DNA of 63,957 nt, counting the filler, from Phoronis australis (lineage: Eukaryota > Animalia > Phoronida), in assembly GCA_002633005.1 (NCBI GenBank). It is 12 parts of 12 records of this genome, joined end to end, with 100 filler letters (N's around TTAATTAATTAA, not from the genome) between each part and the next. Parts side by side here need not be neighbours in the genome. Positions count along the whole stretch, not along the records: positions 26,231 to 43,579 come from NMRA01001488.1; 11 more parts are not named here. One strand, written 5' to 3'. The notes under the pieces are model-generated. The model saw only the letters and a program-made list of their open reading frames with translations. It had not been told where the DNA came from and ran no database searches. Of this stretch, positions 1 through 63,957 are shown piece after piece (the stretch's first letter is position 1; each line of letters begins with the position of its first letter). Position numbers and translations under genes: made by a program.

Positions 1-77
1 GTCTCTATTGTAGTCTCTTTTGTCCCTCCCACACAACCGTCGCTCCACAGTCGACTTAACTGACCTTTCATTTGCAG

Positions 78-1905
78 ACACTTCATCGAACCCACCAGAA
101 ACCCAAGGCTTGGAACGTGTCTGGATCACCAAGTGGGTGGACTATACTAACAAATATGGCTTTGGCTACCAACTATCCAATCGCACCGTCGGGGTACTCT
201 TCAACGACACTTCTCGCATCAGTCTTTGTCCAGACAGAAGGTAAGAAACGCAGTAGATTAAAGAGAGCGACAAGCGACAAGTAATGTTTTAAGATTCATT
301 CTTACAGCAGGCAATACTACACGCAACAAGTTGACTACATTACAAGCAACACAATCTGTGTGTTTACTTGTTCATGACTTCATCAAACGGACCATTACAC
401 CATGAGACAGAGTGTAGCTCAAACGCGATCCCACGCGCGACGCCGCGCTTTTGAATTAAAAGGTTGCATGCAATGTTAACACGTTTATCAAAGCCGCAGG
501 AAACCGGCTTTCCATTGCAAAACCAACTATTGATCTTGACTAGTTACCGTTATGAAATTAGTGTTGAATTGTGTCTTAGTCAACTTTGAGGTGGTTTCAG
601 GGCTTCCAAACGAACTGGCACTAGAGGTCATTAGTGATTGAGAACAGGTTTTACAAGTTACCTTAATTGTCCCGGTGTCATTTTATGCACTGAGCTTAGT
701 ATTCAGTTATAACGAAATGACATCTGTATGCAAACCCACCTGTGTGAGGAACAAGTCGAGACTAATTTTATAGTCATGGTACTTGGTCTAAATCAAAATG
801 TTTCTTGGACGGAACGCGCTTGGAAAAATTGAATGAAATGAATGTTGAGGATAGCAAAATTCTAAGACACGGTCATCTGTGTTGGTAAAACGTACATCTC
901 ATTTGTTCCGTAATACTTCAGGACTGTTGTCTTCTGTGACGTCACCGGCCCTGCATCCGTCTTTTCGACCGAAGCGGTGCCAGTGGAGTTGGAGAGCAAG
1001 TCGACACTGCTGCTGTACTTCGCTAACTATATGGATGAACACCTAATTAAGGTACGAATTCAAGTTAAAACGGAGAAATAGCTAACGTCGGTGTGATGGT
1101 TAAATTGATTAGACCCGTGGATACGCACGTGCGCTGACGGATTCGACAAATCTACTGAATTCTTACATTATTGCAGGGCGGGGACCTTGCGAGTTTCAAC
1201 AGAGAGTACAAGACAAGCGACCACGACGCTGTCTACATGAAGAAGTGGTTCCGCACGAGCCGAGCGATCGTCATGTACCTCAGCAACGGCACATTGCAGG
1301 TTAGTTGTTTCACGCACTCACTCCTCAACAGTTGATGTTAATGGAGACATAATGGGTGGCGACTAGAAACTGGCTTACATTTGATGAAACGGGCACCACT
1401 CGAAGTTAGAGAAGATATCTACCGAGACAAGTTTATCACTTTGTATGATTGCACTAATCTCTGAGCCTAATGTGGTTGTTCCTACGCAGTTTCTACACTG
1501 GAAAATTAATTTCTGTCTGAATTTTTTTTGAGTTGGGGGGGGGGGGGCNAGGCATAAGTCACATTCGCACTTCCCTACTGCCAAATGGAATCTGGTAGAA
1601 TTTTAGGGGGGGGCAAAGCCCCCTTCAAAATCCGCAACTGAATTGGCTGAAGTACATTAAATAATAATGCCTTACTTTGAATGTATTTACAGGTGAACTT
1701 TTTTGACGATCACACCAAGATAATACTGGGAGGAGACAATTGTCATGGATACCTCGTGACCTACATAAACGAACAACGCACGTCATGCACGTACCGACTA
1801 AATGATCTCAAGCGACATGGGTGCAATCACGTGATCAGAGAAAGACTGAACTACGTCCGACACATGTTGTACAATCTTATCGACATTGAAGGAGACAGCG
1901 TTTAG
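78..1905 (+). CDS. PLK: Polo-like kinase, C-terminal polo-box domain (last 4 exons: 78-240, 922-1051, 1177-1299, 1693-1905); kinase domain lies upstream of the window
   Basis: All introns are GT-AG and the spliced frame is open: [29 protein letters not shown] (PB1) ... [16 protein letters not shown] ... [20 protein letters not shown]|[12 protein letters not shown] (PB2, with the phosphopeptide-binding H-x-K) ... IEGDSV*. Confidence 0.95.
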
Positions 1906-3192
1906 CGACTGCCCGCTTCATGGACAATACTCATTAATACTAGACGCCTTAAGTGCTGATTTGTGCAGCTTTAGAAAGCTTTGACTGTGTAATAAAATAC
2001 ATGACGTAGTTGGGTTCACCTTTGTGCAGCCGTGACGTTATCAGTAGAAACATCTTGACAACTTTGGACAAGCCACTGCATTGCATGCAAAAGTGTTCAA
2101 AATCAATGTTATTTGAGTTGCAATAACGTTTTCGAGAAGCAATGTCTTGACAACCACTGTTGCCAAGCAACAAGTTATTGCATAATAAGCTCAAGAGTGC
2201 ATAACGTTATTTTTAGATGCAGTAACTTCCTGAGTAGATTTTGACATTTGTTGCACCATGTGCTCAATACTTATTTCGAGATGCAACAACTTTGTCTTCT
2301 ACAGAAATGTCATCGAAACTAGTACCAAACTACAGTGAATTAAAAACCAACTGCATCTTATGCTCAAGAACTCGATAACATTATTTCGATATGCAGTGAC
2401 TTCTTCCTGTAGAAATGTCTCGACATCTACGATAACAAATAAAGAACGTCACTGCATCATAATATGTACTAATGGCAAGCCTCATGTTACTGTATCACCT
2501 GGATAAGAATTCAGTTAGATTATTTCGCGATGCATTAACTTCCACGCTTGCAAACCGTTATCAGTTTTGAAACGGAGAGGAGCTGAAGTAGTTGTCAGGT
2601 TTTTGTGAATTTGTAGTACAGCACAAATCCTGCGATTGCTGCGCAAGGTACTAAGCTGAACAAACACTAGTGAGTTAGGTATTGATGCGACAATGTCACT
2701 GACAGAGCTAAACATTAACTAGATATTTGAGTGTTATGTAGACGTTTGTGAAGTACACGTAGACTTTAGTTTAGTTTCCAATCGTGCAGATCAGCAGAGA
2801 GAACTGGACTAGTTTAAGCAACATAGTGTATTTGCTACTATGTCCAGGTGGACTGTAGTGTTGTCAAGTTTCTGACATCACTGGTATGACTCATGGTGTG
2901 CGGCAGACATTACAGAAAGACTTTTGCCCCAGTCTGTAGTTCTACTAATAAGTTTGATAGATTTTCTTAGTTTAATTGCGCTTTGTTTATGCAAAGGTAT
3001 TCTAGGTATAGATTAGCACGGTGTTCTGGGTTATTTTGCACTTGTTTCATAAACTTACTTGTTCAATGCATCAAACGTTATTCACACACTTGTGAATAAT
3101 TATAAGTTATGATATTGTTATCGTTGACATATTTGAGTTTCGTTATGGATATGCGAGGATGCATTATATGATGCGTAACATTTGTGCTGAAA

Positions 3193-3198
3193 AATAAA
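3193..3198 (+). promoter_or_regulatory. Candidate polyadenylation signal of the PLK gene
   Basis: AATAAA ~1.3 kb after the stop codon, at the end of an AT-rich 3'UTR; an earlier AATAAA also exists at ~1991. Confidence 0.45.
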
Positions 3199-3237
3199 AT
3201 GAGAAATGCATCTGTGAGATATTCATTCTTTGAGAGA

Positions 3238-3243
3238 TTTATT
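3238..3243 (-). promoter_or_regulatory. Candidate polyadenylation signal of the C19orf44-like gene
   Basis: TTTATT on + (AATAAA on -), ~680 nt downstream of the stop at 3924. Confidence 0.5.
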
Positions 3244-3923
3244 GCACAATGTCACTTTGAAGAAGATATTCAGACAAGCTTCTTAGTAACAGTTTCAAGA
3301 TTTCAAAATATTCAGTGTTCAGTGATCTAAAAGCCATGAACCACATTCTGCCTATTTGCTCTTCAATGTATGGCCAACATCACTACAAGTTCATGGACAT
3401 GGTCTCCAGCCATAACGACCTGTCAACTCTTCCTCAGCAGTTCATGGGAGTCGTCTGAAGCCGTAAGGAACTGTGCTCTCATCTCTAGCTGTTCATGGGC
3501 GTGGTCTCAAGCCATACGGACCTGTCAACTCTAGCCGCATCCATACATGTAGGAGCATTATCCCTTAGCAACTTCCACAAGAGCATCTGAAAATTGGTCC
3601 ACTTTATCAAATTACTGGTTCAAATTTTATCCATTAAAAACATGTTGCCTTTCATGCAAACACAATACATGTCGTGTAAGATTCAATGTTCAGTTGTTAG
3701 TAAAACTATATCATTCAATAACCTGGTACTTCTGAAGTCAAGAACATCCTAGGACACGGAATTTGCAATCAAAATCTAATTTATCATAATTTTCTGTGAT
3801 TTCATCAAAACAAGAGTGGTAGTAAAGACGGCACCAACCTGAGATCTTCAACAGAATGTCCTAAAGTATCCAGCTCACTGTACGAGCGCAGCACACACCG
3901 TCAGATACACGAACACACACAGG

Positions 3924-6900
3924 TCATAAACCCATCTCTTCCTTAACTTGTTTCAACGCCTGCTTGAATGTCAAGCGCGGTTTCTGTTTCCGCTTGATAT
4001 ACTGAAAAAGACCAATGTAAGCAAACACTTTCTTCCCAACTTTCTGTCTACAACAGAATGATGCAAACCACATTCTGGTATAAAAACTATAATTGCCCTT
4101 CTACAGTAATGTCATCGCGCCCTCATCATCCTGAATTGAAACTGTTTCCATCAACTCATCCAGAACACCCCCGACAGTAAGACTGATGAAACTAATCTGA
4201 AGGAACAACCAACAGGCAGTTCATTTCAAGCCTAGAAGACATTGACTGGGTAAGGAACAAGATCAGATGAATGTTAAACATGAAGCACTCCGAATCAAAA
4301 CTTAATTTTTTGACAAAAGGAGCAGATATATTACCCTATTATAACACAAAATAAAAAATACGAATATCAAACTCACCTTAAAAAACGTAATGCTGCTACA
4401 GATAAATTTTTCTGCAAGCTTAAGTTACCAAGAGAATACCTTGGATAGGGTACATGTAACTGTTTACCTTGGGGGAAAGGGGCCAGTTCAAATGAGATTT
4501 TTCTAGTGACTGAAAAGTCTGACCCACAACACTGGCCCCAAGACACAATCAGTTCCATTCCTTGCTCTTGTCAGATGTGCAACACACTACTGCTTGAATG
4601 CACTTGATATTTCATGCTTTAAAACTGCTGCAAACCCACTTTTTGACATGAAACTAACTTTTACACATTAAACAATAATTGCAGGCGATCTGGTATGTGC
4701 TGTAATAGATGCAGGCAGGCTGTTCAGGTGGACCTATAGCATCCATCACCTGGAGCCATTTTTACGCGTTACTAATATATAGTTAAAACCGAGCTTAGGA
4801 GGTAGACTTGATTCAAGGGTCTAGCAGTGTACCACATGGGGAGTTGAACCCATGATCTTGAGTAAAGGAAGCAAACATTTATCCCAGTAAGCCAGACTGT
4901 CTCTTCAAACTAACTTTTGCTTTTGACCTACTTGACACGAAGAATTGGTCTCAAATTGCAACTTAGAAAAACGGTTAAAAGGAATTGACATGTCATTCCT
5001 GCAGAATCAGCGCAGAAATGAACCCAAAAATTTGCGCGACCAGTTTTTTTTTTGAAAACTTACCTGTTTTGTATCTTCTAGAGTAGTGTACACATAATTT
5101 GGCTGAATAGACTCCATGGCTGACTGGTAGGAACTCTGTTGGATATCCATGAAGTTCCTCGTTAAGTTGAGTTGTTGTCTCAACATGTCGTTGAGGGCCA
5201 GAATGGCAGGACTGTATGCAGTCATGGCTGAAGCAATGTCAAGAAAGTATACCAAGACCTTGCAGCAGTCTCAGTGGATGTAGCTTGCACGCACCCAGCC
5301 CAAAAATGGGGGGGTGGGTCGAATTTTCGAGAATGCAGACTTACTAAAAAATAATTTGAACCTTTGTTCAGAGCTACAGCATGAATTTTGCATTCACCGA
5401 ATTTTGGTGGTTCCTGCCTTTTTAGCGGACTTTTGTCTCATTTTCTACTTTTTTAGACTTTTCGTTTCTCTGATGAGGATCTTTTTGCCCATTTCGCCAA
5501 CTTTAACAAGCCCCCCCTGGATGCGCACATGTGTAGGCATTAGCATTTCGCATGCAACACAGACAATCCATTGAAAAAGGAACAACGAAGGAAATAGGTT
5601 GATGCCACTACCTTTACTAAGCACTTCGCAATGTTACAACGATGTTGATTGCCATAAAATCTACAGGAAAAATTTTCCATTTCACAGAAAACAAAATAGC
5701 TCTTTTCTCATTTTTCAAAGTCCTCCAAGGTCGCTGCAAAAGCCCAAAATTTTGTCAAGAAAGATGGGACATAGCTATGACGATTGTAGACACGCTACTG
5801 CAAATGTGTCACTGTAACAAAATGCTAGAAATGAAGCATGCGCACACCCGGGGGGGGGGGGTTCGGAGGGCTCGAATGAGCCCCCCCATTTGACTAAATC
5901 GACAAAAAGGCCCACCTCAGAAAAGCAAAAAGTCTGCAGAAATGAGACATAAGTCCAGAGGAATTTGGTGCGAACACACTATTCATGGGACTGAATGTGG
6001 AACCTTGTTTTCTTTAGTCTCTACTTTTTCAACATTAGGTCCACATACTGCATAATTTGAGCCTCCCCTTATTTTAGGCTGGGTGCGCGCATGTGAAGTT
6101 TTGAAACATTTTTCATATTCAGGCTTAGTGTGCATTCATTGGTCATGTAAATGAACAGTTTGCAAATTAAAATCAGCCATTTTAGCCAAAACCAGACTGA
6201 TGTTTGATACAATGCCAACCAAAAGACCCGAATACAATACAACTTTGTCAATGAAAAAGTCACATATTATGCAGTCCACTCCTCCAAAACGTAGATGACT
6301 TGAAATTTCCTGGTCACGTTACTTATTAACACTGATGCACCATCCCACAACTAACACTCAGGGTCATACCTTCCAAAGCGTCAGCACTGACCACATGTGA
6401 AGCTATAGGGGAGGGGTCAACATAAGCTCCGCCCACTTGACCTCCCGCCACAGCGTGGCCACTGAAGGCAGAGTTCCATGCGTATGTCAAACCAGCTGGA
6501 TCTATGGTCTGCACCTCAACTGACTTGGAAGGAACATCTCCCTTGTTGTTGGAGTCGTGCTTGGGAGGTCTGGAAAATGTTTATTTGAATCCTTACTAAA
6601 CCAGCCCAATGATTAGGAGCAGCAGGTACCTGCACTCCAATGAAGCCTGCAGAGAACAAAACATGCACAAAACTTCTCATGTCTGAGCTGCTTCACTTAC
6701 ACAATGCTTCATTCCAACAAAAACCATGGGACCACCATCACTTACCTGACTTTTCAGTTTACTTATGGTAAAATCTAAACAACTTCGGACAAATATATTA
6801 ACCAAACCCGCTTTTTCTCATCTTTCAAGGTCTTCTTACACTACCGTGAGCGCTCAGATTTAAAATATTTGCGGATACATCATAGGAAAGTTAATACTGT

Positions 6901-9900
6901 ATTATTTATTTATTTATTTATTATAATGACATAAGGGTGCCAGTAAATACAATCTCAAGGACAATATTCATCACACCCCCAGCCTCAATGGGCTTACTCC
7001 GTCACCTAATAATAATTAAACCATTACATAACATATTGCACACGCTCAAATATGACCACTTCATACTAGTTTATAAACAAATACTTACTTATAAGCTGCA
7101 AAGCGTCTTGAATGAATTTCGCTAGACCTTTCAAGTTACTTTGGAATATTTGAGGTAGGGCAGAATCCCGTATAAAGTATGGTCGATTGTGAGTATATGT
7201 TTCACAGCAAATCAATAATTTTGTTCCATATGTCTCATATAAAAAAATAAGAAAATAAAATTGAGGCTGTTGGCCACATTGTGTTCTAAATCCGTCACAT
7301 TTTACAGTTGGATGACATCACTTTCATTTATGTTTGAGCTTGCCTTATTTCATTACTGATTTTTAGTTTTTTTTTAAAAAATGGCGGCTGCTGAGAGAAT
7401 ACCCATAATGCATGAGTCAGGTGTCACTCACCACAGCGGCCACTTGAGATGGTAGAGTGCACGACCAATAATAAAAATTAACTAAAAAATTCTGTAAATA
7501 CGATTAAATTTGAAAATATTTGGAGTTGTGTTGAATGAGCAATACTTGAGCTTAAGTTACCACTGAACCAGCTTGCAATAAAATCAGTTTAGCAGATGAA
7601 GTTTCTATTTATAATAAAATGAAACAGGAAAGTATCTATAATACTTACTTCACATGAGAGCTTGCACTGGTCCGTGACGACTGTGAGTAGCTGGAGGCAG
7701 ATCTACTCTTCACTGACGACTTACTGACTGTAGACGACCTGGACACAGTAGAGCTATCTAGACTGTATGACTTTGTCAACAGGCTGGCAGTGTTATGAAG
7801 GGTGGCAACAGTTTGACGCGTGTCTGTCCTCGTTTTACTAGAAGTCCTTGACTCCACCGTGGACGATGGAGCTGAACGAACACTGTCCTTCTCAGACAGG
7901 TCGCTGTCAAAGTCGTCACTGTAGTGACTTTTGATTGGACTGGCCGTTTTCACCTCCGACACCGAAGAGATCGTATTCACAGACTCCGGTCTAGAATGGT
8001 TGCTCGGCTCCGACTCGAAGTCACTGGCGTATCTGTCTTGAACAGGGCTTGGCATGCCTTCACTAACATCTGCTGATTGGCCAGCTTCACTGACCGCCTC
8101 AAGATCATCAAGAGTGGAAAGACCCAGCTTGTTGAATAGCCCTGCTGGCGACGGTTTCTGTCGGGGTGCACGTTGGACTGGTTCTTCAAGATCATCAAGA
8201 GTGGACAGCCCAAACTGACCTAAAGAACAGTGATTGAGTTCATTACCTAAATGACAAATACCGGGTACCACAACACAACTGTAATCAGACCTGATTATTA
8301 GGAATAATAAAGGTATTGATTAGGTAAAAGACAAGTTTTTTCTGCATCTTACTTTGTATTCAGTCCACTGTATTATGTATTCAGTCCACTGTATTTTGTA
8401 TTCAGTCCATTGTAGTTTGTATTCAGTCCATTGTAATTTGTATTCAGTCCATTGTATTTTGAATTCAGTCCATTGTATTTTGTATTCATTTTGTTTTTGT
8501 ATTCACTAAATCGTATTTTGTATTCACTGCACTATACTGATCCACATCATGCAATAATTGTCAACATTTCTAAAGACATGCAAAGTTTTTTAGGGGAAAA
8601 CAGTTAACAGGCTAGTGTATGCCTCAAAATGTTTATAACAAGAGCAATGCAGAGCGTTAACACGTGTCCACCATGTGCATTCTAAATGGTACAGGTATAG
8701 AAGGAGCATGTTACACAGCCCTCCAAACGATGACAAGTCTATGAATCGTATAGGCAGATACAGTGGCAGATGCCAAAATAAACGACTGTGAAACCAGAAT
8801 ACTAGAACTGCCACTAAAGGTGTAGCAGCAATCAACTCTGTCCAAAATTTCTGGGTAGCATAGTGTCCTCAATATGAATCCATCATGCCAGATTTTATTG
8901 AAACCCAACAGTATAAACAAAAAGAACAACCAACAGGTGGCACAGCAGTAGTCAGATGTGCTGTCACATTCATGTTACACTCCTACCAAAGCTCATGTAG
9001 ACCATGCATGGAATAAGGAGGAAGTGGATGCTAGACGCCCGGACAGATACGATGGCAAGATACAACAACATAATGTGTGTACATAAGAATGTCAGCGAAA
9101 ACAATCAAAAAGAAGAAAATCCCCACCTATGGAGGACAGCCCACCAAAACATGCACTCAGTCTGCCGACTGCTATACAGTCTACCAGTGGCACTACAGGT
9201 TAAAACATGCATATCTTTTGGGAACAAATTAGGAATGAAATATCAAGTTGTATAAATAGTTAGCACATACCAAGAACGTTGTCCTTTGTGGTCTCATCGT
9301 CAGTTTCAACAACAGATGGCACCTCTGAAGCAGAGTGCAAATCTTTTGGTAGGGGGCGCTCCTCACTGACAGCTGATTTTAGTGAAGTGAGACTTAACAA
9401 TTGGTTACCTGCAAGAAAAGCATATAAATGTAATTTCACTGAACAGCCTACCTGAAACTGTAAACATGGCCACATCTTAACACTATTGGTAGTACAGTGA
9501 GATATCCATTTTGTGTAAAAACCTTCAAGTGAAAAGTAAGGTAACATTTAAATGAAATAGTCATTAAGCCTGCAGATGGCAGGGAACCAGAAGGTATATA
9601 TTGATGATCGTTTTGCAGAAGACATGTTGTAGTAGGTGTTCATTCTTTCTGAAGGTGGCGCTGTTCTAAAATCTCGGTTTTGAGAAGAAATAGATAAGAA
9701 GAAAATTGCCAAATTCATTTTTGTTATTTATCACTTTGAAATAATAAAACAGAATTTGATTCCTCTGATTTTGAAAACGGAAAACTGGGATCTCTCGGCA
9801 AGGTGCCGGTTTCAAGGAAGCCTTGATCATATGAATGGGGGGGCGGGGGTAGAGTCAAACATGAGTGGGTTAGTTCTGTGTCCGGTTTACGTAAAGTACC

Positions 9901-10538
9901 TACCCTTATAACTATCCACTGAAGTGAGCGACTGTGAAGGGCCACCCTCAGTTTCCTGGTACTCTTCACTTGACACCACGTTGTAGTTGGATCCAACGTC
10001 CTAAAAACAGCCTCATTTGATCATGACTGAGCTATCACATAGAAAATGATTGCACAAGGTTCATCAAACTCAGAGGTTTACTCTTCTTACACAAGGTGCC
10101 AATCCCTCTCATTCTCAGCCATGGCTTGTACTCATTTATACAGGCACTTGGAATGGAAGATTGCAGGTGACACGGCTGGCTCAAGAATACAACTACTATG
10201 ATAGGTTCATTATGAGATTGACCCCATGACCTTTCAACAAAGTTTGATTTACTTTGAACAACAATTGATGACGAGTACAATTAATAAAAAATAAAAAACA
10301 AAAATACAATGATCATGAAAAGCCACTCTGTTGACTTAGACTGTGATATGGGTTTAATTATGATGTGATCTCACCTTGTGATGGTTGACAGACACTGGTT
10401 GTGAGTTTGATATGATGGAAGCATCATGGCTGCCCTCATTTGGATCAGACGCCGCGACAGGGGACGGTGAGAGACCTTGCATAAACTGGGCTAGGTCTTC
10501 TTCATCTGTGTCCACTGTCAGCGCTTGGGCGGGCTTAA
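3924..10538 (-). CDS. C19orf44: C19orf44-like (DUF4614) protein, 5'-incomplete; exons 10375-10538, 9904-10000, 9271-9408, 7649-8219, 6370-6569, 5064-5227, 3924-4001
   Basis: All junctions are GT-AG and phase-compatible. The C-terminus YVDPSPIASHVVSADALE|AMTAYSPAILALNDMLRQQLNLTRNF...YTTLEDTKQ|YIKRKQKPRLTFKQALKQVKEEMGL* resembles the conserved DUF4614 C-terminus. The upstream part is Ser/Asp-rich low complexity, with YASDFE and YSDDFD motifs. Confidence 0.85.
4735..4901 (-). mobile_element. tRNA-derived SINE (intronic)
   Basis: The minus strand shows an A-box-like TGGCTTACTGG and B-box GGTTCAACTCC at tRNA spacing, followed by a non-tRNA body (GCTAGACCCTTGAATCAAGTC...). Confidence 0.55.
5837..6093. 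mobile_element. GC-rich MITE with TIRs and 5-bp TSD
   Basis: Ends are CATGCGCACACCC / GGGTGCGCGCATG; TGAAG is duplicated at 5832-5836 and 6094-6098. A related decayed element lies at ~5287-5531. Confidence 0.7.
8352..8530. repeat. Minisatellite, 21-bp unit (TGTATTCAGTCCATTGTATTT), ~8 copies
   Basis: Directly visible tandem array in an intron. Confidence 0.9.
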
Positions 10539-11339
10539 CTGGAGATAACAGATATTTACCATAGAGCAAATGCAGTTGAAAACCCTTTGTGTTTTAGGAT
10601 ATGCGCTCCACAGGACTTGTGTTGGAGGATATTCACTCCACAACACTTGTGTTCCAAACCCTTATCGTAACATTCTCGAGAATTAATAGGCCTATCATGT
10701 TTTACTAGGATTGTTTCTAAAATCTATTACAGGTCTACTTACACCAATCTTTAGCCTATTTACATTGGCATGGCGTCTTGGCTCGAGGTTGTAACAAATG
10801 GCCCATAGATTTGAAAAATGGTACAACATTACTACCTCATAGTGATTTTAGGAAGTCAGCTTTTTACAGGATAGAAACAAAAGCCCAAGAGACATGTGAG
10901 TCAAGAATACAGGAATCATGTTGATGATATATCTGATGTACAATTGTTCTTAGAGAATCTGTTTCTGTTTCGCAAGAAAAGTTATAGAAGAGGTCATCAC
11001 TTACAGAGCACGTTTTTTCCCAAAAAGATGACCAGTCTGAAATTGCCAGATATTTAAAATAAATATCTGTACAAGGACACAAATACAAACCGGAAGTTTT
11101 CTTTGGNGGGCCCCTGCCCCCTCCCCCTCAGTAAATCCGCCTATGATTTTGTACTTTTTCAAATTGTCACTTCTGTGGTCACAGGGGATTTGAACCGTTG
11201 GAGAAAAATTTTCAATCACAAAGTAGATTTTTCATAACGCTTAATCGTCGTGAGAGACCGTCCGGAGTTGGTATACGGTGCAACTCGGGACGGTCTGGGG
11301 TCTACAGAAAACCACAGTTCAACTGTGAGGGGCCGTCTA

Positions 11340-11517
11340 CATCAATGTGATAAACGAGAGTAGTTCTACTTTCCGGCTGCGTCAGCTGCAGGTATGCTTA
11401 TCTCTTTTATGATACACAATGTGTGACTGGGCAAAGCGTTTTCAAAATAATGTGGATAAATCAGTGGAGTGTGAGACCCCTGAGGTCCCTGTCAAGGCAC
11501 GGCAATTTTACGTTATG
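11340..11517 (+). repeat. Dispersed repeat, copy 1 (copy 2 at ~20425-20598)
   Basis: Shared GTGATAAACGAGAGTAGTTCT...TTATCTCTTTTATGA...CAGTGGAGTGTGAGACCCCTGAGG. Confidence 0.8.
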
Positions 11518-11897
11518 TAGGCCTCGTGGCCGGGAATTTCGCGTGATTTTTCAATATTTTTGAGAGGGAATAGGGCCGATATTTAGCCACAAAATTGAGG
11601 GATTGAGGGCCCTGTCCTTTTTGTAAAAAAATGCATCGCACTTCAACCCATAGTCATAAAAACACAGCCTGGCTGGCCGAGGATTCTCCGGTCCTCGTTA
11701 ATTGCTATGGCGGTATCCAGTCCGAAATGCAACAAATTACGATATGAAAACAGTTATAAATTTTACACGGACATATTTTCCTTCGTCGCGGCTTATGGCA
11801 AGGACACAACGCTTCCGAATCCACAACGTCCTTAGGGATTGTAATACAGAATGTTCGTATTTTTTCTAGTTGTTCGAGCAACGCGTAGTTGTACTCT

Positions 11898-11968
11898 AAG
11901 CTAGCAGAGCTATCGTAGCGAGCCTCATTTTGGAACGCGCCTCCTGTCGGCGTGAATAGGGTCTATTG
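11898..11968. mobile_element. DNA-transposon terminal sequence (inverted copy at 12707-12776)
   Basis: Its reverse complement matches TAGACCCTATTCACGCCGACA.GAGGCGCGTTCCAAAA.GAGGCTCGCTACGATAGCTCTG.TAGCTT at 12707-12776. Confidence 0.7.
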
Positions 11969-12571
11969 CTGCAAATGTTGTACTCTAGGGAAGCTCGGGA
12001 CACTGGTGCAGTAGAGGTTTTACCTCTTTGCAACGCAATTTTAAAGTGAGACCGAACATGCCGAGAAGTCAGCTCATTTTCTCGGGATGGTTGAACTACC
12101 TGAGCAAGTCTTTCAGGCCCATACACAACAAGCTCAACGTTTTAAGATTAAGTTTTCCAATGAATCAAGGCATTTGTTTTCACTGTTTGATACCTTGGCT
12201 CGTGGCTTTTTGTCGTTGCAGACTATTGACTGGCTTCAATTCTTAATTGCCACTACACGGACCATAGGACAAGTAACCTGTCTGTAAATAACTAGTTATA
12301 GAAACGCGCAAGGCGGCAATGATACTCCCAGGAACAGCAGTTTGTCTACAGTTTGTATATAAAAACGTTTCCTGTTTTAGTTGCAAAGCAGAACCAAAAT
12401 ACTGTAGGCCTTGTAGTATCGACTACCGACCGCGCCCGCCGCGGGATGAACGAACATTAACGAGTTAGATTACATTATACATTTACAAACAGCAGTCCAG
12501 TTTATAGTACCTGAAGTTCCTGTAGCCTACGATTGTAAATTTTGGGCTGCAGGAAAAAAAACACGTCTTAC

Positions 12572-12664
12572 CTTGCAGCAACGGACAGTTCTTAAAATTA
12601 AATTCTTAAAAATTTCCAACACGATGTTGTCTGGGAGGCACAGCGCAGAAACTACGGTAGCCAT
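12572..12664 (-). pseudogene. F-box-like first exon, possibly frameshifted
   Basis: ATG in a CAAAATGGC context, then MATVVSALCLPDNIVLEIFKNL..., then a strong donor AAG|GTAAGA. A one-base shift gives ELSVAAR, which fits the F-box consensus. Confidence 0.45.
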
Positions 12665-12779
12665 TTTGAACAGTCAGCAAGACCGCAGTCACCTACGTGA
12701 CGCAGTATAGACCCTATTCACGCCGACAAGAGGCGCGTTCCAAAACGAGGCTCGCTACGATAGCTCTGTTAGCTTATCG

Positions 12780-12880
12780 NNNNNNNNNNNNNNNNNNNNN
12801 NNNNNNNNNNNNNNNNNNNNNNNTTAATTAATTAANNNNNNNNNNNNNNNNNNNNNNNNNNNNNNNNNNNNNNNNNNNNA
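12780..12880. other. Artificial assembly spacer N44-TTAATTAATTAA-N44 (also ~16418, 23649, 26131, 43580, 48468, 51723, 55224, 57743, 60492, 62827)
   Basis: The same 12-mer, with stops in all six frames, is centred in every N run. Confidence 0.97.
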
Positions 12881-13721
12881 CAATTTTGCACGAATAGCAC
12901 TTATACCGATGACTCGTGACTCTGACCTTCCAAGACACAGTCAGATGAACTCTTCCAACTCTTTTAAATCTTTAGACCTCACATCCCAATCAACGCCATG
13001 TAAGTTTCTTGAAGTACTGTGAAACTTTGGATTCGTTTCTAGCTTTGCAATGAACCCCTCTTTCCGTTACTTTTGAACGCACTGGTGCGATCTGAACTAC
13101 ACAAATTCCAAGTAGATTTTCATAGCAGTCTTTTACCAGTGACTTTGCCATGTCGGAGGGATTCAGTAGTTGCCACTGCATGTTTTCCATGACCTGTATC
13201 GAGGTACTACAGTTAACTTTATTGCATTAGCATGATACACTGATCTCGAGGACAGTCACAAAGCTAAGGGTTCTGACGACAGCTTCAGTTCTGTTCTAAC
13301 CCTAAGTCGAAGTTATAACTCTCAGCGCCACCATGTTTGTAGAATTTCGAAGTAAGCTGCTGGCTTCGGACAGGGTTTTGAAGCCTTGAAATCATCTCTA
13401 ATTTGATTAATGAGCAGTTTGCGACCAACAACTTTATAAGTTTGCAAATTGTTTCTCTGTGTGGCTGAAGGATGGCTACATAGCCAGACGTTGATCGTTC
13501 CTTCACTGCGACTGGTGCATTGTTAACAATAAAGAGTGAACGTTCTTCGCAAACGATGTTTTTACTCTTTCACTGCTCCACAAAACGTTCTTCACAACGC
13601 ATTCCGCACATCTTAAGTGATAACCCACAGACGTACAAGAGTGAGTCGAAACATGACAGCTCAGGAATTTCTTGTAGTGTTGAGTTCAGATAACGACACA
13701 TCTCTCAGAACAAACGAGCGC

Positions 13722-15580
13722 CGCGATACGCCGTAAAACGTGACAATTTCGTAAAATGTAACCAATGTTCCATTTTACGTCATTGCTACATTTTAAGTTG
13801 CTGAGCCTATCCTAGTATGTAATAAATTGTTACATTTCACGTCGAACGCACATGCGAGAAATGAACCATTGTTACATTTTACGACACCCACGTCATATTG
13901 CAAAGAAAATGATCAAACTCACAAACAAGTGGTATCTGACACGGCCGGGGGCTCTGGAGTAATTTTAGACGAGGACTACCGCCCGAAAAAAAATTGAATA
14001 CCTATTCGTTGAGAGAGTAGGCTCGAACAAAAAAGTGATCCATTTGGAGTCTAATTAGTGTAAAAATTCACATTTTCACACACTTCTGTTCCAGAAAATC
14101 AAAAAAGCCAACTATTAATATGGTTTTGTCAAAAATGTTACCATTTTGGAGAGTATTTTTTCTGTGAAAAAAAACACCCTGCTAAGACGCACTTTTCGTA
14201 TATAATCTTCTACAGGAATGAGACGGGCTGACAAGGCATATATTTGACTAACTATTATCATTTTTATTAGTATTACATTACTATCACTACTGTTACTACT
14301 ATCACTATCGTGTTCGTTATCGTTATTATAATAATTATTATTATTATTAATATTAAATTTATTTATTGAGGACACAATACGTGTTTAGCAAGGTGCTAAT
14401 ACATCATGGTCCTCAAAGATTATCATCTCATTTATGGTTCAATGTTGTCATCGGGCTTTCCATAGTGGACGGCGAGTGCTGTTCCAAAAGGATTTTAAAG
14501 GGGTTCCCATGTTCAGCTTTAACGATATTGCGAGGAACGTCTTGACAGCTGTGGATGCAGAATAGGCCTACTTTTTGGAAACTAGGAGGTTGAGATTTAA
14601 AATCTTGTTTAGTTAAAAATTGATTATTTCTGAACTATCGGCAAGCACTGTATTATTTGTATCCATTCGTAGTTTGCCACGAAGAACTTAATTCACACCG
14701 CAATATTGTCTTTAACTTGTTGAAAACATTCCATGTCAAAGAACTGGGGATCGTTCCACGATGATGTGTAAGTTCAAAAATTGGGTTCAGTTGAACTCTG
14801 GAGGCAGACATTTTCGAGAACTAACGACTAAACGGCTGCGGTCTCCGGGTTATTAGAATAGCTGGTAACGGACATACAAAACACACAAACTTTATGTGGA
14901 ATGAGCCCGGTATTCTTAGAAAAGCACAGGGATTTAACAAAATAATTTGAACAACGTTTAATCGAAAGTGGATTGCATGGAACAAAAACCGCCAATGTCG
15001 AAGTCAGCGATGTTTAATATGAGCATTTAATGCAATGCATCAAAAGGATTAATATCCCAAATTCCCTTAGCTGCAACACACAAAGTGACGCCTCATGAGA
15101 CAAGTGACTTCACGTCCATTAATAATAGAATGTCCAATCTTTGTCTTTATTTATACATACTTCGAACTAACGACCATTGACCAAATAGCAATTTTAATAC
15201 ACATTTTATCTTAAAGATTATGGAAAGAGAAAGTGCAAGTTTTATAATCCGAAAGGCCGACAGTCAACTTTTTTGGACTATTGCCCTTCAAACTATCGAC
15301 GTAGACCAGGTTTGGGCAAAATAATCGTGTTCCTTCAGAGTGCAAAATATGTTCTATTTCCCCAGCTAGGCATCCCATTTCTACGTATACATGTCAAGGT
15401 TTTACCTGCTGTTACCACCACTATTTCAGACAAGCTTGACATCACATGAACAATCATGGCGCCACTTTTTAAGCTAACGGCTCGCCCTTCTTAAAGGCGA
15501 TATTTTACTGCTGCTTTGGCAAAATCTGTCAACAATTGTTACATTTTACGAAATTGTTACATCTTACAGCGTTTCAGCGC
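13722..15580. mobile_element. ~1.85-kb decayed TIR DNA transposon
   Basis: Left end CGCCGTAAAACGTGACAATTTCGTAAAATGTAAC is the inverse of right end GTTACATTTTACGAAATTGTTACATCTTACAGCG; subterminal TTGTTACATTT repeats; no intact ORF. Confidence 0.55.
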
Positions 15581-16539
15581 CGGCACCTGATGTTGTGTCT
15601 AGCAAAGTAACCAAAATATGCAGGATCGAAATTCCTCTAGTTTACACCATTAAACACTAATTATACATTGGTCTAGGTCTATACTTTTACTGAGTGTTTA
15701 CAATGGCATCAGCTATCCATTATGATGCATTAAGTTAAATTGCCGCCTAGGGTTTCAACACTGGTGCTGCCCCCTCCTGTCAGTTAAAGCTCTAAGCAAA
15801 AATAGCATCTTACAAGTTTTACACTCTCATTGGTTGAACTCCCAAAACAGCTACCTTTAAAGATGGAACGCGAAAACTCGTCAAACATACACGAAACAGA
15901 TCGTGGCGCATCTACATGTATGCTAACGCGAGAGTTATTCACTTTGAGTATAGCTAGAATTTCTAGAAAAATCGTCAGATTCATTATTTTTGAAACACTG
16001 ACGAAACAGAAACACTTTCATCCCTAAACAGTTATCAAATTCTTCACCCCTAATAATATATATATATATATATATACATATGCTCACATGCGCTCAAAGG
16101 AGTAGGACTGACTGCTGCTTGAAGTGGCCACTGTTTTGCATATATTAAAAGACCGATGTTACATTTTCCATATGCGTCTATATTGTGCCACACCAAATAA
16201 GGAGAGGTGCTTTGTCATGTGGGAGTAATGTCGACTATGTGACGAACAGTGACTGATCAATTTTTGAAATTTGAAACCAAAGCAAATTGTTTACACATCC
16301 ACAGAAATTCAACTACGCCAACAAACCGTAAAAATGCTTGGTGATCAGTTTGACTCAGTTGCACTTCAGTGCCCAGAGAACCACTCTGAATATTGCAATT
16401 TAGTCGGCTTTCGCGTTNNNNNNNNNNNNNNNNNNNNNNNNNNNNNNNNNNNNNNNNNNNNTTAATTAATTAANNNNNNNNNNNNNNNNNNNNNNNNNNN
16501 NNNNNNNNNNNNNNNNNTTGGGGCTGCTTTAATATCCCT

Positions 16540-16870
16540 TGTTGAAACACGGCTAGTATTCAAGTTTCTGGTGGCTGGGGAAAATGATACAGATTGTCCC
16601 AAAAGTGTGACTTCAGCGTCTGGAGTTAAACCTCAGTCCACGTTGATCAATGAGATTGTGTGCTGGCTTACTGCATGGCTATGCCTTATTTTTAACGTGG
16701 ATGGCGTCAGTCATGACGTGGTCAGTCCCTTTGTAATGTGAGCGGGAATGGCAAGCAAATGATTCAGTTTTGAAGATGGTGCAGTACCACTGCAAACTAA
16801 AAACATCAAGGAAGTGCAAAGACAACATCTCCAAGTTACTGAGCCATGAGTTTAATTTGATTTATTTAAA
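16540..16870 (+). repeat. Dispersed repeat, copy 1 (copy 2 at ~36990-37305); probably the internal part of a DNA transposon extending to ~17355
   Basis: Shared TTGAAACACG...TTTCTGGTGGCTGGGGA...CTTATTTTTAACGTGG...TCAGTCATGACGTG...AAACTAAAAACA.CAAGGAAG. Confidence 0.75.
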
Positions 16871-17581
16871 TATTTAAAATTACTGTTAGTATAATTGCCA
16901 AAAAGGTGACGCTGCATTATTGTTTACTGTAAAGTTTTCTTTTGGAAATTTATTATATGTGATTAGGAGAATAAAATTAACTTTATTGCACTTTGTGCAA
17001 CTTTGAGCATTTTTTATAATTCAAGATGGCGCCTAATTTCCACACTCTGAACATGATACCTTGTAGGATCTTGCAATTTATGGTTTCCAATGTTTTTGGG
17101 ACGTAGACTCCATTTCTGACATAATTCTTTTGGATGCAAGGTCAAAGTCAAGGTCAAATGAGAGGTCAAAGATCACGTTGAACTGAGACAAGGAAAATTC
17201 ATCAATTTTGGCCGACGAAACGTTAAATTTATGGGAAATGCGGAATTATAATTTCTGTGATTCCATAATATGAAAAATAAGGAATAGCTAAATTCTGGGA
17301 TAAGATATCCTCCCAACATCTCAATAACTAGTTTAATTGTTGTACCAGACCTACGCATGTTGCTCAGGGAGGCCCACAGCACTGATCACCTTGGACCATC
17401 TTTATGCTTTATTAGTTGAAACAGAGCTAGGGATCTTGACTCAAGCGACCAGCAGTGTGTCCCGTGTGACTTGAACATACAACCTTGAGTAGAGGAAGCC
17501 ACGCTGCCTCAGCGTGAATAGCGGTATGTGTATAGATTACGCGTAATCCGTGCAGGTTGCATATACGTAGACTAGGATTGG

Positions 17582-18030
17582 CTGTACTTCGGGAGCAAGT
17601 TTTCGGATATACAGAATAAATTAAACGCACGACACTTTTCATTGTTGACAGTCTTTATTCCGTTACGTTCATACCTTCGGAACAAAAGTATACTCTCAAC
17701 TGAACATAGATACATTAACTAACCTAGCGACATCATTAAAAGGGACACGATATTTCGAAACATAATTGTTTCATTCTCAAGTGAAGATAAAATGACGCAG
17801 TAATGCCACCACAGAGCATAAGCTGATGACACACTCAGTGGGACACGGCGGGTATGAAATACTACCAAGAATGACTAATGAAGGGGGGTAACGGGAAAGT
17901 CACGCAAACAAGTGTAACGTGCGGCGCGACCCTGTTTGCTGCTCATTCAAAACAGGCTTCTCGAATGCAATTAAACGATACTCTAATACTTTCCATCGAA
18001 GCACATCGTGCTCCACGTACCGAATTGACG
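17582..18030 (+). mobile_element. Non-coding interspersed repeat family A, copy 1
   Basis: Highly similar to 42506-42930 and 49285-49701 (CACGACACTTTTCATTGTT...GACACGGCGGGT.TGAAATACT...GAAGGGGGGTAAC...). Confidence 0.9.
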
Positions 18031-18406
18031 TGTTTTCCACTGTAAAAAGTTTAGTTTCTCTCCAGTAGATGTTCGCACGTGATGACCCTTAGATTCGAGC
18101 TACAAACTCGAGTTATCCTAGACTTAGAGAACAAAGCTCGAAATTTCGAGTTTAGACTGGAACTTATAGCGTTAATTAGGGGACAGCAAATGCAAACTAG
18201 GATCGGACAATCATCCCGTAAAGTAGATCGTAGTATCATGGATCATAGAATAACTTTTGTGTCGAGTTTGTATCAAAGAAAAGAGGAACTGAAAGTGTAA
18301 GAAATTAGTTCAAGTTCAATTTCGAGTATAAAAATTAAACTCAGAACCAAGAACTGTGTATATATTATTAACTGGAAGGGAATACACAGGAGTCTACTGT
18401 TTTGCA

Positions 18407-18965
18407 TCGCTGGTTCCCTGCGTGCCGCTAGCTGGTAGCGAGCACGCAGGTAACATTTGATTTTCCTCGGGAATTTTTTTACACCGGCGTTTCTGATTGG
18501 CTGGTCGAATTCTTTGCGCAAACAAAGTAGAATGACTGATGGAGGAAGTGTAGATGTGGTCTCTTGTACAGACAAATCGGTGCTTCATTCATGTTCAAGA
18601 ATTTTGAATCCCAGAAAATCGTGGTCGCGCCTTTTCAGAATGCATCTTTCTATTGTCGCTGACTTTTGTTTACGTTGCTGTCCTGCACACAGCATGAACA
18701 ACTGACACCAGTTAAATCTGCCAGATGTGTTGTTTATTGTACATGTATGTGCTTCAAGCACGCGGCTACTAAACATTACTGCAGACACGAAATAGTTGCT
18801 GTTACGCTACTTGCATGACAAGGCTAAAAATCCTTCGTATAGTCTGTCATTTTCTTTCTTTGTTGTGCAGCCAACCAATGACTGCCGAGGTTACATCAAT
18901 CAGTAATAAAGCGCGTGGTACCCTATGATACCTGCGTGTTATCTACACGTAGGGAACCAGCGAGC
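18407..18965. mobile_element. MITE, copy 1 (~560 bp; inverted copy at 20679-21167)
   Basis: TIRs CGCTGGTTCCCTGCGTG / CACGTAGGGAACCAGCGAG; internal sequence shared in reverse orientation with copy 2. Confidence 0.85.
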
Positions 18966-19760
18966 TGTTTCGCGTGGAGTTAAACTAGCACTTGCGCACG
19001 TGCGTTTATTTGGAAAAGGGGGCGTGTAAACGGAATGTCATAGTTTTGCTGACTTTGATATTTTTTACTTAAAATTGCATTTTTTAATTTTATGTTAATA
19101 AATGCATAGTTCGCCAACCCCTTGTTCCTTTTTATAATTGATAAATGCTCCACAAAACTGAATTTGTGACAAAAAGTTGACGCTGCGTGGGCTTTTAAGA
19201 GGAAATTTTCCAAATAAACGCCCCACTGTCTGGACACTTGACAACACAATTTTAAACACCAAATAAGCGCCCATGGGCGTTTAATCGGATGGGCTTATCT
19301 ACGGAAAATCAAGGTAGGTAAACAAGTCGACTTTTACTGTATATCATGCACAATGAAAACCGAACAGTGAAATGCAGTTTTGTCATCAAATATCAAGTAC
19401 ACAGAGAAAACAGTGCTTCATAATGATTTTTTGTCACCAGTACGTGAATGCTGTGGAGTTGTTTTGATAACAGAAATCAGATTAAACCATGACTTTTCAT
19501 GATCGGTAGATTACATTTTTGCCCGTGAAGCCAATGGTTTGCTGATAAGAGCTGCCTGAAGAAATATGACTTGTGCGTTTGCAATTTCGCCCTTTTCGAC
19601 GACATATAAAAGTAAAAATCTAAACATAAGCGTATTTTTCACTAATATCCATGAACTTTTGGCCGAGATCTTTCAAATTCAGTCCGGGGCAGCCCGGCAG
19701 CAGGAGAAACGTCCTAAAAGATTACAATGAAACCGGCACTGTCAACAAAGACGTCAAAAT

Positions 19761-20037
19761 CAGGGGCGGATCCAGGATTTTGAGTTAGGGGAGGCCAGGG
19801 CACAGGAATAACCATAAATTCGCCACAAGCGCGCGGTCAGCCTAAACTGTAAGGATGCAGGGTCTCGAATTTTAAGGTTTGTGGACCTTATTACTAAGAA
19901 AACGGTAAACGGGTTTTATTCAAGGCCTATGCATTGTGCATTCGCCCCCTTAGCTCCCCTGCTAGTCAGTAATTCGCACCCCGAACTATCAAATGGTATC
20001 TGGGAGAATTTTAGGTCCCCCTCAAAATCCGCCACTG
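19761..20037. mobile_element. GC-rich MITE with 5-bp TSD
   Basis: Ends CAGGGGCGGATCC / AATCCGCCACTG, flanked by AAAAT on both sides. Confidence 0.7.
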
Positions 20038-20424
20038 AAAATTGACTTACAATTACCATTTTAACATTTTTAGACTATTTTCATGTTGTAATATCGCATA
20101 TATGAGTAAACACAGTTATACTACAGCAGTAAAACTGCAAATTTAATGAACTTATTGTAAAATCTACAAGAACCTAACCCGCGCAATGTAGTGAGTAGTT
20201 AGTCTTTCCGGTACAACAAGTGAGAATGGCCATGTGTTTTTTGTTTACAACTTCCATTTCAAAATGAAAACCGGGAAAAGTACCTGGGGCACATATTTGC
20301 TTTCCATTTTTAATGATGATCACTGCACTCAGCACATCGTTGTTAAGTACACGGCATAAGTCTCCCACCAAGTTGACAGTCGGATGGTTTACGAGCGAAA
20401 TTCTTAATTTCTACTGTCAGTAGG

Positions 20425-20598
20425 CATCAGTGATAAACGAGAGTAGTTCTGCTTGCCGCGTCAGCTGTAGATATCATTATCTCTTTTATGACCCACAACA
20501 TGTAACCGGACAAAGCCTTTTCAAATTAGGGTAGATAAGGCAGTGGAGTGTGAGACCCCTGAGGACGCTGTCAAGTCCTCACGACAATCCACGTTATG
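20425..20598 (+). repeat. Dispersed repeat, copy 2 (of 11340-11517)
   Basis: Same-orientation diverged copy. Confidence 0.8.
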
Positions 20599-20678
20599 CG
20601 ATTGGGCAACTCGACCGTTTGCCTACATCAAGAGTTCATTTTTGTGGTTAATTAAATTGCCTCAAGCTGCTGATGTTA

Positions 20679-21167
20679 CTCGCTGGTTCCCGGCGTGTAG
20701 ATAACACGCAGGTATCATTCAGTAGCACGCGCTTTATCACTACATTGTTGATGTAACCTCGGCAGTCATTGGTTAGCTTTACAACTAAGAAAAAAAGGCG
20801 GAAAAAGAACGATTAATAGCCGCTGGCTTGAAGCACATACACAAACACACACCTGGCCGATTTTTAAAACCGGTGTGTTATTAATACTGTTTGAATACAG
20901 GGCAACATCATAAACAAACGTCCGAAAAGGCGTAAACCCCAATTTTCTGGGATTGGCATTTCTTGAACATAAATTAAGCTCCGATTTGTCTGTACAACAG
21001 ACCACACTTATACTTCCATCAGTCATGCCCAGTGTGTTTGCGTAAAGCGCTACCTATTGAGACTAAGACCAGCCAATCAGAAACGCCGTTGTAAAAAAAA
21101 TCCCGAGAAAATTAAATGATACCTACGTGTGTTCTACCGCCTAGCGACACACAGGGAACCAGCGAGC
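20679..21167. mobile_element. MITE, copy 2 (inverted relative to 18407-18965)
   Basis: Ends CTCGCTGGTTCCCGGCGTG / CACAGGGAACCAGCGAG; shares CAGCCAATCAGAAACGCCG and other internal blocks. Confidence 0.85.
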
Positions 21168-24100
21168 TGATGTTATCATTTTTAGATAATCAGACCCACC
21201 ATAAACACACTTGGGGAGACGATTTTTTTAATTTTCGATTTGAATGTTTTTAAATATTTTTCATGAAAAGTCTGCTTTTTGAATTTTTAAAATCGGACAA
21301 GAAATGTGACTTTCAGCCTATGAATTTTAACCGAATGTGGCTCGGCAGAGCTCGCGCGTAGTCCAGGTATTATTAGGTGCCTCATTAATTCTGAGGGGTG
21401 TGCAACACAATGGGCTAATTGACCTAGCGCAAGCTCCGCCCCCATGGGTAATGTCGATAAACAAACAATAAGTTTTACCCGGCAACGTGTTGTTTGTCGG
21501 GTAAAATGGCGGCTTGGAAACGAAGTTATGTCAAGAATGATGCGTTCTGATTGGTCAGTTAAACCGTCACTCAAAGTCCTGGCTATAGGTAAATTACCAA
21601 ACCATCAAGGAGCGTTGTATTCTGCTCAAGGTAGGCAAAGTGTCATCGTACAATTCTTGGCATGTATCTTTTAGATCTCAGCTTCGCTGGCCAACCAATG
21701 CATTGTGTGGTTGGCGATAGCAAATACCTTGCAACTGTAGGAATTTTAGGATTTTATTATAATAATTTGCAATAAATTGCACGAATTCAACTACAAAAAC
21801 ACAAGAATTGTTATTTTTTACGTTTTGTAGGGAGCTGGCTATTGGTGATAGTATAGTGGCCGGAAGAGTGGGGAATTTTACCCTGTACTGGCATGCCACC
21901 AAGAATAACTGAATGTTCTAAAATTTGATGTGAGATAGCATCAGAATGGATATCAAAGTTGTGGCAGTGAAGTATTGCCTCGCTTTCTTCTTCTTGCTTG
22001 CGTAACACCTACTGAACGAAACCATTGTCTTCACTGCTAGTAGCCTGGCGCAATGTAGTCAGTAGTGAAAACATACGAAAATGTTGTATGGAGATGAAAC
22101 GAGCAGTGAGCTGGGAGCACCTCAATTGTACTCAAGTTGGAAATTACCCAGGATGGTACTCTGACATAACCTCAGGGGCATGCCCACCGTTCATTGCAAA
22201 AAGTCCTTAGGGACATACACAAAACGAGGGCCTTATCACCACCTCAGCACATGGTGTCAATGGTCAGTGGATGTAGCAACCAAAATTTGGGACGATGGGA
22301 GGGTTTCAACACCCATGTGGCACATCACGTTATTACCTGTTTGCACTTCTCCCATGTACCCCCAGGGAAGGAGTCAACACTCATTTGGCACCCACCTGGT
22401 TTTTATCTGTTTTGCACTATCCCTTCCACAGGCACCTGAGGGCCTGTAGAAGGGGGAGTGAACCTAAACTCCTATATAGGAGCAATCACTAAAATTTCGT
22501 AGTCCTTCTGTTTATAGTAACTAGGAACGGTAATTTGCCTTATTAAAAACTCAAACATAAACAAAAACCATTTGGCTTTTGAAAGGAGCTTTAGGAAGAG
22601 GAAAGCCGGAAATCTTACTGTCAGCTATTACACTTTTTAAATTGCAATAACACATTTCTCATTTGATTATAAATGACTGTAAATATACGTAATTTACCCA
22701 TTTCAACATTGTTTCTATTGCACGTCGAAAGTCATTAAAGTATGAATTTACTAGTGTTTACATTGTTCCGAATCGGTTAGTTTTGCTTAATATTCTGCCG
22801 CCTTTTTAGGGCGCCAGTTTTTCGACCTGTAACCATTGTAGCGAATAGCAAGATGTCGGAGTGGGACCTCCTATTGTACTGCACTCCTTGGTTGTACTAA
22901 AATGTGCCGTTTAACCATTGACAAATTACATACCTGTAGCCTTGTCACTACCCTTGCAGCCGAATCCTTTGAAACAACCAATTGTCTGAGCCCTGTGTAG
23001 ATCCTGACCTCAGCTTTCAGCGTTTTTTTGAAAAGTCAATATAGTTACCGCTTATCACTTTTCGCTGAAAATAATTCTTCCACTTGATTTGATGACTCAT
23101 TGCGCATGTTCACACAATGCTGCTGGTAGGCCCTTGTCTGAAAATGTTACTAATCTCATGAAAAAAACGCAAAATGGCTTTCATCTTTTAAATCTCGGCT
23201 TCACCGATCAGCAAGTGCAGGTGTGAATGGTGACAACAAATTATAGGAATATTAAGGATTTGACTGAAATAATTTGAATTTTCTTTGTATCGAAAGCTAA
23301 GTGAAATACTGATCATGTGGTGAACTGTGTGCAAACGTGGCCGTCCTTGCAAAGTACCCCACTTTTTCCGACAACATTGGCACCTTACAGTGAGCCCTAA
23401 AATTGAACATAAAAGCTTCATAAATTAAATGCTGTAAGAACAGCATCTGTGTATGAGATTGAAAAATTCCGGCGATGATTTGTAACTACCTACTACTGAA
23501 TTTTCGTTGACTTTTCTTTATCAGGGATGTTACAATAAAAACTACGACTGTTTTCTTTACCGAACAGTGGCGGATCTACGGGGGGGTTCAGGGGGTTTAA
23601 ACCCCCCCCTTGGGCCAGGACCCAAAATTAAAAAAAAACAAAAACGTCNNNNNNNNNNNNNNNNNNNNNNNNNNNNNNNNNNNNNNNNNNNNTTAATTAA
23701 TTAANNNNNNNNNNNNNNNNNNNNNNNNNNNNNNNNNNNNNNNNNNNNCAAGTGTGCCTTAACCAGTAACTATTTTTCGCTTAATTAAAGTTCAATTGCG
23801 TCCGGCTTATTCGCAAAGAAATAAGATCAGATGACCTGGCAATGTCTTCCGTTACGAATCCAACAGTGACAGTTAAACAACAAAAACAGTAACGAAATGC
23901 AGCTTTCACTTCAGATTAAAAACATGTCAACATCTATTGTAACCGCTAACTCAACCTTTGCTCTTCCACTTCAATTAAGTGTTTCCCATATAAGGCTGAG
24001 GTGTCCACATTCGACGGGACACGGCTTCAAATACAGGTACATGGGTGTACATGTAAATACGCGCACATACCCTAACGAAATTAGCTTTTCCAAGATCAAA

Positions 24101-26369
24101 TTTCTTGGAGAAAAAACGAGGTCACAAAAGTCTTCACGAGATATCTCCATGCATTATAAGCAAAACTAACTTTGCTCACGAGTGTATTGGGACTACGGAA
24201 CAAGCCCCTCCCCCATCCGGTAGACAAGAGACAGACATACCACTAGTATTGTCTGACACTCATTGAGATTGTTACGACCTGACCACTTATGCGTGAATTC
24301 CAGTGACTGTGCATGTCTCGCCCATCTTTGGCTTCAGTTTCCACAACCATGAGACAGGAAGCCCTAGGATGCACAAGAGCCAATACTCTGCAAAGTCTAC
24401 TGAGTGACAAAACTACTTTCATAGCCGGTGCAGGAATTGTAGGTACAGGTGATTACAAAACAAACTTTTCACAGTAATTTCAAAAACTGTCTATCGCAAA
24501 ATATTACGAATTACAGCAAAACTCGCACAAACCAGATTTTTACTGAATAAAGCGAAATTCACATCTATCAACCATCAAGGGTCAAGTGAAGAACTACAGC
24601 AATCATACCTCGAAATTTTACTCCTGAGTTAAGCGACAATCGATTTCTGCATGTCCGATTTATGCGAGTTTTACGGGAATTCGTTGCAAAGTTTTCTATA
24701 ACTATGGCTCTCATTGAATATAATATAACGTCCACTGAGTCCGGACTTTATAAATCCAGGTATCAATATGTTACCAAACTAACAGTATGCAGAAAAGTAC
24801 TAGATACTCTCTAATGGATCACACTGTGAAAGCAGTATTTAACCCTGGTTAGCTGGCTAAAAATTGACAACTGAATTTGTCCAATTACTCTCATAAAGTT
24901 GGTCTCCTCATATTCCTTAGGATTCAATTTCAGTTACCGACTTTGAGTCACACGAACTGCGTCTTTCATTAGGCAGATTCCCAACCCCAATAAAGTCTGA
25001 AGCGCCCTCTCCAGTCGCTCATACTTTCCATATTCTTGTTAGTAATGGAAAGAGAATTCTATCACTATAAGGAATATCAGATTGATTTTACTAGACGAAA
25101 AGACCTCAATCATTAAACAACCTTCACGTATTGTGATAAAACAGGCATAGCTATAGTCTCAGTCACAGTTGCGATGCACTAAAAACTGCAACAGATCTTG
25201 GAAATAAGTCACTTCAAAACCTCACTCCCCATTTTCCTCATATACACCTAACAATATGGAAAAATAGCTCCCTCAATGTAAGCAAGCAATGGATCATGGA
25301 CTATTTTACAATTTCTCAAGCAATTCGACTCTGCAAGCTCCAACTGAAGATTTATGGAAAATAAGTTCAGCACTTGCAAACGAACAATGCTAACACAGAC
25401 TGGTGAGCATTAAAAACATAATTGCTGCCCAAAAACCAGCCCAGCATGTTATTACGGGTGTCACCGCCATCCTTTGCACACCACTTCCACAATTCACTGG
25501 TCCTGGATACACTTTGACAAGCCATAAAAAGGACAATTGACACACTGAGACGCAGCATTTTTTGGCTGTAAACAACTGTGGCACTGTCACTCTCCTACAG
25601 TGATAGGACATACCAAACTTTTTTCAACACAGCCCTCTTCCCTGCTTTGTGCTAATGACAGAACACTCATTGACAATCTTTTGGCATACATATGTACTCA
25701 TGAGGTACAGACTGTAGGACTTAAGCAAAGACACATTCCAAGAACCAGAAAATTTGTCAAATTTGAATAGGGATCAAAAGAGCTATAGGGGGGAGGGCTA
25801 CTACCATACTTAAGCTGAAACTACATTTATTTAGTGATAACAATTACTTGCAATATTTTTATCTGCAAATGTCACACCAACAATAAACTTTATGCTACCC
25901 TGTAGTTTTAGTGGAAAATGGCCTAATACAGCAAAGTTTCTCAAAAATTTTACACTACACCACAGTTTTCATTAGACTAATTCAAAAACTAGTTAGAATG
26001 CAGTGAAGATCTTCTAAGAGCAAATCTTACTTGTCCGCAAGTGTGCTCTCAAATATAGCTTCTTTATCTTACAATTATGGACTGGTGCCAGTCTAATAGC
26101 TGAAATAGTCCATATACTAACTTGTCCTTGNNNNNNNNNNNNNNNNNNNNNNNNNNNNNNNNNNNNNNNNNNNNTTAATTAATTAANNNNNNNNNNNNNN
26201 NNNNNNNNNNNNNNNNNNNNNNNNNNNNNNTTTCCCACAACTGCTTTCGACGCTTGTTATGACTCGCCGACAAGGGATTACAATGCGCCTGTTGCCAGGA
26301 ATTGTACAGGTAGAATGGCGGCCATAACATACAGTGATACGGCGGGTTAATAAGGTGAAGAATAAGAAG

Positions 26370-26767
26370 ATTTAAGATGAAAACTATTATCTCTGAACTG
26401 AATTTGAAGTGCTGAGATACGGTAAGAGGACTTATTTTTTTAGATTTGCTGTGTTTCTTGGTTCCCTTTCGATATTTTGTTATCTGGCTCGTATTTATTT
26501 TCGAGTACGATTTCAAGCACACTGTCATACCAAACTTGAAATTTGAGCATAGACTCCGAATTTTTACTCAAAATCGTACTCGAAATATAGATGAGATACA
26601 CTTCAGTTGGAGTACACTCGAAATCTGAGTACGTGCTCGAAATTTCGAGTACAGATTTTTCGAGTATGACATTGAATACACCAAAGCTGAGTCTGTACTC
26701 GAGTTGAGTATGAAGTGTGAGTTTGAGCATGATTCGAGTCTGAGTACGAAGATTGGAGACCGGGCCC
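26370..26767. repeat. CTCGA/TCGAG-rich non-autonomous element end (related segment at ~18050-18330)
   Basis: Many ACTCGAAAT/TTTCGAGT motifs; the palindrome CTCGAAATTTCGAG occurs at both places; terminus GGAGACCGGGCCC. Confidence 0.5.
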
Positions 26768-26779
26768 TGGTCTCTGTAA

Positions 26780-28143
26780 CTGGTGAAATTGGAAGCTAAG
26801 ATTCATTATATTTACGCTCTGCTTTCTACAAAACCGTGGTGCATTGCTATCAAACTTTGCTGCTAAATTACGATCATTTTACAGAAAATTGTGCTGAAAT
26901 CTCAGGGCGAAAACTCGCCGACTGCCTGCCTCGCAATCTTCGATATGGCCACTTGAATGCTTGAATAAAAATACAGTTTCGACTCAAGCAAATTACAAGA
27001 AATCCTCCTTAAGTTTTCCAAGTTTGACGTCCCTAAGATTTTTAAGTTCCCGCGGAGTCGGGATCACGGCAGGCTTAAGTACAAATCTGTGCTCATATCG
27101 TGCCATCTACATGTATGATCGGCAACATGAGAAAAATGTCTGGACGAACACACATGTTGTTGTTTTGTTTTGAAGTTGTCTGCGTTTGTGAGTAAGCGAG
27201 CGCGTGCGTGTAACCAGAGTTCATTTGCCAGAGCAGAGACCGTCTTTTGGCCAGAGTCACGCAATCTAATGAACTAGATGTGCATTGTGTCTAAAGAAAT
27301 TTGCACAAGCAGTAGGCCTAAACCAGAGCGTGTTTCATTCAGCACTTGCCGGTACCACGTGCTAAAAACGTTTGCCGGTGGCTGGATGCGTATGCAACTA
27401 TCTGACAGTTATTTTTCGGTGTAAGGGTGTGTAAGCATTCACTGACAGTGGTTATTTTATCAGATATTTGGCTTAAAAACACCAATTGTGGTTAATCAAA
27501 CAATTCATTTAATAATAACGCAAACATTTTTTTATAGTATTAGAAATTGTCGGAAATTAGTGCCAATATTCATTTCTTGCCAATGCTATGCTACCCGTTT
27601 CACGAATGGATAGTTCCAGACTAATGCCTTTGATGACAGGTACATGTATGTAGCGCGTGCTTCCTGGCCACGTGCTTCTAACACTGGCCAAGCTATTTAT
27701 TAGTCTTCGATTCGTGGTTTTCACGTGCAGGCCTACAAAGAAATTTGGATTCCTGTTGAAAGCGGGAAATATCTACAAAGCAATCCCGTAGACAAGTACA
27801 CTACTTCTGTTCTGAAAGGCCAGACCATTGGTCCTCGCAATATCAGCAGAACTTTTGTGTTCGTTTTGAGGCATGGCGGAAGTTTGAAGTGTATAGTCAC
27901 GGCTAAATACCGACATAACGGCGAGGCTCGTAGTCTACAAATTCTGTGCACAATGATTTTTTTCAGGACTGTCAGATATTACTGACAAATTGAAGACGTT
28001 ACTGTTGCAGTAGTTTTAGCACTGCAGGTAAGGCATTTTTCGCATGTACACGTTCGTGGACTGGGTGCTTAATTTAGCAAAGTCTGAAAACGTGTGGGGG
28101 GGGCGCTTATAGTGGCATAGGAGGTTATTATGGCGAATACAGT
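26780..28143 (+). mobile_element. DNA transposon (Tc2/pogo-like ...TACAGTA end) carrying a decayed HIRAN-like ORF, copy 1
   Basis: Colinear with 55324-56775 over ~1.4 kb; right end GGGGGCGCTTATAG...ATGGCGAATACAGTA. Confidence 0.75.
27703..28004 (+). pseudogene. HIRAN-like domain remnant
   Basis: SSIRGFHV..YKEIWIPVESGKYL..NPVDKY..SVLKGQTIG.PR.ISR...HGGSLKC.VT...LQI.C; contains indels. Confidence 0.6.
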
Positions 28144-28920
28144 AGGTTGCAAAACTTAAGGACTGGCATTTTTGTAAAAAACTAGCCGTCGAAAAGAAAA
28201 ATTCCTATTCCTAACATTGTTATTGAGTTTGTCAATTAAGTATTAAAATTGGAAAGTTTCAAGGAAATTCAATAAGCCTTTTTCGAGAACTCATGTTCCT
28301 AATTTCAAATGAAGTCAATTTGCCGAAGCACTAAGAAAAACTGGAAAACGTTGAGTCTTAAAAATCAAACGGTCAGTGCGTATCTTAATTATTCGGTGAT
28401 AACGTACACATGCCTTAACCGTGTTTACTATTCAACATTCGCTTTTTAATTTTGTATGTGGGCTTTCCTGCATCTAGAGTTAACTTGGTCAAAAGGTGGA
28501 GCCAGCTGTAACAGTTCGATGTATACCCACCGGGGAGAATGATAAATATCAAGAAATGTCAAATTACCAATCAAATGAATGAATTTCGGGGAGAATTTAT
28601 CTTTTTCAACAACTAGCTGTGTCAGTGAACACAAAGTCACTGAGGTGAAGCAGCGACTTGGACTCTGACGGTGCATTCGTTCTCAACCATCATATGTAAG
28701 GATACACAAAACACCCTCAGGACAAAACTGCACTTTATCTTTGTTTTCTGCAGCATATTTCAATGGTATGTACACCTCATTGACTTGGTGTATGAAACGA
28801 CTGTGGGTATATACAGGACTGCTCTATGTCTGGCGTTGGGAGATTCTATTTGAGTGATATTAGCCTGTAACCTTTGACCTCGGATAAGTAGTAAGCTACT
28901 GTTGAATGTAGTTTTGTTAA

Positions 28921-30610
28921 AGGCGAATGCCACCCGATTTAATTTAATTTAGTCTTTTTTGCCGTCTTAATCGGTCTATTTCCACATCGCCTCGCATACG
29001 GTCGACCTTACCTTGCCAAGAGGTGTCGCGTTAACCTGTGAGGAAGGTGAGAAACGACGCTAGCGACGTCAACAGTTCATAAGCAGAGTGAATGCCGCTA
29101 TGTTGCGATATATCGTTCTTGCTTGTCCAAACTAAGCAGCTGCGAGGAAAGCGAGTATATCGTGTTTTTCTTTACTTCCTCGAGAGTCCGAAATGCTTAG
29201 GAAGTGGCTCATGGTGGTGAAAAATGAAATGTATGCTGTAAATAGCAAGTATGAGGCCGTGAAACATCTCCGTGCCTGTGGCCTGCAGATGACGTCGACA
29301 GTGCCTCACGAATGCCGGCTTACCAAATAACTCCATACGTTCCGTTGTCTGAGCCTGTTCACAGCGCCTCTCTAGTATTTCGTCATCACTGTATTCCTGT
29401 TCGAATTGATAGCCTGTAAAACTTAACGATCCACCTGCGAAGTCGGGATTGATGAGCCCGGCGCTCTAGCTTGTCCTTAAGTCGGGATTGCGAGTTGCCA
29501 CTCCGTTGGCGTTTATTACTGAGCGTTCTGTTTCAAAATGAATTATTCTCACCCTAATCAATACTTATATAAAACTGAAACAAAGTCTGTCTCATTAGAT
29601 GCAATTTATAATGCCTTTGGAGTGTTCGTAAGTGCACGAAATGATTTGAGAAGCCAGCAATGAATAAATCACTGCGTTACCGGCTTTAGGTGCAATAAAA
29701 CTAATTGACGGGACACCGCGAGAGCTCATGCTAATTTAGTGTTTGCTGGCAGAAACTGTTGTGAAACAACTCGATTTCCACCCCACGACCAGGTGTTAGG
29801 GGAATCTTTATTTACATTTACATTACTCAAATAATGATTGTCAATGTACAACCTCTGCCCTGACGGTGCTGTGTCCAAAGCGGAACTGAATTCGCGGCCC
29901 CCGACGGAGTAAGTAGATTTGCAGTTTCGTGGCTAATTGACCAACATAATCACGTGCACATTACTTTGGCTCACTAGTATAGTATTTTCTTGACTAGAAG
30001 TTTAGTTTCCACTGAGCTTTGGCTGGTTTGTTCGTGATGTCTGATCAGTTTCCGAGCCACTGGCCGGAATAACGAGTCAACCTGAATCCGGCCGGCGCCG
30101 CGACGGGCCTGATCGGGCTCCGAGCCACTGGCCAGGATAACAAGCGTTTTGTGTTTAGAACTCAGAAAATCACAAGTCTAAACAACGCAGATCTAGGTTC
30201 TCCTGTCTGTATCTCACGGAAAATACTTCGAAATTATCTCCGAACACACCGCAAACTCCTGCTACGGACAGTTATTGGCCTGCCGATTTTTGTAGGCTAC
30301 GGTGTGTCCAAATACCAATAAATCCGTAAGAGCGAAATGAAACAACACGTTTTTGTAAGAACTCAGTGTGTTTTTAAGGGTTTTACATCGAAGTTTGATT
30401 ATTTATTGGTGCTAAACGATGATTCCAAGCGATAAGCTGACACCAGTAACCCGTGTTGTGAACTGCTGAACAGAATGCGTGTGAAACCGATGACGTAATT
30501 AGATAATTTCAACACCTCCGTCTGCCGTCAGGTGTCACGTAACGTTATGGAGTAGAACTACTCGATCTAAATTGATACAAATTAGGTTGTTTTTTGGGTG
30601 GCATGCTCCT
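28921..30610 (+). mobile_element. Kolobok-like DNA transposon (non-autonomous/decayed) with THAP remnant
   Basis: TTAA TSDs at 28917-28920 and 30611-30614; TIRs AGGCGAATGCCACCC / GGGTGGCATGCTCCT; THAP-like remnant at 29092-29345 (FSLLPRESEMLRKWLMVVK...HLRACGL). Confidence 0.75.
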
Positions 30611-30649
30611 TTAATGTCTACTCTCCTTGCATGCCTTTAGCAATAACTC

Positions 30650-31332
30650 ACTTACGGAAAGATTTGAAGGGTTGTGGACGTATTTGTTCAGTCTTTAATG
30701 ACGTTAAGAAGCCTTCTAAGTCAGAGTGTGAATGTGAAATAAAGTTAGGAGTTAGTTTAGATTGGAAGAAAATATACGCATTGCTTTATGAAATTACAAA
30801 GGATCCCAACATTAGTCCAAATTCGTGTGCGTGATTCTAATTTTTGTTCCTTTTGTAAAAAAGCTCCAGAGACGCAGTCACACGTTTTTAGGAATGTAGC
30901 CTAGTACAAGATTTCTGGAAGGAATTCTGAAAGCTACTTCAAAAGCGTCGCATTCAGCTTCCCAACTGTCTCTCTTACGAACGTGTTATTCTTGGACGCA
31001 CTATTTTCTATTTAACCTATGTCTTCGACTAGCCAAACAGTACATTTACAAGGAAAGATGCCACGAAAATATACCCAATTTTCAAAAGTTCGTTACATAT
31101 TCTTATGAGTACCATAATGCTGAAAAATCAATTGTATAAAAAAACTTTGTATATGACAGCTTCTCTGCGAAATGGGAAAATTTCATCGTTCACGTTAACT
31201 CCATGTGGAAGTTGTTTACTTTATAAGAGAATAGTCTTTCCTGCGGTGCGCATGCGTGAATGAATGGGTGAACTTATTTGTTTTGTTTGTTTGTTGTACT
31301 TGTTTATAAATGATAATGAATACCTGAAAAAA
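30650..31332 (+). mobile_element. L1/Tx1-type non-LTR retrotransposon 3' fragment (decayed)
   Basis: Frameshifted ORF2 C-terminus: DWKKIY...ITKD, CCHC finger FCKKAPETQSHVF.EC.LVQDFWK, LAKQYIYK, EK...KWE, then a T-rich UTR and a short A tail. Confidence 0.75.
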
Positions 31333-31649
31333 GCTCGCACATTTTGAACATCAGTGACGTCGTTAACGTCTGTCGTGAGTAGGAATGATGTATATACATG
31401 TAAACTTATTCAAGCTGATAGAAAACTCTGATGGCCCTCTTATTTCCAGTGAGCGAGTTTTTCGGGAATAAAAATGCTAAAATCATAAAACGTCCAACAA
31501 AAAAACACAAGCATTGTATTCAAGCAGAGAAGTTTATTACACTTTTGAAGTTTGAATTGTCTTTTATAATACATAAATTTTGTCACTGGTTTATATAGAA
31601 TTTCCAACTGCACAGATGTTAAGCCGTGTCATGGTCGCTGTGTTACTAA

Positions 31650-34600
31650 CTAAAGTTCGCAAATGTAACGTGCTTCGTCGTTGCAGCTCTTTCTTTCGAT
31701 GCTCTCGTTACTGGGATTGAAAACCACACATGGGTCTGAAAAAGAGGTAACAGTCACGTGGTATGAATAACTTAGCAGAAGGCAGAAGTTTGAGTTGCGA
31801 ATACTTTCATCAAAACAGAGGCATCGTTGACATTGTTTATTACTTTGAAAGTAACTATGGTCATGTGAAGGTTGCTTCAAATAGACAGTTTGTGACTATT
31901 CAGAACCCTTAACACTATTGGATCCCCTGTAAGCTCGAGTTATGAGTAAGGCGGCTTGATACTGTAATATCTCCAAATGCTGGAGTGCACCAGTGTTGGC
32001 AGACTCATATATTATATAACATTAATCGATGTGAGGAAGTATAAAGGATTTGAACAGGACTTCTAAATGAGTAGAATTCAGGTGATGAGAGACAAGTTTG
32101 AGTGAATTAATTAGTTTCTGAGTTTTTTGTACAAGCTCCCGAACGTGAGGCGTGAACAACAGTTTTTCATCTAACAGTATACCAAGGTGTCTGTGCGACT
32201 GTTTCTTAGGGATGATTTCATCATTAAATTTAAGGTCATAAGACGGGTCAACAAAGAAGAGAGAATTATTATATTTGGAAAAGGTGAAGTCAACGCTCTT
32301 TTCTAGTTTAAAATTCATTCTCCACTGTTGTGACCAATAGCTGAGTTTATTCAAGTCGTGTTGTAGCTGCTAAGAACTCTCATCTGCGAAGGGGTAAAAA
32401 AAACGTGTCATCTGCATAAAGGTATGTGCTACATGACAGGTTATCAGGAAGGTCATTAATACAAACCAAGAAGAGAAGAGGGCCTAATACGCTACCCTGT
32501 GAGGCTCTTGCATTTACGAGCCCAGGAGTTGACAGAACACCGTCGACATGAACACTGTACGTACGATCAGAGAGATGTGAGGTGATCAAGTTTAAAAGAT
32601 TCCCAGTAATGCCATACGATCTAAGTTTGTGGAGTAGAAGGTCATGACGGACACAGTCAAAAGCAGAGGCTATATCTATAAAGATGAGCCTGACTGTCTC
32701 GCTCTTCTCATAATGTAAATGAATCTCATGTACTATTTCAACAAGTTGTGCCACGGTGCTGTTCCCAGACAAAAAACCAAATTGATGACAATAAATCAAG
32801 ATGTTTTGTTTGAGAAATGTAAGACTATTTTGAGCAATAATCTTTTCGAAGACTTCGGATAGGGTGTTGAGTAAAGTTATTGAGCTTTTTTGTTTATAGG
32901 GACCATAATTCCATGTTTCCAAGAAGACGGATACATACAAGTAGTACGGAGCTGAAGAACTTTCTTAAATAGATTGATTGGTTAAAGGCATGGTAATTTC
33001 GTTGGCAATCATTTTGATAATTCTGCTGGTGATAAAAGCTATGCCATCCTTCTTTTTGGGGTCAGTTTCAATGAGATACTTCCCGGCGTACATCTGTTTG
33101 GTTAGCCAGGATATCAGACAGTTAATTGAGATAACTTTCATTTAGAAAGGGAATTTACCTTCATCAGTTGGGGTAATGTGGCTTCAGTTCGCGAAAAAAA
33201 TGAGAAACAGGTCACACCTGTCACTGCTACTTGAGGCTAGGTTACCATTGTAGTGGATGATCATCTTTGGCTTAATTTACTAAAGTCTCTGTCAGGCGTG
33301 ACTGCTCCTTGTACCTGTTACTTTTTCTGAACGAGCTGTAAAGTCTGTTTCTTTTGCGGATTGGCCGTTTAATAGAATTTTTGAACCATGGTTGGCTGTT
33401 GTCTTTAATTACCTTTTAAGTAGATGTTGTTTTTTTAATTTTATACATAAAGAGTTCTAGTGAGGAGTGACACGGTGTCATGAATGTCGCCGGGGTCCAC
33501 TATAGAATCCCAATCAATGGGGATCATAATTCTGAGGTAGTTTAGGAGTGTCGACTTTATCATGCTCCCACATGGCTTGTGTGCTGTCTTGTTCTTTGGA
33601 CGGTTTGTTAAATGTTAGAGTGGTTTCAGCTGTGTGGTGATCAGAATTGCCAACAGGAGGTAGTACAGAGCGTGATTCAATGTTACTCAAATTGTTCTTA
33701 TGCAGAGATCTATACATGTCCCAAAATAAGAAGCCCTTGAATAAGAAAAGGCAGCGGGGAAAGGCCCATGGGCAATAAGGTAATACAAAACTACTTTTCA
33801 AATGTCTTGAAAAAATTTCCAGGATCTCCAAAGATAAAGAGCCCAACGTAAAAACTGCCATCAAGGGGCACTGCGGTAGTCAACACGAGTGCGCCTATAT
33901 ACGAATTAACGTAAGGTCCTATGCAGGGGACATTACATGGGCTTAGAGTACATGCAAAACTTAGGTGCATGCCATAACATACGAACCAATTGGGTAAAAA
34001 AGGCCAAGAAAAGACATTATTTCGGACTCAAACCCATGGGTCTAAAGGCTTGGCAATACCATATAGTTTGATGGTTACATTTTTTATGAACAATTATGTT
34101 AAGTGGAAATATAAATATTCAACAACAAAGCTGATAATTACAATTGACAGGATCAAATTTTGAAACGAAGACAAAAGGTAAATTCTTACCGACAACACTC
34201 CACACCTCAACGTCGGTCCATTCAACACTGAGTCCACAGTCAAGATTGCCGTTGAAGGTGGATCTCATGCACTGTCCGCTAGGCAGGAAGTGCATGTTGG
34301 TGTTGTCATACGATATACTACCAGAGAAGAACGACAGGTCATGACCCCCACCAAAAGTTGGACCTAAGTCTTCGGCATCGAACAGAGCCCAATGTGGACT
34401 CCCGCTGTACTTGGCTGACGTACACCCTTGTCTATGACACAGCCGAAACACGAATGAGTTGCTGTCCGTCTTGTAACTGTTGGTGCCTGTCCAGGAGACA
34501 GAGGCATATCCACCGAACGTGGTGCCACTCTTTAAATCTTTCCCAATAGTGATGGTTGGGCCTTTATTGTCGCATCTGCTGTGAAATACTGAAGGGTTCA

Positions 34601-35820
34601 TACCGTCACGTGATGCCCGGTACAGGAGCTTGAATTCTTTTCCTGGCAACCATTCTCTCAACAGTGCTACGCGGTCTGTAGTCAACAGGTTTGAATCAAT
34701 ATCCCCCACGCCTAAAATTCACAGGTATCATACAATCAAGGGGTGTCAAACATGTTTTCACGCTCTTCACTGCAATTTATATTCGTGGTTGGAACATTAA
34801 GTAATTAGGAATATTAGTTCACATCGCTCTTATAACAAGAACAGCCAACCAGGAGAAAGAGCAAAAGGTGAAACTTGAATGGTTTATTCATTAACAAAGA
34901 GAACATAACTGAAAGTGTCACTTAAAGTAAAAAATAACAGACGGTGAAAACGTACTAGTCCGAAGCCTTACAATAACACATTAATGTGTCCAGTACACTT
35001 AACGTATTTTGTAAGATCATCGAACTTTAAAATAAGCGTAACTGTTATGATGGTCTTATAACATACAAACTGGAACATTCCTTTGTCTTAAATTTTCCGT
35101 GAATGGCTTATAAATACCTTTGTACGCCTCTTTCCCAATAGTCCATACGGTGTCGTTATTCTTCAAAGATTCCTGAACAAGGAGAGATCTCAAACGATGA
35201 GATTCCATAAAAACTAAGTGAGAATTGTCTTCAAGGCATTTTTTTTTCGCAGTTTTCCAATCCACGGATACATTGCTCAATTTGAAACACGAATTTTGGA
35301 TATAACGAAATTGGCTTGGGCAATATAATTTACTTAAAACGCGTTCGAAGGAGGACGATGATATTTCACGTTGGTGTGTAACATCCTGGAGTAACTCGGA
35401 AGCATAAAATGAAAAATTCGTGCTTAAATCTGTCAGTTCGGTGTGAAAGCGATTCATGTTTTTTAAAACTGACGACTGAAAATCCCGGTTCTTAAATCTT
35501 TCTTCGCCGCTTTTATTTCGCATTTCTTCAAGTTCCGTTTGAAACGATGTCACGATTTTCAGAATTGTTGATTGAAAATCCCTATTCTTAAGATTCTCTT
35601 CATTACTATTTTTTCGCATTTCTTCAAACTTCGTTTGAAAGTGATTTATGGTTTTTAAAACAGTCGATTGAAAATCCCGGTTGTTTTTTTCTTCCTCCTT
35701 CAGTAAAGAGATGACGGATTCTTCGATAAGAGATCTCTTCACGGCAGTTGAAGCCTGCTGGAGAGACGCGACTTCATGACAAAGCAAAGCGATGATTACC
35801 AGGATATTAGCACCGAACAT
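31650..35820 (-). CDS. Secreted coiled-coil / C-type lectin-like protein with an inserted TLDc domain; exons 35118-35820, 34190-34711, 31650-31735; 436 aa
   Basis: 703+522+86 nt gives an open frame with GT-AG introns, both phase 1. Signal peptide MFGANILVIIALLCHEVAS; CTLD first half CPSQF..IQNSCF...W.TAKKKC...SHLV...VWTIG; TLDc exon; CTLD second half DPCVVF...KSCNDEARYICEL*. Confidence 0.85.
31760..33705 (-). mobile_element. CR1/L2-group LINE remnant (endonuclease end + reverse transcriptase) in intron 2
   Basis: VGNSDHH (APE C-terminus), HQFGF..GNST..QL, FIDIASAFDCVRH, QGSVLGPLLFL..INDL, LYADD, HRHLGILLDEKL.F; multiple stops and frameshifts. Confidence 0.9.
34190..34711 (-). CDS. TLDc domain exon (exon 2 of the gene above)
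   Basis: SNLL...LREWL...FKLLYRASRDGMNPSVFHSRCDNKGPTITI...FGGYASVSW...YKTDSNSFVFRL...GPTFGGGHDL...DVEVWSV are hallmark TLDc motifs. Confidence 0.92.
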
Positions 35821-36989
35821 TTTTGGTTCCGGATTTTAACTACAGAAATAGTACAATGAGATCGAGACAGTTTCTCACGCAGCACTAACGTCATCAACCT
35901 TAGAACTTCACTTCTCTTGTGAAGATGATGTAGGTGTAACATTCTTTTATAAGGTAAACGCTTCTGATTGTAAGTAAAGCATCTCCTTATAAGGTGATGA
36001 TTTGCTTTCGTCAGAGATATTGATAAATATTCGTGAACATTGTCAAGTGTTTGGCTGTTAGGTACACGTTCTGTACAGCTGTCGGTTTACCCCCACGTTT
36101 GTGGACTCAAACAATGAATCGTGTCCCTCCCATCGCACGCCCCTTCTTTATAATTTGAACTGACCACATGGTACTGTGGGCAGATGGTTACATTTGATTG
36201 ACCGATATTACAATATTCCTGTTCATTAAGTACCTGCTGTTGATTGGACTGCCCACAGAAACGAGTTCATCACAAAGCAGCCCGTAGTTCTAAAATCATA
36301 GGTTTGCGCAATTAACTTTTAGACCACAACCTTTCTCGAGTACCTTAATGATAGCTGACAATACTTCATTTTCAGCGAAAAACATTTTTAATGTAAGACC
36401 AGTACGGAACGAATTCAAAAACTACAGGTAATATCACTGAAATTCGGATTGCTTAGGCGGACCCAAAATTCCGGATAGGGTGTGTCACGGTGTTTGCACC
36501 TTTCGAACAACCCCCATCCGGGTACGTGCATGTTTCCCTTCAACTACGACTTGCATTTCTTACTAGAATACGATAAGAACGACATGTGAAAACTTAAAGA
36601 GCGTTCTTTTATGACAAGCGGTCAGAAGACCAATCAAACCTAAGCCACGTACCACTATACGATCGGAGAGTAAGAATGGGCCTAGGAGCAGTACACTGTC
36701 CTGTAGCGAGGAGCTGCCTCAACCATAGCTATAGCTGAGATTTAACAGTGTGAAAATACGAAATTCCTGATGAACTAAACCTAGTTACTGGTCAGCTCAG
36801 CTATGATTCACTTGAGACAGGCAGCTTAGCTCGTACCGGCCGTCTGCGCTCGTTCTCAGATTCGTTTTATTGTGATCCAGTTTCGGGAAAACTTTATATT
36901 ATTATGGTCATTCTTTGAAGGAGTTTTTTTGAAATGGTGAGGTCCCGAAACCCTGGTATGATGCCTTTGGGACTGTTTCAAAATGCCTA

Positions 36990-37305
36990 ATTGAAACACG
37001 ACCGGTATTCCACTTTCTGGTGGCTGGGGAGAAGGGTAGTGTGTCCCAAAATGTACACACTTCCTGAACGCGTGGAGTTCAAATTCAGTTCCCGTGGATC
37101 ACTGAGATTCTGCGCGCCGGGCCTACTGCAGGGTTACATCTTATTTTTAACGTGGGTACTTCAGTCATGACGTGCATGCGAATCAGGACAAGCAATCAAT
37201 TCAGTTTTGAAGAACAAAAATTCATTGGCCATTACTACTGGAAACTAAAAACACCAAGGAAGAGCAAGGACAACCTTTCCAAGCAATGAGTTGAATTTTA
37301 TTTAT
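36990..37305 (+). repeat. Dispersed repeat, copy 2 (of 16540-16870)
   Basis: Diverged same-orientation copy. Confidence 0.75.
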
Positions 37306-40300
37306 TTGAGGATTTTTAAAAAGTTTTTTTTTCTATCTGCGGTTTGTGAATCCGAATTTCATCAATGTCTTTGAGATTTATTTAGATATGCAAAAATCGT
37401 CTGTAAGTGTACTTTACTATTACTTCCGGCTGTAATTACATTAACTGAAACATCACCAATTCTTACAAGATTAGCTTCAAATTGTCAAAAATCCTCTGAA
37501 TCTATCGATTTTCGTAGATACATAAACAAGTAAATCAGAAACCAACGAATTAGTTTATCAAAACGGAATGTTATAAGCAATTTTCCCATGCATGCTTACA
37601 GACTCTTGACGGGTAACCGGGGGAATATGGGAGAAGGGGCGTTCGTATTAAGGTAAATTTTTGCTCATGTCAGAGGTACCTATAACGGTTCACGAAGAAA
37701 AACTGAACTCCACTTACAAAAAAGAACGCTGAAATCTTTGTTTATGATTGCGAGAGTTCTTTGAGTAGGCCTACCCCCTTTCGACATCTACACGGTCATC
37801 ACAAATACACGTAGTAGCCTAGGCAGCAGTGTTTTCCACATGTGGGAATTCCTTACGAACAACTCATAGTAACCATTTTTAAAAGAGATACTTTTCTTGT
37901 GATACTACGGGAAACAGTAACATTATTTTACAACTAACCATCGGAAATAGTCCTTTTGTGAAATTCTCAAATAGTGGTCTTCACTTTCTTCAAAATTCCA
38001 CCCTTTCGATGGAGGCAATTCTACTGTATTTTTTCACATTTTTGGTTGTTTGGGTGGAATGGCTGTGCTGTGCACGAATTTGGAATCTCAACTTCCATCG
38101 GGAATACTTGGCAGTGTCGGATTTACATGTATAGATGGACAAAGGGACATTTCCCCCCGCACTGCTTCACCGAGAGAGGGTACCGTCTGAAATGGGTCAC
38201 CTTAAGATGAAAAGCTAAACATGTCTTTCTTTTCTCGACTTTCCCCGGTCCCACGCCTATGTCAGTTGCCTAAAAATTTTTGGGGGGCCCGCCCCCCCCC
38301 GCTTCCTACGGCACTGATATGACGACTATTTTGTCTAAAATCCCATAAATCTATAATCATTAGTTGAATCTTTTTATTGACTGCAGTGAAATTAGAGGAA
38401 TGGGTGTAAATTTGTAAATACCAAAACGTGGTGTTTTGCGAAGTAAGACCGGTAAGGTTATATTTAGGTAACTTCGCAAAAATCATATCTCGGGAATGAC
38501 TGATCGGATTCATAGGAGACTTGTAGATACTATGCTTTACGCGCTGCTCTGCTTTCGAAATGAGGAGTCATCAGAACGTAGCGATGAAATTCGTGAAAAA
38601 ACATATAAATTGCATGAAATGAAAACGAAGTAATATTTATGAAACCGTAAGTTTTTTTGAGGTCTCATCTTGAATATTTTTATAAATGTAGAATAAGAAT
38701 CGATCACGCTATTGATTGATTGCTTTTCGTTATTGAAGTATTGAAAGTGTGAAATTACTGATCTGTGTGTTGCGAAGACCTAAATGTATCTATGTATCTA
38801 TGGCTTAGTAAAGAGAAAGTCGCTTCAACTTAATGTCGTTGCGTTACCCGCGTGCGGTTGTGCCCTGGTTATTTGTAGTCACTCAAGCGAGAGCTTGTAC
38901 TGACGACCTTCATACATTAGATAAAACACGCAGCGCCTCTAGTGGACGCAATCGTAACTAAATACAGTTACAGATTACATAACAGATTGTTGTCATTGTT
39001 GAATTCACAGAACTGAAACATCTCGGGATTCAAAAATTTGAGAACACGCACATCCAATCTTGAATGACTACTCAATGCACGTGCGGCAAAACCAATTCTT
39101 GGGTTGGGGAGGGATATGAGGACAACAAATACGCCCTTAAAGTCCTTCTCTCAAACTGCCCATGTGGTTCCAGTATCCGAAAATACTTACTACATAAATT
39201 CTTATTTTCGACACCCTTTCTTTATATTCTTTTCGCCTTTCTTGTCAAAAGCGATTTTCTAACAGTATTTGACCCTTCTCTCTGAGCGTATGATTACCGG
39301 TTGTCATCGGTTATTTCCGTACCCACATTTCCGGCTCATCAGTTCAGGAACTTGTCCTGAACGCCGCCAATTTTTCCTTGTAACTGAATGTGCTGTGGCT
39401 TGCTCGAAGTCTTCATTATTTTGTTGTGTTAGTAATATATTGTGATTCGTTTGCATATGTAGTGTATTTATAGTTTGTAGTTAGTGGTCGTTGATTTTTT
39501 TGGAATGTTACGCGTACTTAGTATGTTAAAATAGCATTGGTGTTTAGTTCCTTGCGTAGGCCGGTCGAACCTAGGAACCAATATGGGTCGAACCATTTTT
39601 TTTCGGTTTTATTTTTTTCCTCGTTTTGCAAAAGTACTATGCCATCATCGGGAAGGTAGTACATTCTACTCAGTAAAAATCGAAAAAGTATCAAAATCGG
39701 GGCAAGCACTGTAAAGTTATTGCAAGTTTTGTGGCGAAATTTGGGTCACTTTGTTTGGATCGCGTCGGCCATATTGGAGGACAGAGGGATAAGTTATGAG
39801 TTTAAAACTGCGTAAATTGTTTTCGCCAACAAATTACGGTGAAATTTAGTTAGACATATCTTTACTTACTATTCTGCACGATTTAACAGTGTTCACCAAA
39901 TTTCAGCCTCGCAGTTGTTACTCATTAGGTGATAAATGTGCTCACAATTCCCGCTGGACTTCGTCTCATTTCTGGCGGCACCGACAACATGGCGACTTTT
40001 GCTGAACTGAAAGGCATGTTCAATCGGCTACTTTGTAATTTGTGAAGATTTAAAGTTGATACATTTTGACAAACGTTGCTACAACTAAAAAGGGAACTTT
40101 GTTCAATTTTCGTGTTTTTTGTGCAAAACTAGAAGATATATTCGACAATATGAATAATCTTAATGTGAGAAATAAGCTATGTTGGATTGTGAAGCTTCAA
40201 GCCTCTAATTCTTGTTCCTTGCAACTTCATGCTTTTTTAAATGATGCTTGTCAAATTCTGGTGTAAGGAAACACTATTCCGTCACCATGGTAATAGTTAC

Positions 40301-41034
40301 ATGTATGTCCACTTTCATGTCATGGAAACTGTGCTGTTGAATAGTGTTTGTAATGCTAAATGTTGTAAAGTATTGTGCATTTTAAGTTACTTAATATGTT
40401 GGGTTAATGAATAAAAATTGATAACATGTTGTACTGGACTTGTCATACTTAAAGATAGACATTCCCAAAAATTTCTCGGCCTGGGTTCCTGAATGAATTG
40501 TACTTTCAGGTTCGCGGCAAGTTCAAAATGGCGGTGGTTCTTCGGGTGCGAATCATGAGAGGCGCGTTCATTTAAACTTTTTTCGGGTACGGATCGTGTA
40601 TTAGTTATGGGGTAGGTACTTCTTGGATCCTTATAACATCTTCTAACCATGTAATAAGGGTTAACAACGCGTGAGAGAAGGACTTTAAAGAGTTCCCACC
40701 ATGACCCTGTGTCTCAAAAAGGAATTTTATTACTACATCTCAACAGATTTAATAGCCTTTAGTACACCTGTTGCTACGAAACAATCTAAAAATTTTAAAA
40801 ATATATTTTTCTGTTACCGAGTTTGTACGCAATGGGTGGAAGACCGCCTCAGCCGTTTGTTGTTTTACCAGTGCGATACTGAGGAGTCGTGAAGAAAGTC
40901 CGCGGAGAGCCGGCTTTTTCAGACATGAAAAGGTGCGTTTGTGGAAACTGTGGTAACAACAACTTGACTGTGAACGTCTTAGTGTTCAAATTTCCTAAAT
41001 ACGTGAAAGTTGCACAAAAATGGCACCGGTTTGT

Positions 41035-41183
41035 CATGGGCGGCGCACCATAGGGGCCTGGGGTAGGGCTATAGCCCCCCACCTTTTTAGGGCAAAGCCG
41101 CCCATGGTCTATAGGCAGTGCAACACAGGAGGGCTGGGGGGGAGAGTTTAGCCCCCACTTTTTTCAGTGCTGCGCCACCCATG
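41035..41183. mobile_element. Small GC-rich MITE
   Basis: Ends CATGGGCGGCGCAC / GTGCTGCGCCACCCATG; flanks TTTGT / ATTGT. Confidence 0.65.
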
Positions 41184-42505
41184 ATTGTGCGCCGAACAAG
41201 AGTGTGGAGTGTCAGTGTGGAACATGAGNGGAACACATGCGATTCAGTCCAGCGGAAGCCACACTTTGATCGGCACATTTCAAAGAATCGTGTTTCGACC
41301 ACACACATAAGCGGCGTTACAATGAAGGACTCACCACCAATGAAGTGCATTTGCAAATTTTGTAAATAACGAACAAACTGCTTCCATTCTAGGGCGAGTG
41401 ATGCCAGGCCCTGGACCCCGGCCCAGATCGAGTGCTACTACAAGTAGGCTTATATGCATATTGTGTTTAGAATGTGCTCATTCCATCATGGCAATAGTGA
41501 ATACGAGTTACCCAGGTTTACTGTGGCCTTTGTCAGTAATTTTTAAGTGTCTATTTTGTGAGTATTGACCAGCACTTGGTAGATTTGGTTGTGGCTCGCA
41601 TGTGTGTGCGGCATTTCTCGTGCCATTGGGTCGAGTTCATACGGCCTTAAGCCGACGAAAGTTCGCTAAATGGGGAATCGAATTCATTGCCTGATTCTTC
41701 AAGTACTTGAGTGTGGTGCCCGTATCCACTCTCCCCTCTGTCTGCATAATAATTGTCCCATTCTCGCCCAATATCGTCCTTGTCTTCTGACCTGCAGTGT
41801 GCCGACATTCAAATGATTGTCAAGCGGCCAACCATCTTCCACCCGTTGCATCATTTGGCGGGAAACTTAGAAATAAGCAATTTTACTTCAACATTAAAAC
41901 TTTTGCGACTATTTGGCATAAAAGGTGTCTATTTAGTAAGATTTTATGGTATTCGATTCATATTAGCTAACTGAAAACAGAAAAAGTAAGAAAATGGATG
42001 GTGAGAGCTCTTTAAACAATTTAATTAACCTTCCCAGTAAAACCGGCGAAAAAGACAACAATTTTCGACTAAAAACAAAATCAAATGTTAAAAACTAAGT
42101 CCCAACCTAAGTAGGTGTACATGCATTAAGTCAATAGAGGTGTATTATTCTCTGCATTACATGAGCCAAATATCTGAGGATATTAAAACATAACAATAAA
42201 CACTGTAATGCGCCTGTATCAGGGGGGTATAACTTCCAAGCCTGGTTTTCCCCAAACGATTTGCGTATAGGCGGGGGCACCCAATATCGCATATAGGCGC
42301 ATCTTCGAATTTTGGGCATGGGCAACATTTACCCACAACGATGGATACGAGTAGGGCCGTGGTCTCAATTTCAAACAAATGCCGTGTTTATCCCCATTTT
42401 ACAGCAAATCATTACAGCAATATGGTAAGTTGCACTGGATCTTTCTGCTAGACCTTCGAGTCAGGTCTCTGACTCCTCATCATGGTCTTGTATATATGTG
42501 TTATA

Positions 42506-43125
42506 TGTTATACAGAATTTTTTAAATGCACGACACTTTTCATTGTTCACAGTCTTTATTCCTCTACGTTCGTACTTTCGGAACAAAACTCTACTCTCAA
42601 CTGAACATAGATACAGTAACTGACCTAGCGACATAATTAAAAGGCACACGAGATTTCGAAACATACTTGTTTCATTCTCAAGTGAAGATAAAATGACGCA
42701 GTAATGCCACCACAGAGTATAAGCTGACGACACACACAGTGAGACACGGCGGGTGTGAAATACTGCAAAGAATGACTAATGAAGGGGGGTAACAGGAAAN
42801 GTCACGCAAACAAGTGTAACGTGCGGCGCGACCCTGTTTGCTGCTCATTCAAAGCAGGCTTCTCAAAAGCATTTAAAAGGGACTCTAATACTTTCAAACG
42901 CAGCACATCTTGCTCCACGTAGCGAATTGAGAATGAAACAAGTATGTTTCGAAATATCGTGTGTCTTTTAATTATGTCGCTAGGTCAGTTACTGTATCTA
43001 TGTTCAGTTGAGAATAGAGTTTTGTTCCGAAAGTACGAACGTAGCGGAATAAAGACTGTGAACAATGAAAAGTGTCGTGCATTTAATAAATTCTGTATAA
43101 CAGAAAACTTGCTCCCGAAGTAGAG
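42506..43125 (+). mobile_element. Repeat family A, copy 2, with an inverted duplication of its left arm (42926-43125)
   Basis: 42508-42681 is the reverse complement of 42926-43100; followed by (ATGT)n. Confidence 0.9.
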
Positions 43126-43133
43126 TCATGTGT

Positions 43134-43134
<1 letters not shown>

Positions 43135-43165
<31 letters not shown>

Positions 43166-43187
43166 TGTATGTACGTATGTATGTATG
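43135..43187. repeat. (ATGT)n microsatellite
   Basis: Directly visible. Confidence 0.95.
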
Positions 43188-46100
43188 TGGCAAGACGGAA
43201 TGGTTTCAAGTCATTGGTGCAACGCGCCCGGCTGAGCCGTCTGCGCACCTCCATTATCTTTGCTTTTTTTTAGATTGCAATAACCATAAATTGACAAGCT
43301 TGGTGTACACGCTTGTTGTTCTTTTCCTCTCTGTCTTAGCTCACACATCCCTTACCGGTCTCGCTTATTCAACAATACACAAAAAAATTCGGAATGTTTC
43401 AACCGCTAATTGTGTTGTCATCTACCTTCAGAAAAAGCGTGGATTAAACTAAATCTTATTATGCCAAAAAAATAACATCACTACCCGCACCCACGGTTGT
43501 ATAAGTTTATAGGCCTATTGCGAAGCGACTTTATAATAATATAGTTACCAGCATATCGCAATGGCCCTTGCTGGGATCTNNNNNNNNNNNNNNNNNNNNN
43601 NNNNNNNNNNNNNNNNNNNNNNNTTAATTAATTAANNNNNNNNNNNNNNNNNNNNNNNNNNNNNNNNNNNNNNNNNNNNCGTGGGCGTTGATTTAGAGAT
43701 TTTGTAGGACCGTTTCCAGAGGACAGTTTGCCTGTCATGGCTCATCTGACGTTCATTGCGACACGATTGTTGGTTTCAAGTCAGCCGATACGCCAATGCC
43801 ATGCCGTTGTCTAGATTTTTATGGATTTCTGGCATAATACAGAGTGTATTTTGTTTGTCGAGGGGCATTTAGTGATCAGTGACATATATTGAACCACATG
43901 GAATTGGTTTTTGGTACCTCGATTGTATGAGCTAGCTCATTTTTGGGGGTCCTTTTTGAGTTTCTGGCCGACACATTCCAGAGTGCAATTTGTCTTTCAT
44001 GGGTTATTCCGTGTTAAGTGCGATCTATTGTCCGTTTTAAATCAGTATTGGCCGATACCTCAAATATCTAATTTGGTTTATTTTTGGCCCCCTTTTAAGG
44101 AATCCAGTGCAGAAAACAGCAGAGGTCCATTTCCGTATACATTGAGGTGGACTCTAAGTGCTCCTATGGTCAGATGTTGGTACCTCGTTCATCTATGCTA
44201 AGGGCCCTGGGTTGTCGGTGTATAAAACTGGTGGTCTCGATCGTGGTTACCTCGGTAGTATAACTAATTCCGCAGCTTAACAGCACTCCTAAGTTTCCTT
44301 AAACAGTCAGTTTCAGAACTCTTGGCACGGTTCCTTGTTTCTAACAAAAGTTTGCCTTTAAACTTGAAACTGCTAATTTTGACTGACCAACTAATGGTTA
44401 CTTTGGCAACGGTGCTTAGCCACCACCCTAAGTATCAGCAAAGAATCTTTTGGCATGATTGCCTGCTTCTAATGTGAATTTGTCATCAAACAACTCAGCC
44501 AATAAGACGTAGACCCCTCGTCTATTTGAAACGTGTCGTTTTTGTAAGAGGTTTCCAAGGTACTGAATGACGTAATCTTTCGCTGGAAGAACACTACGTA
44601 AAGTGATCTTGCTTCTTAAATATTCCAGAGTTGCGCATGAGCTCGTTCGGACAAAGACAATAGGCCTCATTTACGCAGTCGCCGTTTGGTAGTGAGCCAC
44701 GTTTTATGTTTAAAAACAAAACAGTCCGATCAGGACATAAATGTAACGACGCACGCGAAAAAATACGTTTTGCTCTGTATTTAAAGTGTAAATTGCAAGG
44801 TCTCAACCAATCTGAACAACAATATGCTCTAAATTCGTGTTTATAATTATTATTGCTATATTCTTAACATTAACTGAATTGTACGTCGCTATAAAAAGTG
44901 ATTTACATATTTGTTGCCGTGGCGTTGTAACGCCATTGTTGTAACGGAAAATAGAAACGGCGCCATTTTCCTTCGTTACACATCTGTGACGTGGTGTTGG
45001 GGAACACAAAGAAAACAATATGGATCCCAGTGGGTACAGCAGCGTAGATGAAGAATATTTTGAAAGATATAGGGAGGGTCAGGTGGAGTTTTCAGACGAT
45101 TCTGACGTTTCGGGTGTCTGTTTCATGAAAAGTGACTTAAATCTGAAGTTAAAAGTTTGATCTTAGGCTCTGCATAACAATTTCTGGAGAATAATTGAAA
45201 CCCACTTTAGCAAAAGCATAGGTACAAAGTATCTTAGAGTACACCCATAACTGCTAGTTACTGAGATAATGTGTATGAATTATTTCTAGGCTGTGACGCG
45301 CTAATAATTATATTCAGTAACGGTGGTGTGAGAGTGTGAGACCAAATTTGTATTATTGTAGACGAAGGCGTCATCGCCCTGTAATGGATCTGAATGATAA
45401 AATAAAGTAAATAATATTTACGGGAACAGGTATATGTGAAGAATGAAAATGCATTGCTAAAATTGCAGGTACCTCCCTTTCAGAGTTACAGGTCCCCTGA
45501 ACACAAAAATGTAACCTTGGGTGTAAAAACATGTCTTTTAAGGGAAATTTTTTACCGTGTGGCTAAGTTAATTGCTCTGTAATAGAATTGAATAGCAAGA
45601 ATAAAGGATTACAGTACTTCAAACAAGGAAACATTTATTGATAGGTAAGTTTGAATTTTTGGGCGTTCTTCTTTCAGTATATTTTCAATCAACAGTTACC
45701 ACCACTTCCGGCGATAAGTAACTGTAGACAAGATACCCATGAGGGTTACCAAGGATAACACGGAGTTCAGCATTGACAGAACAAATAGCTGTAACAATGT
45801 TTCATTGCTGTGCAGTGACTGAGCTGGAGCCCTGAACTTCTGCGTCACACCGGGAAGCCACTTCCTGTCATCTTATTGATCAGTCATGTCAATTTTCGGA
45901 AAGTCCAGTTCTTTTTCATTATGATATGTTCTTGCAAACTCACATGATATGATTTTTTCGCCAAAAGACTTCGCTAAGTCTCCTCTACTCATATTTTAAT
46001 AGCCCACGAACATAGAAATGTTTTACTCAAGTTATTCCATGCCAACAACTGATTCCTGTTCTCTCAATTCAGTTGCTCATGAGGCAACTGCTTTCTATGT

Positions 46101-46666
46101 CTTCCCACATGTAGCACTTGTTTCCCGATGAACCCTTTTTCTTTAACACGCCATCCATACAACCGTTTTGAAGGGAAAATGAACCTCCTGCAGAGGAAAC
46201 AGAAATGATGAAATGTTAAGGCTGCATTTCGCCAATGTGTAATTGGCAGTGTTGAATTCTTAAACGGGGGGCTTTGTGTTTTTAACAATCCCACTCTCGT
46301 CCTATCTCGACCTGTTGTCGAATGAGCTGACAATACATACATACGCCATTTTCAAATCCACAATTTTAGGATTGCCTACCCCCGCTGGTTTGGATGTTCT
46401 TGTTGGTTTTGAAATAGAATCCTACCACGGCAAGGCATGTTATCTGACTGATTTTATGAGTAAAAGGCCCAGCTCGATTTTCATTTTAAGACAGCGAAAT
46501 GCAGCTTAAATAGAAGTTTTACTCTCACTGGTCACAACACATAACATACGAGCAAAAATTTTTATTAGAATTTTATAACACTAAAATAGAAGAAATAGGG
46601 TTACGTTCATTTACAACGCGGTTAAATTCTATAGCAAAACACTGTGTCAGGGGAAATCTGACTTAC

Positions 46667-46807
46667 CTGTATGCATAAAAAGGACCCGTTTCCCTTTGAA
46701 CCTCTCAGGGTTGTTCTCCATCTCCCTAAACATGGCTATCACAGTCTTGCCAGTGTAGGTCGTATCTAGCACAATACCTGTCTCACTGGCAACTTTTGCG
46801 TAAAAAT
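46667..46807 (-). CDS. Single exon of a PLP-dependent D-cysteine desulfhydrase / ACC-deaminase-family enzyme
   Basis: AG/GT-bounded 141-nt exon: DFYAKVASETGIVLDTTYTGKTVIAMFREMENNPERFKGKRVLFMHTG, matching the family pattern G(I/L)xLDPxY(S/T)GK...LF(I/L)HTGG. Confidence 0.8.
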
Positions 46808-47849
46808 CTAAAAATAGACATCAGGGGTGTGTTTCGTGGAGGGTAGTTACATTTGAGCTTTAAAAGACTTTAGCCATCAAGTTATCCTTTCTCTCCCCAC
46901 AAGTTCAAATTTAGCTTGAGAAAAGGTGCAAAATTTATTAGAATATGCACATCACTACCAGCTAGTTACTGGGGAAATTTCTATAAACTACTCAGCTGTC
47001 AAGTCCCAGTTTCACGAAAGACGAAGCTCTAGTCTAGTGTTGACTTACGCAGTAATGATCAAGTCCTTGACGATGCCTAAATTTGAACACATTAACTGTG
47101 TTATATTCTAGTGTAATAATTGGACTGCCGGGAACAAATACAATAATCCCAAGCAAAAGTAACGAAAAATCTATCGCAGAATACGGCAAAGTGCGTGCAT
47201 CTACAACTGGGTGTAAAACAATCTCCACCTGTTCATTCAAGACAATTGGATAAGGAATCTAAGTGTCGTTCGATAGACCCAAGATCTTGCGAGAAATGTA
47301 ACGAAAAACTTCTAGTCGTAAGAATCACGCGAGTGAAAGGCGACTGTTTTGCGACTATTTTGCGACGCGGTGTCGGCGAGACCTCACTAGCGTAACCCAG
47401 TAGAATGGCGGCCTCTGAAGTAATAGAGGTCGGTGAGCTTGGAACGCTGAAGTATGGGATAGAATTCATAAATTATGGGATAACTATGGCGCGCATTCAG
47501 TTTGAAGAATATTTGGCGTATTAAAGACTTGCTATTAACCTGGTATAACTAAAAGGGATATCGAGGTTCACTTCGGTTTACTGAATTATTGTTTCGTGGT
47601 TGTTTNATCATGTACTAATTGAAGCCCGCTTACGTCAAGGAAACACGTAAAAGTGAAAAGAAAAACGTTAACTTAAGGGAAAGGCAATCGTTTTTAGTGT
47701 CATTTTAGTTAAATTTCAATTTTCCAATTATCCTAAGTAACGTTTCAAGTTAATTGAATTCCCTGGGTTATGAACTGTACACAGTGACTTCAGCTCGCGA
47801 TGCTTGAGTTTCAAAAGAGCAATTGAAGCAGGTGGAGACGGAGTAGAGG

Positions 47850-47990
47850 AAGGAAATACTGACGGCATGGCATTATTCTTTAAAACGTGTTTAGCAGGTG
47901 CCTCCTTGATCTCAGCGTAAATGTCTCTTTCGGGATCTGCCATTAGAGCACGTTCGCTTTGCTTCACTTAAGGTGTGGTGCGATCGAGCA
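47850..47990 (-). pseudogene. THAP-domain C-terminal remnant (DNA transposon-derived)
   Basis: ERDIYAEIKEAPAKHVLKNNAMPSVFP resembles the THAP AVP(S/T)xF box; upstream sequence is broken. Confidence 0.5.
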
Positions 47991-48567
47991 ACACTTCTTC
48001 ATTGACAAAAACGAACTGGAAATCAGTGAAGCAGGACGTCGGGCTATACTCTTCAGCAACTCATACTGCGTGAAACAGAAAATGGATAATAACGACGTAA
48101 CTGGTCACAAGTTGACTTACATGTACAGTGTGACTTATCTGATGTCAAACACAGTCTGGAGTGCATGTAAATAAGGGTTGCGAGGAATTATTCGGGCCCC
48201 GGATACCACCTCCGCAGTGGCGCATCCATAATTAATTAGAACACCAGGGATTCAGTGAATTAAAAATAAATTTATCTTGGATAACTTGAAAACCCTAGTT
48301 TAATCAAAATAACGCTAAAAACGTCTCCCTTCCCATTGAGGAAAACCTTGTCAGTGCCAAATGGCGAAGCACCGGAAAAAATCTGTATTATCAGGAAGAG
48401 ATAACCAGGAAGGGACAACTGTTTTAGTGCATTTTAACGTATTTTCAAAGGTGATTTCAAAAGTAAANNNNNNNNNNNNNNNNNNNNNNNNNNNNNNNNN
48501 NNNNNNNNNNNTTAATTAATTAANNNNNNNNNNNNNNNNNNNNNNNNNNNNNNNNNNNNNNNNNNNN

Positions 48568-48924
48568 GGTCCTTATTGGCCTGCCGAACTTTGTAGGCTA
48601 CGATGTGTCCAAATACCAATAAATCCGTAAGAGCGAAATAAAATAACACGTTTTTATAAGAACTCGGTGTATTATTAAGGGTTTTACATCGAAGTTTGAC
48701 GATTTATTGGTGTTAAACGATGACTTCAAGCGATAAGCTGACACCAGTAACCCGTGTTGTGAACTGCTGAACAGACTGCGTGTGAAACCGATGACGTCAT
48801 TGGATAATTTCAACACCTCCGTCTGTTGTCAGGTAACGCAACCGTACGTGTCGTTATGGAGTAGAACTACTCGATCTAAATTGATACAAATTAGGTTTTT
48901 TTTTTGGGTGGCATGCTCCTTTAA
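48568..48924 (+). mobile_element. Right end of a second Kolobok-like copy (truncated by a gap)
   Basis: Near-identical to 30272-30614, ending GGGTGGCATGCTCCTTTAA. Confidence 0.85.
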
Positions 48925-49284
48925 TATTAAGTGCCGCAGAGGTGTTTTCAGCCTTTTTGGAGAACAACATATCAAACATAAAAAATACGGACTGTTCCAA
49001 AGAGAGGCCAACAGCCGATCTGAAGCTCTTCCTCGTACGTAGCACTGAGAGCTCACCGTTTTTCAACACTACTTCACCTAGTATTGGGTCTGCAAATTTT
49101 AAATTTTGGTAAAACATCTGGCGTAGTTTGGGCGGTTCTGGGCAAAGAATACATCTAGCATAGCCGGGAAAATGTTGATATAGCCACTGACATCATTGTT
49201 CTTGACGCATATTTGGAGTTCTCTGTGGGATCGGTTTGTAGATTGCCCAAAACTGATCACTTTTGCCAAATTTGCCATTAATTA

Positions 49285-50617
49285 CTGTTATACAGAATTT
49301 GTTAAATACACGACACTTTTCATTGTTCACAGTCTTTATTCCGTTACGTTCGTACTTTCGGCACAATACTCTACTCTAAACTGAACAAAGTAGATACATG
49401 TACAGTAACTGACCTAGCGACATAATTAAAAGACACACGATATTTCGAAACATACTTGTTTCATTCTCAAGTTAAGATAAAATAACGCAGTAATGCCACC
49501 ACAGAGAATAAGCAGACGACACGCACAGTGAGACACGGCGGGTGTGAAATACTGCAAAGAATGACTAATGAAGGGGGGTAACAGGAAAGTCACGCAAACA
49601 AGTGTAACGTACGTGCGGCACGACCCTGTTAGCTGCTCATTCAAAACAGGCTTCTCAAAAGCAATTAAAGGGGACTCTAATACTTTCAAACGCAGCACAT
49701 CCTGCTGTTAATGCAACCATGGGTCTCATTGGCGAACACATGATCGCGCAAGATGCTGCTTGGCTGCCAGTACAAGAACTTGGTGAGGAACCGAATGTCA
49801 TCATTGCTTTCAACAGGGAAGCTCGGGAAGGGCCTCCTGGAGTAGCCCAAGCATTGTGCCGTCAGCAATGGCGTGATCTTGGCGGTATTAATGCCATCAT
49901 TGTAGCAACTGATGGATCCTTCGATGGTGAAACTAATCGTGCGGGATGGGGTTATCAAATACGCTGTGCTAACAACGACATTGCGGAAGGTAGTGGCTGC
50001 CACCATGTATACACAAGCAGTACGCGGATGAAGTTTGAGGCTATACAACGTGCCCTAACCAAGTTGTCACTCTTAGACCTGGAGAATCACACCATTATCT
50101 TTGCCACCGATTCCATGGCTGTGTTGATGAAAGTTCAATCTGGAAACCTCCCAGCCAACTGGGGTGTCTTCCGATCACGCCAACCTCATCATGTAGTGAT
50201 CTGGTCTTTCGTACCTGGCCACGCCGGTGTCTTGATTAATGAGCGTGCAGATTACCTCGCTGGCTCATGCACCACCAACCAACCCCTCTACTTATATTCG
50301 GCTGACGTTAAGCTGCTGGCCCGCAAACGCAACCTCAGTCGATCAGACTGCCATCCCAACTGGCTGAGTTCAATGATGGCAGCCGCCTGCTCGAAGCCGG
50401 TATTATTTATGGCCATGCTGCGAAGAGTCACAAGAAGAGCCGTGCCCGCGTGCTGTCGAACCAAATACTTAAGGCAACGTCAGCCCTGGAGTTTGCGCCT
50501 TCTGCTGTCACGGGGATTGACTGGGGAGGGGATTAATGCACCAGCATAACCCCAATGATCCTGTCCGTGGCAGGCATTACAGGTATTATATTGCACATCT
50601 TGCTCCACGTAGCGAAT
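49285..50617 (+). mobile_element. Repeat family A, copy 3, interrupted by a retroelement at 49702-50592
   Basis: Sequence resumes at 50593 with GCACATCTTGCTCCACGTAGCGAAT, exactly as in copy 2. Confidence 0.9.
49702..50592 (+). mobile_element. 5'-truncated non-LTR retrotransposon encoding RNase H (ORF 49719-50549)
   Basis: 7-bp TSD GCACATC (49695-49701, 50593-50599); RNase H motifs ATDGS, AGWG, ATDSMAVL, VPGHAGVLINERADYLA; 3' end ATTATATT. Confidence 0.9.
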
Positions 50618-51822
50618 GGCAGTGACCAATTTTGATACAATGGAATACGTAGGTTTCCAAGGCGGTTTGAAGTGGTTACCAGAAAAGTTGATCTAGATCA
50701 ACTTTTGAGTGTCATTCTCTTGGCTCCCCTGACCACACCCACTAAAGCAAACTTGCCAGACGGCCACTTCCAAGTACGAGGATACCCATAGAGCACTGAG
50801 GCACCAAAGAAAATTGGTTACCTTTTCATGCCCAAAAAACTCTGGGATCCCGGTCTATCATGACCTTATGCGCTTCGTTAGTTTAATGTGCCAGTGATAG
50901 GCAGTGATGTAGTAGGTCTGTCTTTTGTCTGTGTACATGTTTATACGGTAAGCCTAATGAAATCTTGGAAGCATGAAAGAGCAGGTCCCGGTTTTGGAAT
51001 TAGTTAATTCTGTTAGAATGTGAACCAGTTTCCCAACGATATGTACAGTATTGTGATGGCATATTCTAATAAACCACATGATGAGGTCATGGTGAGTCTA
51101 TTCCTCCTCCCCCTGTCCCAAACCAGCATCTTTTCCAAGCCCCCTCCCCTCTCGAGTGATGACTACGTCAGTAAAGCCCCAAGAAATGGTTTCAAGACAT
51201 TTTATTTCGAGTTTTACATAGCCCAATAATTTCAGCACAGGTTCAAGATGAAAAAAATTATCAACAAACTACACTATATCAAATATGGGTGATGACAGAA
51301 GGATTGGTTCCCTCCCAACAGAAATGAGTTTCAAACAACCTTAGTATCTCACTGGGTTGTATGGATATGTTCTCTATTGTTTAGGACGTTTGCTTAATAA
51401 AGTGGGGGACCACACTTCATACAGCCCTAACTGCATTCCTCAACACCTGACTTCACAGGATGCACTAAGTCATACATGTAGATTACATCACTGTCCAATG
51501 ATACATCACAAACAAATATCTTGTAGAAAACTGTCGCAAAAGCACATCATGAATGTTTATCGTCTCCATTTTGAGTAGTTGATGTCACCTGAGATGATTG
51601 CCTTTTGCCTTGCTTCAGACCCTGGAAACAGACGAGCGTGATAAGAGAGCCTACTAAGCCNAAGTACGAGGATACCCATAGAGCACTGTGGCACCAAAGA
51701 AAATTGGTTACCTTTTCATGCCNNNNNNNNNNNNNNNNNNNNNNNNNNNNNNNNNNNNNNNNNNNNTTAATTAATTAANNNNNNNNNNNNNNNNNNNNNN
51801 NNNNNNNNNNNNNNNNNNNNNN

Positions 51823-52165
51823 GACCACTGAATAGAAGACTGTACATGTATGACCAATGAATAGAAGACAGTGTACATGTATGACCACCGAATAGACGAT
51901 AGTGTACATGTATGACCACTGAATAGAAGACGGTGTACATGTATGGCCACTGAATAGAAGACGGTGTACATGTATGACCACGGAATAGAAGACGGCGTAC
52001 ATGTATGACCACCGAATAGAAGACAGTGTACATGTATGACCACTGAATAGAAGACAGTGTACATGTATGACCACTGAATAGAAGATAGTGTACATGTATG
52101 ACCACTGAATAGAAGACAGTGTACATGTATGGCCACGGAATAGAAGATAGTGTACATGTATGGCC
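51823..52165. repeat. Minisatellite, 31-bp unit GACCACTGAATAGAAGACAGTGTACATGTAT, ~11 copies
   Basis: Head-to-tail array without spacers. Confidence 0.95.
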
Positions 52166-53079
52166 ATGAAATTTTTGTGTAAGGTTGCAACACTACACAG
52201 AGTATACAGGCTACATAGCATTATGTTTCTCAGACTTTGAAGTCCTACAACTCACCTGTCCTTCAACTTATACAATGAAGTCAGCTGAAGCAGCTCCATA
52301 GCCAGCATTTTGCAATACCACGATGCAACTGTTGTGGATTATCCAGGTGCATAATACAGAGAATGAAGATTATTGTGTTTTGATTCCATTGCACACAGAG
52401 TTTTATTTTAGTACGCTGAATATTACCAGATGGTTATAAACATTGCTTTCAAGATCTTACAAAACTAAGCTTTTTCAAATTCATACAAAACATGAAAAAT
52501 AAGTATCACTAGATTAAATATTAAAATTCTAAATTCATGCACAAAATAATTATTAACAATCGACTTTGCACACAAGAAGTGCACACTAAAATGCATAATA
52601 ATAATAAAAATTGACAACTCTTTATTTTTTCAGGATACCTGTGAGTAGCCACATCTCATATGAGACATTAGCCAAATAATACATGGCATTTGAACCTGTC
52701 AAAGGTCACTTTTAATAAGAGACGAGAAGTGCAGCATACTTTGACAACAATTGGTGTGAATTTAAAGTAGTCCTGCCAGTTAAACATTAATTACAACAAT
52801 CATTTCAAATAAAATGTCAAAATGAACAAGAAAATCACATGACAAAATGTCAACTGGTATCTTGTAATGACCACAAATATAAGAAGATTGCAACACAACT
52901 ACAATGTCAACACTAATATCGTTTAAGACAAACTAAAACATTCCTCTAAAGCTACTGATAAGTTAACACATGAGTAGCTGTAGTATTTGTAGAGTACACA
53001 GCCATTAATGGAGAACATTGCTCATTTAAAGGTCTGGAGCATCTGACGGGAAACCCAGCACTTCTCAGTCCTACCAAAC

Positions 53080-53480
53080 TTATAACTGTACAAATGTCCA
53101 GCAGTGCACCCAGCACCTCAGACCATTACAGTTATATCAAACTTTTAGTGTACAAATGTCNTATAACTGTACAAATGTCCAGCAGTGCACCCAGCACCTC
53201 AGACCATTACAGTTATATCAAACTTTTAGTGTACAAATGTCCGGCAGTACACCTAGCACCTCTCAGACCATTACAGCGAAACCACACTTATAACTACAAA
53301 TGTCCAGCAGTACACCAAGTACCTCTCATACCATTACAGTTATGTCACACTTATAACTGTACAAATGTCCGGCAGTACACCAAGTACCTCTCATACCATT
53401 ACAGTTATGTCACACTTATAACTGTACAAATGTCCGGCAGTACACCCAGCACCTCTAAGACCATTACAGTTATACCACAC
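53080..53480. repeat. Tandem repeat, ~65-bp unit, ~6 copies
   Basis: TTATAACTGTACAAATGTCC.GCAGTACACC...ACCATTACAGTTAT recurs (e.g. 53351 and 53416). Confidence 0.9.
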
Positions 53481-53917
53481 GAACTGCAAAATCCTAGTCT
53501 GACAGTAGACTCTTATCTAGCACGCACATAATTCACAGTACAAAATACTGAACAAAAAATTCTACGGGTACACAATTTTTGTGTCATAATGTCATATTAC
53601 AAAAATATACATACTAGTAGAATCCAATTACTACAGGAATTACATCCAAATTATGAATAGCACTCAAGTCAATTTGATCAGCTACAGCCGACTTCAGAGT
53701 CACCTAGTGGCATGTGTTGACACCCTTCCTTGATGACACAAACATGGAGGACCCAGCCAACTCTAGTCCAGTCATACACTAACAAATGTTCCCTAACTCA
53801 TTGCTCAAGTTCACCCCTAGCCGTGCATATTGTTCGATCACAACCTGCCTCCAAGCCTTACACTTTAACAACCAATATATGCCGACTATAGCAGTCATCA
53901 CAACAGCCACTCTGTAT

Positions 53918-54410
53918 TTACTGAGACATGCCGTACAGCTGATTTGTGACTAACACAGGGGTACGCACTTCATGCTCGGCTCCCCTGGGTTCAGCACTCT
54001 CGTATAAATCATTTCTGACCATCTCAACAGGTCCAGTAGTCACTGTATCCTCAACAGTCTCACCCTCAGCTGCTTCGTCGTAAGACGGCGGTAGACCAGG
54101 AGGGAAGTAAGTGGGAGGGGGAGTGTTGGGAACAGCATATTGGTTAACTTGAGGTACAGCATATTCACTGTCACATCTCGCCAGCTCTGCTGCCTCATTT
54201 TTCTTATTGGCACTGGTGTCGCGGCTCAACAGAGAACAGTTACTGTAAGTGTTGTGAGTGGGTGAGGCAAGCGGTGCTGCTTCAGCTCCGCCCACTTCTG
54301 TGTACTCTGTCTCGTTGATATCACTGTATACATTGACATCCATCCTCTGGTCTATGTACTGATTATTGTGAAATGAGACCGTCTGCTCCTCACAGGAGTG
54401 CTTTTTTCTC
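53918..54410 (-). CDS. Terminal exon encoding the cytoplasmic tail of a probable single-pass receptor
   Basis: Acceptor TTTTTAG, then a basic stop-transfer segment RRKK and ~163 aa of disordered sequence with VYSDI, EYTEV, SEYAVP, NQYAVP, PPTY, PPSY, NDLY and NQLY. Confidence 0.7.
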
Positions 54411-55323
54411 CTAAAAACACAAATGCATGACTGAGAGAACACTGTCAAAGGTCAAAGCAACGTGCTGCCACCTATGGTTATTTTTGTTACTATGACTGCT
54501 TGAATAACCAGATTTTATCTAGCAAAAGAGTTTCACCACAATTTTGTAAAGATAACAGTTTGTAACTCGGTGGAAGTCCTTTTCAAAGGCTTTAACTATG
54601 CAAATTGGAACTAAATTTTTTATGTATTTGCTCTGTCAAATGGAGTTTAACTGTTGTTTCTGTGATATGATATTCTACTCAAATACGATCTTGGAGGTGG
54701 CAGTGAATGGCGCTTCAAACAATGTATTTGCCCAGCTGATAACTAAAATGTTCCTAACATGTTGAATTTGTGTAACGTAATAAATTTTATGTCCTGACGT
54801 GTTAAACTTTGGTCCTTCCATGACAAACTATAGGTCCTGGCGAGATAAATTTTGGTTTTGAGCATATTTTTGGTCCTGCAGAAAATAAATTCTTGAAAAG
54901 AAAATTTGTATCCCTGAATATTTTCCGCTTCGGCTTTCCATATATAATGTCCCTTCCAGCCATTGGCAGAAGAATAATTCTTCAACCTGGCGGAACAACA
55001 CATCCTCAGAATACAGTTTCTCATGTACTAACAGCATTTACTCCCATCGACATAAAATAATTAGAAATGACAAACCGTTATTTCCACATTTTTGCCCTGT
55101 AATTAATTCTGTGGAATTTTCTCTCCTAAAATTAGACAGCGATGCAAAGACACCAAGCAACTCTGTTTTGACAGGTTGACAGACAGGGTATTGAGGAACC
55201 ATCTTGATCAAGAACATCAACATNNNNNNNNNNNNNNNNNNNNNNNNNNNNNNNNNNNNNNNNNNNNTTAATTAATTAANNNNNNNNNNNNNNNNNNNNN
55301 NNNNNNNNNNNNNNNNNNNNNNN

Positions 55324-56775
55324 TTCGCTTCAGGAAGGGGTGCGCTTATTATAGCCCAAAGTGGTTGAAACCCGGTCTCCGAAATAGGTGAAATTGTAAG
55401 CCAGAATTCATCAAATTTACGCTCTGTGACGCATCTCTAACCTATGACAAGAGTTTCTACAAAATTGCAGTGCATTGCTATCAAACTTTACTGTTAAATT
55501 ATGAGCATCTTTCAGAAAATCCCCCAGCAGTGTGAAAACTCGCCGGCTGATGCATCACTGCCTCGTGACGCCAATAGGTCAACTTGAATTCATGAGTAAA
55601 AATATAGTTTTGACTCAACAAATTACCTGAAGTCCTCCTTAAGTTCTCAAAATAGCGTACCTAACATTTTTAAGTTCCTGTGGAGTCGGGATTAACTGCA
55701 TATAAAGTCCAAATCTGTGCTAGATCGTACTTCGCAACATGAGAAAAATCTCTGGATGAACACACATGTTGTTGTTATGTGATGTTTGTTTTGAAGTTCG
55801 TCTGCGTGTGTGAGTGACCGAGACCATGCGTGTCATCAGAGTTCATTTGCCAGAGTAAACGCCATGTAACGATCTATGTGTGCAATTAAAGAAATTAAGA
55901 CAAGCAGTACAGCAGAATGTGTTTTATTTAGCACTTGTTGATCTCATCTGCTAAATAACGCTCGAGAATTGTCTTGGTAAGGCCAATATCGAGTCGCTGG
56001 GTGACTGGATGAGTGACAGTCTAACAGTCATTTTTCGGGAGATTCGGGGGTGTAAGGGCGCGTAAGTGTTCACTGTCAATGGGTCATTTTGACTTTAAAA
56101 ACACCAATTAAGATTAATTTAATTCCTCCTAAAAAAGCGCAAACGTTTTTTACGGTATTGGAAACATTCGGAAAGAAGTGCCAGTATTTATTTCTTGCTG
56201 ATGCTATGCTACATGTTTCATCAATAGATAGTTCCCAAAGACTAACCTTCGATGACAGGTACTTGCATGAAGCACGCACTTCCTAGCCACGTGCTTTTAA
56301 CAAAGTTCAATATTTTATTAGTCTTCTATTCACGGTTTTCACATATACAAAGAAATTTGTATTCCTGTTCAGGGAAAAGATCTGTATGGGAAAGATACAA
56401 TACAATCCCTTTGACAAGTACGCTGCGTCTGTTCTGATAGGCCAGACCATAATAGGACACGTCCCTCGCAAGATCAGCAAAACTGTTGCGTTCTCTTTGA
56501 AGTACGGCGGAAGTCTGAAGTGCATAGTCACGGCTAAATACTGACATAGCGGCGAGGCTCATGGTCTACAAATTCCGTACACAATGATTTTTTCAGGACT
56601 GTCGGATCTTATTGATAAATTGAAGACGTTACTGTAGAATTTTAAAACTGAAGGCAAGGCATTTTTCGCATTTACACGGCGTTCATGGACTGGGCGCTTA
56701 TTTTAGCAAAGTCTGAAAACGCATGGGGGGGCGCTTATGGGGGCATGGGCGCTTATAAGGGCGAATTATTACGGC
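55324..56775 (+). mobile_element. DNA transposon carrying a HIRAN-like ORF, copy 2
   Basis: Colinear with copy 1; GGGCGCTTAT subterminal repeats. ORF remnant at 56322-56637 reads HGFHIYKEI.IP..G..L/NPFDKYAASVL...IIGHVPRKISK...GLQIP.TMIFSG...IDKLKTLL*. Confidence 0.75.
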
Positions 56776-59400
56776 AAATACGTTAATTAGCAAAGCGCAA
56801 AGCTCACCTCACACGCATGATGTGAGGATTTTTCGATTTCCTGGTAAAAGAAGTCCAACAACAAAGACATTCACTTCACCTCCTCATGAAGTAATGTTCT
56901 CAGGGTTCATTTCCTCACAGACGTGAGCTATGAGCTGACAGAGATAACTTGCATTTGAGACATTGAGCTCTTTGTCTGTGGTGGCCCTGACTTATAACAC
57001 TACATTGTGACTAAACCCTGAATAAAAAACGTCCTCACGCAGCTAATTTGCATTCAAGGCACATATCTCTTTGTCTGTGGTGGCCTTAGACTATAACGTG
57101 ACATCATGATTAAGCTCTGAATAAATATAAAAAAACAGATGACAGCACATACCCTCCGCAGGGCTAGTTTGGCACCGGAACTGCAGAGAGCCTTGACTCG
57201 CATGCATGTGCGCACGACAGACTTTACAGTAGGGATGATATTGAAAGGCACTGGAAGCGTTTCGCCCTTGAGAATATAATCCAGCCATAGCCCAGCGCGA
57301 GCGAACTTCCACTCTACATCTTTCCTCTCCTGTAACCAAGTGTGAACAAGTCATGAGTCATTACAATGGCAGCACAACTGGCACTTATGTATCAATACCT
57401 ACTGAGAATAATCAAAACACAAACTTATCCACCTTCCACCACAAACGACAACTTTTGATTCAGACCACATATCGTTAGGAAATTCATGTCAATTTGTTCC
57501 TGGTGAAATTAGAGTTCACTCAGTTATGAATGCACAAGACGAACTATCGTCAACATACCAGCCTAGTATCATCAATTGACAAGAGCAACGTGAAGCATTG
57601 AAATGCGCCCATGAATGCATCGCAAATGGCGTGCTTTTAGGGTTGTTTATTTGTGTCATAAAAATGGCCACTAGATGGCGTAAAAAGGTACAATCCATCC
57701 GAAAATGGGAACACGTCATTGCTTCTTTAATACAAAGCTATANNNNNNNNNNNNNNNNNNNNNNNNNNNNNNNNNNNNNNNNNNNNTTAATTAATTAANN
57801 NNNNNNNNNNNNNNNNNNNNNNNNNNNNNNNNNNNNNNNNNNGGGCCCGAGATAACGAGCTTCAGGTTGCATTTGCGACCTGAAATTTGGAAATGCGAGC
57901 TGAGATTTTTGTCAGCTCGTATCAAGTCGTAAAATGCAATCTGGAATTTCCAATGTATGCCAGTTCTTACACTTCTCTGTAGATACCTGGGAAATATTGA
58001 ATCCAACAGTTATTTGGTTGTTGCCAAATCAAGTTCAAAAGAGCGCTAATCGGGAACAGCCCTCTTCGTTGATAACTTGTAAGCATGTCGCGCGAACATG
58101 GTATAATGCAGAATTGATCTTTGATGCATTTCATTTTCTAACATTTTCAAGTAATTTTGCAAATTTCTGGATTTGGGCCACAGCATAGCACGTGATAAAA
58201 TGTCACAAAACAGTAATGTGTTTCTACTATCTCTTAAGCGATCAACTTACCAAACTTTGTGGTGGAAAAACATGACTTTTGTTCATTTTTCGAGTAAGAT
58301 GTCCTTATTACATGTACCAAATATCCATGTTGATATCGCACTGCGACACTGGCCGGTCCTGTTGTTAGCAAGAAAGCAGTCCCTGTAGACAACCGTGACT
58401 TGGAAAAGTGCGTCTCGTTTTTTTTCGCAGCAAAAGTGGAAATAGCAACCCTATTAATCGCCAAACGATGGCCACGTTTTTACTTTCAGCAATGTTTTTG
58501 GTGCTATGTGCGCAAAATTCATCTTTCACACGTTGTTGCCAACGTAAAGCGTAGGCCTACTCCAGGGATTCAAGTGTGTGAACTCTTGCGTGTGCACCAT
58601 TCCCAAGCTGCAGATCAAATGAGAACAACGACAATCCTAAATGAACGAATATACTGCCTTGGCTCTGTTAAGCATCCGGGTGCCTGTGGTTTATTTGAAA
58701 ATGAACTTAACTGATTCCCAGCAGCTATAGAAGACCCGATGCTTTACGATATTTCCTGGAACGATGTAACCCAGGACTGATATTTTCCTGTTCCGATGTT
58801 TCCCGGGGTCCATGTTCCCTAAACCGCATGTTCTATGCCCATAGCCTGCTATTGCAACTAAACGGGTAGATGAGAAATCTGCAAATGGCACTCCTTCTCT
58901 TGAAATTGAAAGTCAGTCATATTGTGCAGTTCTTTTTTAAATTCATGAATAAAAACCTCTCCTCACAATGAGCGACTTTTTTGATGTCGAATGTTTTTAA
59001 GAGTGATTTCGAGTTTTGTGAAATTCTGAGCGTTATTAATTGATGCTAATTCACCAGCTACACACAATGTGGCAGACAAGTGAAATTTTGTTTTTTACGA
59101 TAAATTGCTCGTAAAAATCGAGATTAAGAATGTTAGTGATATAAATTTTCACGTCGGCTTAAGATTTATATATTTATGTATTCTAGTTTACTGTTATCTT
59201 GTACTGTACAGCCTGAATGCCATTAATACTTGAATTACCACACCCTTCTCTGCGGAAACCCAACTGCCCTGCCTAACAAATATGTAAAACTATGGTTTTT
59301 CATACTATACGTGCTATACACTATTGGATGTGAGATGTATGAATCTTTTGACGAGTCATACATGGACGGTGTACAGAAGTTTTTCTGCATTTCTTTTCAG

Positions 59401-59545
59401 GCTAGAATTGCCCCACCAGCCAGTTAAACCTGTATTGTCTGCATTGTCTACTTTGTCAAGGCTGAGGCGAGTTTGTGTGGGGATCCGTCACTCTGTGACA
59501 AATAACAGTGACATTCAGTTCTTGCTCCACTCTATGTTAGCAAAT
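59401..59545 (+). CDS. Candidate internal exon of an unidentified gene
   Basis: TTCTTTTCAG acceptor, open frame LELPHQPVKPVLSALSTLSRLRRVCVGIRHS...MLAN, donor GTGAGT; no recognised motif. Confidence 0.3.
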
Positions 59546-61410
59546 GTGAGTACTGCTTGTGACTGACTTTTGCCCAGTCGGAAAGTGTAATATCTGATTG
59601 CTTTGAATCAGCTGAGTTGCCTTTCTTGAAATTGGTTTATTATATCCTTCATAATCACTGTTATACGACATGTGGTAATTAAAAACATTTTTTATTGATT
59701 GCAGCAGATATTCTGTTTGTGTTTATTTGCAAATACGGGACACGTTTTTTGCATGATATGAAATTTGCTCCCAGAATGCAAATTGTTTGTTTTTTTGGTT
59801 ATTTTCTCCTGTATTGCTTTCTATTTTGATTTCATTTATTTAAAACAAAATTTTCAAACAGCAAATGTTAAAAGCTCATGGTTATTGAGCAACCTGATAT
59901 TCGCTTTATTCTGGAACAGGGTGTAACTGGTTTTCACAAAGTCATGTCACATCTTTCTTACTTTTGAACTTAAAATCTTTATCTACCCAGAAAAATTCTT
60001 AGTCATAGAAATTAATCTGTTTAGCTAGACGTACGCAGTACTAAAATCCACCTGTCCATCCATTACAATCCTTCAACGATTCCTCAAGAAGAGATTGTTA
60101 CGCTCTCGAGAGCCTAATGATTTTTGTAAGTAGCACATACATGTAGTCCAGCTGAACCGGTTCAATTTCTTTGATTGTAGATTTTCTTATACAATACAGT
60201 AAAACCGTGTCATCTTTATTAGTATGATGAAGTATTGGATAAAAGGTGTGTCATTCAAAGGCTAGTTGCAAAGACACAGTTGCATCTTTATCAATTATAT
60301 TCATACTTGCATAAGACTCAGCTTGACAGGCCCAGAACATTTTCTTGGAAGACTTGGGCATCCTGGAGTTTTATAAACTTTGTACAGTATGTTTTGCCAA
60401 AATGTTTCACACTGTTAGTTAGTGGTTGGCACAGGGAAAGGTCCCTCGATTTTATATCCAAAACGATTGAGAGCAGGACTTAATCACAAGCNNNNNNNNN
60501 NNNNNNNNNNNNNNNNNNNNNNNNNNNNNNNNNNNTTAATTAATTAANNNNNNNNNNNNNNNNNNNNNNNNNNNNNNNNNNNNNNNNNNNNAGCACAAAT
60601 TCATCTGTATGGCCCTTTTTCACTATGAATTTAACCCTTATCTTATTACTATGGGTTGGGTGTACTCCATGAGAAAAGCTCGCCTGGTCTCCAGCTACAT
60701 GAGCAAAGCCCTCATACTCAGGTTTTGTTTACAACCTAGAAAGTATCAACTTACCAACCCCCTGTTGTCACTAGTAGTAGAAATAGTAAACAATGGAACT
60801 TGACACCCAGCCACAAGCTATTCACTGCCTGGCATAGTATTCTGTACACTCTATAAATGACTTTTATAAAATACTTAAAGACTTTTCGTTACAATATACA
60901 AAAACAGCACAAAAAACAATGTATGATATGACGTCGAATTTTTTTTCTACATCCAATATTTATGATTTTACAAAATAATGAGTTGATGTGAAGGTGGTGT
61001 ATGAATACTAAAGTTGCAGTAATTTTCATAATGGGCTCTGGCAATTTATTTTCGAGGTTTTCAGTTTCATTCATACACTTTTTAGAATTTCATGATATTT
61101 CCATAATAGTGGTTATAATAGTTTTACAGCTATATCATATATTGAGAACTATTTCAGTTGCGCATTGATATTTTCCTGGGTAAGCTGGTTAAGCAGATGG
61201 CACTGGTGTCATTCATGTAAATGAACACCAGTGAGTAGAGTAAGGACCAAAATAATGGCAGATTTTTTTAAAGTTGGCGACTATTGTCAAGCTGTCGATG
61301 AATGTGGACATTGGGCCGACGGCATTATTGTGTCAANAAGTTGGTTAAGCAGATGGCACTGGTGTCATTCATGTAAATGAACACCAGTGAGTAGAGTAAG
61401 GAACAAAATA

Positions 61411-61603
61411 ATGACAGATTTTTTTAAAGTTGGCGACTATTGTCAAGCTGTCGATGAATGTGGACATTGGGCCGACGGCATTATTGTGTCAAATGCAAAT
61501 GGAGAGTTTGTTGTAAAATTTCCCGGTTGGCCCGGTCATGACATTAAAGTCAATGGAAGCCAAATTAGGAAGCGATTGCTACCGAAAGAACAACATGAAC
61601 GAG
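61411..61603 (+). CDS. First exon encoding a Tudor/chromo-barrel-like domain
   Basis: MTDFFKVGDYCQAVDECGHWADGIIVSNANGEFVVKFPGWPGHDIKVNGSQIR fits the Royal-family pattern F.VG..+.A.D..G.W..A.I......V.F.GW...D; ends at donor GAG|GTAAG. Confidence 0.6.
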
Positions 61604-61764
61604 GTAAGATTATCGATTTTCTATTTACAACACATGAGATTTTTAATTATTTTGCATAACACTTTTGTTGATGAAAATCTCATTTACAATGCCTTAATAT
61701 CGATCTCTCAGTGAGCTTCAGCACCATAAAACCATGTTTTATTTTAAAAATATTTTGATTTAGG

Positions 61765-61952
61765 CAACTTCATGTTAATATGCAAATGCTTGCCTCTTAT
61801 TCTTCATTCAGTTTTGATATGTCCTATAGACTCGGGCAGAACTACCACTTTGCTATTGACAACTTCATGTTAATATACAAATGCTTGCCTCTTATTCTTC
61901 ATTCAGTTTTGATATGTCCTATAGACTCGGGCAGAGCTACCACTTTGCTATT
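61765..61952. repeat. Two-copy tandem duplication, ~95 bp
   Basis: CAACTTCATGTTAATAT.CAAATGCTTGCC...CTACCACTTTGCTATTG occurs twice with few differences. Confidence 0.85.
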
Positions 61953-63957
61953 GCCGCGAAGCATTCTTGATGCGTTCTAGGGCATGGCGAGATACTTTAA
62001 GTTGGATTTATCTAGGCAAATAACTTCAAATAATTTCACAACTAACATACCACAAGAAGCCAATACGGATGTCTAGTGATGATATATCTGCCAGTATTTC
62101 GACGAGATTTGAATCCGTAAATAAAAATAGAAGTGTATAGTTTGCCTCACATTTTTCCCATTCAGGTAGCCACTTGGGATTTCACAATTTGGAAATTTTA
62201 CAAATATTACGTCTTGAGATTATTCAGCGTTCACTGACAACGGTTGTAGCGATTGTGTACACCCGAAGAGTTAGGAATGGTTGAGATTGATGGAGTCTAT
62301 AGGTTGTTAATAATTTTTAAAGTGCTACGAATATTTGGTATATTTGGTATTCGTGTTTTTAATTGGGGTATTTCAATTTTATTTGTCTGGGTCCACAACG
62401 TCACAATGTCATATCTAATATTATTTTTAACAAAGGTCTATATGAACAAAAGTATTTCAATCACTACATAAGTTAGTTTCATTTTTTCAAATAGCCGTAT
62501 TTTTTTAAATTAATGAGCAATCTAGTATAATTTATGCCTAAGTTATTCATAATGTATCAGCCTGCCTTCTACATAGGTTTGCTCTTTCTATCATGAAGTA
62601 ATATCATGTGTTAAGTTAAATCATGTGTTAAATGGAACAGGATGGAAATGAGTTTTCTTGACAGACATGTATCACAATAGGTTTTATATTTAAGGTACCT
62701 TAATGATCTAGATAAGAATATTTATAATTTTGTCCACAATGTCTCAACACTTTTTTGATCAACTAAGATACTTTTTGAGCATTAGTGGTCCTAGGACAGT
62801 TGATATCATATACAGTTATACTAGGCNNNNNNNNNNNNNNNNNNNNNNNNNNNNNNNNNNNNNNNNNNNNTTAATTAATTAANNNNNNNNNNNNNNNNNN
62901 NNNNNNNNNNNNNNNNNNNNNNNNNNCAATTTAGGTACTGGTGAGTTAGAGACCTGCAGTCATGAGAGATCAATTTGAATATAAAATCTCCCAGTGGCTG
63001 AAGAACCCCTTCCCCTCTCAACAAAGTATATACATTTGTATATTCTGACACTGCCTGCAACTGAGAGAGGTACATGGTGCTCAAATGAAGCCAGTTACGC
63101 ATTGATCTGAAATGTATGAAATACAACAAAACAAAAAACATGGCTAAACAGAAAAATGAGTAAAAGACGTATCCTAAGCAAACAGAACATCAAAAGGCCA
63201 GTATAGGGTGAAGGCCAGCATAGGGTATTTAAAAAGAAGCAAGGGAGTATAAAATACAAGAAGGTTGATAAAACACCAGCAAATAACTGTGGAAAGAACA
63301 AGCATCAATTTCAGTGATCAGCGAGCTGGAATACAGAGCTGCCATTATCAGTTCAACTGGGATAGCAAGGGCTGTAAGTTGGTAAACGAATGTTTGCACA
63401 GTCCAGCTCTCTCACTACCTGCGTTTGTCTGATAAACCAACAAAATAAAACAATTATGTCATACACAGCACAATTGATGTTAACTAATACTTGAAAATAC
63501 ACCTGAATTAATTCTTCAAACATTTATGTCATTGAACATTTCTCTGACTCAGAACTTGACATCTTGAATGCATCGGCTACGCTTGATAAAAACATAGAGT
63601 CTTGATAGGTAGATTTTCTGTCCAAATATGCTACTATCTCTAGATAGCAAGGTGAGTAAAATGAAAAGTCACGGAATTGCTTACACTCACTACAGTTTTA
63701 TAGATTGGAGGACTGGAATTCAACTTTCGATGGCTAAGAATGGCCAATTACGCCGCCTTGTAATGCTGCAGGCATACAACCATACAGGGGTCATAGAAAA
63801 TCCCTATAAAAAGTTACTCCCCAGAGTTCAACAAAAATATCGGGTGAATAAGGTTGGAATCTATGATTTAGGAAGAGAGAAAACTGGACCTGAAAATGTC
63901 CAAACAAAATTGTTTCCTTTGACCCCGTGCTCAAGTTTGAGACACTTGCATGTTCCT

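Follow-up and report, generated by a model that had tools for sequence, protein, structure and literature searches.

The gene lies on the minus strand of a 63,957-nucleotide stretch of Phoronis australis DNA (assembly GCA_002633005.1), referred to here as the window, in the part that comes from record NMRA01001488.1 (positions 26,231 to 43,579). The original prediction was that three exons splice into one open frame of 436 residues. This proves to be the case, with GT donors, AG acceptors and both introns in phase 1. The ATG is preceded, a few codons away, by an in-frame stop, and a scan of 650 nt for poly(A) signals found a single hexamer. The second intron contains a decayed retrotransposon (RVT_1, E 3.1e-17 at 32383-32964 in a Pfam scan). 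No additional exon able to restore a lectin loop was found, there being no symmetric open candidate of 45-300 nt in either intron, and searches with tblastn and blastn found no further TLDc exons or gene copies elsewhere in the window. Exons 1 and 3 joined without exon 2 are still in frame, and would encode 263 residues.

Table 1. Features of the gene, in window positions.
Feature	Position	Strand	Description
Exon 1 (coding)	35118..35820	-	703 nt; signal-like start, helical repeats, CTLD N-terminal half; ends in phase 1
Predicted signal peptide	35767..35820	-	approximately residues 1-18; from hydropathy, putative cleavage site
Three 32-aa amphipathic repeats	35386..35682	-	NRDFQS at residues 53, 85, 117; predicted helical stalk
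CTLD N-terminal half	35119..35340	-	beta0, beta1, alpha1, alpha2, beta2; C167, C178, C195; W-T-I-G
Intron 1	34712..35117	-	406 nt, GT-AG, phase 1
Exon 2	34190..34711	-	522 nt, multiple of 3, 174 codons; symmetric phase 1-1; complete TLDc
Intron 2	31736..34189	-	2454 nt, GT-AG, phase 1
Exon 3	31650..31735	-	86 nt including stop; CTLD beta3-beta5, C411, C426, C434, no WND
Poly(A) signal hexamer	31533..31538	-	about 110 nt past stop

The protein is likely to be secreted, as had been proposed, judging from a hydrophobic N-terminal core at residues 4-14 (KD11 2.88, every other segment being at or below KD19 0.84). There is no transmembrane segment in the 436 residues. In the stalk, 3.6 is the strongest of the hydropathy periods tested; repeats 1 and 2 are identical at 17 of 29 positions, and the DNA repeats are 75-82% alike. 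The protein also has five N-glycosylation sequons. The description "collectin-like" fits only loosely. Like the collectins (MBL, SP-A, SP-D), the protein has a signal-like start, a stalk and a C-terminal CTLD, and the Atlas look-alikes of the N-terminal half include SFTPA and SP-D-like clusters (0.84-0.87, as leads only). Unlike them it has no Ca2+/sugar site, and its stalk consists of helical repeats rather than collagen: the exon 1 translation has no Gly-X-Y region, and the Pfam scan found no collagen family. A helical stalk before the domain, as predicted here, is also a feature of group II CTLDs (PMC7618208).

Exon 2 encodes a whole TLDc domain of 174 residues, in agreement with the original prediction. 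It matches Pfam TLD (PF07534) over profile positions 4-169 of 170 with E 3.6e-25, and its score of 89.3 bits compares with a gathering threshold of 24.5. The AlphaFold model (pLDDT 89) finds only TLDc structures as fold matches, with Z of 13.9-17.6 and the next match at 4.2. These include mEAK-7 (Z 17.6, rmsd 2.5, 158 residues aligned) and 4ACJ (Z 17.3, rmsd 2.6, 153 aligned). Foldseek matches of the model to fibrinogen-like domains (E 0.5-1, TM about 0.2) and VIA matches to lectins (Z below 4) were set aside as noise. The conserved residues of the TLDc fold, including the core glycines, are retained, and there are five more cysteines, at 281, 326, 331, 382 and 393. The fold is common to mEAK-7, OXR1/2, NCOA7, TBC1D24, yeast Oxr1p and Rtc5p, at an identity of about 20%, but the Phoronis domain differs from all of these in lying within another domain, in a protein that is probably secreted. 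By sequence it is a GPTFGGGHD-type TLDc, as found in BTB-TLDc, IFI44-like and protist proteins (35-46% identity), although neither of the two trees that were calculated gives it a starred place among these or includes it in the starred IFI44 clade. IFI44-like proteins have an N-terminal TLDc and then a P-loop domain (as in P0036), whereas the Phoronis protein has no P-loop domain. Relatives of exon 2 were found at the level of the domain only, mostly 30-47% identical, and no metagenome-contig locus gave a near-full-length match above 40%, in both cases among the best 120-150 of hundreds to thousands of matches. For exon 1, a search of 1828 candidates with lengths of 411-2000 residues gave no close homologue.

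The exons on either side carry the two parts of a CTLD. All six cysteines of the long form are present, split around the TLDc as predicted, and their positions fit the three disulfides expected of such a domain; the six-cysteine pattern is that of the long-form CTLDs in general (PF00059; LY75/DEC-205, KLRF1, Mincle, DC-SIGN). A search of the PDB with the exon-1 half found animal CTLDs, the best E values being 2.7e-05 for LY75 and 3.7e-04 for KLRF1; there were 119 matches at E up to 10, and among the 60 matches listed all were CTLD proteins. The same half on its own has no Pfam match, and its Atlas look-alikes include Lectin_C clusters (0.88, a lead only). The view that exon 3 supplies the remaining strands agrees with a weak match: the 30-residue stretch that contains exon 3 matches only Lectin_C, at positions 81-106 of 107 (E 0.0065), and falls short of the curated cut-off. 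Exon 1 was also said to end just after a "WIG" motif in beta2. The motif is degenerate; because it reads W-T-I-G, the conserved glycine of WIGL is, on our own reading, out of register. In related transcripts, read by hand, this position is W-A-V and W-A-G-G.

The exon-1 half and the exon-3 stretch were then folded as partners in a split domain. They scored 0.47 against 0.21 for the best control, in a range (up to 0.60) that contains only 5 of 78 solved complexes but all 4 of the mismatches that passed (of 180). Contact agreement between runs was at least 90% and partner pLDDT at least 65. Of the solved complexes, 51 of 78 attain the mark applied, as do 2 of 108 mismatches; the eukaryotic figures are 39 of 65 and 2 of 126. 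This model gives a faint indication that the two halves may pair into one domain. A score of this kind may echo a memory of solved CTLDs.

EPN/QPD and WND at Ca2+ site II define the CRD of a Ca2+-dependent C-type lectin (PMC7618208), and by this definition the 436-residue protein is not one: the motifs EP[NSD], QP[DN] and W[NS]D are absent from the spliced protein and from the three gene-strand frames of both introns. The loss of the Ca2+/sugar site, with TLDc in place of the sugar-binding loop, was a central claim of the original prediction, and stands. With its loop replaced in this way, its degenerate WIGL and its lack of a membrane anchor, the Phoronis CTLD is unlike other long-form CTLDs. 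We are in little doubt that the architecture is a TLDc within a CTLD, with the sugar-binding loop replaced.

Because the TLDc replaces the sugar-binding loop, the CTLD probably acts as a disulfide-locked pedestal, and the TLDc as a Ca2+-independent binding head. The protein would be secreted, and the CTLD halves would refold through C167-C178, C195-C434 and C411-C426. The repeats may oligomerise to give a multivalent display of TLDc, which would bind an extracellular target (a microbial surface, matrix or host protein) and not V-ATPase. Such a gene could have arisen if a phase 1-1 TLDc exon was shuffled into a CTLD gene at a phase-1 site and the long loop was lost, independently of the bacterial nested proteins described below. 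In favour of this reading, the long loop is described as a flexible and independently evolving part of the CTLD (PMC7618208), and in bacterial proteins, too, this loop can accommodate a TLDc. Taken as a whole, a secreted 436-residue protein with a pedestal CTLD, a TLDc head and an oligomer-forming stalk is our best explanation, to which we give an even chance of being right. A use in recognition, of an immune type, is suggested more tentatively.

Stranded RNA runs with the same species label were examined. Their reads come from related genes, mostly 80-95% alike, and in these genes both of the predicted junctions (35118/34711 and 34190/31735) occur in frame, although hardly any reads are at least 99% alike. 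TLDc-in-CTLD splicing thus occurs in related genes. At the second junction, 14 letters separate 31732 from 34198 in the reads that connect them, against 11 predicted from the splice of this copy, which adds one codon and keeps the frame (4 reads in X1, 2 in X2); loose read ends past exon 2 (220 reads in X1, 147 in X2) translate by hand as D-G-N-A-C-T-V-F-N-P, which is exon-3-like. At the first, a single X4 contig (1191 nt at a depth of 305) and 1+1 reads connect 34695 with 35143 through 44 letters, where 41 are predicted. The depth over the exons is almost wholly on the strand of the gene, with related genes covering parts of exon 1, and is zero across 34742-35101 in intron 1. Because related genes show the same splicing in RNA, the TLDc is likely to be an extracellular binding head.

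Reads at least 99% alike to this copy number 6 of 1994, 2 of 1369 and 0 of 66, too few to establish transcription of the exact copy. The locus might therefore be a silent or decaying paralogue, or might produce mainly the loop-less CTLD of exons 1 and 3, with the nested form only in its relatives; the retrotransposon remnant, the frame shared by exons 1 and 3 and the degenerate WIGL would all agree with this. We consider it quite unlikely, since the three exons are open and their splice sites intact. Moreover, the RNA runs may derive from a diverged population, because most reads across the whole stretch are less than 95% alike. No joint of exon 1 to exon 3 is listed at 90% likeness, a weak point because the coverage of exon 1 near the donor is nil at that likeness.

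At 35174-35245 the depth is 295.6 and 225.3 against 1.0 in samples of one study with similar amounts read. A difference of more than 200-fold between samples in related transcripts would suit a matrix or structural protein made by a single secretory tissue, be it for mucus, cuticle, shell, an egg coat or an adhesive; the TLDc and stalk would then take part in assembly and not in recognition. Sample-specific expression, however, fits an inducible or haemocyte gene as well. Invertebrate matrices include CTLDs that bind no sugar, the repeat number appears to vary among the relatives (joints "goes back 88", "skips 211" and "skips 108"), and the sequons are also in keeping with a matrix protein; against this, no low-complexity or cross-linking segments were seen. 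We regard a matrix role as unlikely, if worth bearing in mind.

TLDc domains are best known from inside cells, where the subunits of V-ATPase that they bind (A, B and E) are in its soluble V1 part, and the solved TLDc complexes returned by the fold search are with cytosolic V-ATPase. Because the Phoronis protein is predicted to be secreted, binding to V1 from the cytosol is disfavoured. Only two of the seven mEAK-7 residues named as V-ATPase contacts (PMC9263379) are kept, in an alignment read by hand and partly weak. Counting against a V-ATPase-independent reading, the equivalent of G815, a surface glycine required for V-ATPase binding in NCOA7 (PMC8608904), is present; in our own correspondence it falls where mEAK-7 has G276. 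TLDc domains are also tied to oxidation resistance (PMC8329711, PMC9263379). The CTLD and stalk could then merely carry a TLDc that acts as in OXR1 and NCOA7, as an extracellular protector against oxidative stress, an idea in line with the conserved fold residues and the five cysteines of exon 2. We find it very improbable, given that the cited work (PMC8608904, PMC9263379) ties the phenotype to intracellular V-ATPase binding, and that the cysteines may as easily form structural disulfides.

The original prediction described TLDc domains as intracellular, which is correct as far as it goes but incomplete. NCBIfam NF038124 is a bacterial surface family of PEP-CTERM-anchored TLD proteins (exon 2 scores 62.6 bits, under the cut-off of 100), two coral proteins with signal-like N-termini are EGF-TLDc (P0083) and PAN-like-TLDc (P0104), and the FN3-TLDc proteins P0137 and P0153 are likely to be exported. 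Because corals and bacterial PEP-CTERM proteins have extracellular TLDc, a secreted TLDc alone is not new. In none of these probably exported proteins, however, is the TLDc within a CTLD, and in the coral proteins it is appended C-terminally. No literature on a TLDc nested in a CTLD was found by title or abstract beginning, and a term search did not find "extracellular", "secreted" or "bacteria" in the main text of a 2026 TLDc review (PMC13570293).

The same nesting was recovered from giant surface proteins of uncultured Myxococcota-like bacteria (P0134, P0146 and L001-L007). Of 550 TLDc matches in 371 proteins, 5 were picked out by a motif filter, and inspection showed two of these to be truly nested, both in giant, bacterial-type proteins. 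Nested bacterial cases made up 7 of 170 TLDc matches spread over 157 loci; among 79 metagenome loci there were none, in a scan of plus-strand frames that is blind to introns. The matches examined were the best 120-150 of hundreds to thousands, and further animal cases may exist. The order of CTLD N-half, TLDc and beta3-beta5 is as in Phoronis, which could point to horizontal transfer of the nested unit from a myxobacterium-like giant protein, with later introns and partial loss of the loop. The details argue otherwise. The bacterial proteins seen whole have 5400-6200 residues, whereas in Phoronis the protein has 436 and the TLDc is one exon, both introns lying exactly at its borders in phase 1. 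The boundaries of the insert differ at both ends: in bacteria it follows a retained W..G..Y.NW..EP-x loop, with EP-x 29 residues past the motif W in 7/7, whereas Phoronis loses 25-30 residues more; from the motif W to FHxxC there are 76-81 residues in 7/7 bacterial loci and 51 in Phoronis, and from the end of the TLDc to beta3 14-20 and 7. The bacterial C-halves keep W-x-D and lose the beta3 cysteine, while Phoronis does the reverse and keeps the inner disulfide pair, and a bacterial C-half profile scores 0.8 on the Phoronis C-half, no better than shuffles (up to 4.3). BLASTP of the N-half against one bacterial N-half gave no match; a profile of six bacterial N-halves scores 12.8 on it and 3.3 on the best shuffle, a difference that says no more than that both are CTLDs. 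An AlphaFold model of the bacterial nested region, made with only 10 sequences, folded the TLDc but left the CTLD halves at pLDDT below 50, and is uninformative about the nesting.

In both trees the Phoronis TLDc is apart from the bacterial nested domains. An AU test with 65 rows rejects a joint clade (p 0.014), whereas one with 54 rows, reached by dropping 18 rows (the two long P0250 rows among them) and adding 7 nested bacterial rows, does not (p 0.143). Because the two tests disagree, an independent origin of the animal gene is likely but unproven; transfer itself we hold to be improbable.

The gene is a clear example of a CTLD whose binding loop has given way to an entire domain encoded by one exon. 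As a small and soluble protein, probably secreted, that presents TLDc at the sugar position of a lectin, its product also offers a handle for finding a V-ATPase-independent ligand. If the bacterial cases arose separately, one loop has been used convergently for one passenger domain. It is doubtful, though conceivable, that TLDc entered the ligand loop of a lectin separately in an animal lineage and in myxobacteria-like bacteria, that this subtype of TLDc is a general extracellular ligand-binding module, and that the expressed genes form a new class of invertebrate proteins secreted for recognition. On that view, binding to V-ATPase would be just one of the uses of the TLDc fold, and TLDc could replace a lectin sugar site.

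The original prediction held that three ORFs are spliced at GT-AG borders, with both introns in phase 1, into one 436-aa frame; the borders (see table) and the single open frame are confirmed on translation. Exons 1 and 3 also join in frame without exon 2, giving 263 aa. Pfam recognises exon 2 as a full-length TLDc domain (E 3.6e-25), and the model of this exon (pLDDT 89, from a 73-row alignment) matches six TLDc structures with Z of 13.9-17.6; among 48,161 chains, nothing else scored above Z 4.2.

Exons of the gene and other features of the window
Feature	Position	Strand	Remarks
Exon 1	35820-35118	-	GT-AG borders; phase-1 intron follows
Exon 2	34711-34190	-	522 nt, symmetric; GT-AG; phase-1 introns on both sides
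Exon 3	31735-31650	-	GT-AG border; phase-1 intron precedes
LINE-type reverse transcriptase remnant	32025-32964	-	in intron 2; frameshifted; RVT_1 E 3.1e-17
RNase H frame	49608-50546	+	313 codons, open; E 5.5e-10
Ser-rich and Pro/Tyr-rich long open frames	7648-8319; 53921-54451	-; -	
Tandem-repeat-like region	51770-53528		repetitive pseudo-ORFs on both strands

Sequence searches match residues 161-234 to animal C-type lectin-like domains (CTLDs), and the 30-residue stretch that carries exon 3 has the end of Lectin_C as its sole family match, a weak one. The six long-form CTLD cysteines are indeed split around the TLDc domain, three before it and three after. As set out in the relevant part of PMC7618208, the long loop is a variable, semi-independent portion of the CTLD fold, and EPN/QPD with WND define its Ca2+/sugar site. 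The predicted loss of this site is borne out by a motif search that found neither EPN/QPD nor WND in the protein or in either intron, and no candidate for a loop-restoring exon was found in the introns. By hydropathy, the N-terminus is hydrophobic and signal-peptide-like, the only such segment in the protein. Three 32-aa repeats, with a periodicity of 3.6 residues, are likely to form a helical stalk. The spliceosomal introns, the LINE-type remnant and the animal-type CTLD matches fit an invertebrate host.

Folded as two chains, the exon-1 half and the exon-3 stretch scored 0.47 against 0.21 for the best control, within a range (up to 0.60) that in calibration held only 5 of 78 solved complexes, yet all 4 passing mismatches (of 180). 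Contact agreement was at least 90% and partner pLDDT at least 65. The mark was passed by 51/78 solved complexes and 2/108 mismatches and, for eukaryotes, by 39/65 and 2/126. The model gives weak support to association of the halves as separate chains, and the pass may stem from likeness to solved CTLDs; the stronger arguments for a joint fold are the cysteine pattern and the junctions kept in relatives.

Four RNA runs under the same species label were mapped twice, using about 18-19% of each raw run. Junction-spanning RNA, which had been proposed as a check, was obtained for relatives, in which both junctions are in frame, rather than for this copy: nearly all reads derive from related genes, those at least 99% alike numbering 6/1994, 2/1369 and 0/66 in the second mapping (contigs 0/14). 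In the relatives, exons 1 and 2 join at 34695-35143 (44 letters between, where this copy predicts 41; a single contig of 1191 nt at depth 305, and 1+1 reads), and exons 2 and 3 at 31732-34198 (14 letters between, where this copy predicts 11; 4 and 2 reads). Loose ends past exon 2 (220 and 147 reads) lead, on hand translation, into an exon-3-like strand with its cysteine. That the present copy is silent or skips exon 2, which is compatible with the other readings, is rather improbable. Depth on the exons is almost wholly on the gene's strand and intron 1 has no reads; the remnant in intron 2 has reads from related copies on both strands.

The gene family is strongly tissue- or condition-dependent, since depth over the N-terminal half of the CTLD was 295.6, 225.3 and 1.0 across three samples of one study. 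Joints within 35386-35694 ('goes back 88', 'skips 211', 'skips 108') suggest that the number of stalk repeats varies among related genes. In the third of these samples (run X3), about 20 reads at 34190-34230 come from a similar TLDc exon after which the frame runs for three codons to a stop (hand translation). They reflect a related TLDc gene that has no CTLD end, which is what a mobile TLDc exon would produce.

Protein searches found no close homologue. TLDc nested in a CTLD was seen in 2 of 550 TLDc matches in 371 proteins (P0134 and P0146, giant bacterial-type proteins) and in 7 of the 170 matches from 157 loci; each of these seven belongs to the 78 prokaryote-genome loci. The insert borders differ at both ends. 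All seven bacterial loci retain the loop as far as EP-x, whereas the phoronid gene has none; the motif W and FHxxC lie 76-81 residues apart there and 51 here, the TLDc end and beta3 14-20 there and 7 here. W-x-D is retained in the bacterial CTLDs, and the beta3 cysteine is missing. In the region of about 3800-4120, P0146 carries another CTLD-like end (W-N-D...F-V-C) upstream of the WIG motif, which suggests that one more domain is nested in that CTLD. The protein P0250, in the region of about 4800-5180, has a CTLD-like end past its TLDc with a different N-side.

Two trees were built, the first of 65 rows from the 550 (named taxa and the 22 best hits), the second of 54 (the first minus 18, plus 7). 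In both, the bacterial domains fall in a starred clade that excludes the phoronid TLDc, which sits on a long branch with no starred home. In AU tests, a forced joint clade was rejected with the first set (p 0.014) but not with the second (p 0.143). Transfer from bacteria, itself compatible with the other readings, is quite improbable; we prefer an independent origin by exon shuffling, mainly because of the insert borders and intron positions and not because of the trees. L001 and L007, titled 'uncultured Enterobacteriaceae', group in the same starred clade as the Myxococcota loci, and their labels may be wrong. The TLDc domains of two coral proteins, P0083 and P0104, are nearer to those of the bacterial giant proteins than the phoronid one is.

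The description of TLDc domains as intracellular, V-ATPase-binding modules is incomplete. According to the relevant parts of PMC8608904 and PMC9263379, V-ATPase is bound by those of NCOA7, OXR1 and mEAK-7; the subunits contacted, A, B and E, belong to its soluble V1 part. A protein outside the cell would normally have no access to them. Only 2 of the 7 named mEAK-7 contacts are kept here (hand-read alignment), one being the surface glycine required by NCOA7. Extracellular TLDc has precedent in NF038124, in FN3-TLDc and in the same coral proteins, which have signal-like N-termini and a C-terminal TLDc (EGF-TLDc, PAN-like-TLDc).

In the simplest model the protein would be secreted and probably oligomeric, the stalk would supply valency, the lower lobe of the CTLD would form a disulfide-locked pedestal, and the TLDc, placed where the ligand-binding loop was, would bind independently of Ca2+. 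An antioxidant role is very improbable and a matrix role unlikely; recognition of a putative ligand is the role to which we commit, with about even confidence.

Both domains are already known. No paper on TLDc nested in a CTLD was found in searches by title and abstract opening that covered few subscription journals; the new aspects are that the version described here is animal-type and exon-encoded, that the long loop has gone completely, and that RNA gives evidence of an expressed family. Elsewhere in the window, the RNase H frame is probably another retroelement remnant, and the Ser-rich and Pro/Tyr-rich frames, with no credible match in a Pfam search, are probably exons of other genes.
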